Both the position numbers and the translations under genes were made by a program. Source: Acutalibacteraceae bacterium (GTDB taxonomy: Bacteria; Bacillota; Clostridia; Oscillospirales; Acutalibacteraceae). Taken from it: DNA of 64,000 bases. The notes beneath the pieces were generated by a model. The model worked only from the letters and a program-made list of their open reading frames with translations, was not told where the DNA came from and did no database searches. Below are positions 1-64,000 of this stretch, one piece after another. Every line of letters starts with the position of its first letter. Positions within the stretch are counted from its first letter, which is position 1. Location: contig JAZSNB010000118.1 in assembly GCA_045536195.1 (NCBI GenBank), positions 247 through 64,246 on the forward strand, in the 5' to 3' direction.

Positions 1-395
1 TTGAGCCCGATACACATATTGTATGAACGGTAAATATCCGCCTGCTCTTCCTTTGTCATCATATTTACATCATCGTGATTTCCGTAAATCATTGTGAAAG
101 GAATTTTTCTTTTTTCAAGAGGCTCGCAGATATAAGAGATTGCCTTTTTCATCCTCTTATATTCGCCTTCTTTTGTTTTTACAACCTCTCTCGTACCGAA
201 GCGTGCATCCTTAAGATGATTGCCCAGAATATTATCTCCTGCAAAAACCACAAGGTCAGGCTTTACACTGTCGTATGCTTTATTGAGCATTTTTACCATT
301 GTGCGGCGCACAAAATGAAGGTCCTGTGCATCTGCCACCTGTATTATCACAAATTTTCCGTTTTTATTAAATCTCAGTTTATCCTCTTGACGCAT
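1..395 (-). CDS. Metallophosphoesterase (calcineurin-like), N-terminal part; the gene runs off the window edge
   Basis: My own minus-strand translation from the ATG at 393-395 gives MRQEDKLRFNKNGKFVIIQVADAQDLHF...FAGDNILGN...MIYGNHDD. It carries the DxH, GDN and GNHD phosphoesterase motifs. There is no stop before position 1, so it is absent from the ORF track. Confidence 0.7.
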   Translation of the reverse strand, partial: MRQEDKLRFNKNGKFVIIQVADAQDLHFVRRTMVKMLNKAYDSVKPDLVVFAGDNILGNHLKDARFGTREVVKTKEGEYKRMKKAISYICEPLEKRKIPFTMIYGNHDDVNMMTKEEQADIYRSYNMCIGL

Positions 396-864
396 TATTA
401 TTACTCTCCATACAACAATCTACAACAAGGATAGCAGCAAGGGCAACCAGTTCATCACGGGGATTGAAGATGCTGATTCTATAGGTATCACCCCAGGTGA
501 GCCATTGCTTTGAAAGCTCTGCAATCACATTGCCGCCGTATTCAACAGTATATTCATGGGCAAAGAAATCACCGTAAATCTTCATATTCCAAGCCGGAAT
601 CGTGTATTCATGCTTAAAGAATGTAAAGTTCTTCACAATTTCCACAGTTTCCAGACCTGCAACGGAAATTTCATATTTAGGAAGAAATGTGAGAAGCTTC
701 TGCTTTATATATATAACCTCGTTGTTATTGTTATCGTATACATGAAGCTTCTTTCCCAAAGAGATAAACTCACCTTCTGCTCTGTATTTTATATTTTCAT
801 TAAAATCAAAAACATTGAATTTGTCTTTGAGTGAAAAAACCTTCTGCTTGATATAAAGCTCCAT
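379..864 (-). CDS. LURP-one-related / DUF567 (YxjI-like, tubby C-terminal-like) protein
   Basis: 161 aa ORF. The N-terminus MELYIKQKVFSLKDKFNVFD...SLGKKLHVYD matches my memory of the YxjI/LURP1 family pattern. It overlaps the downstream phosphoesterase start by 17 nt. Confidence 0.65.
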   Translation of the reverse strand: MELYIKQKVFSLKDKFNVFDFNENIKYRAEGEFISLGKKLHVYDNNNNEVIYIKQKLLTFLPKYEISVAGLETVEIVKNFTFFKHEYTIPAWNMKIYGDFFAHEYTVEYGGNVIAELSKQWLTWGDTYRISIFNPRDELVALAAILVVDCCMESNNNASRG

Positions 865-920
865 TCCAATACCTCCCTTATATTAATAATTATATATTGC
901 CGCATTTTATGTTGTCAACA

Positions 921-955
921 TAAAAATAACGGGCAGACAACTTAATGTCTGCCCG
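921..955 (-). terminator. Rho-independent terminator after the 1146-aa surface protein gene
   Basis: Minus strand has the hairpin CGGGCAGACA-ttaagt-TGTCTGCCCG followed by TTATTTTTAT. Confidence 0.6.
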
Positions 956-969
956 AAAATTATTGATTA

Positions 970-3900
970 TTATGCATTACCTGCAAAAAGCTCTGCAAAG
1001 AATGTGAAGATTCTTGAAATAAGACATGAGATAAAACCGAGATCGGGGAAAATATATTTGTAGTGATACTTTCCGCAATACTTACAGTATTTGTCGGCTT
1101 CTGCTTTATTACCGAGAACTTCTTCAGCCTCTTCGCCTGTAACCTCTGTTTCCTCGCCGCAGATTAAACATACCTTGTATACCTTTTCACCTTCGATTAC
1201 ATATTCATAATCGTGGCCGTGAGCGGGAATAACAGATGTATATGAATAACCGCAATCGCAAGAGAATTCTGCCACACCGTCTTTTGTACAGTCAGGAGCT
1301 GCAATAACATTACCTTCACCGCAATCGTGAGCAGCTGCTTCATAAACTGCAACATAAACAGTATTTGCATCTACCTTTGCAATTTCCTTGTTCCAGCCCT
1401 TGAATTCATAGTGATATGCACTGTCATATGCCTTTGCGGGAGTTTCGCCTTCATATACAGGTGTGTCACCATAGCCATAGAATTTTTCCTGAAGAACTGT
1501 GCCGTCTTCATCAAGGAACTTGATTGTGTATGCAGCAGATACCTTTGAATAAACAGCTGTATAAATAGCATCACCGGTTACGGAAGAAATCTTCTTGTTC
1601 CAACCGTTAAATGTATAAACATGAGTATCTGTGGGCTTTACAGGATCTGCTTCTTTGTACTGAACCTCACTGCCGTAAGGAAGAATTTCTTCCTGAAGAA
1701 CCGTACCGTCATAGTTTACAAACTTAACAGTGTATTCGTTTACGGTAGCTTCAAACTGTGCACGGTATTCTGTTCTTTCTGTGATAGGCTCTAATGCCTT
1801 ATCCCAGCCTGTGAAAGTATAGCTGTACTGTGCTGATGCCTTTCTTTCGGGAGCCTTGCCCTTATACTCGGCAATTGAACCGTAATCAACAAACTTGGAC
1901 TCAAGAACATTGCCGTCCCAGTTAAAGAATGTAACAATTATCTGTTTTGTTTCTGCCTGGTACTCTGCTGTATAGGTAGCTTCACCTGTTACGGAAGTAA
2001 TTTCAGGATCCCAGCCGATAAACTTGTATCTGTAGGAAACGTCCTCGGGCTTCTTGGGCTGTTCTCCCTTGTATTCAGGTGTTTTTCCGTATTCAACAGT
2101 TACCTTATAAAGCACTGTGCCGTCATAATTTTCAAATGTAATTTCGTAAGATTTTGTCTGTGTCTTGTAGCCTGCGGTATAAACGGCTTCGCCTGTAACC
2201 GCCGCAATATTTTTATCCCACTTATCAAATGTGTAAATATACTGTGCATCTTCATCTCTGACAGGTGTTTCGCCCTTATATGAGGGAACAGTACCGTAAT
2301 CAAGAGTTTCTTCCTGAAGAACATCTCCGTTATAATTTACGAACTGAACAAGATATGAATTAAGAGTTGTGCTGTAGGTTGCGGTATAGATCTGAGCGCC
2401 TTCAACCTGTGTAAACTCGTTATCCCAGCCTGCAAATGTGTATGTAAACTGAGCATCCTTTGCCTTTTCGGGTGTTTCACCCTTATATTCGGGCATACCG
2501 AGATAGTCAACCATTTCTTCATAAAGAACAGTGCCGTCATCGTTTACAAACTGAACGAGATAGTCTGCTGTTTCTGAATGGAACTGTGCTACATATTCCT
2601 GTGCACCTGTAACAGCTGTGAACTCCTTGTCCCAACCGTCAAATACCCACTTGGTATCTATAGTGCCTTCCTTTACGGGAGTCTCGCCCTTATATTCGGG
2701 CATTTCGCCGTAGAGAACATCTGTATTCTGAAGCTCCTCACCGTCGTAGTTTCTGAATACTACGGGATAAGAATTCTGTGACCATACAGCATAAAGAGTG
2801 GTATCTTCTGTAATTCCTGTAAGAGCAGCACCGGGAGCATAATCAGCCTTTGTAGCATTCTTATCCTTTGACCAACCTATAAAGCCCCAACCGGTTTCGC
2901 TAAGAACATCAGAGGGAATAACAAAGTCTGCAGAACCCTCAACTACCGTATCATCTGCATTGTAGTATTTTACATTTGTGATAGCTGCAGGAGCGGCTGA
3001 GCCTCTGCCGTTATTATCAAATGTAACTGTAACGGGAGCAGAATATACTGCACGGAAAACATATGTGATACCGTCTTTTACGGGAACTGTGCCTGTGAAT
3101 TCAGCCTTATCTGCCGAAGCATCATCACGCCAGCCGACAAATGTAAGAGCATCGTCATTATATGTTACATTGTTTACAGAAGGAGCTGTCACATCTGCTG
3201 CAATAGCAGTGTTATAAATTGTGCCTGCACCGGCTTCGGTTTTTACCGTACCGTCATTCTGAAGATACTTGAAGGTTGTGGTAACATCCTTGCCGAAGAT
3301 AGCATAAAGAGTGTTATTGAAACCAACATTTACGGTTGTTTTTGAACCTGTTGTTGCATCCTTATTTGTGTTCCAGCCGAGGAAGTTCCAATTGCCCTTG
3401 GTGGCAGTATAAGATGAAACATCAAAGTTGTATGTGGAATTGGGTCCTATCTTAACGGTAGTAGACTTTGCTGCGGTGGTACCGCCGTTGTTTGAAGCAT
3501 TGAAATAAAGATTTGTTTCTGCATTATATACAGCAGAATAAAGATCATTATAAGCAGTATTTATAGAAGCCTGTGTGATAGAAGCTGCACCGTACTGATT
3601 GAATTTATCAACTATGGGCTTTGCATTGTTATATGCAGTTTCAAGAGCACGGTATGTATCGGATGTATAATTGATTTTGTTGGGAACCATATTCACGGCA
3701 TAGGGATATACACTCTGAAGAGAAGATGTGCTTACCTGTGTGGAATTATGGGAATAGTGCATATAAAGATCGCTGCCGCCTGCACCTTCATTAAGCTCAG
3801 CCTTTGTACCTGTTGCATTAAGCTTTGTACAGGTTATACAGCCGCTTCTTGAAGACTGGTCATTGAAATATATGCCTGTGATGGGAGGACCTGCATTGGG

Positions 3901-4410
3901 GTCACGGGTGATATATGCATGGATATACTTTCCGCCTGCGTTAGCGTTAAGGTCAATCACGCCGCCGTCCTCAACACTGTTGGGTTCGTAAGTACCGCCG
4001 ACAAGATAGTAAGTAACCGTTCTGCCGTTCACGGTAAGATTATATGACTGAGGAACTCCGCCGTCATCCGCAACTCTGAATTTGATGTCACGGATAGCGT
4101 CAGCTACATTTGTTGAATTTTTCCAACCGCCTGCAATCCAGTCTGAGCCGGTTCCGCAACCATCGTTGAAGTCCCAGTCAAGGGCACTGTAGCCTGCATC
4201 TGTAAGCTTTTTTTTAGTACTGTTGAGATTTACAACCCCCCAATAGCCTGAACGGGCAAAAGCAATTGCAGAAACAAAGGTTGTTCCTTCGGGATAATAA
4301 TACTCAACGGCATACTGAGCAGATGCCATAAGAGGACAAACGCTCATAATCATAAGCACCGAGAGTATCAGAGATAAAATCGCTGATGGCTTTCTGAATT
4401 TTTTCTTCAC
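970..4410 (-). CDS. Large secreted surface protein: signal peptide, unknown N-terminal domain, about 10 InlB-B/Listeria-Bacteroides-type repeats, Cys-rich C-terminal module with amphipathic tail
   Basis: 1146 aa ORF. The signal peptide is MKKKFRKPSAILSLILSVLMIMSVCPLMASA. Repeats of the form xYxVxFxNxDGTVLxxxxVxYGxxPxYKGETPxK...YxFxGWD recur. The C-terminus has CxxCG...CKYCGKYH and a hydrophobic-aromatic tail. I see no LPXTG. Confidence 0.85.
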   Translation of the reverse strand: MKKKFRKPSAILSLILSVLMIMSVCPLMASAQYAVEYYYPEGTTFVSAIAFARSGYWGVVNLNSTKKKLTDAGYSALDWDFNDGCGTGSDWIAGGWKNSTNVADAIRDIKFRVADDGGVPQSYNLTVNGRTVTYYLVGGTYEPNSVEDGGVIDLNANAGGKYIHAYITRDPNAGPPITGIYFNDQSSRSGCITCTKLNATGTKAELNEGAGGSDLYMHYSHNSTQVSTSSLQSVYPYAVNMVPNKINYTSDTYRALETAYNNAKPIVDKFNQYGAASITQASINTAYNDLYSAVYNAETNLYFNASNNGGTTAAKSTTVKIGPNSTYNFDVSSYTATKGNWNFLGWNTNKDATTGSKTTVNVGFNNTLYAIFGKDVTTTFKYLQNDGTVKTEAGAGTIYNTAIAADVTAPSVNNVTYNDDALTFVGWRDDASADKAEFTGTVPVKDGITYVFRAVYSAPVTVTFDNNGRGSAAPAAITNVKYYNADDTVVEGSADFVIPSDVLSETGWGFIGWSKDKNATKADYAPGAALTGITEDTTLYAVWSQNSYPVVFRNYDGEELQNTDVLYGEMPEYKGETPVKEGTIDTKWVFDGWDKEFTAVTGAQEYVAQFHSETADYLVQFVNDDGTVLYEEMVDYLGMPEYKGETPEKAKDAQFTYTFAGWDNEFTQVEGAQIYTATYSTTLNSYLVQFVNYNGDVLQEETLDYGTVPSYKGETPVRDEDAQYIYTFDKWDKNIAAVTGEAVYTAGYKTQTKSYEITFENYDGTVLYKVTVEYGKTPEYKGEQPKKPEDVSYRYKFIGWDPEITSVTGEATYTAEYQAETKQIIVTFFNWDGNVLESKFVDYGSIAEYKGKAPERKASAQYSYTFTGWDKALEPITERTEYRAQFEATVNEYTVKFVNYDGTVLQEEILPYGSEVQYKEADPVKPTDTHVYTFNGWNKKISSVTGDAIYTAVYSKVSAAYTIKFLDEDGTVLQEKFYGYGDTPVYEGETPAKAYDSAYHYEFKGWNKEIAKVDANTVYVAVYEAAAHDCGEGNVIAAPDCTKDGVAEFSCDCGYSYTSVIPAHGHDYEYVIEGEKVYKVCLICGEETEVTGEEAEEVLGNKAEADKYCKYCGKYHYKYIFPDLGFISCLISRIFTFFAELFAGNA
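1327..2777 (-). repeat. Seven tandem in-frame coding repeats of about 207 nt (69 aa) inside the surface protein gene
   Basis: Protein-level repeats include NSYPVVFRNYDGEELQ..., DYLVQFVNDDGTVLYE..., SYLVQFVNYNGDVLQE..., SYEITFENYDGTVLYK..., QIIVTFFNWDGNVLES..., EYTVKFVNYDGTVLQE... and AYTIKFLDEDGTVLQE.... Boundaries are approximate. Confidence 0.8.
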
Positions 4411-4585
4411 TGCAAATCATCCTTTCTGATATATAGTAATAGCTATACTATTATAAAGATATTATATCATCAACAGTTAATTTTTGGAATGCAAAATTTT
4501 AACAATATTCAAACATATTTTTCAACACTTTTTACAAAATTTATACAATTGCCTTACAAACAAATGTCAAAAACTCATATTTAAT

Positions 4586-4619
4586 ATAAAAAAACACGGA
4601 ATCGTAACGACACCGTGTT
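4586..4619 (-). terminator. Rho-independent terminator after recN
   Basis: Minus strand has AACACGG-tgtcgttacgatt-CCGTGTT followed by TTTTTAT. Confidence 0.6.
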
Positions 4620-4624
4620 TATTT

Positions 4625-6313
4625 TCAGTTTATCTGATTTTTATCCGTTTTCGCCGCCTCAATCATCTTTTCGGCAGACTTCAGATGAACCTCATCCGAT
4701 GAATTTCCGTAGGTCATACGCACAAGCTCCTTTACACGCAGAGAGTCACTCAGATCCTTTATTCTTGTAAATGTCTTTCCGTCGGAAATTTCCTTATAAA
4801 TAAACTTGTGACTGTCTGCAAATGCGGCTATCTGTGCCAGATGAGTAATGCAAAGCACCTGAGAGCTTTTTGCCGCTCCCGAAAGCTTGACTGCAATTTT
4901 TCCTGCTGCCGAACCGCTGACACCTGCATCCACCTCATCAAATATAAGAGTGTCGGCTCCGCCTGCTTTATGAAGCACATTTTTCATTGCAAGCATAATT
5001 CTTGAAAGCTCTCCGCCCGAAGCTACCTTTCCGAGGGATTTAGGCTCTTCACCCGGATTGGCAGAAATGAGAAATTCTACAGCATCGCTTCCCTTTTCGT
5101 TCATTTCCGCGGGACTGACGCTTACAACAAAACGGCACGACGGCATATCGAGAAAACCAAGCTCTTCCTGTATCGCGGATGAAAGCTTTTCTGCGGCCGT
5201 CTTTCTTGCAGCCGAAAGCTTTCCGGCTTTTTCTTTGCATTCTGTATCAAGCTTATCCTGAAGAATATAAAGCTCCGAAAGCCTTTCATCGGAACTGTTT
5301 ATACCTTCAAGCTCATTTTTTGCATTTTCAAGAAATGCAAGCATTTCCTCTTCTGTTTCACCGTATTTCTTAGAAAGACGGTAAAGAAGGTCAAGTCTTT
5401 CCTCTACCTTGTCAATATCACCGTCCATATCCTCAAGCTGTCTTAAAACATCATCAATAAGCGAAGTGCATTCATCTATATAAGAATTTGCGGTATTGAG
5501 CCCCTCAACAAGGGAATCAAGTCCTTTTGCAAGAGACATCACAGATGTCACCTGAGATATTGCACCGTTTATAAGTCCCTCTGCACCGAAGGAGTCACCG
5601 TCGCCCGAAAGAGCAAGCAGCGCAGAATGCAGAGCCTCGCAAAGCTTTTTGCTGTTTGTGAGAATATTTTTTTTCTTGGTAAGCTCCTGCTTTTCTCCCA
5701 CATACAAATCAGCTTCGGAAAGCTCATTTATCTGGTATCTTAATAAATCCGCCTGTCTTTCTTTATAGGCTGAATCAAGACTCAGCTTTCTGATTTCGCT
5801 GCTAACTCTCTGAAACTGAATAAAGCTGTCGGCAAAATCCGAAAGCTCATCCGGCATCTGAATAAAGCCGTCGAGAAAATCAATATGCCTTTCACTGTCA
5901 AGAAGTGCCTGAGAATCCCTTTGCCCGTGGATATTTATAAGATTTATGCCGATGCTTTTAAGCATTGACACGGTTACGGGGGCACCGTTCACTCTGCAGG
6001 CATTCTTTCCGTCCTTAGAAAGCCTTCTTTGCAAAAGCAGAGTTTTATCCTCAGATACGGGAAGCCCCGAAGCATCAAGAATACTCTGTATTTCGTCCGA
6101 AACATCCTCAAAAAAAGCACTGACCTCGGCAGAGTCCTCACCTGTTCTTATAAGCTCTCTTGAGGTTTTTTCTCCGGTTACCGCATTTATGGAATCAATA
6201 AGAATCGATTTTCCCGCACCGGTTTCACCCGTAAGTATATTAAGCCCGCCGGTAAACTCAACCGAGGCTTTTTCAATTATTGCTATATTTCTTATATCAA
6301 GACTTTTTAACAT
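4625..6313 (-). CDS. recN: DNA repair protein RecN
   Basis: 562 aa. The N-terminus MLKSLDIRNIAIIEKASVEFTGGLNILTGETGAGKSILIDS carries a Walker A motif. There is a coiled-coil middle region and a C-terminal ASGGELSRIMLA signature. Confidence 0.95.
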   Translation of the reverse strand: MLKSLDIRNIAIIEKASVEFTGGLNILTGETGAGKSILIDSINAVTGEKTSRELIRTGEDSAEVSAFFEDVSDEIQSILDASGLPVSEDKTLLLQRRLSKDGKNACRVNGAPVTVSMLKSIGINLINIHGQRDSQALLDSERHIDFLDGFIQMPDELSDFADSFIQFQRVSSEIRKLSLDSAYKERQADLLRYQINELSEADLYVGEKQELTKKKNILTNSKKLCEALHSALLALSGDGDSFGAEGLINGAISQVTSVMSLAKGLDSLVEGLNTANSYIDECTSLIDDVLRQLEDMDGDIDKVEERLDLLYRLSKKYGETEEEMLAFLENAKNELEGINSSDERLSELYILQDKLDTECKEKAGKLSAARKTAAEKLSSAIQEELGFLDMPSCRFVVSVSPAEMNEKGSDAVEFLISANPGEEPKSLGKVASGGELSRIMLAMKNVLHKAGGADTLIFDEVDAGVSGSAAGKIAVKLSGAAKSSQVLCITHLAQIAAFADSHKFIYKEISDGKTFTRIKDLSDSLRVKELVRMTYGNSSDEVHLKSAEKMIEAAKTDKNQIN

Positions 6314-6315
6314 AA

Positions 6316-6768
6316 TTAAAACCCGAGAACACTGTCAAGCTTCTTCTTCACCTTAACTGCTGCTTCCTCGCTGTAGCACAGCACAAAAATGGTGTCATCA
6401 CCTGCAAGTGTGCCTGCTACACTCTGAAGTCCCATAGAGTCAAGGGCTGCACAGGCTGCCTGCGCCGTACCTACGTGGCATTTAAGAACAACTGTGTTCA
6501 TTGCAATGTCTGTGCACACAGCCGCACCTATGAGAATTGACATATACTTACTGCTGTTTTCTTCGGGAGCAAGAGTGGGCATACAGTATTTATACTCTCC
6601 GGTGGGAGCAGGATGCTTTACGATGTGCATTTCCTTGATATCTCTTGAAACTGTTGCCTGAGTAACATTGACTCCTGCTTCAATGAGCTTTGTGAGAAGA
6701 TCCTCCTGAGTGCTTATAACATTTTCTTCTATAAGCTTTGCAATAATAGCCTGTCTGTTTTTTTTCAT
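6316..6768 (-). CDS. argR: Arginine repressor ArgR
   Basis: 150 aa with a winged-helix N-terminus (QEDLLTKLIEAGVNVTQATVSRDIKE) and a GTLAGDDTIFV C-terminal arginine-binding motif. It sits in the conserved position upstream of recN. Confidence 0.9.
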   Translation of the reverse strand: MKKNRQAIIAKLIEENVISTQEDLLTKLIEAGVNVTQATVSRDIKEMHIVKHPAPTGEYKYCMPTLAPEENSSKYMSILIGAAVCTDIAMNTVVLKCHVGTAQAACAALDSMGLQSVAGTLAGDDTIFVLCYSEEAAVKVKKKLDSVLGF

Positions 6769-6777
6769 AAATAAGCC

Positions 6778-7650
6778 TCACTTTTTATTTTCAAGTTTCT
6801 TATTAAGTACATCTATAAAATTATCGGTTTTAATAGCTACGAAGGATGCCTTCAATTCCGATTTCCTGATTTTCACCGTAAAACCGGTATTTATCTCAAC
6901 AGCCTGCTGTCCGTCGCAGGAAAACTGAACACCGTTTTCATCCGAGTCATTTTCCTTTACGCTCACCTCAAACTCCGTGTCCCCTGAAAATACGTAGGGT
7001 CTTACTGCAAGAGAATGGGGACAAATGGGTGTCAGGAGAATGGCTTCAAGGGTAGGCTCAACAATTGAACCGCCTGCTGACATTGAATAAGCAGTCGAGC
7101 CGGTGGGAGTAGCAAAAATAGCCCCGTCGGCAAGATAATCGGCAATATCTCTGCCGCCTGTTTTTACACTGAGGTCAATAATCCTCGGACTTGCACCGCG
7201 ATTAAACACAGCATCGTTAAGGCAGAAATCGGAATATATACATTCTTCCCCCCGAAAAACCTTCACATCAAGCATCATACGGCTCTGGACTGTGAATTTT
7301 CCTTCCTTTATATATGAAAGAAGATTCATTTCATGAGCGTCAAGTCCGCAAAGATATGCAAGTCTTCCTGCGTTGATTCCCAGAATATATTTATTCTCTT
7401 TTGCAGCCAGCTTTGCTGCACGAAGCATCGAGCCGTCACCGCCGACGGAAATCACCATGTCTGAATTTTTAATAAATTCCGTATTTTTTTCAAAAATATT
7501 GTCTGAAAACTCCGGAAAAAAATCTCTCTGCTCTTCAGAAAAGGAATAGGCTATATCAAGCTCATCCAGTCTGAGACAAAGCTCTTTTGTAACCGCAGCT
7601 GCAGTTTTTCTTGTAAGATTGGGAATGAGTGCTATTTTCAAGTAAAACAC
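6778..7650 (-). CDS. nadK: NAD kinase
   Basis: 290 aa with GGDGSMLRAA and TPTGSTAYSMSAGG motifs. The start may instead be the TTG at 7641 (LKIALIPN). Confidence 0.9.
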   Translation of the reverse strand: MFYLKIALIPNLTRKTAAAVTKELCLRLDELDIAYSFSEEQRDFFPEFSDNIFEKNTEFIKNSDMVISVGGDGSMLRAAKLAAKENKYILGINAGRLAYLCGLDAHEMNLLSYIKEGKFTVQSRMMLDVKVFRGEECIYSDFCLNDAVFNRGASPRIIDLSVKTGGRDIADYLADGAIFATPTGSTAYSMSAGGSIVEPTLEAILLTPICPHSLAVRPYVFSGDTEFEVSVKENDSDENGVQFSCDGQQAVEINTGFTVKIRKSELKASFVAIKTDNFIDVLNKKLENKK

Positions 7651-7655
7651 CCGCC

Positions 7656-8456
7656 TTATTTATCAAGTTCACCGTGTGATGCATTCACGACTTCTTCAGG
7701 GAATACATCTGCATTTTCACCCTGTTCTTTAGATATGTATAACAAATATTCAATATTACCTTCAGGTCCTTTTATAGGGGAGAAATCAAGTCCTTTTACC
7801 GTAAAACCTGTTTCTTCAGCAAATGCAACTATTTTTTCAACAACCTCTATGTGTGTGCTTTTCTCTCTGACCACACCTTTTTTTCCGACCTTTTCTCTGC
7901 CTGCCTCAAACTGAGGCTTGATAAGAGCCACACATTCACCTGTATCCGAAAGAAGCTCATATACCTTGGGAAGCACAAGACAAAGTGAAATAAAAGAAAC
8001 GTCAATTGAAGAAAAATCTGTTTTTTCGGGAATCTGCTCCTGGGTTATATATCTTACATTTGTTCTCTCAAGATTAATAACTCTCTCATCGCTTCTGAGC
8101 TTCCATGCAAGCTGACCGTAGCCCACGTCAACACAGTAAACTTTTTTCGCACCGCGCTGAAGCATACAGTCGGTAAAGCCGCCTGTGGATGCACCGATAT
8201 CCATACAGATTTTTCCCTCAAGGGAAATAGGGAAAACAGACATTGCTTTTTTCAGCTTATACCCGCCGCGGCTTACAAACTCCATACCGCCGCGAACCTC
8301 AACAGAATCTGTTTCCTTTACATTATCTCCTGCCTTGAGGGCTTTCTGACCGTTTATATAAACTATACCTGCCATAATTGCAGCCTTTGCCTTTTCACGG
8401 CTTTCAAAATATCCTTCAGCGGTGAGAAAAGCATCAAGCCTTAATTTCTGAGCCAT
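7656..8456 (-). CDS. tlyA: TlyA-family rRNA 2'-O-methyltransferase (S4 domain plus FtsJ-like methyltransferase)
   Basis: 266 aa. MAQKLRLDAFLT... is an S4-like N-terminus and DIGASTGGFTDCML is a SAM-binding motif. Its start overlaps the dxs stop. Confidence 0.85.
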   Translation of the reverse strand: MAQKLRLDAFLTAEGYFESREKAKAAIMAGIVYINGQKALKAGDNVKETDSVEVRGGMEFVSRGGYKLKKAMSVFPISLEGKICMDIGASTGGFTDCMLQRGAKKVYCVDVGYGQLAWKLRSDERVINLERTNVRYITQEQIPEKTDFSSIDVSFISLCLVLPKVYELLSDTGECVALIKPQFEAGREKVGKKGVVREKSTHIEVVEKIVAFAEETGFTVKGLDFSPIKGPEGNIEYLLYISKEQGENADVFPEEVVNASHGELDK

Positions 8457-10324
8457 TAATTTTCACTGTCCTTAGTAATCATATTTACCATTCCCTCACA
8501 GTCGAGGAAATAGTGTGAGAGAAGTCCCTTTACGGTATTCTGACGCGGGAATTCTCCTTCAACGGCAAAGTTTCTGTAAAGTCCTCTGTAGCCGAATTTA
8601 AAAAGCTTATCTCCGAAGGTTTCTCCTATACCGCCGAAGCGCTGACCTTCTTCAAAGAAATATATTCTTTCGCAGGAAAGAGTTTCCCTTACTGCATCAT
8701 TGCTTACGGGTTTTATAGAGTTGAGCTTCACCACAAAAACCTCTGTTCCCTTTTCTTCCAGCTCTTTTTTTGCCTTGCACGCCTCGCCGAAGCATCTGCC
8801 GTAGGTTACGAGAGCAACCGGACTCTTTTTGCTTCCGTATATGTCATAGTCTTTGTCGGAAGCCTCAAAATCAGGGGGAAGCTGAATATCAACTCCGCGG
8901 GGATATCTTACTGCAACGGGCCCCTCGCAGGAATAAAGAGCTTTTCTGAATGCAGTGCGAAGCTCAGAAAAGGTAGTAGGTGCAAGCACCGTAATATCGG
9001 GAATAGTATTTATAAAGGCGGCATCAAACACACCGTGGTGGGATTCACCGTCGGCACCCACAAAGCCTGCTCTGTCAACAGCAAAAACAATTTTAAGTCC
9101 CTGCATGGCACAGTCGTGTATTATCTGATCATAGGCACGCTGCAGGAATGTGGAATAAACGGCAAACACGGGAAGCATTCCGCCTCTTGCAAGACCTGCA
9201 GCAAATGTAACCGCATGCTGCTCTGCGATACCTACATCAAAAAATCTGTTCGGGAAGCTATTTCTGAAGCCTTCCAGACCGCAGCCGAGACTCATAGCTG
9301 CAGTAATACAGCATATTCTTTCGTCCTTACGGGCCTCTTCTGTTATAAACTCTCCGAAAGCATCGGAAAAGCTGGGCTCAGAGAAAACAGGCTCACCGGA
9401 ATCCAGATTGAAGGCGGATATTCCGTGGAAGGCATCAGGTGCTTTTTCCGCAAATTCATAGCCTCTGCCCTTTACTGTATTTATATGAAGCACGATGGGG
9501 AAATCCGCTTCCTTTGCAGCGCTCAGCGCTCTTATCAGCAAGGACGTATCGTGTCCGTCAATAGGTCCCATATATCTGAAGCCAAGGTCTTCAAACATAG
9601 TGGAATTATATATCATATTCTTAGCGAATTTTTTTACATTGTATATACCCGAAACCAGAGCACCGCCTGCAAGAGGTATATGATTGAGTGCCTGCTCGGT
9701 ACGGGATTTGAGCTTGAAATAACGCGGTGTTGCGCGCATTTTGGCAAAATACCTTGCAAGAGCTCCGACATTAGGTGAAATTGACATTTCATTGTCATTG
9801 AGCACAACAATAAGCTTTGTGCCGTTTCCTGCTCTGCCGGCATTATTGAGAGCCTCATAGACCATACCGCCCGTAAAGGCTCCGTCACCCACAACAGCTA
9901 CGGTGTAATCATTGCTGCCGTTTATTTTATTAGCCGCGGCAATCCCGTAAGCTGCCGATAAAGCAACGCTTGAATGACCGCCGGACATAATATCGTGCTC
10001 ACTCTCACCCCGTCTTGTGAAGCCTGCAAGACCTCCGGGCTGTCTGAGAGTAGAAAACTCCTCTTTTCTGCCCGTAAAAAGCTTGTGGGTGTAGCATTGA
10101 TGGGCAACGTCCCATATTATTTTATCATCGGGAGAAGAAAAAACTCTGTGCAAAGCAATCGTCAGCTCTACAACACCGAGGTTGGAAGCAAGATGTCCGC
10201 CTGTTTTTGAGACGGTGGAGATAAGCTCTTCTCTCACCTCCGAAGCCAATACATCGAGCTCATTTTCGGGGATTTTTTTTACATCATCCGGTGAATTTAT
10301 ATAAGGTAAATATTTTCCTTCCAC
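8456..10324 (-). CDS. dxs: 1-deoxy-D-xylulose-5-phosphate synthase
   Basis: 622 aa with GGHLASNLGVVELTIALH and GDGAFTGGMVYEALNNAG TPP motifs. It starts with GTG. Confidence 0.95.
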   Translation of the reverse strand: MEGKYLPYINSPDDVKKIPENELDVLASEVREELISTVSKTGGHLASNLGVVELTIALHRVFSSPDDKIIWDVAHQCYTHKLFTGRKEEFSTLRQPGGLAGFTRRGESEHDIMSGGHSSVALSAAYGIAAANKINGSNDYTVAVVGDGAFTGGMVYEALNNAGRAGNGTKLIVVLNDNEMSISPNVGALARYFAKMRATPRYFKLKSRTEQALNHIPLAGGALVSGIYNVKKFAKNMIYNSTMFEDLGFRYMGPIDGHDTSLLIRALSAAKEADFPIVLHINTVKGRGYEFAEKAPDAFHGISAFNLDSGEPVFSEPSFSDAFGEFITEEARKDERICCITAAMSLGCGLEGFRNSFPNRFFDVGIAEQHAVTFAAGLARGGMLPVFAVYSTFLQRAYDQIIHDCAMQGLKIVFAVDRAGFVGADGESHHGVFDAAFINTIPDITVLAPTTFSELRTAFRKALYSCEGPVAVRYPRGVDIQLPPDFEASDKDYDIYGSKKSPVALVTYGRCFGEACKAKKELEEKGTEVFVVKLNSIKPVSNDAVRETLSCERIYFFEEGQRFGGIGETFGDKLFKFGYRGLYRNFAVEGEFPRQNTVKGLLSHYFLDCEGMVNMITKDSEN

Positions 10325-10386
10325 TTTCTTTTCCTCTTGAATACGTTTTTTTAACGACAGAATAAAAGATAAAGCTTAAAATATCA

Positions 10387-11250
10387 TTATTTTTTTCTGT
10401 AAAGAAGCTCTTGAGCGATAGTTCTTATTTCTTCAGCCGCACCTGAAAATCTGTCGAGAGCGCGAAGAGCATTTTTTGTATGGATAGCGGCAAGCTCCTT
10501 TGCTTTTTCAATACCGTAAAGAGACACATAAGTTACCTTTCCGTTTTTTGCATCACTTGACTCGCCGTCTTCTTCTGCTTCAAGCACGTCGTCTTCAATC
10601 TGGAAAGCAACTCCAAGCTCCAGAGCGAACTCTCTTGCATAGGATATCATCTCATCATCTGCACCCGCCGCGATAAGACCGAGCACACAGGCACATTCGA
10701 TAAGCGCTGCTGTTTTAAGTGAATCCATCTCCAAAAGCACACTGAGAGTTGCAGGTGTGTTTTCATATTTGAGGTCTATATACTGACCGCCTATCATACC
10801 CTTCATTCCGCTGAGAAGCGAAAGCTCCCTTACTGCCTTTACAGCACTTTCGGCGCTTACCTTACCTGCTGAAGCGGCATCTGCGACAAGGCAGAATGCG
10901 TGAGTAAGAAGAGCATCCCCGGCAAGAAGAGCATTTGCCTCGCCGAATTCAATATGGCTTGAGGGCTTGCCTCTTCTCATATCATCGTTGTCCATACAGG
11001 GAAGGTCATCATGAATAAGTGAATAAGTGTGAATAAATTCGACTGCACAGGCAAATTCAAGAGCATTTTCCGCATTTCCTCCTGCAGCCTCACAGAACTC
11101 AAGGCACAGTAAGGGGCGGATTCTTTTGCCGCCGCTTTCAAGAGAATACATAAGCATCTCCCTGATTCCTGCGGTTTCCTGAGAAAGCTCCGGAATACAA
11201 AGAGGAAGCTTATTTTCGATCATTTCAATATATTTTGCTGCATTTTTCAT
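10387..11250 (-). CDS. ispA: Farnesyl/geranyl diphosphate synthase (polyprenyl synthetase)
   Basis: 287 aa with the FARM motif LIHDDLPCMDNDDMRRG and the second Asp-rich motif FQIEDDVLE. Confidence 0.9.
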   Translation of the reverse strand: MKNAAKYIEMIENKLPLCIPELSQETAGIREMLMYSLESGGKRIRPLLCLEFCEAAGGNAENALEFACAVEFIHTYSLIHDDLPCMDNDDMRRGKPSSHIEFGEANALLAGDALLTHAFCLVADAASAGKVSAESAVKAVRELSLLSGMKGMIGGQYIDLKYENTPATLSVLLEMDSLKTAALIECACVLGLIAAGADDEMISYAREFALELGVAFQIEDDVLEAEEDGESSDAKNGKVTYVSLYGIEKAKELAAIHTKNALRALDRFSGAAEEIRTIAQELLYRKK

Positions 11251-11447
11251 TCTTCTTCACCGCCGATATCCTGAAGTGCCGTTATTTTCTGTTCTGCATT
11301 CTTAAGCTCATCGTTGCAGAATTTTGAAAGCTTTGCACCCTCTTCAAAAAGCTTTACGGACTCATTGAGAGGAAGACCTCCGTTTTCCAGAATTTTCACT
11401 ATTTCCTGTAATCGCTTTACAGCACTTTCATATGTGTGTTCACTCAT
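11247..11447 (-). CDS. xseB: Exodeoxyribonuclease VII small subunit
   Basis: MSEHTYESAVKRLQEIVKILENGGLPLNESVKLFEEGAKLSKFC is a typical XseB sequence. I placed the start at the internal ATG, 8 nt after GGAG. The 79-aa track ORF extends into xseA. Confidence 0.85.
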   Translation of the reverse strand: MSEHTYESAVKRLQEIVKILENGGLPLNESVKLFEEGAKLSKFCNDELKNAEQKITALQDIGGEEE

Positions 11448-12660
11448 TTTCATTGCTCCTTCCGGAAGAAAGCACCTGACACTCAAGAGTTCCGTCTGAC
11501 AGTGTAACTCCGATAGTGTCGCCGATATTGATTTTTTCCGTACTTTCTATTATTTCGCCATTAAGGCTTACTATGGAATAACCTCTCAGAAGCACACTGA
11601 GGGGATTAAGTTTTTCAAGGGATGTGACAAGAGAAGTGAAAGTATTTTTCTCTTTATATAAAACTCTCTGAGCCGATGCCTCAAGAGCACGGGAATACTT
11701 TTCTATAAGAATTTTGTCAGCTTCAAAAAATCTGCCGGGATCGGTGAAGGATCTTGCTTCAAGAATAAGCCCCAGCTTTCTTTTCTCTGCAGATACCATA
11801 GCACTCACAGCTCTGTACAATCTGTCGGTAAGAGATGCCAGATTCATAGTAAGATTCATAATATCGGGAACTGCAAGCTCTGCCGCTGCCGAAGGGGTGG
11901 GAGCACGCATATCGCTGACAAAATCGCATATGGTAAAATCAGTTTCGTGTCCCACTGCGGAAATAACCGGAACGGGGCATTCATATACGGCACGGGCAAG
12001 AAGCTCATCATTGAAGCACCATAAATCCTCGGCACTTCCGCCGCCTCTGCCGATGATTATCACATCAACACAGTTTTTCTCTCTGAATTCCTCCAGAGCT
12101 TCAATCATCTCGGCGGGAGCTGTCGGTCCCTGCACTGAAACACCGCAAAAAACAACACGGGCAAGGGGAAATCTTCTTCCCAGCACATTGAATATATCCT
12201 GCACGGCAGCGCCTGTGGGTGAGGTAATAACACCGACACTCAAAGGAAAAGCGGGAAGAGGCTTTTTATGAGCCTTATCAAAAAGACCCTCTTTTTCAAG
12301 CTTATTTTTCAGCTGATTGAAGGCAACACTGAGAGCTCCCGCTCCGTCGGGCATCATATCCTCGGCATATATCTGATATATACCGTCACGCTCAAAAACG
12401 GTGATTCTGCCCCTTATTATGACCTTCATTCCGTTTTCCGGCTTAAAGCGCAGCCTTGACGCCTGACGGGCAAACATTACTGCTTTTATTGCCGCCGAAT
12501 CGTCTTTAAGGGTAAAATACATATGGCCTGTTTTGTAATGATTGGAAAAATTGGAAATTTCCCCCGCAACAAAAACAGACTGCATTCCCATATCCTGATC
12601 AAATAAAGATTTTATATATCGGTTTATATCCGAAACCGAAAAAGTAGGTATATTCATCAT
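11440..12660 (-). CDS. xseA: Exodeoxyribonuclease VII large subunit
   Basis: MMNIPTFSVSDINRYIKSLFD... is an OB-fold N-terminus, and the catalytic region includes GRGGGSAEDLW. I trimmed the start to Met24 of the track ORF because the upstream gene ends at 12665. Confidence 0.9.
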   Translation of the reverse strand: MMNIPTFSVSDINRYIKSLFDQDMGMQSVFVAGEISNFSNHYKTGHMYFTLKDDSAAIKAVMFARQASRLRFKPENGMKVIIRGRITVFERDGIYQIYAEDMMPDGAGALSVAFNQLKNKLEKEGLFDKAHKKPLPAFPLSVGVITSPTGAAVQDIFNVLGRRFPLARVVFCGVSVQGPTAPAEMIEALEEFREKNCVDVIIIGRGGGSAEDLWCFNDELLARAVYECPVPVISAVGHETDFTICDFVSDMRAPTPSAAAELAVPDIMNLTMNLASLTDRLYRAVSAMVSAEKRKLGLILEARSFTDPGRFFEADKILIEKYSRALEASAQRVLYKEKNTFTSLVTSLEKLNPLSVLLRGYSIVSLNGEIIESTEKINIGDTIGVTLSDGTLECQVLSSGRSNENE

Positions 12661-12664
12661 AAGC

Positions 12665-13588
12665 TTAAACCTTTGATGCCAGCACAGCTGTGCCTGCTGC
12701 ATTATCCGAAGAAAAACCGGGTGCGGCAAAAACCGCGCCGAACTCCTCGGAAAAACGCTTTCTTATAAGTGTATTTGACATAACACCGCCCGAATACAAT
12801 AAGGGTAAATCGGGATATTTGTCCCTGATGCAAGCTGTCATTTCATAAAGAGCCTGAGAAATAAAGTCAATGCAGTATTTTGCAATATCCTCTTTCTTTT
12901 CATTATCGGCAAGCATCTTTTCACATTTATTCTGAAGCCCCGAAAGAGAGCAGCAGCCATCCTTCATATAAGGCTTTATTTTATATTTTCTGTCACTTTC
13001 AAGGCTGAGCTTATCAAGCATCATGCCTGCAGGGAAAGGAAGCCCCAGAAGCTTTCCGACACGGTCAATTGCCTGACCTGCCTTAAGGTCAAGAGAAAAG
13101 CTCAGCATCTCGGCAGAAAACACCTTTTTACTGTCGGGGGTTACCTTCACCGCCTCTGTTGTTCCGCCCGAAACATGAAAGGCAATAAACTCCTGAGTGA
13201 AAAGCTCTGTTTTCCCTGAGGAATATAGTGCGGCAGCAATATGACCTGCCTGATGGGAAAAATGAAACAAAGGAACACCGTTTACCGCGGCTATGCTTTC
13301 GGCAATTGCCTTTCCCGTATTAAAGCAGGGCATATAAGAGCCTTTCTCATCACGCGGGGATACGGAAACTCCGATGCGGTCGATTTTTTTGCTGCTTTCC
13401 GAAAACACATTTTTTATCATTTCAGGCAATAAAAGTATGTGCTGAAAAACAGCATCCGACTGTCTGAGTCCCAGCTCCCCTTCCTTTACGGGCAAAAGCT
13501 GTCTTGACTGAATTATTTCTCCGCTTTCACTGTCAAACAAAGCGGCGGAGGATGTGTAATTACTTGTATCTATTCCGAGGCACAGCAT
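12665..13588 (-). CDS. TsaD/Kae1-like ASKHA-fold protein (glycoprotease M22 family paralog)
   Basis: 307 aa. MLCLGIDTSNYTSSAALFD is an ASKHA phosphate-1 motif. HxxGH (FSHQAGHIAA) and FHVSGGTTE are also present. Its start overlaps the nusB stop. Confidence 0.6.
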   Translation of the reverse strand: MLCLGIDTSNYTSSAALFDSESGEIIQSRQLLPVKEGELGLRQSDAVFQHILLLPEMIKNVFSESSKKIDRIGVSVSPRDEKGSYMPCFNTGKAIAESIAAVNGVPLFHFSHQAGHIAAALYSSGKTELFTQEFIAFHVSGGTTEAVKVTPDSKKVFSAEMLSFSLDLKAGQAIDRVGKLLGLPFPAGMMLDKLSLESDRKYKIKPYMKDGCCSLSGLQNKCEKMLADNEKKEDIAKYCIDFISQALYEMTACIRDKYPDLPLLYSGGVMSNTLIRKRFSEEFGAVFAAPGFSSDNAAGTAVLASKV

Positions 13589-13989
13589 CAGTTTGCCTTA
13601 TCCCTGATAACAGAGCCCAGAACACCGTTTATGAAGGATGCATCCTCTTCGCCTGCATATTTTTTTGCAAGCTCAACTGCTTCATTAGCAGATACACTGT
13701 CGGGGACATCATCGAAAAACAGAATTTCTGCAACGGCAAGTCTTAAAAGAGCAAGTGAAACTCTGGGAATACGCTGCAATGTCCATCCCTTAAGGAAGGA
13801 TGAAATTTTCTCATCAACGCTTTCTTCATTACTGCACACTGTTTCAAGAAGCTTTTCTGCAAAAGCATCAAGCTCAAAAAGCTCACTGTCGGCTGCATAT
13901 TCTTTCATCTCACCAACTGACAGTTCAGGATTGAATATTTTTTCAAAAACAAGGATAAATGCCTGTTCGCGTGCTTCACTTCTCTTCAT
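13588..13989 (-). CDS. nusB: Transcription antitermination factor NusB
   Basis: 133 aa: MKRSEAREQAFILVFE...LLRLAVAEILFFDDVPDSVSANEAVELAKKY...FINGVLG. Confidence 0.9.
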   Translation of the reverse strand: MKRSEAREQAFILVFEKIFNPELSVGEMKEYAADSELFELDAFAEKLLETVCSNEESVDEKISSFLKGWTLQRIPRVSLALLRLAVAEILFFDDVPDSVSANEAVELAKKYAGEEDASFINGVLGSVIRDKAN

Positions 13990-14191
13990 AGGAACCTCCG
14001 TGGAATTACATTATTATACAGAATATACTATATCACAACACAAATAAATATACAAGATTTTTTTGCATATTCATATGTATATACAAAGTATTTATGCATA
14101 AACCATAAAATAAACTTGATTTTATATTTCCCGAATAGTATTATATTTAGTATAATGTTTCTTTGATAATATAATAAGGAGCTGAAAATAT

Positions 14192-15169
14192 ATGAACAGA
14201 GCCGAGATTGTTTTCAAGGCAATTGATATATTGGGTGAAAAACCGCAGAATGCCGTGAGATACCCGGGAATTATCCGTATTCATAATATTGCCTACCACG
14301 ATGCATCTGCAGAGTACAATGTGGGCGATTTATATTTCAGACAGGATATTTTTGATGACGGAAAAAAGCATCCCGTTATGCTGTATATTCACGGCGGCGG
14401 ATTCATCAAGGGCGACAAGGACTACAGAATAACCAATTCGGAATTTTTTGCACATCACGGTTATTTTGTTTTCAATATCGACTACCGTATGCCCCCGGAT
14501 GTTGAGCTGGAGGAAAACTTTGCCGATATTGCAAGGGCATTCAATTATATAGAAAAGCTCAGCAGATACTGCAATATTGATACAGATAAAATAGTGGTTT
14601 CAGGAGACTCCTCTGGTGCTTATCAGTCCGCAATGCTCTGTGCATTTGCAAATAACGATTCCCTCAGAGAAAGATTCTCTTTGCCGAAGCTGAAATTCAA
14701 GCCTGCTGCGCTTGCACTGATGTGCGGTCTTTTTGATTTTGATAAGCTTTCGGAAACTCCAAACAGAATGGGGCTTGTTTCAAAAACAATGAGCATCGTG
14801 CTTGGCTTTGAGGTCAAAAAGGATTATTCCAATGCATCTGATTATGAGCATATAGATTTTCTGTCCCCCATTAATTTTGTTGACAAAAACTGGTGTCCCG
14901 TATTTATAACCTGGGCAGAGGACGACATTCTCTGTATTGACCAGGGCAAGCCTATGGCAGATAAATTCAGAGAGCACGGTATAAAATGCAAGCAGTTTGT
15001 GGTTGACGGTATTCTCAATAATCACTGCTATCACCTGAATATGACATTCAAGATTGCAAAAAGATGTATGAACAAGTGTGTTCACTTCCTCAACGAAGTG
15101 CTGGATGTAGAAGACAACACGGCAGATGAAGTTGAAGAAGATGATATACCTGTAAAGGAAGACAAATAA
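14192..15169 (+). CDS. Alpha/beta hydrolase (esterase/lipase, HSL-like fold-3)
   Basis: 325 aa with an HGGGF oxyanion-hole motif and a GDSSGA nucleophile elbow. The C-terminal tail is acidic. Confidence 0.75.
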   Translation: MNRAEIVFKAIDILGEKPQNAVRYPGIIRIHNIAYHDASAEYNVGDLYFRQDIFDDGKKHPVMLYIHGGGFIKGDKDYRITNSEFFAHHGYFVFNIDYRMPPDVELEENFADIARAFNYIEKLSRYCNIDTDKIVVSGDSSGAYQSAMLCAFANNDSLRERFSLPKLKFKPAALALMCGLFDFDKLSETPNRMGLVSKTMSIVLGFEVKKDYSNASDYEHIDFLSPINFVDKNWCPVFITWAEDDILCIDQGKPMADKFREHGIKCKQFVVDGILNNHCYHLNMTFKIAKRCMNKCVHFLNEVLDVEDNTADEVEEDDIPVKEDK

Positions 15170-15172
15170 TAA

Positions 15173-16009
15173 ATGAAAAGAATTGTTACAATACAGGATA
15201 TTTCCTGTGTGGGAAAATGCTCTCTTACGGTAGCACTTCCCATAATATCAGCCTGCGGAATTGAAACTGCCGTAATTCCCACGGCGGTGTTATCAAATCA
15301 TACTGCTTTCAGCGGTTTTTCATTCTGTGACCTGACGGATGAAATTGAACCCATAACCGAGCAGTGGAAAAAAGAGGGCTTCACCTTTGATGCCGTCTAT
15401 ACAGGCTATCTCGGTTCCCTCAGACAGCTGGAGATCATGCATAGCTTTATTGATGAATTCAGAAAAGACGGCTCCGTTGTTTTTATCGACCCTGTTATGG
15501 GCGACCACGGAAAGCTGTATTCGGGTTTTACCTCTGAATTTGCAGACAGTATGAAAAAGCTCTGCGCTAAAGCCGACGTTATTGTCCCCAATCTTACGGA
15601 AGCCTGCTTTATGCTTCACGAGGAATATATCGAAACCGGCTACAGTGAGGAATACATAAAAAGCATCCTGAAAAAGCTTGCGGATACAGGCTGTAAAAAT
15701 GCCGTGCTCACCGGTGTTTCCTTCGAAGAAGGCAAGGTAGGTGTGATGGCATATAATAAAGCAACGGATGAATTCAGCAGCTATTTTACCGAAAAGATAA
15801 GCGCACGCTTTCACGGAACGGGAGATGTATTTTCAAGTGCCGCTGTAGGCGCTCTGATGAAGGGACTGCCGCTGTCGGATGCACTTAAAACAGCCACAGA
15901 TTTCACTTTTGCATCCATAAAAGCCACAATTAATGATGAAAATCATAACTGGTACGGAGTGAATTTTGAAGAAGCCCTTCCCGTCCTCATAAAAAGCCTG
16001 AATTTATAA
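15173..16009 (+). CDS. pdxK: Pyridoxal/pyridoxamine kinase (ribokinase superfamily)
   Basis: 278 aa: MKRIVTIQDISCVGKCSLTVALPIISACGIE..., DPVMGDHGKLY, and the GTGDVFSS anion hole. Confidence 0.8.
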   Translation: MKRIVTIQDISCVGKCSLTVALPIISACGIETAVIPTAVLSNHTAFSGFSFCDLTDEIEPITEQWKKEGFTFDAVYTGYLGSLRQLEIMHSFIDEFRKDGSVVFIDPVMGDHGKLYSGFTSEFADSMKKLCAKADVIVPNLTEACFMLHEEYIETGYSEEYIKSILKKLADTGCKNAVLTGVSFEEGKVGVMAYNKATDEFSSYFTEKISARFHGTGDVFSSAAVGALMKGLPLSDALKTATDFTFASIKATINDENHNWYGVNFEEALPVLIKSLNL

Positions 16010-16023
16010 ATATATATGCTTAA

Positions 16024-16075
16024 CAAAAAAGAGTCCCGAAGAGACCTGCAAAGGCCTTCGGGACTTGATTTTTTC
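16024..16075. terminator. Bidirectional terminator between convergent pdxK and the M20 peptidase gene
   Basis: The hairpin GAGTCCCGAAG...CTTCGGGACT is flanked by an A-run on the 5' side and a T-run on the 3' side. Confidence 0.65.
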
Positions 16076-16078
16076 AGT

Positions 16079-17560
16079 TTATCTGTTCTGAATATAGTAT
16101 TTATAGAATTTTACGCCTTCGGCAAGTGCCGATACGCCTATGCTTTCATTGGCTGCGTGCATAGCCGCAAGCTGCTCGGGAGTGAGTCTTGTGGGAGTGA
16201 ATCTGAGACAGTTATCCGAAACCAGCTCAAACTGTCTGCAATCGGTACCGCCGGTCATAAGATAAGGAATAGGCACAACATCGGGGATTGCTTTCTCGAT
16301 ACAGCTTATGAGATATCTGAATTCTTCACTTTCGGGAGACGATACATTTGAAGGATCGCGGGAAAGGAGAATTTCAGTTTCAATATCATATTTCTTTGCA
16401 ATGCTCTTAAGCAGTTCAATGGATTCCTCTGCCCTCTGATGCACGGAAGGACGGATATTGCAGATAACATATGCTTCGTCGGGGATAACATTGGGAGCCT
16501 CAGAGCCCTCAGCCATTGTGAATGCACAGGTTGTTCTCACAAATGCACCTGCCATGGGTGAAAACAGAGGAAGAACCTTTGCAAGAAGTCCCTTGAACAG
16601 CCAGAGATTTGACATAACAAGACGAAGGGGAAATGTAAGGTGACCTGCAATGGATGTAAACATTTCGGGTATGGGAGAAACAAGCTCTCTCTTGAAGGGG
16701 TCTGTTTTTTCAACCTCTGCCATAAACATAGCAAGTCTTGCCATAGGGGTATTCTTAGGAGGTGTAGAGGAATGTCCGCCCTTGCCTCTTGCAACAAACT
16801 TAAGGTTGCAAAAGCCCTTTTCAACAATACCTATAGCGGCACAGGGCTTGGAAAGTCCGGGGAAAACATTGCCGATAACGGCACCGCCCTCGTCAAGAAC
16901 CGCATTAAGGCGGATACCCTGCTCCTTAAACCATCTTGCGGCATCAATAGCACCGCCGCCGGAGTTTTCTTCGTTTACGGATGAGAAAAGCCATACATCC
17001 TCTTCAGGCTGAAAGCCCTCTTCGATAAGCTCTTCAACAGCACTCCATTCTGCCGAAAGAGTGCTCTTGCAGTCCATTGCTCCTCTGCCGTGAACACAGC
17101 CGTCAGCGATCTCGCCTGAGAAGGGATCGCGGGTCCATTCTTTTTCTGCAGCAGGCACAACATCCTGATGGCCCATAAGAAGAATTGCACCCTTTCCGGG
17201 ATTTTTACCTCTCCATACTCTTAAAAGGTTTCCTTCAAAATCGTGCTTTTCAAGCTTCCCGAAAATATTGGGATAAAGCTTCTCCATTACAGACTGAAGC
17301 ATCAGGAAATCAGAATAATCCTCACCCTTTTTCTTTGAAACGGTTGAAACCTTTACCATTTCGGAAAGTCTTTTTGCATACTTGTCCTCTTCTTCCTTTG
17401 TCCAGCTTATAGCAGGAGCCTTTTCTTCAGAAGAAGCCTTCACCTTTACTGCTCTTATTATACATACGACAAGCACAGCGGCAATAATTACGGCTGCTCC
17501 GAGAAGTGCAAATAAAACATATTTCATATACTCTGTCACCTCAGCATTTGATTTATTCAA
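16079..17560 (-). CDS. Membrane-anchored M20/M25/M40 family metallopeptidase
   Basis: 493 aa with an N-terminal TM helix (YVLFALLGAAVIIAAVLVVCII) and the motifs LLMGHQDVVPA, HGRGAMDCK and NEENSGGG. Confidence 0.8.
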   Translation of the reverse strand: MNKSNAEVTEYMKYVLFALLGAAVIIAAVLVVCIIRAVKVKASSEEKAPAISWTKEEEDKYAKRLSEMVKVSTVSKKKGEDYSDFLMLQSVMEKLYPNIFGKLEKHDFEGNLLRVWRGKNPGKGAILLMGHQDVVPAAEKEWTRDPFSGEIADGCVHGRGAMDCKSTLSAEWSAVEELIEEGFQPEEDVWLFSSVNEENSGGGAIDAARWFKEQGIRLNAVLDEGGAVIGNVFPGLSKPCAAIGIVEKGFCNLKFVARGKGGHSSTPPKNTPMARLAMFMAEVEKTDPFKRELVSPIPEMFTSIAGHLTFPLRLVMSNLWLFKGLLAKVLPLFSPMAGAFVRTTCAFTMAEGSEAPNVIPDEAYVICNIRPSVHQRAEESIELLKSIAKKYDIETEILLSRDPSNVSSPESEEFRYLISCIEKAIPDVVPIPYLMTGGTDCRQFELVSDNCLRFTPTRLTPEQLAAMHAANESIGVSALAEGVKFYKYYIQNR

Positions 17561-17629
17561 TTATACAACAGACAATTCTGCAATTCAACAACAAAAATAA
17601 AGTTCTTCACCGGCATCTGAAGATTGCTG

Positions 17630-17670
17630 AAAAAGAGAAAATCTGCCGATGAGCAAAGCTCGCCGGCAGA
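17630..17670 (-). terminator. Rho-independent terminator after the discoidin-domain protein gene
   Basis: Minus strand has TCTGCCGG-cgagctttgctcat-CGGCAGA followed by TTTTCTCTTTTT. Confidence 0.6.
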
Positions 17671-17685
17671 AAAATCAGATATTCA

Positions 17686-18903
17686 TTACAGAGAGATTCT
17701 GAATGCTTCCTTTACAAGATGGAAGAATTCCATAATAAGGCAGATAATGTCTTCAAGAAGATTCTCATGTTCCTTTCCGCAGAAGGAGCATATTTCAGAA
17801 GCATCCTCGGAATCATCAGGCTGTGTTGTTTCTTCTTCCTGTACGGGCTCCTTGTATTCCTGACCGCAGATTGAACATCCGTAATACGAAACTGTATCTA
17901 CAACAGGAGTGAATTCGGACATCTGCTGAGAATTGCCCCACTCTCCTTCACCGCCGTTACTGTTAACAACTACCTTGTAATACGTGTAAGCAGTATCGGC
18001 ATTTACATCAAAAGCTTCACTCTCGGTCAAAGAATCAGCAGGAAGAGAAGAATCCTTAACGTCATGAACAACTGTCCATTCTCCGTCCTCACTGTCGCTG
18101 CCGTAAACAGTCCAGTCTATCCAGTTACGTTCAGGATAATTAGCTGTATCAAGCGCTGTAGTCATAGTATAAGAAACCAGTTTTACAGGAGCGCCATAAC
18201 TGAAAATAAAATAAGGACATTCTTCTGTTGAAAATTCGGTGCACCATTTTGTATACACATTTCCGTCAAAAAGATAGGAAGCATCCTCGTCATATCCGAT
18301 ACCGGGTGTACCCGAAACAAACCGGGATTCAACAGGCAATTCAACATATTCCTCATGAGAACATTCCATACCGCAGAACTTACAAAGTCCGGTACTTACG
18401 AATAAATGGGTACACACGGCTCCGCAGGCACATATTCCGGTTTCTGATGAATAACCGTGAGGAAAAGCTATGCCGCATTCAAATCCGCAGATCGTACATT
18501 TATTACCTACAACATTATGTTCACATTCTATATATATTACATTATTTTCAAAAAATGCATTTTCCGCCTTAACGCTGACAACAGTTTTTCCGTCGATAGC
18601 TATTTCAAAAGAGCATTCCCACGGACAATTTCCCGGTATCCATTGAAAAACATAATTATCTGAGTCGGATAATTCAAGCTCAACAGTTTCATTATCTCCG
18701 TCCATTGTAACTCTTTCTACCGGTTCAAAATTACCGTCAACAACCTTACTGATTAAAATCGCGTTTCCTTCCCATCCGTCTCCATAAGCATCCTGCATTT
18801 CGATAACAACGTTTTTTCCTGCAGCAAAAGCAGTGACAGTCAATGCAGCAAGCATAACAACAGAGAGAATAATTGATAAGGTTTTCTTTAATGTGTTTTT
18901 CAT
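17686..18903 (-). CDS. Secreted Cys-rich protein with a discoidin/F5-8 type C-like domain and the shared C-terminal CxxCGKxH/amphipathic module
   Basis: I chose the start at the internal Met (MKNTLKKTLSIILSVVMLAALTVTAFAAG, a signal peptide), which is preceded by GAAAGGAGA. A YLFDGNVYTKW...YYKVVV stretch looks like a galactose-binding-like domain. The C-terminus is CSICGQE...CSFCGKEH...IICLIMEFFHLVKEAF. Confidence 0.7.
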   Translation of the reverse strand: MKNTLKKTLSIILSVVMLAALTVTAFAAGKNVVIEMQDAYGDGWEGNAILISKVVDGNFEPVERVTMDGDNETVELELSDSDNYVFQWIPGNCPWECSFEIAIDGKTVVSVKAENAFFENNVIYIECEHNVVGNKCTICGFECGIAFPHGYSSETGICACGAVCTHLFVSTGLCKFCGMECSHEEYVELPVESRFVSGTPGIGYDEDASYLFDGNVYTKWCTEFSTEECPYFIFSYGAPVKLVSYTMTTALDTANYPERNWIDWTVYGSDSEDGEWTVVHDVKDSSLPADSLTESEAFDVNADTAYTYYKVVVNSNGGEGEWGNSQQMSEFTPVVDTVSYYGCSICGQEYKEPVQEEETTQPDDSEDASEICSFCGKEHENLLEDIICLIMEFFHLVKEAFRISL

Positions 18904-19189
18904 TAATTTTTCTCCTTTCAGGATTTTTTGTTGCATAAACCCGGCCGACGACGGATTTGCCTTAAAATTTTTGTCGATTGTCAATCATAACGACATTAAA
19001 ATATCAGCTACAGGGGAAGTGAAAGTATTTTCAAACAGGAAAAGCATCTTCAACAATCTGTCTTCACAGCTTCCAGTTTTAATATTCGGGCTGATATTCA
19101 TCTGTTCATCATTCAAATAAAGCACATTCGCAAAACGGACCGCAGTTTGATATCAACAACATTTTACAACACTATTTGTTTATTGTCAA

Positions 19190-19234
19190 CATAAAAATCA
19201 AGACACAACCTGTAAATTTTACAGATTGTGTCTT
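19190..19234 (-). terminator. Rho-independent terminator ending the T-box(Ile) operon after ilvE
   Basis: Minus strand has AAGACACAA-tctgtaaaatttacagg-TTGTGTCTT followed by GATTTTTAT. Confidence 0.6.
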
Positions 19235-19255
19235 GGGTTCAAATGAGATTTTTGA

Positions 19256-20317
19256 TTATACTTTATATGTCCAGCCCTTTGTGTCTTCCAGTATGCCCCA
19301 TTGGATGCCTGTGAGGGTGTCATAGAGCTTTTGGGTAAGGGTGCCTATGCAGTTATTGTTGATGACATACTCTTTGCCGTTATGGACAAGCTTTCCTATA
19401 GGAGAAATAACAGCAGCAGTGCCGCAGCCGAAGGCTTCCTCAAGGGTGCCGTTTTCGAGAGCGGAGATTATTTCGTCAACGCTGATTCTTCTTTCCTCGA
19501 CAGGGATTCCCTGATCCTTCAGAAGCTCTATAACAGAACGTCTTGTGATGCCGGGAAGAACTGTTCCGATAAGATCGGGAGTGACTACTTTTCCGTCGAT
19601 TCTGAACATAACATTCATGGAACCGACCTCTTCAACATACTTTCTTTCCACTCCGTCAAGCCAGAGCACCTGAGAGAAGCCGAGCTTTTCTGCTCTCTCG
19701 CCTGCCCTTGTGCTTGCGGCATAGTTGCCTCCGCACTTGGCATAACCCGTACCGCCCTTTACGGCTCGCACGTCCTGAGTTTCAATCATTATGCTTACGG
19801 GATTTATTCCCTCTTTATAATAGCTGCCGCTGGGGGAAGCTATTATTATAAACGAAGCCTCGTTTATACCGTGAAGTCCGAGATTTGCTTCGGTAGCAAT
19901 CATAAACGGACGGATATAAAGTGAGGTTCCCTCTTTGTGAGGCACGAAATCCTCTTCAAGCTTCACAAACTCGTGAAGAGCCTGCAAGGCATCATTCTCA
20001 TCGAGAACAGGCAGACACAGTCTTTCGGCAGAATCGTTCATTCTTCTGATATTATCAAGAGGTCTGAACATCTGCACACTGCCGTCTTTGGTTCTGTATG
20101 CCTTAAGTCCTTCAAACACCTCTGCGCCGTAGTGAAGCACCACAGCAGCAGGATGCAAAGACAAAGGTCCGAAGGGGACAATTCTTGCATCGTGCCAACC
20201 CTCAGCCTTATTATAATCCATAATAAACATATGGTCGGTATAAGTAAGACCGAAGCCGAGGTTATTTTCATCCGGCTTTTCCGACGGATGGGGATTAAGA
20301 ACTGTTTTTATATTCAT
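19256..20317 (-). CDS. ilvE: Branched-chain amino acid aminotransferase
   Basis: 353 aa (type IV PLP fold): GLTYTDHMF, EGLKAYR and GTGYAKCGGNYAAS. Confidence 0.9.
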   Translation of the reverse strand: MNIKTVLNPHPSEKPDENNLGFGLTYTDHMFIMDYNKAEGWHDARIVPFGPLSLHPAAVVLHYGAEVFEGLKAYRTKDGSVQMFRPLDNIRRMNDSAERLCLPVLDENDALQALHEFVKLEEDFVPHKEGTSLYIRPFMIATEANLGLHGINEASFIIIASPSGSYYKEGINPVSIMIETQDVRAVKGGTGYAKCGGNYAASTRAGERAEKLGFSQVLWLDGVERKYVEEVGSMNVMFRIDGKVVTPDLIGTVLPGITRRSVIELLKDQGIPVEERRISVDEIISALENGTLEEAFGCGTAAVISPIGKLVHNGKEYVINNNCIGTLTQKLYDTLTGIQWGILEDTKGWTYKV

Positions 20318-20329
20318 TTAATCGCCTTC

Positions 20330-20863
20330 TTAAAGAGCAGCACCTGTATTAAGTGCTTCAAGATTATATTTCAGCATATCCTGATGGCGTGCGGAAATAA
20401 CCTTATTAAGGGCAGCCTCAAGATTTTCGTTTCCGATTCCTTCAACTTCCTTGATTACCTTACCGGTGATGATCATATTTGCAAGTGTACTGATATTTTT
20501 TTCATTTGCAAGACCTGATGCGGGAACATAATACACATCAACGTCTGTTCTTTCAACCTTTCTTCCGATAAGAGTTGAGTCAACGAAAATCTTACCGCCG
20601 GGGGTAACTGCATTTTCATACTTATCAAGTGAAGGAAGATTCATAGCGATAAGCACGTCGGGCTTATCGACGATGGGTGAACCGATGGGATCATCGCTTA
20701 AAATAACTGAGCAGTTTGCAGTACCGCCTCTCATTTCGGGACCGTAGGAAGGAAGCCAGCTTACCTGTTTGCCCTCAATAAGACCCTTGTATGCAAGGAA
20801 TTTACCTGCAAAAAGAATACCCTGTCCGCCGAAGCCGGCAAAAAGCATATTAACAGTAGCCAT
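20330..20863 (-). CDS. 2-oxoacid:ferredoxin oxidoreductase, gamma subunit
   Basis: 177 aa: [17 protein letters not shown]...SYGPEMRGG. It lies 12 nt upstream of ilvE. Confidence 0.85.
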
Positions 20864-21624
20864 TATTCTGCCTCCTTTTCTGATGTTATATCCTTATAAA
20901 CACCTAAAGGATAGTAGGGAATCATATTCTCCTCAAGCCAGGTGAGAGCCTTTTCGGGAGTCATACCCCAGTTTGTGGGACAGGTGGAAACAACCTCAAT
21001 AAGAGAGAAGCCTTTTCCGTCTATCTGATTCTGGAAAGCCTTTTTGATAGCCTTCTTTGCATTTCTTACATTCTTTACGTTATTAACGGCAACTCTTTCA
21101 AGATAAGCTGCACCATCAACATTCTGAAGCATTTCGCATACCTTTACGGGATAGCCGACAGTGGATACATCTCTGCCGTAGGGTGAGGTCTGAGTAACCT
21201 GACCGGGAAGAGTTGTGGGAGCCATCTGACCGCCTGTCATACCGTAAATTGCATTGTTTACGAAAATAACGGTGATATTTTCTCTTCTTGCTGCAGCGTG
21301 AACTGTTTCTGCAGTACCTATAGCTGCAAGGTCACCGTCGCCCTGATATGTAAATACGATATTATCGGGATCTGATCTTTTAACACCTGTTGCAACAGCG
21401 GGAGCTCTGCCGTGAGCAGCCTGAACAAAGTCACAGGTAAAATAATTATATGCCATAACGGAACAGCCTACGGGAGCAACACCGATAGTCTTTCCTTCAA
21501 TGCCCAATTCATCAATAACTTCGGCAACAAGACGGTGGATTATACCGTGAGTACAGCCGGGACAATAGTGAAGAACTGCATCTGTAAGGGATTTGGGTTT
21601 CTGAAATACTATAGCCATACTCAA
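20863..21624 (-). CDS. 2-oxoacid:ferredoxin oxidoreductase, beta (TPP-binding) subunit
   Basis: 253 aa: CPGCTHG, GDGDLAAIG and NNAIYGMTGGQ. Its start and stop overlap the neighbouring subunit genes. Confidence 0.9.
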   Translation of the reverse strand: MSMAIVFQKPKSLTDAVLHYCPGCTHGIIHRLVAEVIDELGIEGKTIGVAPVGCSVMAYNYFTCDFVQAAHGRAPAVATGVKRSDPDNIVFTYQGDGDLAAIGTAETVHAAARRENITVIFVNNAIYGMTGGQMAPTTLPGQVTQTSPYGRDVSTVGYPVKVCEMLQNVDGAAYLERVAVNNVKNVRNAKKAIKKAFQNQIDGKGFSLIEVVSTCPTNWGMTPEKALTWLEENMIPYYPLGVYKDITSEKEAE

Positions 21625-22691
21625 GCCTCCTTTTCGTTTACTTCAACAATTTTTTCAAGCACCTGTTCGGGGGTGGGAATCATACCGCCTGTACGGCAGC
21701 AAAGGTGAACTTCCTTTTTACATCTGATGCTGAGCTCAATATCCTCTATCATCTGACCCATATTCATTTCAACAGAGATAAATGCCTTGCACTTATCGGC
21801 TGCCTTATTGAGCACTGCCTTGGGGAAGGGCCAGAGAGTGATGGGACGGATAAGTCCTGCCTTTATTCCCTTTTCGCGGGCAACATTTATTGCATTTTTT
21901 GCAACACGGGATGTGATACCGAATGCAACAACGCAGATTTCGGCATCATCCATAAGATATTCCTCATACATAGCCTCTGTTTCTTCAATGAGCTTGTATT
22001 TTTCATATCTTTCAAAATTCTTCTTTTCAAGCTCTTCAGGCTGAAGGAAAAGAGAGTTTACAATATTATGCTTTCTTTCACCCTTCGTGCCGGTTACAGC
22101 CCAGGGCTTTTCAACATTATATGTGCTTTCGATATCAAGAGAAACAGGCTCCATCATCTGACCCATTGTACCGTCGGCAAGAATCATTGAAACCATTCTG
22201 TATTTATCTGCAAGCTCAAAGCCCTTTACCGTAAGGCTTGCCATTTCCTGAACGGAAGCGGGAGCAAGGACAATATTGTGGAAGTCGCCGTGGCTTCCGC
22301 CCTTTACTGTCTGCCAATAGTCAGACTGAGAAGGCTGAATACCGCCGAGACCGGGGCCGCCTCTCTGAACATTTACAATAAGTGCGGGAAGATCACAGCC
22401 TGCAAGGTATGAAATACCCTCACTCTTGAGTGAAATTCCGGGGGAGGAAGAAGAGGTCATAACTCTTTTTCCGGTGGATGCTACACCTATAACCATATTG
22501 ATAGCGGCAATTTCGCTTTCAGCCTGAAGGAATGTGCCGCCGATTTTAGGCATTTTTTTGGACATATATGCCGCAACCTCAGTCTGAGGAGTAATAGGAT
22601 ATCCGAAGTAATGACGGCAGCCTGCCTTAATAGCGGCTTCAGCTATAGCTTCGTTACCCTTCATAAGTACCATATCGCTCATTTTTTTCAC
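21621..22691 (-). CDS. 2-oxoacid:ferredoxin oxidoreductase, alpha subunit
   Basis: 356 aa: LMKGNEAIAEAAIKAGCRHYFGYPITPQTE. Confidence 0.9.
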   Translation of the reverse strand: MKKMSDMVLMKGNEAIAEAAIKAGCRHYFGYPITPQTEVAAYMSKKMPKIGGTFLQAESEIAAINMVIGVASTGKRVMTSSSSPGISLKSEGISYLAGCDLPALIVNVQRGGPGLGGIQPSQSDYWQTVKGGSHGDFHNIVLAPASVQEMASLTVKGFELADKYRMVSMILADGTMGQMMEPVSLDIESTYNVEKPWAVTGTKGERKHNIVNSLFLQPEELEKKNFERYEKYKLIEETEAMYEEYLMDDAEICVVAFGITSRVAKNAINVAREKGIKAGLIRPITLWPFPKAVLNKAADKCKAFISVEMNMGQMIEDIELSIRCKKEVHLCCRTGGMIPTPEQVLEKIVEVNEKEA

Positions 22692-22894
22692 CTCTCAACA
22701 GTAATAACGCAATCGGGACACATTGTAGCACAGAAAGCACAGGCAATACAGGAAGCCTGATCTGTGATTTCTGCAGGATGGTGTCCTTTGATATTAAGGC
22801 GTGTTTCAGATAATTTAATAATTCCCTTGGGACAGGCGCCCACACAAAGGGAGCAGCCCTTGCAAAGGTCTTCATTGAATGTAACTTTTGCCAT
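22688..22894 (-). CDS. 2-oxoacid:ferredoxin oxidoreductase, delta subunit (2x[4Fe-4S] ferredoxin)
   Basis: 68 aa with CKGCSLCVGACP and CIACAFCATMCP motifs. Confidence 0.9.
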   Translation of the reverse strand: MAKVTFNEDLCKGCSLCVGACPKGIIKLSETRLNIKGHHPAEITDQASCIACAFCATMCPDCVITVER

Positions 22895-22908
22895 TATATT
22901 CTCTCCTA

Positions 22909-23565
22909 TCAGATAATTTTTTTCTGAAGCTCCATCGGGAAAAGCTTTATATCCGTTGTATCAAGCTTTTCGCAAAGAGATTTTTCCGCAGATGTGAATT
23001 TAACGGGAATGCCCGCCAACATAGAAAGTTTATCACTTTCTTCGGCAGAGGTCAAGAGTGCAGAAATATCTGTCAGCTCACCCAGATTTGAATTATTTAT
23101 AATTGCAGTGAATTTCATCTGACAGGCCTCTTCAATTTCCCTCATAACCTCATAAGCCCCGGAGGCGTCCGGGGTAAGAGGTCTGTATTTATTGAAAACA
23201 AAAAGAAATTCGTAATCGTTTTCTTCTTTTATTTTATCGGCATATCTGCCCAGGGCATATGCTCCCCTGTCGTCACCGCCCAGGTCTACAATATAATAGC
23301 TTTCCTTGTCGTCAACTATACTGTACATTTCCTGAGGAATTGCGGGAATATCAACATTTGAGTTTGCATACTCGGATGAAATAAGCTTTATGCCTGCATT
23401 CGTAAGCCTGTCAAGTGAATCCTTTGTTCTGAAATAAGGATTTACTATATCGAGGTCAGCTATAACCACAGGCAGCCCTTGCTTTTTCATTTTCAATGCC
23501 AAATTAACGGCAATGTTTGTTTTTCCCGAGCCGTAATGCCCTGCAATAATTGTTATTCTTTTCAT
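22909..23565 (-). CDS. SIMIBI-class P-loop NTPase (MinD/ParA/CooC-like)
   Basis: 218 aa with Walker A IIAGHYGSGKTNIAVNLA and DLD(I)VNP. It sits 14 nt upstream of the OFOR delta subunit and 5 nt downstream of the acyl-CoA synthetase fusion. Confidence 0.6.
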   Translation of the reverse strand: MKRITIIAGHYGSGKTNIAVNLALKMKKQGLPVVIADLDIVNPYFRTKDSLDRLTNAGIKLISSEYANSNVDIPAIPQEMYSIVDDKESYYIVDLGGDDRGAYALGRYADKIKEENDYEFLFVFNKYRPLTPDASGAYEVMREIEEACQMKFTAIINNSNLGELTDISALLTSAEESDKLSMLAGIPVKFTSAEKSLCEKLDTTDIKLFPMELQKKII

Positions 23566-23570
23566 ATTTC

Positions 23571-25838
23571 TTACAGCTTGTTTCTCTGAATCTTTCCGCT
23601 TATTGTCTTGGGAAGAGATTCTCTGAATACAACGATTCTGGGATATTTATAAGGAGCAGTATGCTCTTTTACATACTTCTGAATTTCCTTCTTAAGCTCT
23701 TCAGTAGGCTCAGTGCCCTTTGTAAGCACGATGCTTGCTTTTACTACCTGACCTCTGAGTTCATCAGGCTCTGCAGAAACACCGCATTCAAGAACATAAG
23801 GAAGCTCCATGATAACATTTTCGATTTCAAAGGGTCCTATACGGTAACCGGAGGACTTGATAACATCATCAACTCTGCCCACATACCAGAAATGTCCGTC
23901 TTCATCCTTCCATGCAAGGTCACCTGTGTGATAATAACCGTCGTGCCATACCTCATCGGTCTTTTCCTGCTGATTGTAATAGCCGAGGAAAAGTCCGCAG
24001 GGAACCTTTTCGGATGTACGAACAACAATTTCACCGTTTTCACCAAGCTGAGCGGGAGTGCCGTCTGCTTTTATTATATCTATATCATACATGGGATTAG
24101 CCTTGCCCATAGAACCGGGCTTAGGAGTAGTACCCACAAGATTTGCAATGGTAAGAGTGGTTTCGGTCTGTCCGAAGCCTTCCATAAGCTGAAGTCCCGT
24201 TGCTGCCTCAAACTGCTTGAAAACCTCGGGATTGAGCGCTTCACCTGCTATTGTGGCATGCTTTATTGAAGAAAGATCATACTTTGAAAGATCCTGCTTG
24301 ATAAGCATTCTGTACATAGTGGGAGGTGCACAGAAGGTGGTTATCTTGTATTTTGCAAACATAGGCAGAATTACCGATGCATCAAAGCGGTCAAAGTCAT
24401 AAACAAATACTGAGCCTTCGCAAAGCCACTGTCCGTAGAGCTTGCCCCAGAGTGCCTTACCCCAGCCGGTATCTGAAATTGTGAAATGAAGTCCGTCTTT
24501 ATTTACCGTGTGCCAGTATTTTGCCGTAACAAAATGGGCAAGAGGATATGAGAAGCTGTGGGTTGCAATTTTGGGATATCCTGTTGTACCCGATGTGAAG
24601 AACATAAGCATAGGTTCTTTTCCGCAGGCAGTATCATCTTCTCTTCTGAAACGGCGGGAGAAAAGCTTATATTCATTATCAAAGTTGTGCCAGCCCTCTC
24701 TGTCCTCTCCAACAACAATCTTTGTGGTAAGAGTGGGACACTTATCGGCACATTCATCAACGTGAGCGGGTGTGTTATCATCGGAAGTACAGACAATTGC
24801 ACTGACACCTGCTGCATTGAAGCGGTATTCAAAATCGTGAGCCTGCAGCTGATGAGTAGCGGGAATTACTATAGCACCAAGTCTGTGGAGTGCAAGAATA
24901 GAGAACCAGAACTGATAGTGACGCTTCAGCACAAGCATAACCCTGTCACCCTTTTTGATTCCCAATGATCTGAAATAGTTTGCTGTCTGACAGGAATATT
25001 CCTTTATCTGCTGATAAGTAAACACTCTCTCTGTCATATCCCTTGCTATATGAATCATAGCAGTTTTGTCGGGAGATTTCTTTGCGATCTTATCTACAAC
25101 ATCAAAAGCAAAATTGAATTCATCAGTGTTTTCGAAACCAATATCAAGAAGCTCACCGCGTTCATTTTCCACAGGCTTTACAAACTTGTGGCACACAAGA
25201 GATTCCGATACTCTTGCCTCGGGCATTATTCTGTTTTTTGCAATATCCTCGGGAGCCTCATCGGAAGCAAGGATAAATGCAAGGAAAACACAGTCTCTGC
25301 CGTCAACAGCAATCATTCCGTGAGGAGTTGAGCTCTTATAATAAATACTGTCACCCTCGTGAAGTATTTCGGTATGGTCGCCTACCTTTACCATAAGAGT
25401 TCCGCTTATAACCATATCAAACTCCTGACCTGCGTGGGTAGTTGTATGAATGGGTTTGTTTTCAAGATCGGCAGAATATTCATATCTTACCCAGTAGGGG
25501 TCACCCAGCTTATCCTTGAACAGAGGAGCAAGATTCTGTATTTCAATACCGTTTTCCTTGGCTGTAGTCTGCCCCTCACCTTTTCTTGTTACGGTATAGG
25601 ATGTAAGCTTTGCGCTGTGACCTTCGAGAAGGTCAGTTATACCGATATCAAAAGCAAGTGCACACTTATGTATAAATGAGAAAGGAAGATCTTCCGTTCC
25701 GCCTTCATAAGCCATATATTGCTCGGGGGATACTTCGGTTTTTTCTGCCATTTGCTCAACGGTAAATTCGCTTATAGAGCGCATTTCCTTAATTCGGCGA
25801 GCCACCTCATAAAGTTTATTGTTTGTTGTCGTAGCCAC
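23571..25838 (-). CDS. Fusion protein: XRE-family HTH + cupin sensor domain + AMP-forming (medium-chain type) acyl-CoA synthetase
   Basis: 755 aa with a GTG start 8 nt after AAAGGAGG. Residues about 8-75 form an HTH_XRE (RRIKEMRSISEFTVEQMAEKTEVSPEQYMAYEGG). Residues about 120-200 form a cupin (HAGQEFDMVISG...GDSIYYKSSTPHGM). The rest carries FFTSGTTGYPK, YHTGDLAWKDEDGHFWYVGRVDDVIKSSGYRIGPFEIE and PKTISGKIQR. Confidence 0.85.
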   Translation of the reverse strand: MATTTNNKLYEVARRIKEMRSISEFTVEQMAEKTEVSPEQYMAYEGGTEDLPFSFIHKCALAFDIGITDLLEGHSAKLTSYTVTRKGEGQTTAKENGIEIQNLAPLFKDKLGDPYWVRYEYSADLENKPIHTTTHAGQEFDMVISGTLMVKVGDHTEILHEGDSIYYKSSTPHGMIAVDGRDCVFLAFILASDEAPEDIAKNRIMPEARVSESLVCHKFVKPVENERGELLDIGFENTDEFNFAFDVVDKIAKKSPDKTAMIHIARDMTERVFTYQQIKEYSCQTANYFRSLGIKKGDRVMLVLKRHYQFWFSILALHRLGAIVIPATHQLQAHDFEYRFNAAGVSAIVCTSDDNTPAHVDECADKCPTLTTKIVVGEDREGWHNFDNEYKLFSRRFRREDDTACGKEPMLMFFTSGTTGYPKIATHSFSYPLAHFVTAKYWHTVNKDGLHFTISDTGWGKALWGKLYGQWLCEGSVFVYDFDRFDASVILPMFAKYKITTFCAPPTMYRMLIKQDLSKYDLSSIKHATIAGEALNPEVFKQFEAATGLQLMEGFGQTETTLTIANLVGTTPKPGSMGKANPMYDIDIIKADGTPAQLGENGEIVVRTSEKVPCGLFLGYYNQQEKTDEVWHDGYYHTGDLAWKDEDGHFWYVGRVDDVIKSSGYRIGPFEIENVIMELPYVLECGVSAEPDELRGQVVKASIVLTKGTEPTEELKKEIQKYVKEHTAPYKYPRIVVFRESLPKTISGKIQRNKL

Positions 25839-25860
25839 AGTAAAAACCTCCTTTTACAAA

Positions 25861-26127
25861 AAAATAAATCCGTCCCAAAGTAAAAAACTTTGAGACGGAA
25901 ACATAATACTTTTTCCGCGGTACCACTCAAATTGCGAAAACTATTGTTTTCACCGCTTCAGAGTCCGACAACTCCTTTGCACTAACGGGGCATTCCCGGG
26001 AAACACTACTGTTATTTCGCATTTCCGGCTCGGAAGCGATAGCCTGTTGAAAGAATCGTCTCACGGCTTGCACCAACCGCCGTTTCTCTGCATCGGATAT
26101 CTTTCAGGCCTCTTCGTCACAGCCATT
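25861..26127 (-). promoter_or_regulatory. T-box riboswitch leader, probable Ile (AUC) specifier
   Basis: On the minus strand, Stem I has a GA/K-turn (GGCUGUGACGAAG ... CUUCCGAGCC), an AGAGA bay and a GGUUGGUGCAA distal loop. A CCGUUA F-box-like element and a stem III follow. The T-box sequence is AAUUUGAGUGGUACCGCGG (25915-25933). The terminator is UCCGUCUCAAAG-uuuuuuac-CUUUGGGACGGA followed by a U-run. The antiterminator alternative UUUGAG/CUCAAA plus CGGAAA/UUUCCG is also present. Confidence 0.85.
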
Positions 26128-26133
26128 GACTGA

Positions 26134-26162
26134 ATAATATCACAACACTATTTATTTGTCAA
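26134..26162 (-). promoter_or_regulatory. Sigma-A type promoter for the T-box(Ile) operon
   Basis: Minus strand has TTGACA, a 17-nt spacer, then TATTAT. It sits just upstream of T-box Stem I. Confidence 0.6.
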
Positions 26163-26199
26163 CATCATAAAACTAATAAAATCAATTAAAAAAATTAAT

Positions 26200-32336: not shown

Positions 32337-35300
32337 TTACATTAATCTGCCGAATATCTGAGTGATATTGGAAATAATTCTGTAGAACCAGTTAACAAGT
32401 CTCTGCCAGAAGGAAAGCTGTACTTCTTCTACTGCAGAATCGGTAGCACACTTTGCATAGCAGGTATAGGGTGCGCCGTCGATATTTGTTACAGTACAGA
32501 TAATAAACTTTCCGCTGTCGGCATCTGTGAGAGTGTAAGCATCTGTGCCTGAAGCAACCTTAACACCGTTTCTGGGATCATCCTCGGGATCATCAATTCT
32601 GTACCATTCAAACCAGAGATAATCATATGCGCCCTGAGGAATGTCATTTGTGATAACATAAAGTGACTTTCCGCTCTGAGCTGTACCTGTGAATGAAATA
32701 GCAATATTGAGCTCTGAGGGTTCAACAGTAAGAGTGATATACTGTGTGATTGTTGCATAGTTCTGAGTGTTGAAGGGAGTGAATACTACCTTATAAACAT
32801 CAGCGAAGGTGCCTACTTCAAGAGGAGTAGTTGTGGGATTCTCCATTGAGAATGTACCGAATTCTGTTCCGACATAGCTTGAAGTATACTTAACTGTTGA
32901 AAGCTTCTGGCCGTAGCCTACGGTACCTGTAAGAGGAAGTACAACGCCGGGAGTCTTTGCCTTGAGGATTTCAACATTAAGAGTGGGATTAAGAAGTCTC
33001 AGTTCATAGTTGCCTGACTTTGCACCTGCAAGTGCGGGCATTGTATACTTAACACTCTTGATGCCGGCATTTTCGTCAGCAACAGTACCCTGGATGGGGA
33101 ATGTGCCTTCAAGGAATACATCATTTGCACCGTCGGAGCCATAGAGGTTTGTAATAGCAGAGAAGCTTACGTCAACATTAAGATTGCCGGGAGCATATTC
33201 TCTGTCCTTTGCAACAGCTTCAACATAAGCAGGACGCTTATTGACTGTTACCATACCGTTTTTGTAGATAAAGTCGTAGTTGTCGCTTTCAAAAGCACCT
33301 GTAAGAACGACATCATACTGACCGACATCACTGCCTGCCTGATATGAGCAGTTCATAAGAACATAACCGTCAACATCATTCTTAATGGTATCAGCACCTG
33401 TAAGACCTGATACATTGTAGTAGTATGTGGGTTCAATATCACCGTATGTAACAGTGAAGTTAGCAGCTGTAATTGTTACAACTGTCTTAAGAATTTCAAC
33501 CTCTACTTCATATTCAACGGTTGCGTAGTTGTTTGTATCATCGGGAGTGTAAATTGCCTTGTAGGTATGTACACCGGCACCGGGAACTGTATTTGCAACA
33601 TCTGCTGCCCATGCCCAACGGCTGTCACCGAGGGAGATAGCATTAAGAGGTCTTGCACTGTCGTAGTAAAGAACATCTGTCATGGGAATGGGATAGAAGG
33701 GAGTTGCCTTAAGAATCTGAACCTTAAGACCGTCAAGGTTTGTAAGCTCAAGCTCGTAGTTACCGGCCTTTGAGCCTGTAAGAACAGCACCTGATACAGT
33801 TACATTTCTGAGACCTGCTCTGTAGTTATCAATAGCACCCTGAACAAGAGATTCATCAACATATACAAAGCCGTCATCGCCTTCTGCAAGTGTGTTGCCG
33901 ACGGGTTCAAAGCTGAGGTCTACATAGTAGTTGTTCTCTTCATATTCTCTTTCAACGGGAACAACCTTAACCTTAAGAGTTCTCTTTGTAATGTCAGCCT
34001 TTGAATCGTTTGACATTGAAACAAGAAGCTCATAGTTATCGGCAGCTGAGCCCTTGAGCACAGCATTATTTATAAATACATCAATATCAGTGCCGACATT
34101 TGTTGATGCGAAGTAGTAAATTGCAGCTTCGCTGTCAAAAGCAACATCATCCGAAGTTCCGTCTGCAAGAGTCATAGCACCGTATTCTTCAGTTACTGTG
34201 GCTTCTGCTGCACCTGTGCCGTCATATACCTTGTCGAGAACCTCAACATTTACATAATAGGGAGCAGGTGTGATAACAAGTGTACCGATCTTGTAGTTTG
34301 CTACGGGAGAGTAAACAACCTGACCGTCTACTGTTGTAAGACCGTTTACTGTCTGAAGCTTTGTGAAATCAACATCGGGAGTATCGATATCGATAGTAAC
34401 TGTGTAATAACCTACTTCTGTGGGGGCGGAGACAGAGCCGTTGTACTTAACGGTAACATTACCGATAGCGGCACTTGAAAGGCTCTTGTCGTCTCTGTGG
34501 AATTCTACATAGTGAGGCTGAGCATTATATGTATATTCTGCATCGCCGCCGTATGTGGAAAGACCTGCAAGATCGAAATAATTATCATATGCATCTGCAC
34601 CGAGAATAGTTTCAACCTTTGTAAGAGAAGGCGCAATAACAGTTGTTACATAAACAACCTCACCTGTGTAAGGAGCATTTGCAACAGCCTTTACTGTGAG
34701 CTTCTGGTTCTTGTGAGCTTCGGCAAGAACGATTTCTGCACCTGTGCCTACCTGAACATTTGAAGCATTGTACCATGTAAGAGTGTATACACCGATTTCA
34801 TCGGGATCAAGACCTGTTACATCAACAGTAAGCTTTTCACCTACCATGGGAATACCTGCAACAGCGAGTGTACCGCTGACGGGCTTCTTATTAACTGTAA
34901 GAGCAACATAAAGACCTGATACTGAATTGTAGTTTACTGTATCTGCGGGAACGAATGTTGCAGTGTAAATTGTATAAGCCTCTGCGCGGTATGCGGGAGT
35001 TGTTGAAGCTGCGTTATAAACGTATTTACCGGTTACGCCGTTTTCAACGTTGCCGCCTGCAAATACTGCATCGCCGAGAGTCTGACCGTGAACGATTGTT
35101 GCAGTGGGAAGAGTAAGAACTCTGGGAGTTGCCTTGATAACAGTAATAACACCGTGCTGAACTGTTACTGTGTAGTTATTGAATGTAGCATCGGTAACAT
35201 CAACAGTAACAGGATAACCGTCTTTATTTACGGGTGAGCCCTTTTCATAGGTTGTGTCAATCTTTATCTTACCTGAAGAAACAACCTCATCTGCTGTTTC

Positions 35301-38300
35301 ATTTCTCTTTGCACCTACAACAGAGAATGCATTTTCAATATCAGCAGGAATTGCACTGCCGTATTCAAGTGTGATGTCATCAGCCTTGATAACAAGCTGT
35401 GCCTTTGTAACCTTGAGGCTACCTGCAGTTGTAGCTACTTCATAGTTGGGAGATGTGATGAAATTGGGAGTAGCCTTGATATAGTATGTACCTACCTGAT
35501 AGTTGTCGATATATCTGAAGTCGGTTGAATACTCAAATGTGGGAGCAGCGCCGCTTGCAGTAACATCTTCAATTGTATCAGTACCGACAAGAAGAGCTTC
35601 GTCATAAGAAACCTTTACAGTAGATGCAGAGGGAACAAAGTTGTCACCGTAGATTGCGGTTGCATCCTCAACCTTGAAGGTGATAAGTCTGGGTTTAACA
35701 GTGATAACACCGTCTGAAGTTGTAAATGTATAGTTACCGTTTACATCAACAAAGTTGGGAGCAGAAATTTCAACTGCATAGCCGCCCTCAACAACAGGTG
35801 AGCCCTTTACATAATCTGTATGAGGAGTGATATTACCTGATGTGGTAACAGCATCAATATTAAACGTAGGATCAAGGTCAGCCTTATATGTATAAGCTGT
35901 GATATTGGGGATATTGTCACCGTAGGAAACTGAGCCGGCATAGGATATAACAACGGGAGTTGCCTTAACCTTAATTGCAATATCAACTACCTTGACTTCA
36001 TAGTTATTAAGATCCTGAGGAACATACTGTGCCTTGTAGGTTGCAACTTTTACTGTGGGATTAATTGTTGCATCCACCCACTGCCATGAGCCTTCTACAG
36101 AGGATGTGTAGCCTGTGAGCTCAACATCCTTAAGGGTTCTTGCATTCTGATAATACATTTCCTCAACAACGGGAGTTGTAACTGTGGGAACACCCTTAAG
36201 AATGGTTACAAGAAGTGTTGCGCCTGACTTATATATAACATCAGCTACATAGTAGTTCTTTCCCGCACCGCCTGTTACAAGGTCTGCAACAGACTGCTTT
36301 GTAATACCGCTTACTTCTCTTATACCTGCAGTATTGTCACTGAGTCCACCTGAAGCAGCAAGAATACGGACGTCGTCAACACCGAATTTACCGTCTGTGA
36401 TTGTGAAGGTAACTTCTACATTATAATTATCGGGAGCATATGCTCTGTCTTTTGCCACAGCCTCAACCTTTATAGGTCTCTGAGAAACTCTGAGAACACC
36501 TTCAGCGTTGGCATCCTGACCGTAAGCATATACATATTCATAGTTTGAAAGAAGCTCGGGAACATCTGTGAAGGTTGCACGGATGTAGTAAGAGCCTACT
36601 GCAACCTCACCGGCAACATAAGGAACATAGCTGTCGCCGTTGAGAATCATATAGCTGAGTGCATTTGCTATTGTCTGCTTTGCAGCATCTCCTGTGTCGT
36701 TACCTACAAGACCTGTGATGGTAACGGAATAAGGAGTATCAAATGTATCATTACCGTATACTACTGCGGCAGCATTGGGTCTGATGGTAAGAGGAGCCTT
36801 CTTTACACTGAACTCAACATTGAACTGGGTTGCCTTATAGTTCTTTGCTGTGGGAGCAGCGGAGTATGTGGGAGTCCATGTGATTGAAACGATCTGGTTG
36901 TCGCCCACAGTCTTGAAGGATGAGCCGTCAGCAGCATTTGTAAAGGAGAATACACCTGTGAGATTTGATTCGTTTACAATTCCCTTTGCCGAATAGGTTG
37001 AAAGCTGAAGTATTTCATTGAGCTTCTGACCGTAGGTAAGTGAAACGGTTTCGGGAAGTGTGCCTCTGAGAATGGAAGCCTGCTCGATTATAAGAGTAAA
37101 GGTATATTCAAGAGCGTGTCTGTTCTTATTGTGCTTGGGGTCTTTGTTATAGGTTGTGCTTTCGGCAATATTGAGGGTTACCTCATAAGTACCTGCATTT
37201 ACGGGAAGCTGACCGGATTCACTTGTTTCCTTCACACCTGCTTCGTTTGTACCGGTGTAGGAATAAGTAACACTAATAAGGTCGCTGTCTGTGAAGTCAA
37301 GGTTATAGTCCCTTGAATAATCGGTCTGCATAATTGCATCAATAACCTGAAGACCTATATCGGTTGCCTTTATGGGAGAGCCTGTATAGGTGGTCGTGGC
37401 AACATTTGATGTGCCTACCTTTGCCTTGATGTCATTGGCATCAAGTCTACCGTAGTCAACAAAGATATAAATGGGGCCGTTGGTTGCGGGAGCTGCACCG
37501 TCTGCGGCACCCTGTGAACCGAAGGTTTTGAAAACAGTACCCTTGTTATTTAAAGATGTAACATTGTAATCGGATAACCATGCATCGGATATTGCATAAG
37601 TAATATTTACAAGTCCCCAATAGTAGCTGTTGCAGGATTCTGCACCTGAGATATACTTGATAGAAGCATCGGGAGACTTTGTAAGTATGCTCTGACCTGT
37701 TACACCTGAAAGATTCACAAGTGAATTTACAACATCAGTGCCGTCTGTAAGAGGCATAAATGAGTAACCTACATTGCCTTCATCACCGACGATAGATGTG
37801 TCGATAGCAGTCTTGTTCTTATCAACCCAATATCTGTAAACAACGTGAACACGGTTTTTGCCTTCAAGAGCACCGCGGACAATAGATGTGGGAATACCGT
37901 TTACGTTGGTAACAATACTTCCGGCATAGCTGTTATTAGCTTCGTCAAGGAAGTTATTTGCAACAACAGCAGCAGAAGGTGTTACAATAACATATTCGGT
38001 GTAGGACATCATGTAATTTACAATATCATGGGCTGATTTTATCATTTCAGAAGAAGAAACAACAGAGCCCTTACGATATGTAACATTAACATCAGAATTC
38101 ATGCAATTCTCTGCAGGAGTTGTTATCGTTACGTCGGGAAGAACAGGGAGATTTCCTGAAACGGTATAAATACCGCCGCCGAAAAGAAACTGCTGTCCGT
38201 TACCGTCAGAGGTTACCGCATCAATACTGTTTATATTTGCATCATGTGTAATATTACCGCCGGTGATATTAATACTGCCGCTGGTTGCAATGCCGTATGC

Positions 38301-39236
38301 TATTGAGGTAATTCGGGCTCTACCGTCACTCGCATTACCGCCATAAGTATTACGGTGATGATTACCCTGTGATGTAACCGTCATTGTGGTTGCGGATGAA
38401 ACATTAACATTACCGCCGTAAACACCGTAAGCTACAGCAGCAGTGGAGGTTCTTTCACCGTCATCGCACTGGGAGGTCATTGAGCCCTGTCCCTGAGCAT
38501 AAACGGTAATTTCTGCAGCATTGATGCTGCAGGTAGCTGCAGCGGATGTGTTATAAACTGCAGTTGCTGCAGATGAAACCTGTGAAGACTCTTCTGTTAT
38601 AAGCGAACCACCAACACTTATTTCATAATGAAGAGTGGAATTGACATTTATTTTAACACCCTTATTGATTGTAAGGTTGCCTTCATTTCTGATAGCCTCA
38701 AGGTTAGCATAGCTGAGCTCTTTTTTGCCTGCACCCATTCCGGTTCTGACATTAACAATGCTTATAGAAGCTGTATTGGAAGTGGCATTCACGGATGAGC
38801 CGCTGTAGATATTAAGGTTACCCTTGTTGTGGATACCGTAAACATAGGGCAGCTGCCATGCACCGTCAGAGGAACGGTCAAAAACAACAGTACCGCCGTT
38901 CATAAAGAAGTTGACCGTCAGTCCCTGCGGAATAACAATACCTGTAATTCCGGAGCCGAAGGTAGCTGTTGATGTATTTGTCAAAACAACAGATGCCGAG
39001 GGTCCTGACAATTTCATATTAACGACAGTGCCCGGGGCAAAAGAACTGAGCTTGTTGTTTATATCAGCAACAGTTGCATTAGCCGGTATAACATATTCTT
39101 CAGCTGCAGAAGCAACAGGAAGAATATCTGCCGATAAGGTGGGGAGAACAGAAAGGGACATAACAACAGCAAGAAGCATAACAATCACTTTTGCTGTCAC
39201 TTTTGCAAATCTGCTCTGTGATGAATTATTTTTCAC
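32337..39236 (-). CDS. Giant (2299 aa) secreted adhesin-like protein: signal peptide, beta-helix-like N-terminal region, many YDG/MBG-type repeats, amphipathic aromatic C-terminal tail
   Basis: It is an uninterrupted 6.9 kb ORF. The signal peptide is ...VIVMLLAVVMSLSVLPTLSA. Modules of the form KVYDGT / KDR(A/E)YAP and YGD..P...G.Y....NY....G.L.V.K recur. I see no LPXTG, SLH or dockerin. The protein ends in FWQRLVNWFYRIISNITQIFGRLM. Confidence 0.85.
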   Translation of the reverse strand: MKNNSSQSRFAKVTAKVIVMLLAVVMSLSVLPTLSADILPVASAAEEYVIPANATVADINNKLSSFAPGTVVNMKLSGPSASVVLTNTSTATFGSGITGIVIPQGLTVNFFMNGGTVVFDRSSDGAWQLPYVYGIHNKGNLNIYSGSSVNATSNTASISIVNVRTGMGAGKKELSYANLEAIRNEGNLTINKGVKINVNSTLHYEISVGGSLITEESSQVSSAATAVYNTSAAATCSINAAEITVYAQGQGSMTSQCDDGERTSTAAVAYGVYGGNVNVSSATTMTVTSQGNHHRNTYGGNASDGRARITSIAYGIATSGSINITGGNITHDANINSIDAVTSDGNGQQFLFGGGIYTVSGNLPVLPDVTITTPAENCMNSDVNVTYRKGSVVSSSEMIKSAHDIVNYMMSYTEYVIVTPSAAVVANNFLDEANNSYAGSIVTNVNGIPTSIVRGALEGKNRVHVVYRYWVDKNKTAIDTSIVGDEGNVGYSFMPLTDGTDVVNSLVNLSGVTGQSILTKSPDASIKYISGAESCNSYYWGLVNITYAISDAWLSDYNVTSLNNKGTVFKTFGSQGAADGAAPATNGPIYIFVDYGRLDANDIKAKVGTSNVATTTYTGSPIKATDIGLQVIDAIMQTDYSRDYNLDFTDSDLISVTYSYTGTNEAGVKETSESGQLPVNAGTYEVTLNIAESTTYNKDPKHNKNRHALEYTFTLIIEQASILRGTLPETVSLTYGQKLNEILQLSTYSAKGIVNESNLTGVFSFTNAADGSSFKTVGDNQIVSITWTPTYSAAPTAKNYKATQFNVEFSVKKAPLTIRPNAAAVVYGNDTFDTPYSVTITGLVGNDTGDAAKQTIANALSYMILNGDSYVPYVAGEVAVGSYYIRATFTDVPELLSNYEYVYAYGQDANAEGVLRVSQRPIKVEAVAKDRAYAPDNYNVEVTFTITDGKFGVDDVRILAASGGLSDNTAGIREVSGITKQSVADLVTGGAGKNYYVADVIYKSGATLLVTILKGVPTVTTPVVEEMYYQNARTLKDVELTGYTSSVEGSWQWVDATINPTVKVATYKAQYVPQDLNNYEVKVVDIAIKVKATPVVISYAGSVSYGDNIPNITAYTYKADLDPTFNIDAVTTSGNITPHTDYVKGSPVVEGGYAVEISAPNFVDVNGNYTFTTSDGVITVKPRLITFKVEDATAIYGDNFVPSASTVKVSYDEALLVGTDTIEDVTASGAAPTFEYSTDFRYIDNYQVGTYYIKATPNFITSPNYEVATTAGSLKVTKAQLVIKADDITLEYGSAIPADIENAFSVVGAKRNETADEVVSSGKIKIDTTYEKGSPVNKDGYPVTVDVTDATFNNYTVTVQHGVITVIKATPRVLTLPTATIVHGQTLGDAVFAGGNVENGVTGKYVYNAASTTPAYRAEAYTIYTATFVPADTVNYNSVSGLYVALTVNKKPVSGTLAVAGIPMVGEKLTVDVTGLDPDEIGVYTLTWYNASNVQVGTGAEIVLAEAHKNQKLTVKAVANAPYTGEVVYVTTVIAPSLTKVETILGADAYDNYFDLAGLSTYGGDAEYTYNAQPHYVEFHRDDKSLSSAAIGNVTVKYNGSVSAPTEVGYYTVTIDIDTPDVDFTKLQTVNGLTTVDGQVVYSPVANYKIGTLVITPAPYYVNVEVLDKVYDGTGAAEATVTEEYGAMTLADGTSDDVAFDSEAAIYYFASTNVGTDIDVFINNAVLKGSAADNYELLVSMSNDSKADITKRTLKVKVVPVEREYEENNYYVDLSFEPVGNTLAEGDDGFVYVDESLVQGAIDNYRAGLRNVTVSGAVLTGSKAGNYELELTNLDGLKVQILKATPFYPIPMTDVLYYDSARPLNAISLGDSRWAWAADVANTVPGAGVHTYKAIYTPDDTNNYATVEYEVEVEILKTVVTITAANFTVTYGDIEPTYYYNVSGLTGADTIKNDVDGYVLMNCSYQAGSDVGQYDVVLTGAFESDNYDFIYKNGMVTVNKRPAYVEAVAKDREYAPGNLNVDVSFSAITNLYGSDGANDVFLEGTFPIQGTVADENAGIKSVKYTMPALAGAKSGNYELRLLNPTLNVEILKAKTPGVVLPLTGTVGYGQKLSTVKYTSSYVGTEFGTFSMENPTTTPLEVGTFADVYKVVFTPFNTQNYATITQYITLTVEPSELNIAISFTGTAQSGKSLYVITNDIPQGAYDYLWFEWYRIDDPEDDPRNGVKVASGTDAYTLTDADSGKFIICTVTNIDGAPYTCYAKCATDSAVEEVQLSFWQRLVNWFYRIISNITQIFGRLM

Positions 39237-39599
39237 AATAATTCCTCCTCTTAAAATTTGTTACAAAATCACCGGGTGCAACAGGGCACACCGATATAAT
39301 TATACAGATTGATTATAATATTTCGGCGGTCAACTGTCAATGATAAACACGAAAAATTTTAAGAGAGTGAAATTTTTTTAATATTATGACAAAATTCCGT
39401 AATATGTTTTATAAACTTTTACAAACGTCTTCATTCTCTGACAGAACAATATATACTTTTCTGTAAAAATCTGTATTTTCAGACTGCAGAAAAAGCGCCT
39501 ACGGCATCAAAATTATCACTTGAAGTCATACTGCATATATGTTATCATAAAATTAATTGTAAAAAATAATATTATTATAAATATACGGAGGTTTTTCTT

Positions 39600-40979
39600 A
39601 TGAAAAATTGTGCTGTAATTCTTGCAGGCGGCGAAGGCACCAGAATGAAATCCGACAAGCCGAAGGTTATGGCTGAACTTCTTTTCAGACCGATGCTTTC
39701 CTGGGTAATCGATGCCGCAAAGGGTGCGGGAATAGAGGATATACTTGTTGTTACGGGATATAAAAGCGAGGTAATTGAAAATTATCTTCCCGCTGAAATA
39801 AAAACCGCCAAGCAGCATGAGCGTCACGGTACGGGCCATGCGGTTATGCAGGCAAAGGATTTTATAAAAGAGCATTCGGGCAGCAATGTTCTGATATTAA
39901 ACGGCGATGCTCCCCTTATCGACTCCGATACAATCTCTGAGGGACTCAATTATCACCTGCAGGGTAATTTCATACAGACGGTTATATCCGCAAAAATAGA
40001 CAATCCCTACGGCTACGGCAGAATCGTAAGAGACGAAAACGGAAGCTTCACAGCCATTACAGAGGAAGCATCGGCAACGGAAGAAATAAAAAAAATCAAC
40101 GAAATCAACTCGGGAGTTATGTGGTTCGACTGCGACACACTGTATGATCTTCTCGGAAAAATCAGAAACGATAACTCCAAGGGTGAATATTATCTTACAG
40201 ACACAGTTCACATTGCCCTGAGCGAAGGAAAAAATGTAGGAGCATACACCACCGGCAACAAGGATGCAGTGCTCGGAGCAAATTCAAGAGTACAGCTTTA
40301 TGAGCTCAACGAGAAAGTAAGAAGAAGATTTCTTGAGAAATTTATGCTGGAGGGTGTATCTATACCCTGTACCGACGGTGTTATTATAGACAAGTCGGCA
40401 AAAATAGGAAGAGACACCGTAATTCTTCCCGGAACTATTATAAAAGAGGGCTGCGAAATCGGAAATGACTGTGTTATAGGACCCTCAACAGTGCTTTATA
40501 AAACAAAGGTCGGCTCCGGCTCTGTTCTCAACAGCACCCAGGCCGAAGAGGCGGTTATCTGCGACAGCGTAACAACCGGTCCCTTTGTTCATGTAAGACC
40601 CGGCAGCATAATAAAGAACGGTGTTCACTGCGGAAACTTCGTTGAAGTGAAGAATTCCGTAGTGGGAGAAAAAACAAGCATTTCCCACCTCACATATGTA
40701 GGTGACTCAGATGTGGGAAGCGGTGTGAATTTCGGCTGCGGTGTGGTAACCGTAAACTTCAACGGAAAAGAAAAAAACCGCTGCACAATAGGTGACGATG
40801 CCTTCATAGGCTGCAATACAAATCTTATCGCCCCTGTGGAAATAGGCGACAGAGCCTACACCGCCGCCGGCTCTACAATAACTGAAAACGTTCCCGAAGA
40901 CACTCTTGCAATAGCAAGAGAGAGACAGACAAATAAAGAAGATTGGGTAAAAATAAAGAAACCCTACAGGAGAAAATAA
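39600..40979 (+). CDS. glmU: Bifunctional UDP-N-acetylglucosamine diphosphorylase / glucosamine-1-phosphate N-acetyltransferase
   Basis: 459 aa: AVILAGGEGTRMKSDKPKV plus C-terminal hexapeptide repeats. The RBS is ACGGAGG. Confidence 0.95.
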   Translation: MKNCAVILAGGEGTRMKSDKPKVMAELLFRPMLSWVIDAAKGAGIEDILVVTGYKSEVIENYLPAEIKTAKQHERHGTGHAVMQAKDFIKEHSGSNVLILNGDAPLIDSDTISEGLNYHLQGNFIQTVISAKIDNPYGYGRIVRDENGSFTAITEEASATEEIKKINEINSGVMWFDCDTLYDLLGKIRNDNSKGEYYLTDTVHIALSEGKNVGAYTTGNKDAVLGANSRVQLYELNEKVRRRFLEKFMLEGVSIPCTDGVIIDKSAKIGRDTVILPGTIIKEGCEIGNDCVIGPSTVLYKTKVGSGSVLNSTQAEEAVICDSVTTGPFVHVRPGSIIKNGVHCGNFVEVKNSVVGEKTSISHLTYVGDSDVGSGVNFGCGVVTVNFNGKEKNRCTIGDDAFIGCNTNLIAPVEIGDRAYTAAGSTITENVPEDTLAIARERQTNKEDWVKIKKPYRRK

Positions 40980-41596
40980 TGGCATTTTTCAAGAAAAAGA
41001 TTACACAGGATATCCCCTTTGCAGGAAAGCCTGAATTTATTATTGCAGGACTCGGAAATCCCGGCAAAGAATATGAATATTCAAGACATAATGCAGGCTT
41101 TCTGTGTCTTGACATTCTTTCCAACAAATACGGAATAAAAACCGACAGGGTAAAATACCGTGCACTCACCTGTACTGCTATGATTGAGGGACATCCCTGT
41201 CTTATTATGCGCCCTCAGACTTATATGAACAATTCAGGAGAATCCCTGAAGGCAGCTGCCGATTTCTATAAAATCCCCCCTGAAAAGATTATTGTTATCT
41301 ATGATGACATTTCTCTTCCGACAGGAACACTGAGAATCAGAAAGAAAGGCTCTGCAGGCGGTCACAACGGTATAAAGAGTATAATATGGCAGCTTAATTC
41401 CGACGTTTTTCCCCGTCTTAAAATCGGTGTGGGCGACAGACAGAATAAGGATGACGACCTTAAGGATTATGTTCTCGGCAGATTTTCAAAGGAAGATACG
41501 GAAATTCTGAAAAAAACAATGGAAAGAGCAGTTGAAGCTCTTAAATACATACTTGACGGAGATACTGACGGCGCAATGAGCCGTTATAACGGTTAA
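40979..41596 (+). CDS. pth: Peptidyl-tRNA hydrolase
   Basis: FIIAGLGNPGKEYEYSRHNAGF. I chose the ATG that overlaps the glmU stop (TAATG) after AGGAG. The longer track ORF overlaps glmU. Confidence 0.9.
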   Translation: MAFFKKKITQDIPFAGKPEFIIAGLGNPGKEYEYSRHNAGFLCLDILSNKYGIKTDRVKYRALTCTAMIEGHPCLIMRPQTYMNNSGESLKAAADFYKIPPEKIIVIYDDISLPTGTLRIRKKGSAGGHNGIKSIIWQLNSDVFPRLKIGVGDRQNKDDDLKDYVLGRFSKEDTEILKKTMERAVEALKYILDGDTDGAMSRYNG

Positions 41597-41602
41597 AAAA
41601 CT

Positions 41603-44600
41603 ATGTCTTGTTACTCAAAGCTTCTGCTTACCTCCCCCGAATATAAAAATATAAAAATCAATATCGAGAAAAACAGATTCCCTTTCGGAGTTCTGGGTGT
41701 TCCGCCTACCCCCAAGGCATTTCTCATTCACACACTGTGCGAGGAAAATCCGCACGGTGCTGTTGTGCTTGTGCCTGATGAGGCATCGGGAGAAAGGCTT
41801 TATACAGATCTTAAGGCTCTGGGCAGCCGCTGTGTCACATATCCCGCAAGAGATCTTGAGTTTCATCCTGTTGAAAGCAGCTCAAATGACTACGAACAGA
41901 AAAGAATAGGCGCACTCTCAAAAATGATTTCAGGTGAGTGCAATATTCTTATTCTCTCGGCAGAGGCCGCAATGGGCAGAACACTTCCCAAGGATGAGCT
42001 CATAAAAAGAACCTTCACACTCACCCCGGGAATGGAAATCACCACCGACGAAATCCGTGAAAAGCTTGTAAAATGCGGCTACAGCGCTGCGGATATGGTT
42101 GAGGGTGCAGGGCAATTTTCTTTAAGAGGCGGAATACTTGATATTTATCCGCCGAACAGCGAAAATCCCGTAAGAATTGAATTCTGGGGCGATGAAATAG
42201 ATACTATTGCTCAGTTTGATGTTATTTCACAGAGAAGAAAGGATAATACTGACAGCATTTCTCTTGCACCTGTCAAAGAAATCCTTATTGATGATACTGA
42301 AGCGCTCGCAGACAAGCTTGCCTCTCTCTGTAAAGGCATAAGAACAAAGAATGCCGCAAAGGTAAAGGAATTTCTTCAGAAGGACGAGGGGCTTTTAAGA
42401 AACGGTTTTCTTCCGGGCTGCTCAGACAAATATCTCCCTCTTGTTTATAAAGAAAAGGTAACACCCCTCGACTACTTTCCAGACAGTCTTCTTATAGTAA
42501 CGGAAACTGCAGGTGTAAAGGAAAAAGCAACAGCGAACGAAAAGCTTCATAATGAAGAGCTCAGAGAGCTGTTTCTTGACGGCGTGCTCTGTAAGGGACT
42601 TGATGATTATTACATCGGATTTTCAGAGATTTCGGATTATTACACTCTTTGCAGAACAATTTATGCGGACAACTTCGCAAGGGGCAGCTTTGACACCCCC
42701 GTAAGGGATCTTGTGAATTTTCACATCAATCAGATATCTGCCTGGGACGGCTCATACAAATTCCTGTTGGAGGATATCAGCCATCCCGTAAAAAACAAAT
42801 ATACAATTCTTGTCTTTGCAGGTACGGACAAAGCCGCCGCAGGTCTTTTTGAGGAGCTCACGGACGATGAATTCCCTGCGATTTTATGCAAAAACACTCC
42901 TGAGGTACTGCAGAAGGGATATATCAATATACTTTCCGGAGCACTCAATGCCGGCATGGACTATCCCGGAAAAAAGCTCATAGTTATAAGCTACGGCAGA
43001 CACGCAAAGGCAGAAAGACGCTCTGTAAAAAAATATCAGAAAAACAAAAACTCCTTCAACTCACTTGAAGAGCTTCACACAGGCGATTATGTTGTGCATA
43101 AAACCAACGGCATCGGCATTTTCGACGGTATACACAAGGTTCAGATGGAAGGAGTAACAAAAGATTATATAAAAATAAAATATGCTAAGGGCGACATTCT
43201 GTATGTCCCCGTCACAAAGCTTGAGCTTGTAACAAAATATGTAGGTCCCCACGAGGAGGATTCCTCAAGAACGGTCAAAATAAACCGTCTCGGCTCAGGC
43301 GACTGGGAAAAGACAAAGGCACGGGTCAGAGGCGCCGTAAAGGATATTGCGGCGGATCTTATAAAGCTTTATGCCGCAAGACAGAGTACTCCCGGCTTTG
43401 CTTTTTCACCCGACATAGATATGCAGAACGACTTTGAACGGCGTTTTGAATTTGAGGAAACAGAAGACCAGCTCAGATGTATAGATGAAATCAAATATGA
43501 CATGGAGAAAAACTGTCCTATGGACAGACTTCTCTGCGGTGATGTAGGCTTCGGAAAAACCGAGGTTGCCCTTCGTGCGGCATTCAAATGCATATGCGAC
43601 GGCAAGCAGGTGGCTCTTCTTGTCCCCACTACAATTCTTGCGCTTCAGCACTACAGAACAATACTTCACCGTTTTGAGGGCTTCCCCATAGAAGCGGATA
43701 TGCTCTGCCGTTTCAGAAATGCGAAGCAGCAGAAGGAAATAATCAAAAGAATAAAAGCAGGTGCCGTGGACATCATATCCGGCACACACCGTATTATTTC
43801 AAAGGATGTGGAATTCAAGGACCTGGGACTTCTTATTGTTGATGAGGAGCAGCGCTTCGGAGTGGCACAGAAGGAAAAGCTGAAGGAAAAATTCCCTGCC
43901 GTGGATGTTCTCACATTGTCGGCAACTCCTATTCCCCGTACTCTTAATCTTGCAATGTCGGGAATAAGAGACCTGTCTGTTATAGAAGAAGCGCCTATGG
44001 ACCGCTACCCGGTCCAGACCTATGTCATAGAACACGATATGGGTATTTTATCCCAGGCAATAGCAAAAGAGCTTCGTCGCGGCGGTCAGGTATATTATCT
44101 TCACAATAATATAAGCGATATAACCGAAACCGCGGGAGCACTGAAGGACTTTTTCCCCGATGCCGAAATTGCAGTTGCCCACGGTAAAATGAACGAGGAA
44201 GAGCTCTCCGACGTATGGAAAAAGCTTACGGAAGGCGAAATTGATATACTGGTATGCACCACCATCATTGAAACGGGTGTTGATGTGCCAAATGTAAACA
44301 CACTTATTATTGAAAATGCCGACAAAATGGGGCTTTCTCAGCTTCATCAGCTAAGAGGCAGAGTAGGCCGTTCCTCAAGAAGAGCCAGCTGCTACTGTAC
44401 CTTCAGAAAGGATAAGCAGCTCAGTGAAATTGCTGACCGGCGCCTTTCTGCCATACGTGAATTCTCACAGTTCGGCTCAGGCTTCAAAATTGCAATGAGA
44501 GACCTTGAAATCCGAGGGGCGGGCAATCTTCTCGGTGCAAGACAGCACGGCCACCTTGAATCAGTTGGCTATGATATGTATATGGAACTTCTCAGTGAAG

Positions 44601-45091
44601 CTATTGCAAAGCAGAAAAACGGAGAAGAAAACTACAAACCGAAAAACACCTGTCAGGTTGACATACAGACTGACGCATTCATACCCGAGGATTATATAAG
44701 CAGCTATCCTCAGAGAATTGGCATTTATAAGCGCATAGCAGATATTCATACCGAAGAGGATGCCTCAGATGTTCTTGATGAGCTTATTGACCGCTACGGC
44801 GAACCGCCTCAGTGCGTAATGGGACTTATTCAGGTTTCGCTTATGAGGAATTCTGCTGCCGACAGCGGAATATATGAAATCACACAGAGGGGTAATTCAC
44901 TGCTGTTATTTGTAAATGAGATAGACAAGAGCATTCTTTCAAAGCTTTCGGTTATGAGAGGAAGAGTTATGGCAAATGCATCTCAGAAGCCTTACTACTC
45001 AATAAGACTCAAGGATCCGAAAAATCCTGTAGATACCTTCAGGGAAATAATTCAGGCTCTCAATGCTGCAAAACAGATTCAGAACGACTGA
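41603..45091 (+). CDS. mfd: Transcription-repair coupling factor
   Basis: 1162 aa with a UvrB-homology N-terminus, a CarD-like domain (GDYVVHKTNGIGIF), the helicase motifs GDVGFGKTEVA and DEEQRFG, and a TRG motif. Confidence 0.95.
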   Translation: MSCYSKLLLTSPEYKNIKINIEKNRFPFGVLGVPPTPKAFLIHTLCEENPHGAVVLVPDEASGERLYTDLKALGSRCVTYPARDLEFHPVESSSNDYEQKRIGALSKMISGECNILILSAEAAMGRTLPKDELIKRTFTLTPGMEITTDEIREKLVKCGYSAADMVEGAGQFSLRGGILDIYPPNSENPVRIEFWGDEIDTIAQFDVISQRRKDNTDSISLAPVKEILIDDTEALADKLASLCKGIRTKNAAKVKEFLQKDEGLLRNGFLPGCSDKYLPLVYKEKVTPLDYFPDSLLIVTETAGVKEKATANEKLHNEELRELFLDGVLCKGLDDYYIGFSEISDYYTLCRTIYADNFARGSFDTPVRDLVNFHINQISAWDGSYKFLLEDISHPVKNKYTILVFAGTDKAAAGLFEELTDDEFPAILCKNTPEVLQKGYINILSGALNAGMDYPGKKLIVISYGRHAKAERRSVKKYQKNKNSFNSLEELHTGDYVVHKTNGIGIFDGIHKVQMEGVTKDYIKIKYAKGDILYVPVTKLELVTKYVGPHEEDSSRTVKINRLGSGDWEKTKARVRGAVKDIAADLIKLYAARQSTPGFAFSPDIDMQNDFERRFEFEETEDQLRCIDEIKYDMEKNCPMDRLLCGDVGFGKTEVALRAAFKCICDGKQVALLVPTTILALQHYRTILHRFEGFPIEADMLCRFRNAKQQKEIIKRIKAGAVDIISGTHRIISKDVEFKDLGLLIVDEEQRFGVAQKEKLKEKFPAVDVLTLSATPIPRTLNLAMSGIRDLSVIEEAPMDRYPVQTYVIEHDMGILSQAIAKELRRGGQVYYLHNNISDITETAGALKDFFPDAEIAVAHGKMNEEELSDVWKKLTEGEIDILVCTTIIETGVDVPNVNTLIIENADKMGLSQLHQLRGRVGRSSRRASCYCTFRKDKQLSEIADRRLSAIREFSQFGSGFKIAMRDLEIRGAGNLLGARQHGHLESVGYDMYMELLSEAIAKQKNGEENYKPKNTCQVDIQTDAFIPEDYISSYPQRIGIYKRIADIHTEEDASDVLDELIDRYGEPPQCVMGLIQVSLMRNSAADSGIYEITQRGNSLLLFVNEIDKSILSKLSVMRGRVMANASQKPYYSIRLKDPKNPVDTFREIIQALNAAKQIQND

Positions 45092-47234
45092 TATCAGCGT
45101 AATAAAACGTCCCTTTGTTCTCACGGCAGCTGCTGTCTTTATATGTCTCGTGCCTATGATATGTTTCGGACATCTTAAGGTATTACCCGTATTTCTTCTT
45201 CTTTCCGTCGGAGGAACCGTTATAAGCTTTATTTTTCCCGCATACGCAAAGCACATCTGCATTGTGATTGCATGTATGCTTACGGCATTTATATCCTTCT
45301 CATGTTCGGATACAAATCTGAATGCCGCACTTTCGGCTGAGGGAGAAAGCAGATTTATTTCGGGCACAGTCCGCAGCTACACAAAAAGCAACAGTGAAAA
45401 TGTTTATTCCTTCACACTTTCGGACTGCAAGGCAGAAAACAAAGCAATTCCGGGAAAAATTCTCGTTTATGCATATTCGCAGCCGGATGTAATCCCCGGT
45501 GACATAATAAGCTTCACTGCAGATGAATTAAAAGCATCCGCTAAAGAAGGCTTGTTCAGTCTGCATTCCTTATCATCAGGAACATATCTTTGCGCTTACG
45601 GTGCACAAGGTATCAATATTGAAGGTAAGGATGAAGCAGACGGAATATATTACGCTATACTTTCAGCGGCAAGGCTTACACAGGAAAAATTTTTCGGTAA
45701 TATGCCGGAAGATGAAGCCGCCGTTGCCACATCACTTATTACAGGCGACAAGGATTATCTTGACGATGAAACCGTATCGGGTCTGAGACAAAGCGGCATT
45801 TCACACATTTTTGCCGTATCGGGCATGCATCTTACAATATGGACAGGCATGTTTTTTATATTTTTCCGAAAACGCTCTCTCTCAAAATTTATTCCGAATG
45901 CCCTTGCCGCAATCTTCGTCCTTTTCTACATTGTTTTCACAGGCTTCTCACCGTCGGTGCTTCGTGCAGGCATAATGCTTATATGTGTGTTTGCGGGAAG
46001 AATTTTCAGACGCAGTGCAGAAACGCTCAATTCTCTGGGACTTGCCGTAACAGCTCTTCTCACACATGAGCCTTTTCTCTGCGGCAATATTTCATTTCTT
46101 CTCTCCTGCTTATCCACACTCACACTTATTCTGACCTCTGAAAAGCTTTCGGGTTCCCCGGGAAAACAAGATCAGAAGGGATATCTTTTCAGAAAAGTCT
46201 TTGTCTATATAACAGATTCCTTGAAAATATCCGTAGCAGTTATTATTTCAACATTGCTGCCCGTAACCTTGTTTTTCGGTTATATTTCCGTATTTTCTCC
46301 TGTGTCTTCCCTTCTTATGACACCCGTGGCTGAGGGAGTTATGATAACAGGAGCTTTGGCAGGTCTTTTGCCCGAGGGTATATTTTTAGGAGAAATACTG
46401 TTCGGAATATGCGGATTTTTCAGCAGAATTTTAATCAATTATGTTACATTTATAAGGCAGTTCAGCTTCAGCATTTTTCCCGTAACACTATCCGGCATTG
46501 CGATATGCTCTGCTGTTGCCGCAGCAATATACTTTTTTATTCCTGTTTTCTCAAAGCAGAAAAGAACCCTTACCTCATTCGTGCTTACTTTTGCAGGTGT
46601 AATACTTGTCTTTGCAGGTGCTTCTGCTGCAACAGTAAAAGAAGAAACGGAGATTTTTATTCCTGTCGATACAGAGAGCTTCACGGTATCATTATATAAA
46701 AAGGGACAGTTTTCGGCTGTATACTGTCCCGGTAAGGATTATGACGCAGCGGTACAGAACAGAATCTTTCTGACCTCCCGCGGGGTCACTGAGACAGATT
46801 TTCTTTTGCTTCCCGACTATACCGTAAAGGATTACAGTAATCACAGATATCTTAAAAGAAATCTCTTTCCCGTAAATACATATGAAGCCGATGAAAATAA
46901 AGCTGAAAACGGTTTCGGCTTTATTTGTGCATTGAGCGACAGCACAAAAATATACTCTGAATTCAGAAAGGATTTTTCCGCAGCTGTATTTATAACCGAT
47001 GAGATAAAAACGGTTATGCTGATAAAATATGATCCTGCCGCTCCCCTTCCGTATTTTTATAACAGTTCAGACATTCTGATCTGCTCAGGAAGTATCCCGG
47101 AAAATATAAACAGAGAAAACTATTCGGATATTCTTATTCTTTCAAAGGAAAAGCCCGATGAAAAAGCCGTTTATTCAAATCACGAAAAATCACTTTTAAT
47201 CACCGTAAAAGGAGAAAGCTATGCCGTTTATTAA
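45063..47234 (+). CDS. comEC: ComEC/Rec2 DNA-internalisation channel protein with a degenerate C-terminal metallo-beta-lactamase-like region
   Basis: 723 aa, polytopic membrane protein. The competence-domain signature is GLRQSGISHIFAVSGMHLTIW. The C-terminal about 200 aa lack an HxHxDH motif. The exact start is uncertain because the ORF overlaps the mfd end by 29 nt. Confidence 0.8.
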   Translation: MLQNRFRTTDISVIKRPFVLTAAAVFICLVPMICFGHLKVLPVFLLLSVGGTVISFIFPAYAKHICIVIACMLTAFISFSCSDTNLNAALSAEGESRFISGTVRSYTKSNSENVYSFTLSDCKAENKAIPGKILVYAYSQPDVIPGDIISFTADELKASAKEGLFSLHSLSSGTYLCAYGAQGINIEGKDEADGIYYAILSAARLTQEKFFGNMPEDEAAVATSLITGDKDYLDDETVSGLRQSGISHIFAVSGMHLTIWTGMFFIFFRKRSLSKFIPNALAAIFVLFYIVFTGFSPSVLRAGIMLICVFAGRIFRRSAETLNSLGLAVTALLTHEPFLCGNISFLLSCLSTLTLILTSEKLSGSPGKQDQKGYLFRKVFVYITDSLKISVAVIISTLLPVTLFFGYISVFSPVSSLLMTPVAEGVMITGALAGLLPEGIFLGEILFGICGFFSRILINYVTFIRQFSFSIFPVTLSGIAICSAVAAAIYFFIPVFSKQKRTLTSFVLTFAGVILVFAGASAATVKEETEIFIPVDTESFTVSLYKKGQFSAVYCPGKDYDAAVQNRIFLTSRGVTETDFLLLPDYTVKDYSNHRYLKRNLFPVNTYEADENKAENGFGFICALSDSTKIYSEFRKDFSAAVFITDEIKTVMLIKYDPAAPLPYFYNSSDILICSGSIPENINRENYSDILILSKEKPDEKAVYSNHEKSLLITVKGESYAVY

Positions 47235-48255
47235 TGAAGATGAATTTGCAAAATTGCTTAAAGCAGATATAAAAGAACATATTTTTCTTTTTACGGGCGA
47301 TGACGATTATCTTAAGGAATTTTACTGCTCAAAGCTTACGGCAAAAACCGTGGATGAAAGCCTTATGTTTTTTAACTATCACTCTTATGAGGATGACACA
47401 GTCCCCCTGGATACGGTTTTTGCCGACGGTGAAAACCTGCCCGTTATGGCGGAAAAAACCTGTCTTTTGGTAAAAAACTATGCTCTTTCAGAGCTCAAAA
47501 CCGCAGAGCTTACGGACTTTGAAAACAGCTTAAAAAACCTTCCGGAAAGTACGGTAATGATTTTTTATTTCAGTGCTTCAAAAATCCCGTCAGGAAAAAA
47601 TGCAAAGTGGGACAATATTGAAAAGCTTTTCGGGAAATACGGTACCGTTGTAAAAATTGAGCACCGCACCCCGGCAAAAACAGCAAAGCTGCTTGTTTCC
47701 CGTGCAAAAGAAAAAGGAACCTCCATAGATTATGAAACCGCCTATTATCTTGTCACAAGCGTGGGAGATGATATGCAGACCGTTCTCAATGAGTTCAACA
47801 AGGTCTGTGCTTTTTCCTGCGGTGAGCCTGTCACAAAGGAAATGATAGATAACACCGCAGTAAAGAGTGTGGAGGCATCTGTTTTTGATATAAGTTCAAG
47901 CATTTTCTCAGGCGACACTGATAAAGCCTTCAGTATACTCAACGAGCTTTTGAGACAGAAAACTCCCGTAAATTCAATTATCGGCGCCCTGGGAAGCGCA
48001 TATGTAAACCTCTACCGTCTTAAGGTTGCACTCAATGCCGATAAAAATGTTTCCGATTTCAGCGAAGCCTTCCAGTATAAAGAAACACGCCACACCTTCG
48101 GGAAAATACTTCCCTTTGCCAAGGCAAGCAGACTTTCAGATATAAGAAAGGCTCTTGATATTCTCCTTGAAGCTGATACTAAAAGCAAGAGCAGCAAAAT
48201 TCAGGATGATATCCTTCTTACTGAGCTTATTTCAAAACTTGCATCATTAAGGTGA
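47221..48255 (+). CDS. holA: DNA polymerase III delta subunit
   Basis: 344 aa. It has the conserved position after comEC, and the N-terminus IFLFTGDDDYLKE is typical of HolA. Confidence 0.8.
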   Translation: MPFINEDEFAKLLKADIKEHIFLFTGDDDYLKEFYCSKLTAKTVDESLMFFNYHSYEDDTVPLDTVFADGENLPVMAEKTCLLVKNYALSELKTAELTDFENSLKNLPESTVMIFYFSASKIPSGKNAKWDNIEKLFGKYGTVVKIEHRTPAKTAKLLVSRAKEKGTSIDYETAYYLVTSVGDDMQTVLNEFNKVCAFSCGEPVTKEMIDNTAVKSVEASVFDISSSIFSGDTDKAFSILNELLRQKTPVNSIIGALGSAYVNLYRLKVALNADKNVSDFSEAFQYKETRHTFGKILPFAKASRLSDIRKALDILLEADTKSKSSKIQDDILLTELISKLASLR

Positions 48256-48259
48256 TATA

Positions 48260-48853
48260 ATGCTTCATACCGATAAAGCTATAATAGTCGAAGGAAGATA
48301 CGACAAAGCCCGTCTTTCGGGTGTGGTTGATGCTCTTATAATAACCACCGACGGCTTCGGTATCTTCAACTCAAAGGAAAAACAGACTCTCATCAAAAAA
48401 ATTGCCCGCGAAAGAGGTATTCTCATTCTTACAGATTCAGATGCGGCAGGCTTTAAGATAAGAAATTTTCTTAAAAATATTGCTCCCGAAGGCAGTGTCA
48501 CCCATGCATATATACCCGACATATACGGAAAAGAAAAAAGAAAAGAGCTGCCTTCAAAGGAAGGAAAGCTCGGTGTCGAGGGAATAGACAATTCCCTGCT
48601 GGAAATAAGTCTTAAAAACAGCGGTCTGTTTTCGGAAAACGGTAAAAACTATAATCCCCGTCCCATAACCCCTGCCGACCTGTTTGAGTTAGGGCTTTCC
48701 GGAGGGGAAAACAGCACCGACAAAAGACGTCGGCTTCTTCTGTCAGCAGGGCTTCCTGCCAGACTTACAGGCAGAAATCTATTAGAAGTGCTCAACACTT
48801 TTTTTACCTTTGAAGAGCTGAAGACCAAGGTGCAGGCACTTTTTTCCGATTGA
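48260..48853 (+). CDS. Toprim domain protein (RNase M5-like / DUF4093 type)
   Basis: 197 aa: AIIVEGRYDKARL...ILILTDSDAAGFKIRNFLK, a Toprim E...DxD signature. Confidence 0.7.
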   Translation: MLHTDKAIIVEGRYDKARLSGVVDALIITTDGFGIFNSKEKQTLIKKIARERGILILTDSDAAGFKIRNFLKNIAPEGSVTHAYIPDIYGKEKRKELPSKEGKLGVEGIDNSLLEISLKNSGLFSENGKNYNPRPITPADLFELGLSGGENSTDKRRRLLLSAGLPARLTGRNLLEVLNTFFTFEELKTKVQALFSD

Positions 48854-48897
48854 CATTTATTTTCCCGTTGTATACAATTAATCCGGAGGTGATCAGT

Positions 48898-49434
48898 ATG
48901 AGCAAAAAAGCAAAAATACTCACGGCATTAGTATCTGTTATCGTGCTGCTTGCAGGCATAAGCATAACTGTATTTTCGGTTGCAGGAGGTAAAAAGCCTG
49001 CTGTGCAATCGGGTAATTTCGCAAATACTATTGCAGACAGAATAGAAATCACCGTTGAAAACACAGAGTTTGTTCTGAAAAAATCAAGCGACAAGGCAGA
49101 ATCCTTCACTCTTACAATGTTTATCTCTGCAAAAAAAACGCAGCCTGATTTTTATGCGGTATTAGACAGCATCGAATTGACCTCACTTGCCTATGATAAT
49201 ATTGTTTATACAGCTAAAAGCGAGGCGGCGGAAAATAAAACTGTCAATTCCCTCCCGCTCACATCAACAAACGGTGAAGCCGATATTTTCAGCTGGCAGA
49301 CCGATATAACTCTTTCCGTGCTCGGCAAGGGAGTTTATAATTCCGTTCTTAAAATCAGCTACACATCAGGAATAACAAAAAACACTGCACAAAGTAAATT
49401 TATGGAAATACCGATAAAGATTACAGTGGAATGA
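48898..49434 (+). CDS. Hypothetical membrane-anchored protein
   Basis: The start MSKKAKILTALVSVIVLLAGISITVF follows GGAGGTGA. A TTGACA-17-TACAAT promoter lies at 48851-48879. I recognise no family. Confidence 0.55.
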   Translation: MSKKAKILTALVSVIVLLAGISITVFSVAGGKKPAVQSGNFANTIADRIEITVENTEFVLKKSSDKAESFTLTMFISAKKTQPDFYAVLDSIELTSLAYDNIVYTAKSEAAENKTVNSLPLTSTNGEADIFSWQTDITLSVLGKGVYNSVLKISYTSGITKNTAQSKFMEIPIKITVE

Positions 49435-49435
49435 A

Positions 49436-49482
49436 AAAGCAACCCCCTTCGCCCGAAAGCAAACGGCGAAGGGGGATTTTTT
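49436..49482. terminator. Bidirectional terminator between convergent genes
   Basis: The hairpin CCCCCTTCGCC-10 nt-GGCGAAGGGGG is flanked by an A-run and a T-run. Confidence 0.7.
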
Positions 49483-49487
49483 CAGTT

Positions 49488-51389
49488 TTAGTTTTCAGAT
49501 AAGTATTCAGATAACTCAAGCCATTCCATTTCCATTTCATCAATGGCAGAATTTATATCCTCAAGCTGTTTTGTAAGCTCTATCACTTTTTCAAAATCCG
49601 AGGCAGCTTCAGGAGAAGAAAGAATACTATTCAGCTCCTCTCTTTTTTGCTGTGCCTCTTCAAGCTCAGCTTCAAGCCTTGAAAACCTTGTTTTTTTCTT
49701 TCTCAGCTGACTTTCAAGCTCTTTTCTCAGCTTATAGTCATTCACCTTCTTAGGTGCTTTTTCCTGCACTGCAACGGTTTCTTCTGCCAAAAACTTCAGA
49801 TAGTCGTCATAATTGCCCTCATAGGAATTTATGATTTCACCGCTGAAATAAAGAATTTTTGAGGCTACACGGTTCACAAAATATCTGTCGTGAGAAACAC
49901 AGAGAATAGTTCCGTCATAATCCCTGAGAGCTTCCTCAAGCACCTCACGGGAATTGAAATCAAGATGGTTTGTGGGCTCGTCGAGAATAAGAAAATTCGG
50001 TTTTTTGAGAATGAGAATAAGAAGTGCAACTCTTGCTCTTTCACCGCCCGAAAGATCACACATCAGCTTTTCAATATCATCATTGCGAAAATTGAATGCT
50101 CCGAGGTATCCTCTGAGCTCAGATATTGTCTTTGTGGGAAAACGGTCATAAAGCTCATTGAGAATTGTTTTTGATGACATCAGAGTTTTCTGAGTCTGTT
50201 CAAAATATCCCACATTTACATTGTGACCGAAGCGGGAGAAGCCGTCATCCTTGGGTATCTTATTCATAATAAGTCCGAGAAGAGTAGTTTTTCCGCAGCC
50301 GTTAGGACCTAAAACAAATACCTTTTCTCCCCGTCTTATATCAAGCTTTACACCGCTGAAAAGAACCTTACCGTCATATTCCTTTTTAAGATTCTCGGCA
50401 ATAAGCACCTCATCGCCTGTTCTTACACATTCATCAAATCTTAATTTTACGGTTTTTTCTTTAGGCGGAACATCAGGCATTCCTGCCTTTATTCTTTCAA
50501 TCTGCTTTTCCTTGCTTGCAATAGTGATATAGTTTCTCTCCTGATTGAACTGCTTTTGCTGTTCAATCATTTTTTCTATGCGCTTTATTTCAATCTGAGC
50601 CTTTTCATATTCACGGCGGTCGCTTTCAAGCCGCAGTTCCTTTGTTTTTATATAAGCTGAATATGAGCCCTTTCCCTGATAAAGCCTTCTGTTGGCAATT
50701 TCAAGTGTACGTGTTGTAGTTTTATCAAGAAAATAACGGTCGTGAGAAACAATAATAACCGTACCGCAGGCTTTCCCGATAAAATCCTCAAGCCATTCCA
50801 CACTTCTGATATCAAGATGATTTGTAGGCTCATCGAGAAGCATAATATCAGGCTCACTGAGAAGAAGCTTTCCCAGACTCAGTTTTGTTCTCTGTCCGCC
50901 CGATAAGGCTGACACGGGAAGCTTTTCTTCCTCAGGCGTAAAGCCCAGTCCCATAAGACAGGAGTGTGCTCTGTTTTTATATGTAAGTCCGCCCTTATTC
51001 TGATATTCCTCGGTAAGGGCAGCCTGCATTTCTATATATTGAGGCACTTTTCCGTCGGTAAGCTCTATTTTTCTGTGAAGTTCCTCAAGCTCCTTTTCTA
51101 TTTCAAAAAGCCGGGAAAAAACGGTAAGAAGCTCATCATAAACATTAAGTGTGCTTCCCGCGCATGCGTGCTGCTCAACAAAGCCAACCTCAGTAGCAAA
51201 AGCCTTTACAACTCTTCCGTCTGTGGGTTCAAGCTCTCCGCACAATGCTCTCAGCAGTGTGGTTTTTCCGCAGCCGTTTGAACCGATAAGACCTATTTTG
51301 TCACCTTTGGCAATATCAAAGGTAGCGTTTATTATAATGTCCCTCTGCGCAAAAGAAAGGCAGAGATTCTGACAGCTTATCAATGACAT
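49488..51389 (-). CDS. ABC-F family ATPase (two ABC domains, no TMD, C-terminal coiled coil)
   Basis: 633 aa with two Walker A motifs (GSNGCGKTT, GPNGCGKTT), two LSGG signatures and a linker between the ABC domains. Confidence 0.9.
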   Translation of the reverse strand: MSLISCQNLCLSFAQRDIIINATFDIAKGDKIGLIGSNGCGKTTLLRALCGELEPTDGRVVKAFATEVGFVEQHACAGSTLNVYDELLTVFSRLFEIEKELEELHRKIELTDGKVPQYIEMQAALTEEYQNKGGLTYKNRAHSCLMGLGFTPEEEKLPVSALSGGQRTKLSLGKLLLSEPDIMLLDEPTNHLDIRSVEWLEDFIGKACGTVIIVSHDRYFLDKTTTRTLEIANRRLYQGKGSYSAYIKTKELRLESDRREYEKAQIEIKRIEKMIEQQKQFNQERNYITIASKEKQIERIKAGMPDVPPKEKTVKLRFDECVRTGDEVLIAENLKKEYDGKVLFSGVKLDIRRGEKVFVLGPNGCGKTTLLGLIMNKIPKDDGFSRFGHNVNVGYFEQTQKTLMSSKTILNELYDRFPTKTISELRGYLGAFNFRNDDIEKLMCDLSGGERARVALLILILKKPNFLILDEPTNHLDFNSREVLEEALRDYDGTILCVSHDRYFVNRVASKILYFSGEIINSYEGNYDDYLKFLAEETVAVQEKAPKKVNDYKLRKELESQLRKKKTRFSRLEAELEEAQQKREELNSILSSPEAASDFEKVIELTKQLEDINSAIDEMEMEWLELSEYLSEN

Positions 51390-51401
51390 TTTTATATTTC
51401 C

Positions 51402-52364
51402 TTATGTTTCAGTTTTAAGAATACGAAGCTTTCCTGTTACGGTATATTCACCCTTTGCAGCAGGAATAAAAATACTGGAACCCTTTTTAAGGCTGATTTT
51501 TTCTTCACCGCAGGTAATCTCACCTTCACCGTCGAGCACCAGAAGAGAAATGAAGGATTTTTCACTTGCATTGTCCTTAAATATGTTTTCACTTTCAACA
51601 AGAATCATTCTGAAATAATCACAGCCGGTAAGATATGTTACCCTTGCACCGTCCTCATTCTTTTCTTCACCTTCAGGTGAGAAATCAACATCCATAGCCT
51701 TGAGGTCAACAACATCAACAGCTTTTTTGACATGAAGCTCTCTGAGGTTACCGTTTTTGTCCCGCCTCATATAATCAAAAACTCTGTAGGTAGAGTTTGA
51801 GCTTTGCTGAACCTCTGCAAGAAGAATTCCCGCACCGATTGCATGAAGCATACCTGAAGGAATAAATACCACATCACCGGGCTTTACCTTAACAACATTC
51901 ATATCATCAAGCAGTGTACCGTTTTCTATAGCAGCTGCAAACTCTTCTTTTGTCATATCGTGATTTACTCCGTAAATCAGACTCGCATCATCTTCACAGC
52001 CGAGCACATACCATGCTTCTGTTTTTCCGTTTTCGTTCTCGAATTCACGGGCATATTCATCATCGGGATGAACCTGAACAGACAATTTGTCGCAGGCATC
52101 AATGATTTTTATAAGCACGGGAAAATCCTTGATATCCTTATTATTTGTACCGAGAACATCTTTTCCCTCAGCATCAATTACCTCACTCAGGGTTTTTCCG
52201 TCATACCGTCCGCCGATAACAAAGCTGGGACCGTCTTTATGGCAGGAAAGAAGCCATGCTTCGGCTGCGTTATCTCCGTCAGTTTCAAAGCCGTAGTCAT
52301 CAATAAGCTTTCTTCCGCCCCATATAGTTTCCTTGAGAGTGGGATAAAGTGATAATATTTCCAT
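51402..52364 (-). CDS. manA: Mannose-6-phosphate isomerase, class I
   Basis: 320 aa: LKETIWGGRKL, LSVQVHPDD and GMLHAIG, a cupin-type PMI. Confidence 0.85.
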   Translation of the reverse strand: MEILSLYPTLKETIWGGRKLIDDYGFETDGDNAAEAWLLSCHKDGPSFVIGGRYDGKTLSEVIDAEGKDVLGTNNKDIKDFPVLIKIIDACDKLSVQVHPDDEYAREFENENGKTEAWYVLGCEDDASLIYGVNHDMTKEEFAAAIENGTLLDDMNVVKVKPGDVVFIPSGMLHAIGAGILLAEVQQSSNSTYRVFDYMRRDKNGNLRELHVKKAVDVVDLKAMDVDFSPEGEEKNEDGARVTYLTGCDYFRMILVESENIFKDNASEKSFISLLVLDGEGEITCGEEKISLKKGSSIFIPAAKGEYTVTGKLRILKTET

Positions 52365-52420
52365 AACAGCGGTTCGGACTCAGAAGGTCCGTCCTTTCTT
52401 TATTTTTATTATAATAAAAG

Positions 52421-52449
52421 ATTATATCAAATCGTACCGCTTTAGTCAA
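52421..52449 (-). promoter_or_regulatory. Sigma-A type promoter upstream of manA
   Basis: Minus strand has TTGACT, a 17-nt spacer, then TATAAT. Confidence 0.55.
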
Positions 52450-52668
52450 TTATTCACAGCCATCGATTTTGCATCCGTCTGAGGCATTTTTGTCCTTTTG
52501 CCACAATGAACACAGAATCTTATTCCTGCAGCCGCCGCAATTATTACATTCTCCGAGATTAGTACATACAGTTTTTCTTTTTCCGTTGTGAAAAATTATT
52601 TCCTCCATTATTATGTTTTTCTCCTTCACAAAGCAATACTGCTCATATGTCTTTGAATGCTTATCCAT
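52450..52668 (-). CDS. Small Cys-rich hypothetical protein (72 aa)
   Basis: MDKHSKTYEQYCF...CTNLGECNNCGGCRNKILCSLWQKDKNASDGCKIDGCE. The start follows GAGGTGA by 9 nt. I recognise no family. Confidence 0.4.
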   Translation of the reverse strand: MDKHSKTYEQYCFVKEKNIIMEEIIFHNGKRKTVCTNLGECNNCGGCRNKILCSLWQKDKNASDGCKIDGCE

Positions 52669-52817
52669 AATAAATCTCACCTCATTATAATTATAGTAAA
52701 GTCAAAGAAAAAAAATAAACAAAAACTATCTTTTATAAGGCTCATATCAATATTTATTTTTTCATATAGATTAATGTATTTATATAAACACTAATAATTT
52801 TCATAAGGTGTCAGTCA

Positions 52818-53063
52818 ATGATTTTTTACTCTGCTCTGATAGTATGCGCACTGATAACAGGATTATTTATAATAAAAAAACTACCGCCGCTTTATTCGCT
52901 GATTTGTCCTCTGCACGGGATTGCAGCGCTTATTGCGGCAGATGTGATGCTGTCTTTATATTCCCAGAATATGCCTATAAATGCACTTACTCTTGCTGTT
53001 TCCGCTTTCGGCGGAATTCCCGGAGTGATACTGCTCGTGCTTCTGAAAACCTTTTACGGATAG
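52818..53063 (+). CDS. bofA: BofA-family pro-sigma-K processing inhibitor
   Basis: 81 aa membrane protein. MPINALTLAVSAFGGIPGVILLVLLKTF resembles the B. subtilis BofA C-terminal region (VPINLVTTAISGILGIPGIAALVVIKQF). Confidence 0.7.
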   Translation: MIFYSALIVCALITGLFIIKKLPPLYSLICPLHGIAALIAADVMLSLYSQNMPINALTLAVSAFGGIPGVILLVLLKTFYG

Positions 53064-53096
53064 AAAAAACTCCCCGTGATTATTCATCACGGGGAG
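53064..53096 (-). terminator. Rho-independent terminator after tuf
   Basis: Minus strand has CTCCCCGTGAT-gaata-ATCACGGGGAG followed by TTTTTT. Confidence 0.75.
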
Positions 53097-53117
53097 TGAA
53101 ACTATCGGATAATCGAA

Positions 53118-54320
53118 TTATTCGTTGATAGCGATAACAACGCCTGAACCAACAGTACGGCCGCCTTCACGGATAGCGAAACGAAGACCTACTTCGATAG
53201 CGATGGGAGTGATAAGTTCAACGTCCATATCAACGTTGTCACCGGGCATACACATTTCTGTTCCTTCGGGAAGAGAGATAACGCCTGTAACGTCAGTTGT
53301 TCTGAAGTAGAACTGAGGACGATAGTTGTTGAAGAAAGGAGTATGTCTACCACCTTCATCTTTGGTAAGAACGTAAACTTCGCCCTTGAAGTGTGTGTGG
53401 GGGTTGATGGAGCCAATCTTAGCGAGAACCTGTCCTCTTTCGATTTCGTTTCTCTGAACACCTCTAAGAAGTGCACCAACGTTGTCACCAGCCTGTGCTT
53501 CGTCGAGCATCTTTCTGAACATTTCAAGACCTGTGATAACAACTTTTCTGGATTCGTCTGTAAGACCAACGATTTCTACTTCGTCACCAACGTGAGCGAC
53601 ACCTCTTTCTACTCTACCGGTAGCAACAGTACCACGGCCTGTGATGGAGAATACATCTTCTACAGGCATGAGGAAGGGCTTGTCAGCCATTCTGTCAGGT
53701 GTGGGGATGTAGCTATCTACAGCAGCCATGAGCTCGTTGATGCAAGCATACTCGGGAGCGTTGGGGTCTGTAGAAGAAGATTCGAGAACAGCGAGACCGG
53801 AACCCTTGATGATCGGAATATCGTCACCGGGGAATTCGTATTCGGAAAGAAGGTCTCTGATTTCCATTTCAACGAGCTCGAGAAGTTCGGGGTCGTCTAC
53901 CTGGTCAACCTTGTTCATGAATACAACGATATAGGGAACGCCAACCTGACGAGCGAGAAGGATGTGTTCTCTTGTCTGGGGCATAGGACCGTCTGCAGAA
54001 GAAACAACGAGGATAGCACCGTCCATCTGAGCAGCACCGGTGATCATGTTCTTAACATAGTCAGCGTGTCCGGGGCAGTCAACGTGTGCATAGTGTCTTG
54101 CTTCTGTTTCGTACTCAACGTGAGCAGTAGAAATGGTGATACCTCTTTCTCTCTCTTCGGGAGCCTTGTCGATCTGATCGTAAGCGTTGAACTGAGCCTT
54201 ACCCTGCATAGCAAGTACCTTTGTTATAGCAGCAGTAAGAGTGGTCTTACCGTGGTCAACGTGACCAACGGTACCGATATTAACGTGCGGTTTGGTTCTT
54301 TCGAATTTAGCCTTAGCCAT
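53118..54320 (-). CDS. tuf: Elongation factor Tu
   Basis: 400 aa: [33 protein letters not shown].... Confidence 0.99.
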
Positions 54321-54406
54321 TAGTATTTCCTCCTTGAAATAAATATAAATATTATATTAAATATATTTTACAATTAAATAAGCAAAAAATCAAGTATAAT
54401 TTGTAA

Positions 54407-56521
54407 TTATTCTGCTTTTGCTCTTGCGCTGATGATGGTTTCCTGAACGTTCTTGGGAACTTCACTGTAGTGCGAGGGCTCCATTGTGTACTGACCTCTA
54501 CCCTGTGTACCGGATCTAAGGTCGGTAGCATAACCGAACATTTCGGAAAGCGGAACATCTGCAGTTACCTGTGTAACGCCGCCGCTTCTTACCTCCTGAG
54601 ACTTAACAAGACCGCGTCTTGAGCTTAAGTCACCGATTACAAATCCGAGGTAATCGTCGGGAACGATAACGTTAACAAGCATGATAGGTTCTTTGATAAC
54701 GGGGTCTGCCTTCTTCATACCGTCCTTGAATGCCATAGAAGCGGCAATCTTGAACGCCATTTCAGAAGAGTCGACTTCGTGGTAAGAACCGTCTGTAAGT
54801 GTAACCTTAACATCAACAACATTGTAGCCTGCAAGTACACCGTTCTGCATAGCACCCTGGATACCTGCATCAACTGCGGGGATATATTCCTTGGGAATAG
54901 CACCGCCGACAATAGCGTTGACAAACTCATAACCCTTACCTTCCTCGAGGGGTTCCATGGTCATCTTAACATGACCGTACTGACCCTTACCACCGGACTG
55001 ACGGGCATACTTGTGGTCAACATTAACAGACTTTCTGATAGCTTCTCTGTAGGAAACCTGAGGCTTACCAACATTTGCTTCTACCTTAAATTCTCTAAGG
55101 AGTCTGTCTACGATAATTTCGAGATGAAGCTCACCCATACCTGCAATAATGGTCTGACCTGTTTCTTCATCTGTATATGTCTTGAATGTGGGGTCTTCTT
55201 CTGCGAGCTTAGCAAGAGCTATACCCATCTTTTCCTGACCTGCTTTGGTCTTGGGTTCGATAGCAACTCTTATAACAGGCTCGGGGAATTCCATGGATTC
55301 AAGAATGATAGGATGCTTTTCATCACAGAGTGTATCACCTGTGGTTGTGTTCTTAAGACCAACTGCAGCTGCAATATCGCCGGAATATACCTTTTCGATA
55401 TCTTCTCTGGAGTTTGCGTGCATCTGGAGTATTCTTCCGAGTCTTTCCTTGTTGTTCTTACAAGCGTTAAGAACATAGGAACCTGCATCTACAGTACCGG
55501 AATATACTCTGAAGAAGCAGAGCTTACCAACAAACGGGTCTGTTGCAATCTTGAATGCAAGAGCTGCAAAAGGCTCATCATCGGAAGAAGGTCTTTCTTC
55601 TTCTGCACCTGTAGAGGGTACTACACCCTTGATGTTAGCAACATCTGTAGGTGCGGGCATATATTCGATAACAGCATCAAGAAGAAGCTGTACACCCTTG
55701 TTTCTGTAAGAAGTACCGCAGAGCATAGGAACAATCTGATTTTCGATTGTAGCCTTTCTGAGTGCCTTCTTAAGCTCGGGAACAGTGATGGAATCGGGAT
55801 CTTCAAAGAACTTTTCCATGATTGCGTCGTCGGTTTCGGCGATAGCTTCAATCATCTTCATTCTGTATTCCTGAGCTTTTTCGAGCATATCAGCGGGGAT
55901 TTCCTCCTCACCGTACTCGTTACCCATTTCGTCGTAGTAGATTTCAGCCTTCATGTTCATAAGGTCGATGATACCTCTGAAAGTATCTTCAGCACCTATA
56001 GGAAGCTGAATCGGAACGCCGTTTGCGTGGAGACGCTCATGAACCATGTTTTCTACGTTGTAGAAGTCTGCGCCCATGATGTCCATTTTATTAACATAAA
56101 TCATTCTGGGAACCTTGTAGTCATCTGCCTGTCTCCAAACAGTCTCGGACTGAGGTTCAACACCGCCCTTAGCGCACATAACGGTTACGGAACCGTCAAG
56201 TACACGGAGTGAACGCTGAACTTCTACAGTAAAGTCAACGTGTCCGGGTGTGTCGATTATGTTAATTCTGTGTGCGATACCCTTGTAGGGACCTTCCTTT
56301 GGCTTCCAGAAGCATGTTGTAGCAGCAGAAGTAATTGTGATACCACGCTCCTGCTCCTGAGCCATCCAGTCCATTGTACCGGCACCGTCGTGTGTTTCAC
56401 CCATTTTGTGAATACGACCTGTATAGTAAAGTATTCTTTCTGTAGTGGTTGTCTTACCGGCATCGATGTGAGCCATGATACCGATATTTCTTGTATTCTG
56501 CAGTGAATATTCTCTAGCCAT
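54407..56521 (-). CDS. fusA: Elongation factor G
   Basis: 704 aa: [24 protein letters not shown].... Confidence 0.99.
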
Positions 56522-56572
56522 AATAGCGTATTTCCTCCTTTCCTATAATACAAATAGAAAAAATATGACGAA

Positions 56573-57043
56573 TTACCAACGATAGTGGGAGAAAGCCTTG
56601 TTTGCTTCTGCCATTTTGTGTGTATCGTCTTTCTTCTTAACTGCGCCGCCCATGTTGTTGACAGCGTCAAGAATTTCGCCGGCTAATCTTTCTTTCATAG
56701 TTCTCTCGTTTCTTTCACGGGAGTACTTTGTAAGCCATCTTAAGCCGAGTGTCTGTCTTCTTTCAGGTCTAACCTCAATCGGAACCTGATAAGTAGCACC
56801 GCCGACTCTTCTTGCCTTAACTTCGAGTACGGGCATGATGTTCTCCATAGCCTGTGTGAACACCTCTAAAGCTTCTTTGCCTGTCTTTTCAGCAACAATT
56901 TCGAAAGCGCCGTATACAATACTCTGAGCTACACCCTTCTTACCGTCTAACATGATGTTGTTTATAAGCTTTGTTACAACAACATTGTTGTACATAGGAT
57001 CAGGGAGTATTTCTCTCTTAGCGATATAACCTTTACGTGGCAC
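56573..57043 (-). CDS. rpsG: 30S ribosomal protein S7
   Basis: (V)[19 protein letters not shown].... I chose the GTG start after GAAGGAGGGAAGG, giving 156 aa. Confidence 0.95.
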
Positions 57044-57185
57044 TATCCTTCCCTCCTTCATAATAAAATGATTTCATAGGTACTCAAGCTTTTTAGCTTG
57101 TTGTGCTCAATACAAATATATATAATTGCGTATTGACGCACTAACTTACCTTTTTGCTTATTCGCCTTAAGCGAATTTTGTCCGA

Positions 57186-57596
57186 TTACTTGCCGGCTTT
57201 TGCACCGTACTTGGATCTGGACTGATTTCTGTTAGCAACACCGGAAGCATCCAATGCACCACGGATAATGTGGTATCTAACACCAGGGAGGTCCTTAACT
57301 CTTCCACCTCTTATAAGAACAACGCTATGTTCCTGAAGGTTGTGACCTATACCCGGGATGTAAGCTGAAACTTCAACACCGTTTGTAAGTCTTACTCTGG
57401 CCATCTTACGGAGAGCTGAGTTAGGCTTTTTAGGTGTCATAGTCTTAACAGCTGTACATACACCTCTCTTCTGAGGAGCACTCTGATCGGTAGCCTTCTT
57501 CTTTAAAGAGTTGAAACCAACCTGAAGTGCAGGTGCTGTAGACTTCTTTACGGATGTCTGTCTGCCCTTTTTTACTAACTGGTTAAATGTTGGCAA
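57186..57596 (-). CDS. rpsL: 30S ribosomal protein S12
   Basis: 136 aa: [12 protein letters not shown]...KKPNSALRK. It has a TTG start after CAGGAGGTG. Confidence 0.97.
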
Positions 57597-57651
57597 ATGT
57601 ATTCACCTCCTGTATATAATGTATATATTAAACGCCATGGGCGGTTAATAA

Positions 57652-57894
57652 CTATTTTGGCAATACTGCCACCGATGCATCCACATCTATTCCGCATGCC
57701 CTGCCAAGCTCCTGCTTGGTAGCCACAAGCTCTATATCGACCTTGTGCGCCTTGCAGGCATCGAGAATTTTGCGGGTGATGCCCGGCTCTACATTTCCGG
57801 CTATGAATGCTTTTGCAGCCTTGTCCGCCTCTATGAGCTTAAGCGCACGGCGCATTCCGATAACCGCATTTTTACTGCGAACTTCGCTTATCAT
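57652..57894 (-). CDS. ybxF: Ribosome-associated L7Ae-family protein (YbxF-like)
   Basis: 80 aa: MISEVRSKNAVIGMRRALKLIEADKAAKAFIAGNVEP.... The start follows TAAGGAGG. The position immediately upstream of rpsL matches Bacillus. The 114-aa track ORF runs into the promoter. Confidence 0.8.
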   Translation of the reverse strand: MISEVRSKNAVIGMRRALKLIEADKAAKAFIAGNVEPGITRKILDACKAHKVDIELVATKQELGRACGIDVDASVAVLPK

Positions 57895-57967
57895 TATAGT
57901 CCTCCTTAGAGAATTATAACCATAAATACACATAGTAACACATACTATCGCATAATCATACTCGTAT

Positions 57968-57996
57968 ATTATATAACAAGGCTCATGGTATGTCAA
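57968..57996 (-). promoter_or_regulatory. Sigma-A type promoter of the ybxF-rpsL-rpsG-fusA-tuf operon
   Basis: Minus strand has TTGACA, a 17-nt spacer, then TATAAT. Confidence 0.6.
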
Positions 57997-58000
57997 GTGT

Positions 58001-58065
58001 TTTTTTAAAAAACAAAAGGGCGTGTCTCAATAAGTGATTTTTCACTCAATTGAGGCAACGCCCTT
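58001..58065 (-). terminator. Rho-independent terminator after glmM
   Basis: On the minus strand a long imperfect hairpin AAGGGCGTT...ACACGCCCTT is followed by TTGTTTTTT. Confidence 0.6.
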
Positions 58066-58073
58066 CTTATGAT

Positions 58074-59417
58074 TTATATACAATATCCCTTATTTTTTAT
58101 CACCTGCGCTACTTTTTCTGCAAGTGTATTGCAAAGGTTTTCTCCCATAGCCTCTACCATAACCCTTATTACAGGCTCGGTGCCGCTTTTTCTAAGAAGT
58201 ATTCTGCCGTCTCCTCCAAGCGATGCTTCTGCACTTTTCACAGCTTCTAAAACATCTTCATCAGCTATAACAGCAGCCTTATCCGATACCTTTACATTTT
58301 TTACAACCTGCGGGAAACGGATAAAGCCATCGCAAAGCTTATTTGAGGTAAGCTTGCTTTCTATAAATACTTCCATAATTTTTAGTGCCGTTATAAGTCC
58401 GTCACCTGTGGAAGCAAACTTGGAAAATATTATATGTCCCGATTCTTCACCGCCGAGGCAGTAGCCGTTTTTCTGCATTGCCTCGTAAACATACTTATCT
58501 CCTACATCGGTTTTAACATACGATATTCCCTTTTCGTCAAATGCTTTGTAAAGACCCATGTTACTCATTACTGTGGTAACAACGGTGTTCTTGCTTAGTG
58601 TATCATTTTGTTTCATATAGCAACCGCAAAGGTAAAGTATGTGGTCGCCTGTAAGTACATTGCCGTCATTATCTACTGCGAGACAACGGTCGGCATCACC
58701 GTCGAAAGCAAAGCCTATGTCGAGCTTTTTGTCCTTTACAAGCTCACAAAGTCCCTCTATATGTGTAGAGCCGCAGCCGTTGTTTATGTTTGTACCGTTG
58801 GGGCTGTTGTTTATAACAAAGGTCTCTGCACCAAGGGTATCAAATATATTCTTCGCAAGCATCCATGTACTTCCGTTTGAAGCATCAAGACCAACCTTTA
58901 TGCCCTTAAAACTCTTCATGGCAAGCGATATTATATAGCCTGTATAGCGGTTTCTGCCTACAACATAATCAACAGTTCTTCCTATATCTTCGCCTGTAGC
59001 AAGAGGAAGCTCAGGGATAATTCCGTCGATATATGCCTCGATGTCGAAAATTATAGCCTCACCCATTTTCTCGCCTCTGCCGTTTATAAGCTTGATGCCG
59101 TTGTCAAAGTACGGATTGTGACTTGCCGATATCATGATACCGCAGTCAAATTCCTCCGTACGCACCACATATGCCACAGAAGGTGTGGTGGTAACATGAA
59201 GAAGATACGCATCTGCACCGCTTGCGGTAAGCCCCGCTACAAGTGCGTACTCAAACATATAGCTTGAGCGTCTTGTATCCTTGCCTATGACTATCCTGCA
59301 CTTGTGTTCCTTGCCGTAGTGCCAGCCTAAGTATCTTCCTACCTTAAAGGCATGCTCTACGGTAAGTGTTTTATTAGCTTCTCCTCTGAAGCCGTCTGTT
59401 CCGAAATATTTTCCCAT
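58074..59417 (-). CDS. glmM: Phosphoglucosamine mutase
   Basis: 447 aa: MGKYFGTDGFRGEAN, the active-site loop SASHNPYFDNGIK, and GGEESGH. Confidence 0.95.
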   Translation of the reverse strand: MGKYFGTDGFRGEANKTLTVEHAFKVGRYLGWHYGKEHKCRIVIGKDTRRSSYMFEYALVAGLTASGADAYLLHVTTTPSVAYVVRTEEFDCGIMISASHNPYFDNGIKLINGRGEKMGEAIIFDIEAYIDGIIPELPLATGEDIGRTVDYVVGRNRYTGYIISLAMKSFKGIKVGLDASNGSTWMLAKNIFDTLGAETFVINNSPNGTNINNGCGSTHIEGLCELVKDKKLDIGFAFDGDADRCLAVDNDGNVLTGDHILYLCGCYMKQNDTLSKNTVVTTVMSNMGLYKAFDEKGISYVKTDVGDKYVYEAMQKNGYCLGGEESGHIIFSKFASTGDGLITALKIMEVFIESKLTSNKLCDGFIRFPQVVKNVKVSDKAAVIADEDVLEAVKSAEASLGGDGRILLRKSGTEPVIRVMVEAMGENLCNTLAEKVAQVIKNKGYCI

Positions 59418-59434
59418 CCGTAATCTCTCCTGTC

Positions 59435-61258
59435 CTATTCTACTGTCACAGATTTTGCTAAGTTTCTTGGCTTGTCTGCGTTAAGTCCCTTGCCCAAGGC
59501 TATATAATACGCTATAAGCTGAAGTACAGGTGCGCATATAAGCGGCATAAAAAGCTCCTCTGTGTCGGGAATCTTTATGACCTTATGGGCAATACCGTTG
59601 TCTACATCCGCACTTTCCGAAGCAAGAAGTATTACTCTTGCACCTCTTGCCTTAACCTCGCGGATGTTATTTATGATTTTTTCCTTTATGCTTTGTTTTG
59701 TGAGTATGGCAACAACAGGTGTTGCTTCCTCTATAAGTGCTATGCTTCCATGCTTTAATTCACCTGCGGCATATGCCTCGCAATGAATATAGGAAATCTC
59801 CTTTGTCTTAAGTGCTCCCTCCATGCTCTGTGCATAGTCTGCACCTCTGCCTATATAGAAGATACTTCCGGCATCTGCAAGAGAATCAGCTACATCCATG
59901 CATACGCTCTCAAGGGTAAGTGCCTGCAATATCTTTTGGGGTACATCATTAAGAAGAATATCGACATATGACGATGCCTCATTCCCCGTTATAGTTCCCT
60001 TTGCTTTGGCAATTTTTACACCTATAAGATAAAGCACCGCAAGCTGAACAGAATACGCCTTGGTGCTGGCTACGGCTATCTCCCTCTCTGCTTTGGTGTA
60101 GATAACATCATCAGCCTCGTTTGCTATTGCCGAGCCGTAGGAGTTTACTATTGCAAGAGTGCGCACACCCATGGACTTTGTAAGGCGCAGTGCAGACAGT
60201 GTATCTGCGGTTTCGCCCGACTGTGACACGAAGAGCGCTATTTCGCTTTTTCTTACAATAGGCTCACCATACAAAAATTCCGATGCCAGATGCGTGTATA
60301 CAGGTATTTGGGCAAGGCTTTCTATTGTATACTTAGCCGCAAAGGAGGCATTGTATGCCGTGCCGCACGCAACTATATGAAGCCCTGTTAAAGACTTTAA
60401 GAAGCCGTAGTCTATATTTATACCAAGCTCTATCTCTCCGTCTCTGACAAGAGAAGATACTGTGCGTTTTACCGCGTCAGGCTCTTCGGAAATCTCCTTG
60501 CGCATAAAATGCTCATACCCGCCCTTGTCGGCAGTTTGACGATGCACCTTTTGCCTTTGGGCAGTCTTAGAAATGGGATTTGCATCCAAATCATAAAAGC
60601 TTATGCTGTCTTTGGAAACCTCTGCCACTTCGCCCCTCTCCACGGTATAATATTCTCCCGCAGTATCTGTAACGGCAGATATATCCGAACATACAAAATT
60701 GCCGTCCCCGCCCTTAGTTACTACAAGCGGGTTATCCTTTCGGAAGGCATATATTTTATCACAGAAATCGTAAAACACGGCACATATAGCATATGAGCCT
60801 GATATCTCGTCTACAAGCTTATTTATAGCATGAACGGGACTAAGCGTCCTTGCAAAATAATAGTCAAGAAGCTTGGCACAAACCTCGGTATCGGTATCCG
60901 ACAGGAAGTTGTAGCCGTTTGCAATGAGAAATTCTTTTATTTCACCCGAATTTTCTATGATGCCGTTGTGCACCACAGCTACCCTGTGCGTGCCGTGAGG
61001 GTGGGCGTTTCGCTCGGTGGGATTACCGTGTGTTGCCCATCTTGTATGCCCTATACCGCACCTTGAGTCGATGGTTTCTACCCTAAGCTTTGCTTTTAGG
61101 TTATCAAGGCTTCCCTTTGCCTTTATCATTTTTATTCTGCCGTCTTCAAAAAATGCCACTCCCGAAGAATCGTAGCCTCTGTATTCTAAATGTGTGAGTA
61201 CATCAAGAAGCACGGGCACAGCCTGTGTCCTGCCCGAAAAACCAACAATTCCGCACAT
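59435..61258 (-). CDS. glmS: Glutamine--fructose-6-phosphate aminotransferase
   Basis: 607 aa: MCGIVGF Ntn start, two SIS domains and a ...AKSVTVE C-terminus. Confidence 0.97.
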   Translation of the reverse strand: MCGIVGFSGRTQAVPVLLDVLTHLEYRGYDSSGVAFFEDGRIKMIKAKGSLDNLKAKLRVETIDSRCGIGHTRWATHGNPTERNAHPHGTHRVAVVHNGIIENSGEIKEFLIANGYNFLSDTDTEVCAKLLDYYFARTLSPVHAINKLVDEISGSYAICAVFYDFCDKIYAFRKDNPLVVTKGGDGNFVCSDISAVTDTAGEYYTVERGEVAEVSKDSISFYDLDANPISKTAQRQKVHRQTADKGGYEHFMRKEISEEPDAVKRTVSSLVRDGEIELGINIDYGFLKSLTGLHIVACGTAYNASFAAKYTIESLAQIPVYTHLASEFLYGEPIVRKSEIALFVSQSGETADTLSALRLTKSMGVRTLAIVNSYGSAIANEADDVIYTKAEREIAVASTKAYSVQLAVLYLIGVKIAKAKGTITGNEASSYVDILLNDVPQKILQALTLESVCMDVADSLADAGSIFYIGRGADYAQSMEGALKTKEISYIHCEAYAAGELKHGSIALIEEATPVVAILTKQSIKEKIINNIREVKARGARVILLASESADVDNGIAHKVIKIPDTEELFMPLICAPVLQLIAYYIALGKGLNADKPRNLAKSVTVE

Positions 61259-61294
61259 ATGCTTTCTCCTTGTCGGCTCCTGCGGGACAACAGA

Positions 61295-61433
61295 AACCCA
61301 TTATTTTGTGATTTGACGGATGCGATTTTGTGTATTTGTACGCACCCTTACGACACAAATCATGCCGAAGAGGTATCCGCCGAATTTTCGATAGCCTCTT
61401 ACCTCGTCACGAAAAAATTCCGTCTGGCGCTAA
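61295..61433 (-). ncRNA. glmS ribozyme (GlcN6P-dependent self-cleaving riboswitch)
   Basis: Minus strand reads A/GCGCCAGACGG...GUGACGAGG...GAGGCUAUCGAAAAUUCGGCGGAUACCUC...GUCGUAAGG. This matches the conserved core I remember from Bacillus glmS ribozymes. It lies directly upstream of glmS. The 3' boundary is approximate. Confidence 0.85.
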
Positions 61434-61512
61434 ACGGTATGTCCGTCTTAGACACACAAGTCCCATAAATATTATGGACTTGTTTTGGAAAAATAAAACT
61501 TATATATTTTTC

Positions 61513-62169
61513 CTACTTTTTTACAACAATGTTGTCTTGCGATTTGAAGATTGAGTTCTCTCCAATGTACCCGCGCACCATAGATGTAGGATATACTGTG
61601 CAGTTTTTGCCGATTACGGTTCCGGGACACAATACGCTGTGGCATCCGACCTCAGTAAAATCGCCGACCATGGCTCCGAATTTCTTGAGTCCTGTTTCCA
61701 ACTTTTCACCGTTTGCCAAAACAGTTACAAGGGATTTGTCGCTCTTGACATTGGAAGTGACGGCTCCTGCCCCAAGGTGTGATTTGTAGCCAAGCACAGA
61801 ATCGCCCACATAATTAAAATGAGGAATCTGCACATTGTCAAAAATTATGCTGTTCTTAACCTCGGTAGAATTACCCACCACGCAGTTTTTGCCCACAAGC
61901 ACACTGCCTCTTATAAAGGCACATTGTCTGACCTCTGTGCCCTCGCCTATGATACAGGGACCCGTGATAGAAGCACTTGGCGCAACTGTGGCGCTTTTTG
62001 CTATCCATACATTTTCTCCTGCTTCATCATACAAGGACTTATCGAGGGTTTTGCCAAGCTCTGTTATAAAGCTTTTTATACCCGAAAGCACTTCCCACGG
62101 ATATGTTGTACCCTTAAGAAGAGGCTCTGCCATTGTGTAGCTAAGGTCGTATAATTCGTTTGTTTTCAT
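61513..62169 (-). CDS. Left-handed beta-helix (hexapeptide repeat) transferase, GlmU C-terminal-domain-like
   Basis: 218 aa with repeated [LIV]G motifs (IIGEGTEVRQCAFIRGSVLVGKNCVVGNSTEVKNSIIFDNVQI...). The RBS is AAGGAGGTG. Confidence 0.7.
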   Translation of the reverse strand: MKTNELYDLSYTMAEPLLKGTTYPWEVLSGIKSFITELGKTLDKSLYDEAGENVWIAKSATVAPSASITGPCIIGEGTEVRQCAFIRGSVLVGKNCVVGNSTEVKNSIIFDNVQIPHFNYVGDSVLGYKSHLGAGAVTSNVKSDKSLVTVLANGEKLETGLKKFGAMVGDFTEVGCHSVLCPGTVIGKNCTVYPTSMVRGYIGENSIFKSQDNIVVKK

Positions 62170-62289
62170 ATCTTCACCTCCTTATAAAATATCGGTTGTT
62201 AAAAAATTGACATAAAATGACCTTTATTTCTAAAGTATATGCCAAATTCAGTATATCATACCATATGTTGTTTTGCAATATTTTTTTAT

Positions 62290-62318
62290 TTGACATTTAT
62301 GAAAGAAAACATTATAAT
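62290..62318 (+). promoter_or_regulatory. Sigma-A type promoter of the hydrogenase-maturation operon
   Basis: TTGACA, a 17-nt spacer, then TATAAT. Confidence 0.65.
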
Positions 62319-62324
62319 AAGTGT

Positions 62325-62406
62325 ATCTGACAGAAAGTTTTTCGCTGACTGAAAGGTGCCTTAAATAAAGAGTATTATTGCGCGCCTTTTAGGGTGCGCT
62401 TTTTTA
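62325..62406 (+). promoter_or_regulatory. Attenuator-like leader with an intrinsic terminator and a competing antiterminator; class unknown
   Basis: The terminator is GCGCGCC-uuuuag-GGUGCGC plus UUUUUU (62380-62406). AAAGGUGC (62352-62359) can pair with GCGCCUUU (62382-62389). There is a direct repeat CUGACAGAAAG / CUGACUGAAAG at 62327 and 62345. Confidence 0.5.
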
Positions 62407-62426
62407 TTAACCGAAAGGATGAAAAA

Positions 62427-62687
62427 ATGGAAACAAGAGTTGCAATAATGGGAATAATTGTGGAAAACACGGATTCCGTGAAGGAATTAAATGACATTCT
62501 GCACGATTATGCGCCATATATAATAGGAAGAATGGGTATTCCTTACCGCAAACACAATATAAGTATAGTAAGTATTGCAATAGACGCTCCGCAGGACACA
62601 ATATCCTCTCTTGCAGGCAAAGTAGGATCGCTTGACGGAATAAGCGTAAAAACTGCATACTCCAATGTGATAAACCATGAAGAATAA
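62427..62687 (+). CDS. TM1266-family putative iron-only hydrogenase system regulator (ACT/NikR-C-like)
   Basis: METRVAIMGIIVENTDSVKELNDILHDYAPYIIGRMGIPY.... The gene is small and lies immediately upstream of hydE, overlapping it. I chose the internal ATG after AAAGGA. Confidence 0.65.
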   Translation: METRVAIMGIIVENTDSVKELNDILHDYAPYIIGRMGIPYRKHNISIVSIAIDAPQDTISSLAGKVGSLDGISVKTAYSNVINHEE

Positions 62688-63726
62688 GTTAAAAAAACTC
62701 ATACAAAAGCTTAATACCGAACACTCTCTTACAGTCGGTGAGTACGAATACCTTGTAAAAAACTACTCCGATGAAGCACTGGGTTATATAGCACCTATTG
62801 CACTCCAAGCCAAAAAGAGCATATACGGAGATGATATATATATCCGCGGTCTTATAGAGATATCCAACATATGTAAAAACGATTGTCTATACTGCGGTAT
62901 CCGTGCGTCAAACAAAGAGTGCAAAAGATACCGCCTCACAAAAGAGGAAATTCTCTCTTGCTGTGAAAACGGATACAAGCTGGGCTTTCGTACCTTTGTG
63001 CTTCAGGGCGGTGAGGATATGCACTATACCGACGGGGTTTTGTGCGATATTGTAAAATCCATAAAGGAAAGCTACCCCGATTGTGCCGTTACTCTCTCCA
63101 TGGGTGAAAGAAGCTATGAAAGCTACAAGCATCTTAAAAGTGCAGGGGCGGACAGATACCTGCTTCGCCACGAAACTGCAGACAGACGCCACTATCGGAA
63201 ACTTCACCCAAATAAAATGAGCTTCGATAACAGAATGAAGTGCCTTAAAGTTCTTAAAGAGCTTGGATATCAGACGGGTTGCGGTTTTATGGTAGGCTCT
63301 CCCTATCAAAAAAACCGTCATATTGCAAAGGACCTCAAATTTATAGAAACCTTTTCTCCCCAAATGTGCGGAATAGGACCTTTTATACCGCATAAGGACA
63401 CACCGTTTTCGGATTACCCTGCAGGAGATGTGAACTTTTGCACCTACCTTCTTGCTATAATAAGACTCATAAAGCCAAATATACTCCTGCCTGCTACAAC
63501 TGCTCTTGCAACCCTGTCGGATGGCGGACGGCTAAAAGCGATTTTGTGCGGAGCAAATGTCGTGATGCCAAATCTCTCGCCCGAGGATGCCAAGAAAAAC
63601 TACAATCTCTACAACGGTAAGAAAGCAACAGGACTTGAGGCGGCAGAGCATTTAGAAAACTTAAAAGAACAATTACAACCCGCAGGTGCACGCATAGTGT
63701 ATAGCCGAGGAGATATGAAAGGATGA
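62677..63726 (+). CDS. hydE: [FeFe]-hydrogenase maturase HydE (radical SAM)
   Basis: 349 aa, BioB-like, with the CKNDCLYCGIR CxxxCxxC motif. It is followed by hydG. Confidence 0.85.
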   Translation: MKNKLKKLIQKLNTEHSLTVGEYEYLVKNYSDEALGYIAPIALQAKKSIYGDDIYIRGLIEISNICKNDCLYCGIRASNKECKRYRLTKEEILSCCENGYKLGFRTFVLQGGEDMHYTDGVLCDIVKSIKESYPDCAVTLSMGERSYESYKHLKSAGADRYLLRHETADRRHYRKLHPNKMSFDNRMKCLKVLKELGYQTGCGFMVGSPYQKNRHIAKDLKFIETFSPQMCGIGPFIPHKDTPFSDYPAGDVNFCTYLLAIIRLIKPNILLPATTALATLSDGGRLKAILCGANVVMPNLSPEDAKKNYNLYNGKKATGLEAAEHLENLKEQLQPAGARIVYSRGDMKG

Positions 63727-63732
63727 TAAATT

Positions 63733-64000
63733 ATGTATAACCCAAAATCACTCAAAGCAGAAGAATTCATAAGCCATGCCGAAATACTTGAAACCATAGA
63801 ATATGCTGAGAAAAACAAAGATAATTTTGCATTAATCGAAGAAATCCTCGAAAAAGCCCGTCCCAAAAAAACAGAAGAAGGAATTGTATGCAAGGGACTT
63901 ACCCACAGAGAAGCCTCTGTTCTTCTGGCGTGCGACAACGAGGAAATAACAGACAGAATATATAAGCTTGCCGAAGAAATAAAACTTTCCTTTTACGGCA
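63733..64000 (+). CDS. hydG: [FeFe]-hydrogenase maturase HydG, N-terminal fragment (continues beyond the window)
   Basis: My own translation from the ATG at 63733 gives MYNPKSLKAEEFISHAEILETIEYAEKNKDNFALIEEILEKARPKK...GLTHREASVLLAC, a ThiH/HydG-like N-terminus. Confidence 0.75.
   Translation, partial: MYNPKSLKAEEFISHAEILETIEYAEKNKDNFALIEEILEKARPKKTEEGIVCKGLTHREASVLLACDNEEITDRIYKLAEEIKLSFYG

What the first reader, a model, noticed from the sequence alone, without database searches (positions are those of the whole stretch)
970..1173. Homologous C-terminal module on two unrelated secreted proteins (CxICG / acidic linker / CxxCGKxH / CLI-amphipathic helix): candidate surface-retention or sorting signal
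- The last 67 aa of the 1146-aa protein are VCLICGEETEVTGEEAEEVLGNKAEADKYCKYCGKYHYKYIFPDLGFISCLISRIFTFFAELFAGNA.
- The last 64 aa of the discoidin-domain protein (17686-17880) are GCSICGQEYKEPVQEEETTQPDDSEDASEICSFCGKEHENLLEDIICLIMEFFHLVKEAFRISL.
- The two align residue for residue at both CxxCG pairs, the GK-H, the CLI motif and the aromatic amphipathic end.
- The rest of the two proteins is unrelated.
- Both have signal peptides and lack LPXTG, SLH, CWB or dockerin modules.
- The two CxxC pairs could form a zinc knuckle.
- The terminal helix contains charged residues (R, E, K), so it looks too amphipathic for a plain TM anchor.
- I do not know a named sorting signal with this pattern.
Basis: seen in the sequence. 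Interest (0 to 1): 0.7.

Follow-up and report, generated by a model that had tools for sequence, protein, structure and literature searches.

The report
Unnamed C-terminal knuckle-plus-helix anchor module
Two unrelated exported proteins in this window end in the same short, conserved tail (a cysteine/histidine knuckle followed by a greasy amphipathic helix), which recurs at the very end of many different adhesin-like proteins of gut Clostridia, has no name in current family libraries, and most likely holds those proteins on the cell membrane.

Summary
Both tails sit at the stated coordinates and align with BLASTP E=1e-5; the rest of the two proteins is unrelated. A profile built only from other tail types still finds both (E=5e-13 and 1e-6; next window ORF about 0.1).

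An exhaustive search of 1.84 billion proteins gave 76 hits, of which 69 are true. In all 69 the motif lies 31-42 residues from the C-terminus. Fifty of the 69 have signal-peptide-like N-termini. The bodies are varied adhesin types (BspA-LRR, Flg_new, coiled coil, VWA). The 12 genome loci retrieved with the commonest tail type are all Acutalibacteraceae or unclassified Clostridia gut MAGs.

- **Conserved core:** acidic/Pro-rich linker, CxxCG-x2-H, eight residues, Cys, then a roughly 20-residue Phe/Ile-rich amphipathic helix.
- **Selection:** the tail is under stronger purifying selection than the body.
- **Databases:** there is no match in Pfam, NCBIfam, PDB or the literature.

The helix is too charged to be a plain membrane-spanning segment. 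It has the same pattern as the proven E. coli PBP5 membrane anchor.

Best reading (about 0.45): an interfacial membrane anchor capped by a metal knuckle. Function is inferred, not shown. I rate it a new variant of a known kind, with interest 0.6.

The parts
970..4410 (-). Gene for protein 1 (1146 aa). It is an exported protein rich in Listeria-Bacteroides-type repeats and carries the C-terminal module.
   Evidence: ORF. There is a weak TIGR02543 repeat hit and no anchor domain in Pfam. Orthologue cluster P0013-P0022 keeps the tail.
4318..4410 (-). Signal peptide of protein 1 (residues 1-31, MKKKFRKPSAILSLILSVLMIMSVCPLMASA|Q). The cleavage site is inferred.
   Evidence: Read directly from the sequence. 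No signal-peptide predictor was available.
1156..1170 (-). Upstream, optional CxxCG knuckle of protein 1 (CLICG, residues 1081-1085).
   Evidence: An upstream Cx2-3C lies within 60 aa of the core knuckle in 54 of 69 family members and is absent in 15.
1087..1155 (-). Acidic linker of protein 1 (residues 1086-1108).
   Evidence: Across the family, the 25 aa upstream of the core knuckle are E 20%, P 14%, D 14% and T 10%.
1063..1086 (-). Core knuckle of protein 1, CKYCGKYH (residues 1109-1116).
   Evidence: C, C, G and H are invariant or nearly invariant in 45 tails. AlphaFold2 places the CxxC at the turn of a beta-hairpin.
973..1062 (-). Terminal region of protein 1 (residues 1117-1146): a 4-residue insertion typical of this subtype (FPDL), then the amphipathic Phe/Ile-rich helix containing the conserved Cys1129 (codon 1024-1026).
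   Evidence: AlphaFold2 helix at residues 21-39 of the 42-aa tail, pLDDT 80-85. Hydrophobic moment 0.47, mean hydrophobicity <H> 0.52. Coordinates.
17686..18903 (-). Gene for protein 2 (405 aa). It is an exported protein with Cys-rich repeats, a discoidin-like (F5/8 type C) domain and the C-terminal module.
   Evidence: ORF. The start was set by 10 orthologues of 56-98% identity. PF00754 scores E=2e-4, below the gathering score.
18823..18903 (-). Signal peptide of protein 2 (residues 1-27, MKNTLKKTLSIILSVVMLAALTVTAFA|A). It is of the KKTLSIIL type shared by most tail-bearing proteins.
17863..17877 (-). Upstream, optional CxxCG knuckle of protein 2 (CSICG, residues 343-347).
   Evidence: AlphaFold2 gives it its own hairpin (E4-6/E13-15), separated from the core by a linker with pLDDT below 50.
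17791..17862 (-). Acidic/Pro/Thr linker of protein 2 (residues 348-371).
17767..17790 (-). Core knuckle of protein 2, CSFCGKEH (residues 372-379).
17689..17766 (-). Terminal amphipathic helix of protein 2 (ENLLEDIICLIMEFFHLVKEAFRISL, residues 380-405) with the conserved Cys388 (codon 17740-17742).
   Evidence: AlphaFold2 helix 46-68, pLDDT 74-80. Hydrophobic moment 0.58. Non-synonymous change is 0.12-0.18 per codon in the tail against 0.28-0.47 in the body, with synonymous change equal or higher.

Best explanation
The tail is a portable C-terminal membrane-attachment module for Sec-exported surface proteins of a clade of gut Clostridia (Acutalibacteraceae and relatives).

Proposed mechanism, step by step:
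1. The protein crosses the membrane through its N-terminal signal peptide. The signal peptides are shown by sequence.
2. The last roughly 20 residues form a strongly amphipathic, Phe/Ile-rich helix. The helix and its pattern are shown by prediction and conservation.
3. That helix lies in, or dips obliquely into, the outer leaflet of the cytoplasmic membrane. This is how the C-terminal helix of E. coli PBP5 tethers that enzyme. This step is inferred.
4. The CxxCG-x2-H hairpin just before the helix, together with the Cys on the helix's narrow polar stripe, binds a metal ion, probably zinc, and caps or orients the start of the helix. This step is inferred from ligand conservation and Cys/His exchange.
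5. The acidic, Pro/Thr-rich linker acts as an extended stalk that carries the adhesin body outward through the wall. This step is inferred.
For: 1. **Position.** All 69 true hits of an exhaustive profile search have the motif 31-42 residues from the C-terminus. Fifty of the 69 have signal-peptide-like N-termini; the other 19 lack one, and most of those are short entries, probably fragments.
2. **Portability.** The bodies are unrelated surface or adhesin types: LRR_5 in 13 of 54, plus Flg_new, coiled coil, LRR_8, VWA, GLUG, beta-helix and FIVAR.
3. **Helix physics.** After the His there are a median 27 residues, of which 5 are charged. The longest apolar run has a median of 6 and a maximum of 14. 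The median hydrophobic moment is 0.59. Phe makes up 19% and Ile 15%. Only 2 of 45 tails have an uncharged run of 18 or more residues, and none has a terminal basic cluster.
4. **Conserved stripe.** Polar positions fall at +12/13, +16 (Cys), +20, +23 and +27, and every other position is hydrophobic, across 47 unique tails.
5. **Precedent.** PBP5 is Sec-exported and tethered to the outer face of the inner membrane by its last 18 residues (PMC2909392). Its anchor, GNFFGKIIDYIKLMFHHW (PMC3189734), aligns without gaps to the commonest tail: FFGKIIDYIKLMF against FFTRIINFIKNLF, 7 of 13 identical and the same hydrophobic/polar pattern. None of 2000 shuffles reached that score. Mean hydrophobicity and moment are similar: 0.37/0.50 for PBP5 against 0.37/0.62 for the tail.
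6. **Selection.** The tail is under stronger purifying selection than the body. Helix-core codons differ mostly synonymously between species (0.18 synonymous against 0.08 non-synonymous changes per codon).
7. **Fold.** AlphaFold2 gives a hairpin knuckle followed by a helix.
8. **Metal ligands.** C, C and H are invariant or nearly so. The helix Cys is at +16 in 54 of 69 tails. Four of the five tails lacking it have His at +16, +19 or +20, on the same helical face.
9. **Linker.** The Pro/Glu/Asp/Thr-rich linker resembles wall-spanning stalks.
Against: - No experiment and no localisation data exist for any member.
- Sequence conservation inside each tail subtype is much higher than simple lipid binding needs. 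Polar-face residues are conserved too, which hints at a specific protein partner or self-association.
- The protein-2 subtype helix has net charge about -3, which is unfavourable for lying on an anionic bacterial membrane.
- The polar stripe is only one residue wide. A spanning, oligomerising helix is therefore not excluded.
- The PBP5 resemblance covers 13 residues of the commonest subtype only. It is weak or absent for the two window tails themselves: the shuffle fraction is 0.12 for protein 2 and 0.73 for protein 1.
- Metal binding was not measured, and model coordinates could not be inspected.
Confidence: 0.45

Rival explanations
1. The tail is a true sorting signal, recognised and perhaps cleaved by a dedicated, still unidentified enzyme or machinery. 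This would be a many-to-one system like sortase/LPXTG, exosortase/PEP-CTERM or rhombosortase/GlyGly-CTERM. The knuckle would be the signature motif and the helix the membrane-retention segment.
For: - It behaves as a lineage-restricted suffix family: the proteins are homologous only in the tail, the tail is always at the extreme C-terminus, and a signal peptide is always present where the N-terminus is intact. This is the comparative-genomic signature that PMC3237569 describes for such systems.
- Sequence conservation of motif and helix is very high across species and bodies.
- The tail is coupled to a distinctive conserved signal peptide. Nine of 10 tail-bearing ORFs carry it against 1 of 27 other signal-peptide-like ORFs, p=8e-7. 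This recalls the YSIRK/LPXTG pairing.
Against: - Two of the three architectural features are missing. There is no uninterrupted TM helix and no terminal basic cluster.
- No candidate processing gene recurs within about 10 kb of the tail genes in some 15 loci. Only a TetR-type regulator recurs.
- No NCBIfam sorting-domain model matches.
- The signal-peptide association may simply reflect paralogy.
Confidence: 0.15
2. The tail is a protein-protein interaction or self-assembly module. The knuckle-capped helix either docks into a partner on the cell surface, in the manner of a dockerin, or bundles with other copies to make multivalent adhesin clusters.
For: - Polar-face residues are conserved within subtypes, and distinct subtypes exist. 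Both are typical of specific interfaces.
- The spacing of the hydrophobic and polar positions is heptad-like.
- The protein-2 subtype is net acidic.
- The clade also uses cohesin-dockerin systems: dockerin-bearing neighbours occur in L001 and L018, and PMC12997984 describes such systems in the family.
Against: - About 75-80% of the helix surface is Phe/Ile/Leu. That is far more than a soluble docking helix normally exposes.
- No partner was identified.
- There is no similarity to dockerin or any solved interaction module.
Confidence: 0.2
3. The helix is a genuine membrane-spanning tail anchor with its N-terminus outside and its C-terminus inside. Its charged and Asn stripe would be buried by oligomerisation.
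For: - The helix length of 21-23 residues fits a bilayer span.
- Fourteen of 45 tails reach a Kyte-Doolittle 19-residue mean of 1.6 or more.
- The one-residue-wide polar stripe, with Asn, Glu and Arg, could drive helix-helix association.
- Nineteen of 45 tails have a K or R among the last three residues.
Against: - There are a median of 5 charged residues in the segment.
- Only 2 of 45 tails have an uncharged run of 18 or more residues.
- There is no cytoplasmic basic cluster to stop transfer.
- The protein-2 subtype has E, D, E, H, K, E and R spread along the helix.
Confidence: 0.12

Closest known systems
C-terminal amphipathic membrane anchor of low-molecular-weight PBPs (E. coli PBP5/DacA, PBP6, DacD)
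   Same: - The protein is Sec-exported with a cleavable signal peptide.
- It is held on the outer face of the cytoplasmic membrane by its last roughly 18-20 residues, which form an amphipathic, aromatic-rich helix (PMC2909392).
- The hydrophobic/polar pattern is the same, and 7 of 13 residues are identical between FFGKIIDYIKLMF and FFTRIINFIKNLF. Hydrophobicity and moment are similar.
   Different: - PBP5 has no Cys/His knuckle and no acidic/Pro linker.
- The PBP5 anchor is attached to one enzyme family in a diderm. Here the module is a shuffled suffix on many adhesin-like bodies in monoderm Clostridia.
- The resemblance is probably convergent, and it is weak for the two window subtypes.
Tripartite C-terminal sorting signals (LPXTG/sortase, PEP-CTERM/exosortase, GlyGly-CTERM/rhombosortase, PGF-CTERM/archaeosortase)
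   Same: - It lies at the extreme C-terminus.
- A signature motif is followed by a hydrophobic helix.
- An N-terminal signal peptide is always present.
- It is a lineage-specific family whose members share only the tail (PMC3237569).
   Different: - The helix is amphipathic and charged, not a TM segment.
- There is no terminal basic cluster.
- The motif is a Cys/His knuckle.
- No cognate enzyme is known or was found nearby.
- No NCBIfam model matches.
Zinc knuckle / zinc ribbon / rubredoxin-type CxxCG knuckles
   Same: - The CxxCG lies at a beta-hairpin turn.
- There are sub-threshold hits to zinc-finger and rubredoxin knuckles.
- Cys/His interchange occurs at the fourth ligand position.
   Different: - The location is extracytoplasmic.
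- The ligand spacing, C-x2-C-x3-H-x8-C, runs from a hairpin into a membrane-type helix.
- No library family reaches its threshold.
- Metal binding is untested.
Dockerin modules of cellulosome-type systems
   Same: - It is a short C-terminal module appended after a Pro/Thr-rich linker to diverse extracellular proteins.
- It occurs in a clade that also has dockerins.
   Different: - There is no PF00404 match.
- The tail has one helix rather than a duplicated Ca-binding helix pair.
- It is far more hydrophobic.

Membership tests
Sortase-type tripartite C-terminal sorting signals (LPXTG, PEP-CTERM, GlyGly-CTERM) | Located at the extreme C-terminus of proteins that have an N-terminal signal peptide | tested here: met
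   The motif is 31-42 aa from the end in 69 of 69 hits. Fifty of the 69 have a signal-peptide-like N-terminus; the other 19 lack one, and most of those are short, probably fragments.
Sortase-type tripartite C-terminal sorting signals (LPXTG, PEP-CTERM, GlyGly-CTERM) | Paralogous suffix shared by proteins that are otherwise unrelated | tested here: met
   The window proteins share only the tail. The hits carry LRR_5, Flg_new, coiled-coil, VWA, GLUG and other bodies.
Sortase-type tripartite C-terminal sorting signals (LPXTG, PEP-CTERM, GlyGly-CTERM) | Uninterrupted transmembrane helix after the motif | tested here: not met
   There are a median of 5 charged residues. The longest apolar run has a median of 6. 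Only 2 of 45 tails have an uncharged run of 18 or more residues.
Sortase-type tripartite C-terminal sorting signals (LPXTG, PEP-CTERM, GlyGly-CTERM) | [quoted passage not shown] | tested here: not met
   None of 45 tails has 3 or more K/R in the last six residues, and 5 of 45 have 2 or more.
Sortase-type tripartite C-terminal sorting signals (LPXTG, PEP-CTERM, GlyGly-CTERM) | Known signature motif (LPXTG, PEP, GG) or a match to a curated model | tested here: not met
   Neither window protein has an LPxTG-like motif. There is no NCBIfam or Pfam hit for 45 tails.
Sortase-type tripartite C-terminal sorting signals (LPXTG, PEP-CTERM, GlyGly-CTERM) | Co-distributed dedicated processing enzyme (many-to-one) | not testable with these tools
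Within about 10 kb of some 15 loci no processing gene recurs; only a TetR-family gene does.
PBP5-type C-terminal amphipathic membrane anchor | Sec-exported protein whose last roughly 18-25 residues form an amphipathic helix | tested here: met
   The signal peptides are read from the sequence. AlphaFold2 predicts terminal helices. The median hydrophobic moment is 0.59.
PBP5-type C-terminal amphipathic membrane anchor | Hydrophobicity, moment and residue pattern comparable with the PBP5 anchor | tested here: met
   Mean hydrophobicity and moment are 0.37/0.62 for the commonest tail against 0.37/0.50 for PBP5. The ungapped 13-residue match is reached by 0 of 2000 shuffles. The match is weaker for the window subtypes, with shuffle fractions of 0.12 and 0.73.
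PBP5-type C-terminal amphipathic membrane anchor | Demonstrated binding to the outer face of the cytoplasmic membrane | not testable with these tools
   This needs fractionation or liposome assays.
PBP5-type C-terminal amphipathic membrane anchor | Attached to a DD-carboxypeptidase (family membership by homology) | tested here: not met
   The bodies are adhesin-like repeats, and no peptidase S11 domain is present. The tail therefore works like the PBP5 anchor but is not a member of that family.
Zinc knuckle / zinc ribbon | CxxC at the turn of a beta-hairpin | tested here: met
   AlphaFold2 places strands on both sides of each CxxC. pLDDT is only 61-74.
Zinc knuckle / zinc ribbon | Four conserved metal ligands | tested here: inconclusive
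   C, C and H are invariant or nearly so, and the helix Cys is at +16 in 54 of 69 tails. Four of the five tails lacking it have His on the same face. Geometry could not be checked because no coordinates were available.
Zinc knuckle / zinc ribbon | Match to a curated zinc-ribbon or zinc-finger family, or to a solved structure | tested here: not met
   Only sub-threshold hits were found: zf-C4_ClpX at 18 bits against a cut-off of 27, and Zn_ribbon_8 at 17.7 against 34.4. The PDB profile search gave E of 0.15 or worse, and Foldseek found nothing.
Dockerin | PF00404 match or a duplicated Ca-binding loop-helix | tested here: not met
   There is no Pfam hit in either protein or in 45 tails.

The most novel reading that the evidence does not exclude
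The tail, together with its co-occurring KKTLSIILAILM-type signal peptide, defines a previously unrecognised surface-display system of gut Clostridia. An extracytoplasmic metal-knuckle motif plus an amphipathic helix would be read by dedicated, still unknown machinery. The conserved 5' and 3' gene ends would also let adhesin bodies be swapped by recombination. Remnant genes with head and tail but no body are consistent with this.
Probability: 0.15. Interest if true: 0.85.

Novelty: new variant of a known kind. Interest (0 to 1): 0.6.

Why it matters
Much of the gut Clostridia encodes large adhesin-like proteins that have no recognisable anchor: no LPXTG, SLH, CWB2 or dockerin. How these proteins stay on the cell is unknown, and annotation pipelines call them hypothetical.

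A defined, searchable C-terminal module has several uses:
- It gives a handle for predicting the surface proteome of these uncultured organisms.
- It offers a portable tag for surface display in anaerobes.
- It makes a concrete hypothesis testable with peptides and liposomes.
- If a metal site is confirmed, it would be an unusual extracytoplasmic zinc knuckle coupled to a membrane helix.

Tried and rejected
**Searches that led nowhere**
- Two word-indexed homology searches with the short tails returned nothing, because too few 5-residue words were shared.
- The metagenome scan with the protein-2 subtype found nothing, and the scan with the commonest subtype found one locus.
- tblastn against the plasmid and phage collections gave no match.
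- Foldseek of the 42-aa model against the PDB gave no match. The PDB sequence profile gave only insignificant knuckle hits.
- Exact look-ups of the window's own proteins in the contig index failed. The source genome could therefore not be extended, and copies per genome could not be counted.
- Literature searches by concept and by exact peptide strings found no description.

**Ideas considered and rejected**
- A plain TM anchor was rejected on charge content.
- CaaX-like or lipidation roles for the 'CLI' Cys are disfavoured. The Cys is internal, lies on the polar stripe, and is replaced by His in variants.
- A single zinc site formed by both CxxCG pairs is disfavoured.
- Membership of the 2307-aa neighbour's tail in the family is not supported statistically (HMM E=31).
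- A relic without function is contradicted by purifying selection.
Full report
**1. Observation**

Protein 1 is window 970-4410 on the minus strand, 1146 aa. Protein 2 is 17686-18903 on the minus strand, 405 aa. The mechanical ORF for protein 2 begins at a TTG at 18984, but ten orthologues start at MKNTLKK.

BLASTP of the two full proteins gives a single significant segment, C-terminus against C-terminus (E=1e-5). Nothing else aligns. A six-frame scan finds CxxCG[KRQ]xH only at 1063-1086 and 17767-17790.

Neither protein has an LPxTG-like motif. Neither has a Pfam or NCBIfam hit to any anchoring domain. The tails themselves hit no curated family.

**2. The tail is a family, not a coincidence**

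Orthologues of protein 2, at 56-98% identity, keep the tail almost unchanged. A weak hit, P0012, has a BspA-type LRR body and the same tail on a third unrelated body.

A profile of seven tails was searched exhaustively against 1.84 billion representative proteins. It returned 76 proteins at E<=1e-3. Seven are unrelated; four of these are tandem C2H2-type zinc-finger proteins. In all 69 others the last CxxC starts 31-42 residues from the C-terminus. Fifty of the 69 have signal-peptide-like N-termini. The other 19 lack one, and most of those are short entries, probably fragments.

A leave-family-out profile, built from 37 tails of neither window subtype, still detects both window tails. Protein 2 scores E=5.4e-13 and protein 1 scores E=1e-6 among 470 window ORFs. 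The next best ORF scores about 0.1.

The bodies of 54 longer members carry LRR_5 (13), Flg_new (4), long coiled coils (4), LRR_8, VWA, GLUG, beta-helix and FIVAR. These are typical surface or adhesin domains.

The only source name found is 'hypothetical protein [Clostridia bacterium]'. A scan of species-representative genomes with the commonest subtype gave 12 loci. All are Acutalibacteraceae or unclassified Clostridia MAGs from human and ruminant gut (taxonomy).

Synteny of a protein-2 orthologue in an assembly from the JAZ-series accessions, like the loci labelled Acutalibacteraceae, places the window's organism in this group. JGI metagenomes, plasmids and phages gave almost nothing.

**3. 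Anatomy**

- **Consensus**: an acidic/Pro/Thr linker, then C-x2-C-G-[KE]-x-H, an N-cap (T/D/N followed by N/G), and a helix of about 21 residues.
- **Helix pattern:** positions +10, 11, 14, 15, 17, 18, 21, 22, 25, 28 and 29 are nearly always F, I or L. Positions +12/13, +20, +23 and +27 are polar.
- **Conserved Cys:** a Cys at +16 lies on that one-residue-wide polar stripe.
- **First CxxCG:** in most members it is part of an H-x-D-x-DGDY-x-CD-x-GCG-x-E-x-EKP unit. It is present within 60 aa in 54 of 69 members and absent in 15.
- **Predicted fold:** AlphaFold2 models the first CxxCG as its own hairpin beyond a linker with pLDDT below 50. The core knuckle is a hairpin followed by a helix, with helix pLDDT of 74-85.
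- **Cys/His exchange:** four of the five tails without the helix Cys have His at +16, +19 or +20, on the same helical face. This is what one expects of a metal ligand and not of a disulfide or lipidation site.

**4. Selection**

Among nine species-level loci of the commonest subtype, helix-core codons differ at 0.18 synonymous against 0.08 non-synonymous changes per codon per pair. The knuckle shows 0.28 against 0.09. The residues just before the knuckle, and those between the His and the helix, change freely.

In protein 2 orthologues the tail shows 0.12-0.18 non-synonymous changes per codon. The body shows 0.28-0.47, with synonymous change equal or higher in the tail. The tail is therefore functional and is the most constrained part of the protein.

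**5. Mechanism**

The helix is not a TM segment. It carries a median of five charged residues, the longest apolar run has a median of six, and only 2 of 45 tails have an uncharged run of 18 or more. There is no terminal basic cluster. The helix is strongly amphipathic (median moment 0.59) and extremely rich in Phe and Ile.

The best-characterised analogue is the C-terminal anchor of E. coli PBP5. That anchor tethers a Sec-exported enzyme to the outer face of the inner membrane (PMC2909392). Its sequence, GNFFGKIIDYIKLMFHHW (PMC3189734), aligns without gaps to the commonest tail: FFGKIIDYIKLMF against FFTRIINFIKNLF. None of 2000 shuffles reached the score, and hydrophobicity and moment are similar.

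I therefore favour an interfacial or oblique membrane anchor, capped by a metal knuckle, with the acidic/Pro linker acting as a stalk. This is inference only. The PBP5 match is weak for the two window subtypes. The protein-2 helix is net acidic, and conservation of the polar face suggests an additional specific contact.

The rivals are a dedicated sorting signal, a docking or self-assembly module, and an oligomerising spanning helix. Each is scored separately in this report.

No processing gene recurs next to tail genes. Only a TetR-type regulator recurs, immediately upstream in four loci.

**6. Comparison with known systems**

The module shares position, signal-peptide dependence and suffix-like distribution with the tripartite sorting signals (PMC3237569). 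It fails two of their defining features, the TM helix and the basic cluster. It also matches none of their models.

It works like the PBP5 anchor but is not a member of that family. It resembles zinc knuckles only below the thresholds. No paper in the searchable library mentions the motif or its peptides.

**7. Verdict**

It needs one correction: the core is CxxC-H-C plus the helix, and the first CxxCG is optional.

The function is unproven. I rate this a new variant of a known kind, namely C-terminal membrane-anchoring modules, with moderate-to-high interest.

Noticed in passing
window 32337-39260 (-): This is a 2307-aa exported giant protein with MBG_2 and YDG repeats. It ends ...CYAKCATDSAVEEVQLSFWQRLVNWFYRIISNITQIFGRLM. 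By eye this terminal aromatic amphipathic helix resembles the P0012/P0063 tails (FFQRLICAIRDFFNRIISFFTGLF) but lacks the CxxCG-H knuckle. Tail HMMs do not detect it (E=31), so homology is unproven. It may be a knuckle-less relative.
   Followed up: partly
N-termini of window 17686-18903(-) and 970-4410(-); L001, L006-L010, L014; hits P0024-P0095: Tail-bearing proteins share an unusually conserved signal peptide, MKK(T)LSIILAILMIVTTxPFAFAA. A loose regex for it matches 28 of 50 full-length hits. In the fetched loci it matches 9 of 10 tail ORFs against 1 of 27 other signal-peptide-like ORFs (Fisher p=8e-7). The ORFs are not independent, because they are paralogues. The pattern is a conserved head and tail around a variable body.
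   Followed up: partly
L015 about 1500-1830; L016 about 9760-10114: Two decayed copies were seen. In L015 a signal peptide is followed after about 30 codons by stop codons and then by an intact NFFSEIICFFTKIINFIKNLFA tail. In L016 the tail is frameshifted. These may be pseudogenes or products of head-to-tail recombination.
   Followed up: no
L002 9177-10004, L009 1721-2476, L014 6137-6871, L015 883-1587: A homologous TetR-family regulator gene lies immediately upstream of the tail-bearing gene in four loci from different genomes. It is not present upstream of either window gene.
   Followed up: partly
L009 2451-2918 and 2929-4506: Two tail-bearing genes of different tail subtypes sit in tandem, 10 bp apart.
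   Followed up: no
window 18349-18522 (protein 2 residues about 128-185); window 1174-1305 (protein 1 residues about 1036-1079): Both proteins have further Cys/His-rich mini-repeats upstream of the tail. Protein 2 has CEHNVVGNKCTICGFECG...CACGAVCTH...CKFCGMECSH. Protein 1 has HDCGEGN..CTKDG..CDCGYSY..GHDY. Many family members carry 2-39 such Cx2-3C units, and a recurrent H-x-D-x-DGDY-x-CD-x-GCG-x-E-x-EKP unit contains a DxDxDG-like loop. No Pfam family covers them.
   Followed up: no
window 970-4410 (-), residues about 545-1035: Protein 1 contains about eight tandem repeats of roughly 65 aa (Y-x-V-x-F-x-N-x-DG-x-VL ... Y-x-G-x-x-P ... Y-x-F-x-GWD ... Y-x-A-x-Y). These reach no Pfam threshold and give only a weak TIGR02543 hit further upstream.
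   Followed up: no
L001 1382-4807; L018 7486-8541: Related genomes encode dockerin-bearing proteins near the tail genes. The clade therefore has at least two different ways of placing proteins on the surface. Relatives in the family also use LPxTG (PMC12997984).
   Followed up: no

Follow-up and report, generated by a model that had tools for sequence, protein, structure and literature searches.

If the N-terminal part of a metabolic enzyme has the architecture of a transcription factor, then it may bind DNA and make the protein a trigger enzyme. Alternatively, such a module may serve the enzyme itself, as a sensor, a structural part or a second catalytic domain. This question is raised by one gene in the window (the whole 64-kb stretch of DNA that was analysed), whose product carries an XRE-type helix-turn-helix (HTH) and a cupin, together called the N-module here, in front of an acyl-CoA synthetase (ACS). 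The gene and its domains are located as follows:

23571..25838, minus strand: coding sequence of the 755-aa HTH-cupin-ACS fusion (HCA type I), from the open reading frame list, Pfam and the ribosome-binding site
25620..25799, minus strand: XRE-type HTH, residues 14-73 (Pfam HTH_19, E 8.5e-10, exceeding the gathering score)
25278..25442, minus strand: Cupin_2 core, residues 133-187 (Pfam, E 1e-11), with the invariant H135, E139 and H173
23592..25091, minus strand: Macs-type ACS, residues 250-749 (Pfam AMP-binding and AMP-binding_C; match to PDB 3ETC)

The gene is a single uninterrupted frame that starts with GTG, with a GGAGG ribosome-binding site 8 nt 5' of the start. In its ACS part, AMP-binding covers residues 250-621 (E 1.7e-63) and AMP-binding_C residues 671-749 (E 1.6e-20). 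Its ANL core motifs are all preserved (TSGTTGYPK, GFGQTET, YHTGD, GRVDDVIKSSGYRIGPFEIE and PKTISGKIQR), including the A10 lysine, and the invariant columns agree with a Macs-type enzyme. The closest solved relative is M. acetivorans Macs (MacsMa, 3ETC), with which residues 238-753 align end to end (E 2.5e-191). Pfam and this full alignment therefore bear out the first-pass annotation, which had described an HTH_XRE and a cupin joined to a complete medium-chain-type ACS.

That the fusion might be an assembly artefact, a concern raised in the same annotation, is dispelled by its phyletic distribution. The module is encoded in at least 591 species-representative genome stretches, and all 111 complete copies in 80 loci are fused, each covering query residues 1-755. 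Similarly, each of the best 120 homologues in the database has a length of about 755 aa and the identical four-domain set. With 111 one-frame fusions from independent assemblies and a mean column identity of 68% across the N-module, the fusion is, with near certainty, neither a product of faulty assembly or annotation nor a remnant in decay. The 755-aa protein of the window had no record in an exact-sequence look-up, and HCA proteins are named just 'AMP-binding protein' in the database. The literature searched contained no account of the fusion or of the T-box-controlled pathway at gene level, although such absence is not proof of novelty.

The region directly 5' of the gene indicates which amino acid its expression follows. 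Two elements were found there:

25888..26129, minus strand: Ile T-box leader, directly 5' of the fusion gene (Rfam RF00230, model positions 1-219, E 4.3e-19)
26134..26162, minus strand: sigma-70 promoter TTGACA-17-TATTAT with a TG extension, the top promoter match of the region (11/12)

The leader scores 90.6 bits, 2.4 below the gathering score of 93. Orthologous Ile leaders fall on both sides of the gathering score (103.6 in L027 and 104.9 in L010; 89.8 in L065 and 83.9 in L001), and a 117.1-bit RF00230 match among the leaders scanned in relatives is a Leu leader. The parts of a T-box are present, namely a Stem I specifier AUC at 26040..26038, the T-box sequence GGTGGTACCGCG and an intrinsic terminator at 25899..25869. 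In 40 type I orthologues the specifier reads AUC, and about 20 more have ATC at the equal offset before CTTC, followed by C, as read by eye. Related genes lie behind other T-boxes: a paralogous fusion, type V, has the specifier GUA or GUC in a Val T-box 5' of the gene, and CUC precedes LeuA/TIM-ACS, with a TIM-barrel-ACS behind a Leu T-box. The fusion gene thus opens an Ile T-box operon, as had been proposed. A strong, constitutive-looking promoter, whose layout recurs in 90 related promoters, would drive this operon, and the AUC T-box would gate it, with readthrough only when tRNA-Ile is uncharged.

The genes that follow on the same strand are consistent with this amino acid specificity:

22909..23565, minus strand: P-loop NTPase/ATPase, CbiA/MinD/ParA-like (Pfam), which by synteny always adjoins the ACS gene
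22688..22894, minus strand: VorD-like 68-aa ferredoxin-like subunit for 2x[4Fe-4S], with two CxxCxxCxxxCP motifs
20330..22691, minus strand: 2-oxoacid:ferredoxin oxidoreductase (VOR) alpha, beta and gamma, VorB-type (Pfam; NCBIfam VorB, 546 bits against a cutoff of 399)
19256..20317, minus strand: IlvE branched-chain aminotransferase, the last gene of the operon (NCBIfam, 477 bits against a cutoff of 307)

Genes that match the VorD-like frame in size and position in L095 and L097 have Fer4 matches. A terminator scan placed the operon end at 19235..19199, and between the T-box terminator and this site no strong terminator (more than 7 stem pairs) was found on the coding strand. The P-loop ATPase, vorDABC and ilvE genes fit a salvage route from 2-methylbutyrate to isoleucine. 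In such a route, the fusion enzyme would convert 2-methylbutyrate, ATP and CoA to 2-methylbutyryl-CoA, the co-transcribed VorDABC would reductively carboxylate this to 2-oxo-3-methylvalerate, and IlvE would complete isoleucine by transamination. The fusion gene would then encode an Ile-dedicated, short branched-chain acyl-CoA ligase.

The presumed substrate is in keeping with the nearest characterised enzymes. S. aureus MbcS activates 2-methylbutyrate and isobutyrate. For MacsMa, 2-methylbutyrate is the favoured substrate (PMC10455477). MbcS is also the top NCBIfam family for the window ACS (NF047394), although at 432.4 bits against a cutoff of 850 the protein is no MbcS equivalog. The substrates of both enzymes suit the Ile and Val T-box context, and MacsMa, the Ile T-box and the operon content together suggest that the fusion enzyme probably activates 2-methylbutyrate toward isoleucine. 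It differs from MacsMa and MbcS in that an XRE-cupin module has been described for neither, and in that its role would be amino acid salvage rather than the priming of membrane fatty acids.

Does the N-module bind DNA? The great majority of the XRE-cupin proteins characterised so far act locally, repressing transcription of metabolic genes next to their own (PMC7901475), and with E. coli PuuR and SutR and P. aeruginosa ErfA, PsdR and PauR the N-module shares the order of an XRE-type HTH followed by a cupin, the Pfam families (HTH_3/HTH_19 and Cupin_2) and an H-x3-E...P-H cupin motif; its profile matches 1Y9Q and SinR. On this basis the protein could be a true trigger enzyme whose N-module binds an operator at the Ile, and perhaps the Leu, promoter under the control of the substrate, the acyl-AMP or the end product, so that together with the T-box it would form a two-input gate. 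Enzymes of this kind are known. BirA is the classical DNA-binding adenylate-forming enzyme. The acyl-CoA synthetase FadD1 of P. aeruginosa was recently reported to bind promoters (PMC12754631). The first-pass view that such an enzyme would be unusual therefore needs qualifying. Like BirA, PutA and FadD1, the fusion is a single polypeptide with a metabolic enzyme and an at least nominal DNA-binding domain. However, those three have been demonstrated to bind DNA, which is doubtful for the fusion; the folds and domain orders also differ, and none of the three is paired with a T-box.

The main reason for doubt is the HTH itself. In AlphaFold2 (AF2) models it forms five helices (pLDDT 81-97), but it fails to present the neutral or basic surface, with polar or basic residues at the contact positions, that would suit DNA. 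Its net charge is about -6 in the aligned stretch, in contrast to +3 in PuuR and +4 in SutR, two XRE-cupins with experimentally established DNA binding, and the mean is -6.4 in 70 type I copies and -4.5 in 40 type V copies. Reference values are +4 for 434 cI, 0 for SinR and -4 for the alpha-domain of HppE. Additionally, conservation reaches at least 90% for E28, E39 and D50, which occupy canonical DNA-contact positions at the beginning of helices 2 and 3 and in the loop after helix 3. At these positions R, K, H or S is found in PuuR and SutR. The window N-module is just 14-16% identical to PuuR and SutR. Judged from its sequence, the HTH thus argues against ordinary DNA binding, although acidity only lowers the likelihood of such binding.

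A second line of evidence concerns possible operators, for which the following sites are relevant:

26185..26199, no strand assigned: 15-bp palindrome ATTAA-N5-TTAAT, 20 nt 5' of the -35 hexamer, conserved in position in L001-L003
26163-26177: degenerate second palindrome site, abutting the -35 hexamer
30519..30533, no strand assigned: palindrome copy, ATTAG-N5-TTAAT on the minus strand, within a terminator-like hairpin 5' of the Leu T-box promoter

ATTAR-N5-YTAAT has only two matches in the 64-kb window, each 5' of a T-box promoter, and no other regulator genes were found within 12-42 kb. In L001-L003 the palindrome lies at -37 of the Ile promoter, and the Leu promoters have a one-mismatch version at a different, variable distance. 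A second clade (L008 and L009) has ATTAC-N5-GTAAT at -36 of both the Ile and the Leu promoters. Of the two ranges in which operators had been suggested, 26130-26200 does contain a palindrome, and the other copy lies about 40 nt outside 30440-30480. These observations favour a trigger enzyme, but of about 84 loci only some 10 have the palindromes, which are absent from about 70 others. A search for 5-N5-5 palindromes in 90 promoters of orthologous and paralogous genes, anchored at -35, found no shared operator; what most of the 90 share is a UP-like T/A tract and TTGACA-17-TGnTATAAT. The HCA family thus differs from XRE-cupin transcription factors in having no family-wide palindromic operator, as well as in the covalent joining of the N-module to an enzyme.

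Moreover, the site ATTACAAAATGT(A/T)TC is constant across loci whose helix 3 sequences differ (SVEQYLV, TVEQYLV, TVAQYKD and TPELYNE). A palindrome that stays constant while the recognition helix varies freely argues for another binder. The palindrome sites abut weak -35 hexamers, whereas loci without sites have a UP-like tract and a consensus -35, and to judge by this arrangement the palindrome looks like the activator site of a separate factor. As HCA operators, ATTAR-N5-YTAAT and ATTAC-N5-GTAAT were therefore rejected: they are real and position-specific, but because they occur in about 10 loci only and do not covary with helix 3, they are not attributed to the fusion protein. CodY-box-like sequences were seen by eye 5' of some promoters (e.g. 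L011, L012 and L027). Taken with the charge of the HTH and its E28, E39 and D50, the palindrome results speak against DNA binding by the HTH, on which the trigger-enzyme idea turns, and a trigger enzyme is accordingly considered unlikely, if still a serious candidate.

In the cupin pocket, H135, E139 and H173 are invariant and align with the H138/E142/H180 motif of HppE, and they probably hold a metal. The top Foldseek matches of the N-module in the PDB are HppE, HEPD and MPnS (1ZZ7 and 2BNM first, E 6e-10); a sequence search against the PDB gave weak matches only. In these Fe(II) phosphonate enzymes a cupin is combined with an HTH-like alpha-domain that is acidic and has no part in binding DNA. 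Sequence identity to them is below 20%, O2- or H2O2-dependent chemistry is unlikely because the organisms appear to be gut anaerobes, and no phosphonate genes were found in the 80 loci, where the neighbours are ACS, VOR and IlvE. The fold search does not separate enzyme-type from regulator-type XRE-cupins (HppE and 1Y9Q both at about 1e-9). The metal triad was rejected as a discriminator between sensor and transcription factor, as PuuR and SutR hold equal positions in their H-x3-E...PH motif.

The 2-His-1-Glu triad shared with HppE raises the idea that the cupin is itself a metal-dependent enzyme, such as an isomerase or epimerase, acting on a substrate or product of the pathway. The neighbouring Leu-linked ACS paralogue has an N-terminal domain of enzyme-type fold (AP_endonuc_2 in Pfam), and by analogy that TIM-barrel might likewise be catalytic. 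However, ACS, VOR and the aminotransferase suffice for a pathway that requires no extra chemistry, and the triad positions are found in the non-enzymatic PuuR and SutR as well. Type V presumably acts on isobutyrate, which is achiral, so an epimerase role could not be general. A catalytic cupin is thus regarded as highly improbable.

Comparison of the paralogues points to the N-module as the part in which they differ most. Type I and type V are 0.48 identical in the HTH, 0.54 in the cupin and 0.72 in the ACS part, while identities within a type are 0.65-0.78. Type-specific positions are concentrated in the N-module, with 10.8 per 100 aa against 2.5 in the ACS part. Four of them (P129D, H131E, F140C and N168D) adjoin the invariant H135, E139 and H173. 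In the ACS part, G460A is type-specific and lies in a segment that Acs structures would place in the acyl-binding pocket.

The N-module also exists as a separate protein. Stand-alone homologues of about 185 aa, the size of XRE-cupin transcription factors, match it with E 1e-35 to 1e-58, have an HTH net charge of -2 to -11 and, like XRE-cupin transcription factors, lie beside a metabolic gene. Their genes are on the same strand as the next gene and -4 to 75 nt 5' of it (L081, L086-L088, L089, L090/L091 and L092), and in the examples examined that gene always encodes a Macs-type ACS. Where enough sequence was covered, its product is 48-53% identical to the window ACS part; the next gene in L090 shows 43.7% identity over the 71 residues covered, and in L081 and L086-L087 a complete ACS of about 550 aa follows. 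The N-module is an ancient, obligate partner of a Macs-type ACS clade: gut and rumen Clostridia have the two fused, and other lineages encode the N-module in a gene of its own. A gene immediately 5' of the ACS gene is also the arrangement of a regulator and its target, which a trigger enzyme would share.

Such a partnership could be mainly structural, with the N-module serving ACS oligomerisation, or docking to VOR or the P-loop ATPase for acyl-CoA channelling, and sensing no ligand. HppE and HEPD employ this two-domain unit without DNA binding, and segment 75-110 is strongly conserved yet poorly modelled by AF2 as a monomer, as is typical of intermolecular contacts. In L090/L091 the stand-alone and ACS genes overlap by 4 nt, an arrangement that points to translational coupling and hence to production in stoichiometric amounts. 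A purely structural role would, however, not account for the N-module being the most divergent part between the Ile and Val paralogues, and invariant H135, E139 and H173 ringed by type-specific changes indicate a functional pocket. A purely structural module is therefore thought improbable.

The reading that we favour, tentatively, is that the N-module senses a ligand and thereby regulates the enzyme, rather than acting as a classical repressor. A small molecule specific to the pathway, at the simplest guess isoleucine or its 2-oxoacid, would occupy the cupin pocket and so tune the ATP-consuming first step. The acidic XRE-like domain would, as in HppE, mediate oligomerisation or contacts between proteins. 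RNA-level control and putative small-molecule sensing would then be joined in one protein, a part of the first-pass proposal that is supported here. Functional parallels would be the ACT subunit IlvN/IlvH of AHAS and the C-terminal domain of LeuA, each an end-product sensor on or beside a first committed enzyme, which are sometimes encoded by a separate adjacent gene and sometimes fused. The fold of the HCA module is nevertheless unrelated to theirs (XRE-like and cupin, in contrast to ACT and LeuA_dimer).

Several observations count against the sensor reading. A regulator gene directly 5' of its target fits the local repressors that make up most characterised XRE-cupins, and a conserved palindrome stands at both window promoters with no other regulator gene nearby. 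AF2 predicts the domains confidently but not their relative placement (pTM 0.45 for the N-module and 0.61 for the full-length protein): the full-length model has flexible tethers at 74-91 and 193-210 (pLDDT <50) and no confident docking of the N-module onto the ACS. The cupin motif also occurs in PuuR and SutR.

A broader form of the sensor reading is put forward more cautiously still. The XRE-like and cupin domains may represent an unrecognised regulatory class for adenylate-forming enzymes, that is, a DNA-independent and probably metal-dependent sensor of branched-chain amino acids or 2-oxoacids, with its own tuning in each of the Ile and Val paralogues, which would exert feedback control on the ATP-consuming entry into salvage on top of T-box gating.

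That gut and rumen anaerobes form Val, Ile and Leu from branched-chain fatty acids has long been known from physiology, but the genetics behind it are poorly defined. The loci described here suggest a modular design, in which three ligases behind Leu, Ile and Val T-boxes feed one common VOR/IlvE set, and the Ile and Val ligases bear a conserved regulator-like module in at least 590 species. If the N-module is an allosteric sensor, then a fold known for DNA binding has been recruited to regulate an enzyme. Alternatively, if it binds DNA, then the enzyme itself would provide a rare combination of protein-level and riboswitch-like control. Either outcome would be relevant to the use of isoacids in ruminant nutrition and to the amino acid economy of the gut microbiome.

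The protein had been proposed in the first-pass annotation to be an XRE-type helix-turn-helix (HTH) and cupin module fused in frame to a complete acyl-CoA synthetase (ACS). This architecture is confirmed by a single unbroken frame in the ORF list, by a GGAGG ribosome-binding site 8 nt 5' of the start codon, and by four Pfam domains:

23571..25838, minus strand: HTH-cupin-ACS gene, 755 codons, GTG start
Residues 14-73: HTH_19
Residues 133-187: Cupin_2
Residues 250-621: AMP-binding
Residues 671-749: AMP-binding_C

Additionally, PDB 3ETC matches residues 238-753 (E 2.5e-191), and the ANL core motifs are all intact. The phyletic distribution was surveyed by scanning one genome per species with an alignment built from the first 243 residues. 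The HTH and cupin part (N-module) was found in at least 591 confirmed stretches, and among the matches listed nearly all hosts are Clostridia of the gut or rumen (Oscillospiraceae, Acutalibacteraceae, Christensenellaceae, Lachnospiraceae, and Ruminococcus), the nearest locus being L001, from an Oscillospiraceae MAG (95% amino-acid identity). The 80 loci fetched yielded 111 full-length fusions of 754-769 aa, each complete copy covering query residues 1-755. The best 120 hits of a full-length search were likewise ~755 aa with the identical four Pfam domains, and 'AMP-binding protein' was their sole name, where any was given. The family has no annotation beyond this name, and a description of it was not found in the searchable literature. 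It joins an XRE-cupin module and a Macs-type ACS, both of known kinds.

The gene had also been placed first in an operon controlled by an isoleucine T-box, and a leader with the corresponding specifier was indeed identified:

25888..26129, minus strand: Ile T-box leader (Rfam; whole model matched, E 4.3e-19, 90.6 bits)
26040..26038, minus strand: Ile T-box specifier, AUC
25899..25869, minus strand: Ile T-box terminator
26162..26134, minus strand: near-consensus promoter TTGACA-17-TATTAT with TG extension, 5' of the Ile T-box
30192..30434, minus strand: Leu T-box, specifier CUC, 5' of a LeuA-like gene and a TIM-barrel-ACS fusion gene (TIM-ACS)

The Ile T-box is below the Rfam gathering score (90.6 vs. 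93 bits) and was recovered with E-value reporting; as both T-boxes of the window score 90-91 bits, default annotation would overlook them. Same-strand operon members 3' of the fusion encode a CbiA/MinD-like P-loop NTPase, a 68-aa 2x[4Fe-4S] protein, three subunits (alpha, beta, and gamma) of a 2-oxoacid:ferredoxin oxidoreductase (VOR; alpha above the curated VorB cutoff), and an IlvE aminotransferase above its curated cutoff. No strong terminator-like site was found by a terminator scan 3' of the fusion until 19235..19199.

T-boxes activate genes in response to their uncharged cognate tRNA, and the operon is therefore read as anabolic. Conversion of 2-methylbutyrate to isoleucine by reductive carboxylation is a classical rumen-bacterial route, known from the physiology of the 1960s-70s. 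In this operon, the fusion ACS would convert 2-methylbutyrate to 2-methylbutyryl-CoA, reductive carboxylation would yield 2-oxo-3-methylvalerate, and the latter would be converted to isoleucine. Of the NCBIfam families, MbcS, the branched short-chain ligase of S. aureus, fits the ACS best, with a score under its cutoff, and the preferred substrate of MacsMa (3ETC) is 2-methylbutyrate (PMC10455477). It is probable that the operon serves this salvage of 2-methylbutyrate to isoleucine, the ACS function and the T-box context being well supported.

The P-loop NTPase (22909-23565, minus strand; 218 aa; CbiA/MinD/ParA-like) is always encoded next to the ligase, with the gene for the ferredoxin-like VorD on its other side, and in the related locus L090 its gene and that of a stand-alone XRE-cupin protein are divergent. 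Its low cysteine count sets it apart from NifH-like proteins; it may help to mature or assemble VOR. Elsewhere in the window are a very large ORF just upstream of the cluster (32337-39236, minus strand; 2299 aa) and a glmS ribozyme/riboswitch (61308-61442, minus strand; 65.4 bits, above the gathering score).

Many genomes have a tandem pair of HTH-cupin-ACS genes, each with its own promoter and T-box. Type I proteins, the orthologues of the window protein, are at least 66% identical to it and have specifier AUC, type V proteins are ~62% identical to the window protein and have a Val specifier (GUA or GUC), and the LeuA/TIM-ACS unit has specifier CUC. Ile, Val, and Leu T-boxes gate three separate ligases, and one P-loop NTPase/VorDABC/IlvE set is common to all three. 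The modular T-box design was seen in the window and in other loci, L010 and L027 among them. Few ACS residues are strictly type-specific; one is G460A in the DTGWGK segment, which presumably lies in the acyl-binding pocket, as in Acs structures; the change is consistent with a type V pocket made smaller to take isobutyrate.

In the Leu unit, TIM-ACS (26200-28698, minus strand; 832 aa) has a xylose-isomerase-like TIM barrel (AP_endonuc_2, residues 56-237) N-terminal to a complete ACS. It is co-transcribed with the LeuA-like gene behind the Leu (CUC) T-box, is kept in many related loci at 55-85% identity, and is presumably an isovalerate-specific ligase. The LeuA-like gene (28698-30101, minus strand) starts at 30101, and not at 30272, as a mechanical ORF call that runs into the T-box would have it. 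Its identity to the L001-L003 counterpart is only 45-47% (85-95% for flanking genes), and its product is well under the NCBIfam LeuA cutoffs (266 bits vs. 532); it may have been replaced by a xenologue or may encode a divergent synthase other than LeuA.

If the fusion is a trigger enzyme, as the first-pass annotation suggested, then its N-module should bind DNA. The XRE plus cupin layout matches XRE-cupin factors, mostly local repressors that bind palindromes as dimers (PMC7901475). Stand-alone N-module homologues also exist (~185 aa; E 1e-35 to 1e-58) and, in all contexts examined, are directly 5' of the next same-strand gene (4-nt overlap to 75-nt gap), which, where sequence suffices, encodes an ACS of the Macs type that has 48-53% identity to that of the window protein (complete, ~550 aa, in L081 and L086-L087). 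However, the HTH is strongly acidic: its net charge is -6 in the window protein, -6.4 on average in type I (n=70), -4.5 in type V (n=40), and -2 to -11 in stand-alone homologues. In contrast, E. coli PuuR and SutR, for which experiments have shown DNA binding, have +3 and +4 over the same aligned stretch, and the HTHs of 434 cI and SinR have +4 and 0; the non-DNA-binding HppE alpha-domain has -4. E28, E39, and D50 (start of helix 2, start of helix 3, and loop after helix 3) are at least 90% conserved, whereas PuuR and SutR have R, K, H, or S there. Furthermore, 90 type I and type V promoters aligned on the -35 hexamer have in common only a UP-like T/A tract and TTGACA-17-TGnTATAAT, and many type V -35 hexamers are a few nt from the preceding gene's stop codon, so that an operator would hardly fit upstream. 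HppE, HEPD, and MPnS, whose HTH-like domain is structural, are among the best structural matches of the N-module, but because the uncharacterised regulator 1Y9Q scores similarly, fold alone cannot decide on DNA binding. The XRE-cupin architecture of the proposed trigger enzyme stands, and the trigger-enzyme reading is possible but less likely, given the acidic HTH, the conserved E28, E39, and D50, and the lack of an operator common to the 90 promoters.

The palindrome ATTAR-N5-YTAAT has exactly two matches in the 64-kb window (0.70 expected), and a degenerate site accompanies one of them:

26185-26199: copy at the Ile promoter, 20 nt 5' of the -35 hexamer
26163-26177: degenerate second site, abutting the Ile -35 hexamer
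30519-30533: copy 5' of the Leu T-box promoter, ~43 nt 5' of the -35 in the window clade

The Ile-promoter layout (upstream site plus site abutting the -35) is kept in L001-L003. The same layout, but with ATTAC-N5-GTAAT, recurs in a second clade (L004, L005, L008, L009, L096, and L097), and L008 and L009 have this palindrome at the Leu promoter too. In other loci the motif has no more than a background frequency (~1 per 117 kb) and is missing from these promoters, so the clade-specific 15-bp palindrome is a genuine cis-element. Three findings speak against the fusion protein as its binder. First, ~70 other loci are without the palindrome. Second, the putative recognition helix differs (SVEQYLV, TVEQYLV, TVAQYKD, and TPELYNE) between loci whose proximal site, ATTACAAAATGT(A/T)TC, is identical. 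Third, ATTAC-clade sites abut weak -35 hexamers (TTGAAA, TTGCAA, and TTTACA); the window clade has TTGACA/TTGACT, and loci without the palindrome, such as L095, have a UP-like tract and a consensus -35. Judged from promoter sequence, the ATTAC-clade palindrome looks like a class-II-type activator site of a different factor; within 12-42 kb of the window, no further regulator gene was found. A hairpin at 30507-30545 (18 pairs, then a T run) is terminator-like, of the upstream gene. The ATTAG-N5-TTAAT palindrome is retained in its apical part, and its outer arms covary among the window, L001, and L002; the hairpin may have a double role as terminator and protein-binding site.

The ACS part is 72% identical between type I and type V and 78% within each type, compared with 48% (HTH) and 54% (cupin) between types and 65-74% within types for the N-module. 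Type-specific positions number 10.8 per 100 aa in the N-module vs. 2.5 in the ACS part, and P129D, H131E, F140C, and N168D flank the invariant cupin residues H135, E139, and H173. Since both the identity drop and the type-specific positions are concentrated there, the N-module carries, at the sequence level, most of the difference between Ile and Val proteins. It is always paired with one ACS clade, as an adjacent gene, an overlapping gene, or a fusion. No docking of the N-module on the ACS was supported by AF2 (pTM 0.61; flexible tethers, pLDDT <50 at 74-91 and 193-210). Our favoured, though tentative, reading is that the N-module is a ligand-sensing regulatory module of the ACS that does not bind DNA, which fits the obligate ACS pairing, the invariant pocket residues, and the DNA-unfriendly HTH. 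Our preferred guess is that the end product or the 2-oxoacid would exert feedback through the N-module, in a logic analogous to that of IlvN on AHAS and of the LeuA regulatory domain.

What the first reader, a model, noticed from the sequence alone, without database searches (positions are those of the whole stretch)
25861..26127. T-box with probable Ile (AUC) specifier in front of an acyl-CoA synthetase/OFOR/IlvE operon
- All canonical T-box elements are readable on the minus strand: the K-turn, AG bay, distal loop, F-box-like CCGUUA, stem III, AAUUUGAGUGGUACCGCGG, and mutually exclusive antiterminator and terminator structures.
- By positional analogy with the B. subtilis glyQS leader (GGC-A-CUUCGAGCA), the triplet before G-CUUCCGAGCC is AUC at 26038-26040, which is an Ile codon.
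- UGGU in the bulge fits an A73 discriminator.
- The specifier loop is small and lacks an obvious GAA S-turn. GCU and CUA in neighbouring registers cannot be fully excluded.
- An Ile T-box driving a ligase and a ferredoxin oxidoreductase, rather than ileS or ilv genes, is atypical.
Basis: partly seen in the sequence, partly recalled or inferred. Interest (0 to 1): 0.7.

Follow-up and report, generated by a model that had tools for sequence, protein, structure and literature searches.

The report
Isoleucine T-box controlling an isoleucine-salvage operon
This is a genuine tRNA-sensing RNA switch (a T-box) that reads isoleucine tRNA and, when isoleucine runs short, most likely turns on seven genes that rebuild isoleucine from the gut fermentation acid 2-methylbutyrate, giving a long-known rumen and gut pathway a candidate set of genes.

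Summary
Window 25888-26129 (-) is a full-length T-box leader: Rfam RF00230 scores 90.6 bits, E about 1e-20, just under the curated cut-off of 93. A near-consensus promoter precedes it and a 13-bp terminator follows.

The Ile (AUC, 26040-26038) specifier is strongly supported.
- The covariance model places AUC-G in the specifier and purine columns.
- AUC is invariant in all 79 informative orthologous leaders, while its flanks vary and the bracketing helices covary.
- Paralogous leaders in the same gene clusters carry GUA/GUC (Val) or CUC/CUG (Leu) in the same columns.
- Every bulge reads UGGU, which fits an A73 discriminator.

The leader gates seven genes that end at a strong terminator:
- an HTH-cupin-acyl-CoA ligase whose core is 53% identical to the 2-methylbutyrate-preferring MacsMa;
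- a P-loop protein;
- a four-subunit VorB-type 2-oxoacid:ferredoxin oxidoreductase;
- IlvE.

The best reading is that Ile starvation induces salvage: 2-methylbutyrate to its CoA ester, reductive carboxylation to the 2-oxoacid, then transamination to Ile. The enzymology is inferred, not shown.

A second T-box (Leu, 30192-30434) lies just upstream. The RNA is a new member of a known class. I found no description of the regulon or its Ile/Val/Leu cassette layout.

The parts
26134..26162 (-). Sigma-70-type promoter: TTGACA, 17-nt spacer, TG-extended TATTAT.
   Evidence: 11 of 12 matches with the TG extension. It ends 5 nt before the start of the T-box match.
25888..26129 (-). T-box leader RNA: Stem I, Stem II, IIA/B pseudoknot, Stem III and antiterminator.
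   Evidence: RF00230, 90.6 bits (gathering score 93), E = 2.6e-20, model positions 1-219 of 219.
26028..26123 (-). Stem I. It holds the K-turn (GC/UGUGAC/GAAG ... CUUC/CGA/GC), a minimal specifier loop, the AG bay (AGAGA, 26089-26085) and the distal loop.
   Evidence: alignment. In orthologs, the 4-bp helix above the loop is 93.8% paired in register against 27-61% when slid. The helix below shows compensatory pair types.
26038..26040 (-). Specifier codon AUC (Ile), followed by the purine G at 26037.
   Evidence: Covariance-model columns. Invariant in 74 of 74 orthologous leaders, plus L051. The same columns hold GUA/GUC or CUC/CUG in paralogous leaders.
25983..26025 (-). Stem II with the GAA/AGUA S-turn (26025-26000), and the Stem IIA/B pseudoknot region with the F-box CCGUUA (25988-25983).
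   Evidence: alignment to the model's Stem II and F-box columns.
25922..25925 (-). T-box bulge UGGU, which pairs with the 3'-ACCA end of an uncharged tRNA. The U fits an A73 discriminator.
   Evidence: UGGU is present in all 141 leaders examined.
25859..25899 (-). Intrinsic terminator: a 13-bp stem and a T-run. Its 5' strand overlaps the 3' strand of the antiterminator.
   Evidence: The minimum-free-energy fold of the leader forms this hairpin.
23571..25838 (-). Gene 1: HTH_19 + Cupin_2 + AMP-forming short branched-chain acyl-CoA ligase (755 aa, GTG start after an AAAGGAGG ribosome-binding site). Predicted 2-methylbutyrate-CoA ligase.
   Evidence: Pfam. The core is 53% identical over 515 aa to PDB 3ETC, MacsMa, which prefers 2-methylbutyrate (PMC10455477). 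The best NCBIfam match is MbcS at 432 bits, below its cut-off of 850.
22909..23565 (-). Gene 2: P-loop NTPase of the CbiA/MinD/ParA type (218 aa). Role unknown; possibly OFOR maturation.
   Evidence: Pfam CbiA, 30 bits against a cut-off of 25.4. No NCBIfam or PDB relative. Its position in the operon is conserved in the orthologous loci.
22688..22894 (-). Gene 3: OFOR delta subunit, a ferredoxin-like protein with two [4Fe-4S] motifs (68 aa).
   Evidence: The translation shows two CxxCxxCxxxCP-type motifs. NCBIfam OorD/PorD-type hits, all below their cut-offs.
20330..22691 (-). Genes 4-6: OFOR alpha (21621-22691), beta (20863-21624) and gamma (20330-20863). A VOR-type 2-oxoacid:ferredoxin oxidoreductase.
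   Evidence: Pfam POR_N/PFOR_II, TPP_enzyme_C and POR. Alpha passes the NCBIfam VorB cut-off, 546 bits against 399.
19256..20317 (-). Gene 7: branched-chain amino acid aminotransferase IlvE (353 aa).
   Evidence: NCBIfam PRK13357, 477 bits against a cut-off of 307, and TIGR01123, 401 against 250.
19199..19235 (-). Operon-end intrinsic terminator with a 17-bp stem.
30192..30434 (-). Neighbouring second T-box leader. Specifier CUC (Leu) at 30344-30342 and a UGGU bulge. It precedes a LeuA-like gene (ATG at 30101) and a gene fusing a TIM barrel to an acyl-CoA ligase (26200-28698). It belongs to the same BCAA cassette cluster.
   Evidence: RF00230, 90.0 bits. CUC or CUG in 17 of 17 orthologous leaders. 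Pfam and NCBIfam results for the genes.

Best explanation
This is a transcription-attenuating T-box riboswitch specific for tRNA-Ile (anticodon GAU).

How the switch works:
- Transcription starts at the promoter at 26162-26134.
- Stem I presents AUC (26040-26038) to the anticodon, from an unusually small specifier loop (5'-A(G)/3'-U-AUC-G) that has no Stem I S-turn.
- The AG-bay and distal-loop platform stacks on the tRNA elbow.
- If the tRNA is uncharged, its ACCA-3' end pairs with the UGGU bulge (25925-25922). That stabilises the antiterminator, and RNA polymerase reads through.
- If the tRNA is charged, the 13-bp terminator (25899-25869) forms and transcription stops before the first gene.

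What read-through expresses:
- One seven-gene unit, which ends at the terminator at 19235-19199.
- The unit most likely salvages isoleucine from exogenous 2-methylbutyrate in three steps.
  1. The AMP-forming ligase makes 2-methylbutyryl-CoA.
  2. The VOR-type ferredoxin oxidoreductase carboxylates it reductively to 2-oxo-3-methylvalerate.
  3. IlvE transaminates that to isoleucine.

What is shown and what is inferred:
- Shown computationally: the RNA family, its elements, the specifier register, the conservation, the operon boundaries and the protein family assignments.
- Inferred: which tRNA binds, the substrate of the ligase, and the reductive direction of the oxidoreductase.
- My sub-confidences are about 0.93 for an Ile-specific T-box attenuator and about 0.65 for the 2-methylbutyrate-to-Ile pathway.
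For: RNA:
- Full-length RF00230 match at 90.6 bits, E = 2.6e-20.
- Promoter and terminator. The terminator and antiterminator share a strand.

Register:
- The covariance model puts AUC-G in the columns just before the closing helix. It puts CUC-G there for the window's second T-box, and AUC-A, GUA-G and CUC-G there for the three leaders in L010.
- In 80 orthologous loci from different species (ligase 67-95% identical), 79 of 79 informative loci carry the leader.
- AUC is invariant in 74 of 74 parsed leaders while its flanks vary.
- The helix above the loop is 93.8% paired in register, against 27-61% when slid, in 73 distinct sequences, with GC/CG/AU/UA compensatory changes.
- Leaders in front of the paralogous ligase have GUA (45) or GUC (3), both Val. 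Leaders in front of the LeuA-like gene have CUC (14) or CUG (3), both Leu. So the column varies synonymously within a class and differs between classes, as a specifier should.
- All 141 bulges read UGGU.

Pathway:
- The ligase core is 53% identical over 515 aa to MacsMa (3ETC). MacsMa's preferred substrate is 2-methylbutyrate (PMC10455477).
- The best NCBIfam family is MbcS, which activates 2-methylbutyrate and isobutyrate (PMC10026030).
- OFOR alpha passes the VorB cut-off and the aminotransferase passes the IlvE cut-offs.
- Genes are tightly spaced or overlapping, and a terminator follows ilvE.
- The ligase / P-loop / OFOR delta-alpha-beta-gamma / IlvE order is conserved across loci.
- Reductive carboxylation of 2-methylbutyrate is an accepted route to isoleucine in rumen organisms (PMC2812497).
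- From my own knowledge: induction by uncharged tRNA is the logic of biosynthesis, not catabolism. AMP-forming ligases drive acid to CoA ester essentially irreversibly, and OFORs are reversible when supplied with reduced ferredoxin.
Against: - The match is 2.4 bits below Rfam's curated threshold.
- The Stem I S-turn, a conserved element of long Stem I's, is absent.
- In 23 of 74 orthologous Ile leaders the base after the codon is C rather than the 'functionally critical' purine. The window itself has G.
- No tRNA-Ile gene was found in the window or the loci, so the A73 and GAU assignments rest on general knowledge.
- No experiment on this RNA or these enzymes exists, as far as I could find.
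- The ligase scores well below the MbcS equivalog cut-off (432 against 850), so its substrate is inferred.
- VOR enzymes typically accept several branched 2-oxoacids and can run oxidatively.
- In species with tandem Ile and Val cassettes, the OFOR and IlvE genes sit behind the Val T-box. There, Ile starvation alone would not obviously induce the whole pathway.
- I could not determine whether this genome lacks the canonical threonine-dependent Ile pathway.
Confidence: 0.78

Rival explanations
1. It is a T-box, but the specifier sits in a neighbouring register: GCU (Ala), CUA (Leu) or UCG (Ser). The switch would then sense a tRNA other than tRNA-Ile.
For: The specifier loop is small and lacks the S-turn landmark, so reading the register by eye in a single sequence is ambiguous. 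The triplet UCN is Ser in every ortholog: UCA, UCC or UCG.
Against: - The covariance model places AUC in the specifier columns.
- G-C-U lies in the helix above the loop, which covaries. In orthologs it becomes CCC, CCU or ACC.
- CUA becomes CCA in 44 of 74 orthologs, which would change the amino acid.
- A Ser reading would need three different isoacceptors and a UGGC bulge. A tRNA-Ser(CGA) gene in the related locus L021 has G73, yet 141 of 141 bulges read UGGU.
- Paralogous leaders show synonymous Val or Leu codons in the AUC register only.
Confidence: 0.02
2. The operon serves membrane lipid synthesis and spares isoleucine rather than making it. When Ile is scarce, the ligase would scavenge 2-methylbutyrate to supply 2-methylbutyryl-CoA primers for anteiso fatty acids, as MbcS does in S. 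aureus. Isoleucine would then not be degraded for that purpose.
For: The nearest named family, MbcS, has exactly this role (PMC10026030; NCBIfam best hit). An Ile-starvation signal would be a sensible trigger for sparing Ile.
Against: - Primer supply needs only the ligase. It does not explain strict co-transcription and conserved synteny with a four-subunit VOR-type OFOR and IlvE.
- In the oxidative direction those enzymes would consume isoleucine under the very condition that induces them.
- Separate Val- and Leu-specific cassettes feeding the same OFOR and IlvE fit amino acid synthesis better.
- The two roles are not mutually exclusive.
Confidence: 0.1
3. The operon is catabolic: the oxidative Stickland-type branch running BCAA to 2-oxoacid to acyl-CoA to branched acid. 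The T-box would then be incidental, or would sense something other than a need for Ile.
For: IlvE plus VOR is the known oxidative route from BCAAs to branched short-chain acids in amino-acid-fermenting Clostridia (my own knowledge; papers on this subject surfaced). OFORs are reversible.
Against: - T-boxes switch on when the cognate tRNA is uncharged. Degrading Ile at that moment would be self-defeating.
- The CoA enzyme here is an AMP-forming ligase (Pfam AMP-binding). That spends ATP in the acid-to-CoA direction. An ADP-forming synthetase or a Ptb/Buk pair would be expected for conserving ATP.
- The amino-acid-specific T-box and ligase cassettes (Ile, Val, Leu) match the three precursor acids of the anabolic route.
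Confidence: 0.05
4. The leader is a decaying, non-functional T-box relic, since it scores below the Rfam threshold, and the operon is expressed constitutively or through the HTH-cupin domain alone.
For: It scores 90.6 bits, below 93. The Stem I S-turn is missing. The fused HTH_19-Cupin_2 module could be a regulator in its own right.
Against: - All functional elements are intact, including a perfect UGGUACCGCG core and a strong competing terminator.
- The leader is kept in 79 of 79 informative species, with compensatory changes in its helices and an invariant codon. That is purifying selection, not decay.
- Lack of the S-turn is a shared, stable family trait.
Confidence: 0.03

Closest known systems
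Canonical Firmicute transcriptional T-box leaders with a long Stem I and a Stem II (for example B. subtilis tyrS, ileS and ilv-leu leaders; Rfam RF00230)
   Same: - The architecture is the same throughout: K-turn, specifier in a Stem I internal loop, AG bay and distal loop, Stem II S-turn, IIA/B pseudoknot with F-box, Stem III, UGGN bulge, and competing antiterminator and terminator.
- The specifier ends in C, following the 'C-rule' (PMC7778990).
- The logic is the same: an uncharged tRNA induces amino acid supply genes.
   Different: - There is no S-turn (AGUA/GAA) above the specifier. The loop is only 2 x 5 nt.
- The post-codon 'critical purine' is C in 31% of the orthologous Ile leaders.
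- It scores just below the family's gathering threshold, and the Val-type relatives score far below it (69 bits).
- The target is not an aminoacyl-tRNA synthetase, the ilv/leu pathway or a transporter. It is an acyl-CoA ligase / OFOR / IlvE operon, a target class I could not find described.
MacsMa (Methanosarcina acetivorans, PDB 3ETC) and MbcS (Staphylococcus aureus): short branched-chain acyl-CoA synthetases
   Same: - AMP-forming ligase fold.
- The window's ligase core is 53% identical to MacsMa, aligned end to end.
- MacsMa prefers 2-methylbutyrate (PMC10455477). MbcS activates 2-methylbutyrate and isobutyrate (PMC10026030).
   Different: - The window protein has an extra N-terminal module of about 235 aa (HTH_19 + Cupin_2) that is absent from both enzymes and has no solved relative.
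- It scores below the MbcS equivalog cut-off.
- MbcS feeds fatty acid primers. This ligase is co-transcribed with OFOR and IlvE.
Reductive carboxylation of branched short-chain acids to BCAAs in rumen anaerobes and methanogens (the Allison/Robinson pathway; anabolic VOR of methanogens)
   Same: The predicted chemistry is the same: acid to acyl-CoA to 2-oxoacid (ferredoxin-dependent carboxylation) to amino acid. The habitat is the same: the orthologous loci come mostly from ruminant and other herbivore gut MAGs. The pathway is invoked for Methanobrevibacter ruminantium isoleucine synthesis (PMC2812497).
   Different: In the literature I could search, the pathway is known from physiology and labelling, not as a defined bacterial operon with a dedicated regulator. 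Here all three steps are in one transcription unit under an amino-acid-specific riboswitch, and sister cassettes exist for Val and Leu.
Tandem or multiple T-box arrangements and specifier switching after duplication (described for transporters and synthetases, for example Wels et al. 2008, PMC2494555)
   Same: The leaders appear to have been duplicated together with their genes, and their specifiers re-assigned (AUC / GUA / CUC), while the rest of the leader stays similar.
   Different: Here the duplication unit is a T-box plus a substrate-specific ligase. The copies converge on one shared downstream enzyme set (OFOR and IlvE), and the order of the cassettes differs between species.

Membership tests
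T-box leader (Rfam RF00230) | Covariance-model score at or above the curated gathering threshold (93 bits). | tested here: not met
   90.6 bits, E = 2.6e-20, full-length alignment. It misses by 2.4 bits because the Stem I S-turn columns are deleted. The statistical significance is overwhelming even though the curated cut-off is not reached.
T-box leader (Rfam RF00230) | Conserved T-box sequence with a 7-nt bulge, 5'-UGGN-3' plus ACC, inside an antiterminator helix. | tested here: met
   AAUUUGAGUGGUACCGCGG at 25933-25915, with UGGU at 25925-25922. The UGGUACCGCG core is identical in nearly all of the 141 related leaders, apart from a few single-base variants.
T-box leader (Rfam RF00230) | Mutually exclusive intrinsic terminator downstream (transcriptional class). 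| tested here: met
   A 13-bp stem at 25899-25869 plus a T-run. Its 5' strand is the 3' strand of the antiterminator. It forms in the minimum-free-energy fold.
T-box leader (Rfam RF00230) | Stem I with a basal K-turn (GA motif). | tested here: met
   GC/UGUGAC/GAAG ... CUUC/CGA/GC aligned to the model's K-turn columns. The adjoining 4-bp helix shows compensatory pair types across leaders.
T-box leader (Rfam RF00230) | A specifier trinucleotide on the 3' side of a Stem I internal loop, followed by a purine, that matches the biology of the regulated genes. | tested here: met
   AUC-G at 26040-26037 in the model's specifier columns. Invariant in orthologs. The downstream genes are BCAA-related: IlvE, VorB and a MacsMa-like ligase. 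In 31% of orthologs the following base is C, which departs from the purine rule.
T-box leader (Rfam RF00230) | S-turn (loop E; AGUA/GAA) in Stem I just above the specifier, typical of long Stem I's. | tested here: not met
   The model's S-turn columns are deleted in the alignment. Family-wide, the loop is 5'-A-C / 3'-Y-AUC-N.
T-box leader (Rfam RF00230) | Distal Stem I platform (AG bay plus distal loop) for docking the tRNA elbow. | tested here: met
   CAGAGA and GGUUGGUG aligned with high posterior probability to the conserved AGAGA and GgUUGGUG columns.
T-box leader (Rfam RF00230) | Stem II with an S-turn, Stem IIA/B pseudoknot with an F-box, and Stem III. | tested here: met
   GAA...AGUA in Stem II (26025-26000), CCGUUA at 25988-25983, and the Stem III hairpin, all aligned. 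The pseudoknot pairing itself was not evaluated.
T-box leader (Rfam RF00230) | Binding of the cognate uncharged tRNA and tRNA-dependent antitermination. | not testable with these tools
   This needs an in vitro transcription or binding assay. No tRNA-Ile gene is available in the window or the loci.
Acyl-CoA synthetase MbcS (NCBIfam NF047394, equivalog) | Whole-protein score at or above the curated cut-off (850 bits). | tested here: not met
   432 bits. It is the best-scoring family but not a member. The protein works like MbcS and MacsMa by homology only (53% identical to 3ETC).
VorB-type 2-oxoacid:ferredoxin oxidoreductase alpha subunit (NCBIfam NF005507) | Score at or above the curated cut-off (399 bits), with beta, gamma and delta partners adjacent. 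| tested here: met
   546 bits. Beta (TPP_enzyme_C), gamma (POR) and a two-[4Fe-4S] delta subunit are adjacent. The beta, gamma and delta subunits are individually below their own equivalog cut-offs.
Branched-chain amino acid aminotransferase IlvE (NCBIfam PRK13357 / TIGR01123) | Score at or above the curated cut-offs (307 and 250 bits). | tested here: met
   477 and 401 bits.
Reductive-carboxylation BCAA salvage pathway | Incorporation of 2-methylbutyrate carbon plus CO2 into isoleucine; ferredoxin-dependent carboxylation of the acyl-CoA. | not testable with these tools
   This is inferred from gene content, the regulatory logic and the AMP-forming ligase. It needs isotope tracing and enzymology.

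The most novel reading that the evidence does not exclude
These leaders may mark a widespread, so far genetically undefined system in gut and rumen Oscillospirales and Christensenellales.

In this reading:
- Each branched-chain amino acid has its own cassette of a T-box plus an acyl-CoA ligase: Ile/AUC, Val/GUA and Leu/CUC.
- The cassettes converge on one shared ferredoxin oxidoreductase and IlvE, which rebuild BCAAs from the fermentation acids 2-methylbutyrate, isobutyrate and isovalerate.
- The specifier codons then act as a built-in key to each ligase paralog's substrate.
- The HTH-cupin module fused to the ligases may add a second, DNA-level gate, for example sensing whether the precursor acid is available. 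Expression would then need both amino acid starvation and precursor availability.
- The RNA itself would show that a long Stem I can decode a tRNA that probably carries t6A37 without the S-turn or the stacking purine.
Probability: 0.45. Interest if true: 0.75.

Novelty: new member of a known kind. Interest (0 to 1): 0.58.

Why it matters
Cellulolytic and other rumen and gut anaerobes have been known since the 1960s to need branched short-chain acids ("isoacids") and to carboxylate them to branched-chain amino acids. Isoacids are even used as feed additives. In the literature I could search, no defined bacterial operon or regulator is assigned to this route.

A tRNA-Ile-sensing switch directly in front of a ligase / OFOR / IlvE operon gives three things:
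- a specific, testable set of genes for the pathway;
- a regulatory argument for its anabolic direction;
- through the Ile, Val and Leu specifiers of the sister cassettes, a prediction of substrate for each ligase paralog.

There is also a practical point. These leaders fall below Rfam's gathering score, so routine annotation will not show them.

For RNA biology, the family is a natural experiment. It has a long Stem I T-box without the Stem I S-turn, and often without the post-codon purine.

Tried and rejected
- The default Rfam scan of the whole window at gathering thresholds found only the glmS ribozyme. The T-boxes appear only with E-value thresholds.
- My first regex for the T-box core was too strict and found almost nothing. 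I relaxed it.
- My first structure-anchored parser took the first of several candidate matches and produced a few spurious 'codons'. I fixed this by preferring the NGAGY motif. L069 remained mis-parsed. By eye it reads GUA-A.
- The 100% pairing of the lower helix is partly circular, because the parser required it. Only its variety of pair types counts as evidence.
- Folding Stem I alone gave no significant stability (z = 0.18). Thermodynamics alone does not identify the structure.
- The 73-aa ORF at 22654-22875 is not a gene. The delta subunit is the overlapping 68-aa ORF at 22688-22894.
- ARAGORN found no tRNA-Ile gene in the window or in 60 loci.
- Sequence searches against solved structures found no relative of the HTH-cupin module or the P-loop protein.
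None returned a paper linking a T-box to an OFOR or acyl-CoA ligase operon, or defining bacterial genes for BCAA synthesis from branched acids.
- Vitreschak et al. 2008 (RNA 14:717), the main T-box regulon survey, could not be retrieved, so prior mention there cannot be excluded.
- I did not run structure prediction, a custom covariance model or the big protein searches on side questions.
- I rejected the alternative registers, a catabolic role and a decaying relic, for the reasons given under the rival explanations.
Full report
**1. The observation**

The region was read on the minus strand. A default Rfam scan of the whole window at gathering thresholds returned only a glmS ribozyme.

A local scan with E-value thresholds returned a full-length match to the T-box family RF00230 at 25888-26129 (-):
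- It covers model positions 1-219 of 219 and scores 90.6 bits against a gathering score of 93.
- E = 2.6e-20 in the local scan and 2e-18 when the whole 64 kb is searched.

- the basal K-turn (GC/UGUGAC/GAAG ... CUUC/CGA/GC);
- the AG bay, AGAGA;
- the distal loop, GGUUGGUG;
- Stem II with its GAA/AGUA S-turn;
- the F-box, CCGUUA;
- Stem III;
- the T-box sequence AAUUUGAGUGGUACCGCGG, with a UGGU bulge.

The score shortfall comes from deleted columns for the Stem I S-turn (AGUA and GAA).

A consensus scan finds a near-perfect promoter, TTGACA-17-TG-n-TATTAT, at 26162-26134. It also finds a 13-bp terminator at 25899-25869 followed by a T-run. The terminator's 5' strand is the antiterminator's 3' strand.

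**2. The specifier register**

The covariance model aligns AUCG (26040-26037) to the last four unpaired columns on the 3' side of the specifier loop, directly before the closing helix CUUC.

Published rules place the specifier immediately 5' of a conserved purine at the 3' end of that loop (PMC7583486). TBDB gives priority to positions 2-4 counted from the 3' end of the bulge (PMC7778990). Both rules give AUC, followed by the purine G.

I then tested the register independently by comparative analysis.
- The downstream 755-aa protein has abundant relatives in uncultured Clostridia.
The 80 best loci were kept. They come almost entirely from herbivore and human gut MAGs labelled Acutalibacteraceae, Oscillospiraceae, Christensenellaceae and the like, and their ligases are 67-95% identical to the window's.
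- A T-box core sequence lies 80-150 nt upstream of the gene in 78 of the 80 loci.
- Of the other two, L051 has the leader with a one-base variant, and L062 is cut off by its contig end. So 79 of 79 informative loci carry it.

What the parsed orthologous leaders show:

| Feature | Result |
|---|---|
| Triplet in the specifier register | AUC in 74 of 74 |
| Base before the triplet | C 44, U 29, G 1 |
| Base after the triplet | A 45, C 23, G 6 |
| 4-bp helix above the loop, paired in register | 93.8%, in 73 distinct sequences |
| Same helix with the partner strand slid | 27-61% |
| Pair types in that helix | GC/CG/AU/UA alternatives at three positions |
| 4-bp helix below the loop | GAAG/CUUC, GAGG/CCUC, GAUA/UAUC, GGAA/UUCC, GAAA/UUUC, GGGG/CCCC, GGAG/CUCC |

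The loop is therefore a tight 2 x 5 internal loop, 5'-A-C / 3'-Y-AUC-N.

**3. Paralogous leaders give the strongest evidence for the register**

Many orthologous loci contain further T-boxes, each with its own promoter.
- One precedes a paralogous HTH-cupin-ligase gene inserted between the first ligase and the P-loop gene. An example is L010 10300-10650, followed by a 762-aa ORF that is 70% identical to ligase 1.
- Another precedes a LeuA-like gene.

Grouped by downstream gene, the same structural register holds the following:

| Downstream gene | Triplet in the register | Amino acid |
|---|---|---|
| Ligase 1 | AUC (74 of 74) | Ile |
| Ligase 2 | GUA (45) or GUC (3) | Val |
| LeuA-like gene | CUC (14) or CUG (3) | Leu |

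- Two ligase-2 entries were artefacts. One was mis-typed (L027). One was mis-parsed (L069) and reads GUA-A by eye.
- Rfam's model puts AUC-A, GUA-G and CUC-G of the three L010 leaders in the same columns, at 86.1, 69.4 and 122.8 bits. It puts CUC-G of the window's second leader there too.

Synonymous variation within a class, a different amino acid between classes, and all three amino acids being branched-chain is what a specifier position should show. Nothing else would be expected to show it.

**4. Alternative registers**

- GCU lies in the covarying helix.
- CUA becomes CCA in most orthologs.
- UCN is always Ser, but it would need several isoacceptors and a UGGC bulge. A tRNA-Ser(CGA) gene in locus L021 ends CCTCTCC-G-CCA, which is G73. 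All 141 leaders have UGGU.
- UGGU fits A73. From general knowledge, that is the discriminator of bacterial tRNA-Ile, tRNA-Val and tRNA-Leu. I could not check it directly, because no tRNA-Ile gene is in the window or in 60 loci.

**5. What the switch controls**

Downstream of an AAAGGAGG ribosome-binding site and a GTG start at 25838 lie seven genes, tightly spaced or overlapping.

| Position (-) | Product | Main evidence |
|---|---|---|
| 23571-25838 | HTH_19 + Cupin_2 + AMP-binding ligase (755 aa) | Pfam |
| 22909-23565 | CbiA/MinD-type P-loop protein | Pfam |
| 22688-22894 | Two-[4Fe-4S] OFOR delta subunit | Translation |
| 21621-22691 | OFOR alpha | NCBIfam VorB, 546 bits against 399 |
| 20863-21624 | OFOR beta | Pfam TPP_enzyme_C |
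| 20330-20863 | OFOR gamma | Pfam POR |
| 19256-20317 | IlvE, class IV aminotransferase | NCBIfam, 477 bits against 307 |

- A 17-bp terminator at 19235-19199 closes the unit.
- The ligase core aligns end to end with PDB 3ETC at 641 bits and 53% identity over 515 residues. [quoted passage not shown]
- The ligase's best NCBIfam family is MbcS, the S. aureus 2-methylbutyrate/isobutyrate-CoA synthetase (PMC10026030). It scores below the equivalog cut-off, 432 against 850.
- The gene order ligase, then an optional Val cassette, then P-loop, delta-alpha-beta-gamma and IlvE is conserved across the loci.

**6. Mechanism and function**

The RNA part follows the established T-box mechanism. Uncharged tRNA-Ile(GAU) pairs with AUC and, through its ACCA end, with UGGU. 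That stabilises the antiterminator. Charged tRNA cannot do this, so the terminator forms.

The metabolic part is an inference from several points:
- the signal, which is a shortage of charged tRNA-Ile;
- an AMP-forming ligase, which spends ATP to make the CoA ester and is closest to enzymes that prefer 2-methylbutyrate;
- a VOR-type OFOR, which is reversible with reduced ferredoxin (my own knowledge);
- IlvE.

Together these spell the route 2-methylbutyrate to 2-methylbutyryl-CoA to 2-oxo-3-methylvalerate to isoleucine. This is the classical reductive-carboxylation route of rumen anaerobes, invoked for example for Methanobrevibacter ruminantium (PMC2812497).

Rival readings:
- A catabolic reading conflicts with both the signal and the ligase type.
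- A lipid-primer or Ile-sparing reading explains the ligase but not the co-transcribed OFOR and IlvE.
- A decaying relic is contradicted by the conservation and the covariation.

**7. Caveats**

- Nothing here has been tested experimentally.
- The ligase's substrate is inferred from homologs that are about 53% identical.
- VORs are usually broad in substrate.
- Where Ile and Val cassettes are in tandem, OFOR and IlvE sit behind the Val T-box. Ile starvation alone would then express only ligase 1, unless the Val terminator is leaky or basal expression is enough.
- In the window, no terminator is predicted between the upstream Leu-controlled operon (stop codon at 26200) and the Ile promoter. Leu-operon transcripts therefore probably run into the Ile leader and end at its terminator. 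This is an inference.
- I could not determine whether the genome lacks the standard Ile pathway. The rest of the window is ordinary housekeeping: RecN, Dxs, XseA, Mfd, ComEC, EF-G and GlmS.

**8. Comparison with what is known, and novelty**

By architecture and statistics the RNA is a T-box, a new member of a known class. It has three peculiarities:
- It has no Stem I S-turn, even though the review describes that element as tilting away from the bulky modified base at tRNA position 37.
- The "functionally critical" post-codon purine is replaced by C in 31% of the orthologous Ile leaders.
- Its score is below the Rfam gathering cut-off, so GA-based annotation misses the Ile and Val leaders.

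On the regulon, the searchable library holds no paper that combines T-box, specifier and ferredoxin oxidoreductase. The T-box regulon surveys I could read mention no oxidoreductase or acyl-CoA ligase targets. No paper defining bacterial genes for this pathway surfaced. The main survey, Vitreschak et al. 2008, could not be retrieved, so prior mention cannot be ruled out.

The modular layout also appears to be undescribed. Amino-acid-specific T-box and ligase cassettes converge on one OFOR and IlvE, in different orders in different species.

**9. Verdict**

- Interest is moderate to fairly high. This is not because the RNA mechanism is new. It is because the switch assigns genes, a direction and substrate predictions to a long-known but genetically ill-defined pathway that matters in rumen and gut ecology.

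Noticed in passing
window 30192-30434 (-), with genes 28698-30101 and 26200-28698 (-): A second T-box leader: RF00230, 90.0 bits, also just below the gathering score. It has a Leu specifier, CUC, at 30344-30342, a UGGU bulge, and a terminator at about 30200-30170. It precedes a divergent LeuA-like gene (266 bits against a cut-off of 532) and an 832-aa protein that fuses a xylose-isomerase-like TIM barrel (AP_endonuc_2) to an acyl-CoA ligase. Orthologous leaders carry CUC (14) or CUG (3). The role of this Leu cassette is unknown; activation of isovalerate is one possibility.
   Followed up: partly
L010 10300-12942, and about 50 other loci (for example L004, L012-L015, L019-L025): A third cassette, absent from the window. 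It has its own promoter and a T-box with a Val specifier (GUA in 45, GUC in 3), and drives a paralogous HTH-cupin-ligase that is 70% identical to the Ile-gated one. It is inserted between ligase 1 and the P-loop / OFOR / IlvE genes. These Val leaders score only about 69 bits against Rfam.
   Followed up: partly
window 25134-25838 (-), the N-terminal 235 aa of the ligase: An HTH_19 plus Cupin_2 module, the architecture of a small-molecule-sensing transcription factor, is fused to the acyl-CoA ligase in essentially all relatives. It has no sequence relative among solved structures. It could be a second, DNA-level regulatory layer on the same operon. I did not search for an operator.
   Followed up: partly
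window 22909-23565 (-): A 218-aa CbiA/MinD/ParA-type P-loop protein is conserved between the ligase and the OFOR delta subunit across the orthologous loci. It has no NCBIfam or PDB sequence match. It may be a maturation or cluster-insertion factor for the OFOR.
   Followed up: partly
window 26163-26200 (-): No terminator is predicted between the stop codon of the Leu-controlled ligase gene (26200) and the promoter of the Ile leader. Transcripts of the upstream operon probably run into the Ile T-box, whose terminator would then also end the upstream operon and would couple the two under joint starvation.
   Followed up: no
window 61308-61442 (-): A canonical glmS ribozyme/riboswitch (RF00234, 65.4 bits against a gathering score of 37), directly upstream of the glmS gene (59435-61258; SIS and GATase domains). 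This is ordinary and expected.
   Followed up: yes
window 32337-39236 (-) and 970-4410 (-): Two very large ORFs. One is 2299 aa, with only MBG_2 and YDG repeat domains recognised, and is probably a cell-surface protein. The other is 1146 aa with no Pfam match at all.
   Followed up: no
L001 and L060, compared with the window and L002: In the window's closest relatives, ilvE is sometimes missing from the end of the operon, and the M20 peptidase gene follows OFOR gamma directly. The aminotransferase step is therefore not always encoded in cis.
   Followed up: no
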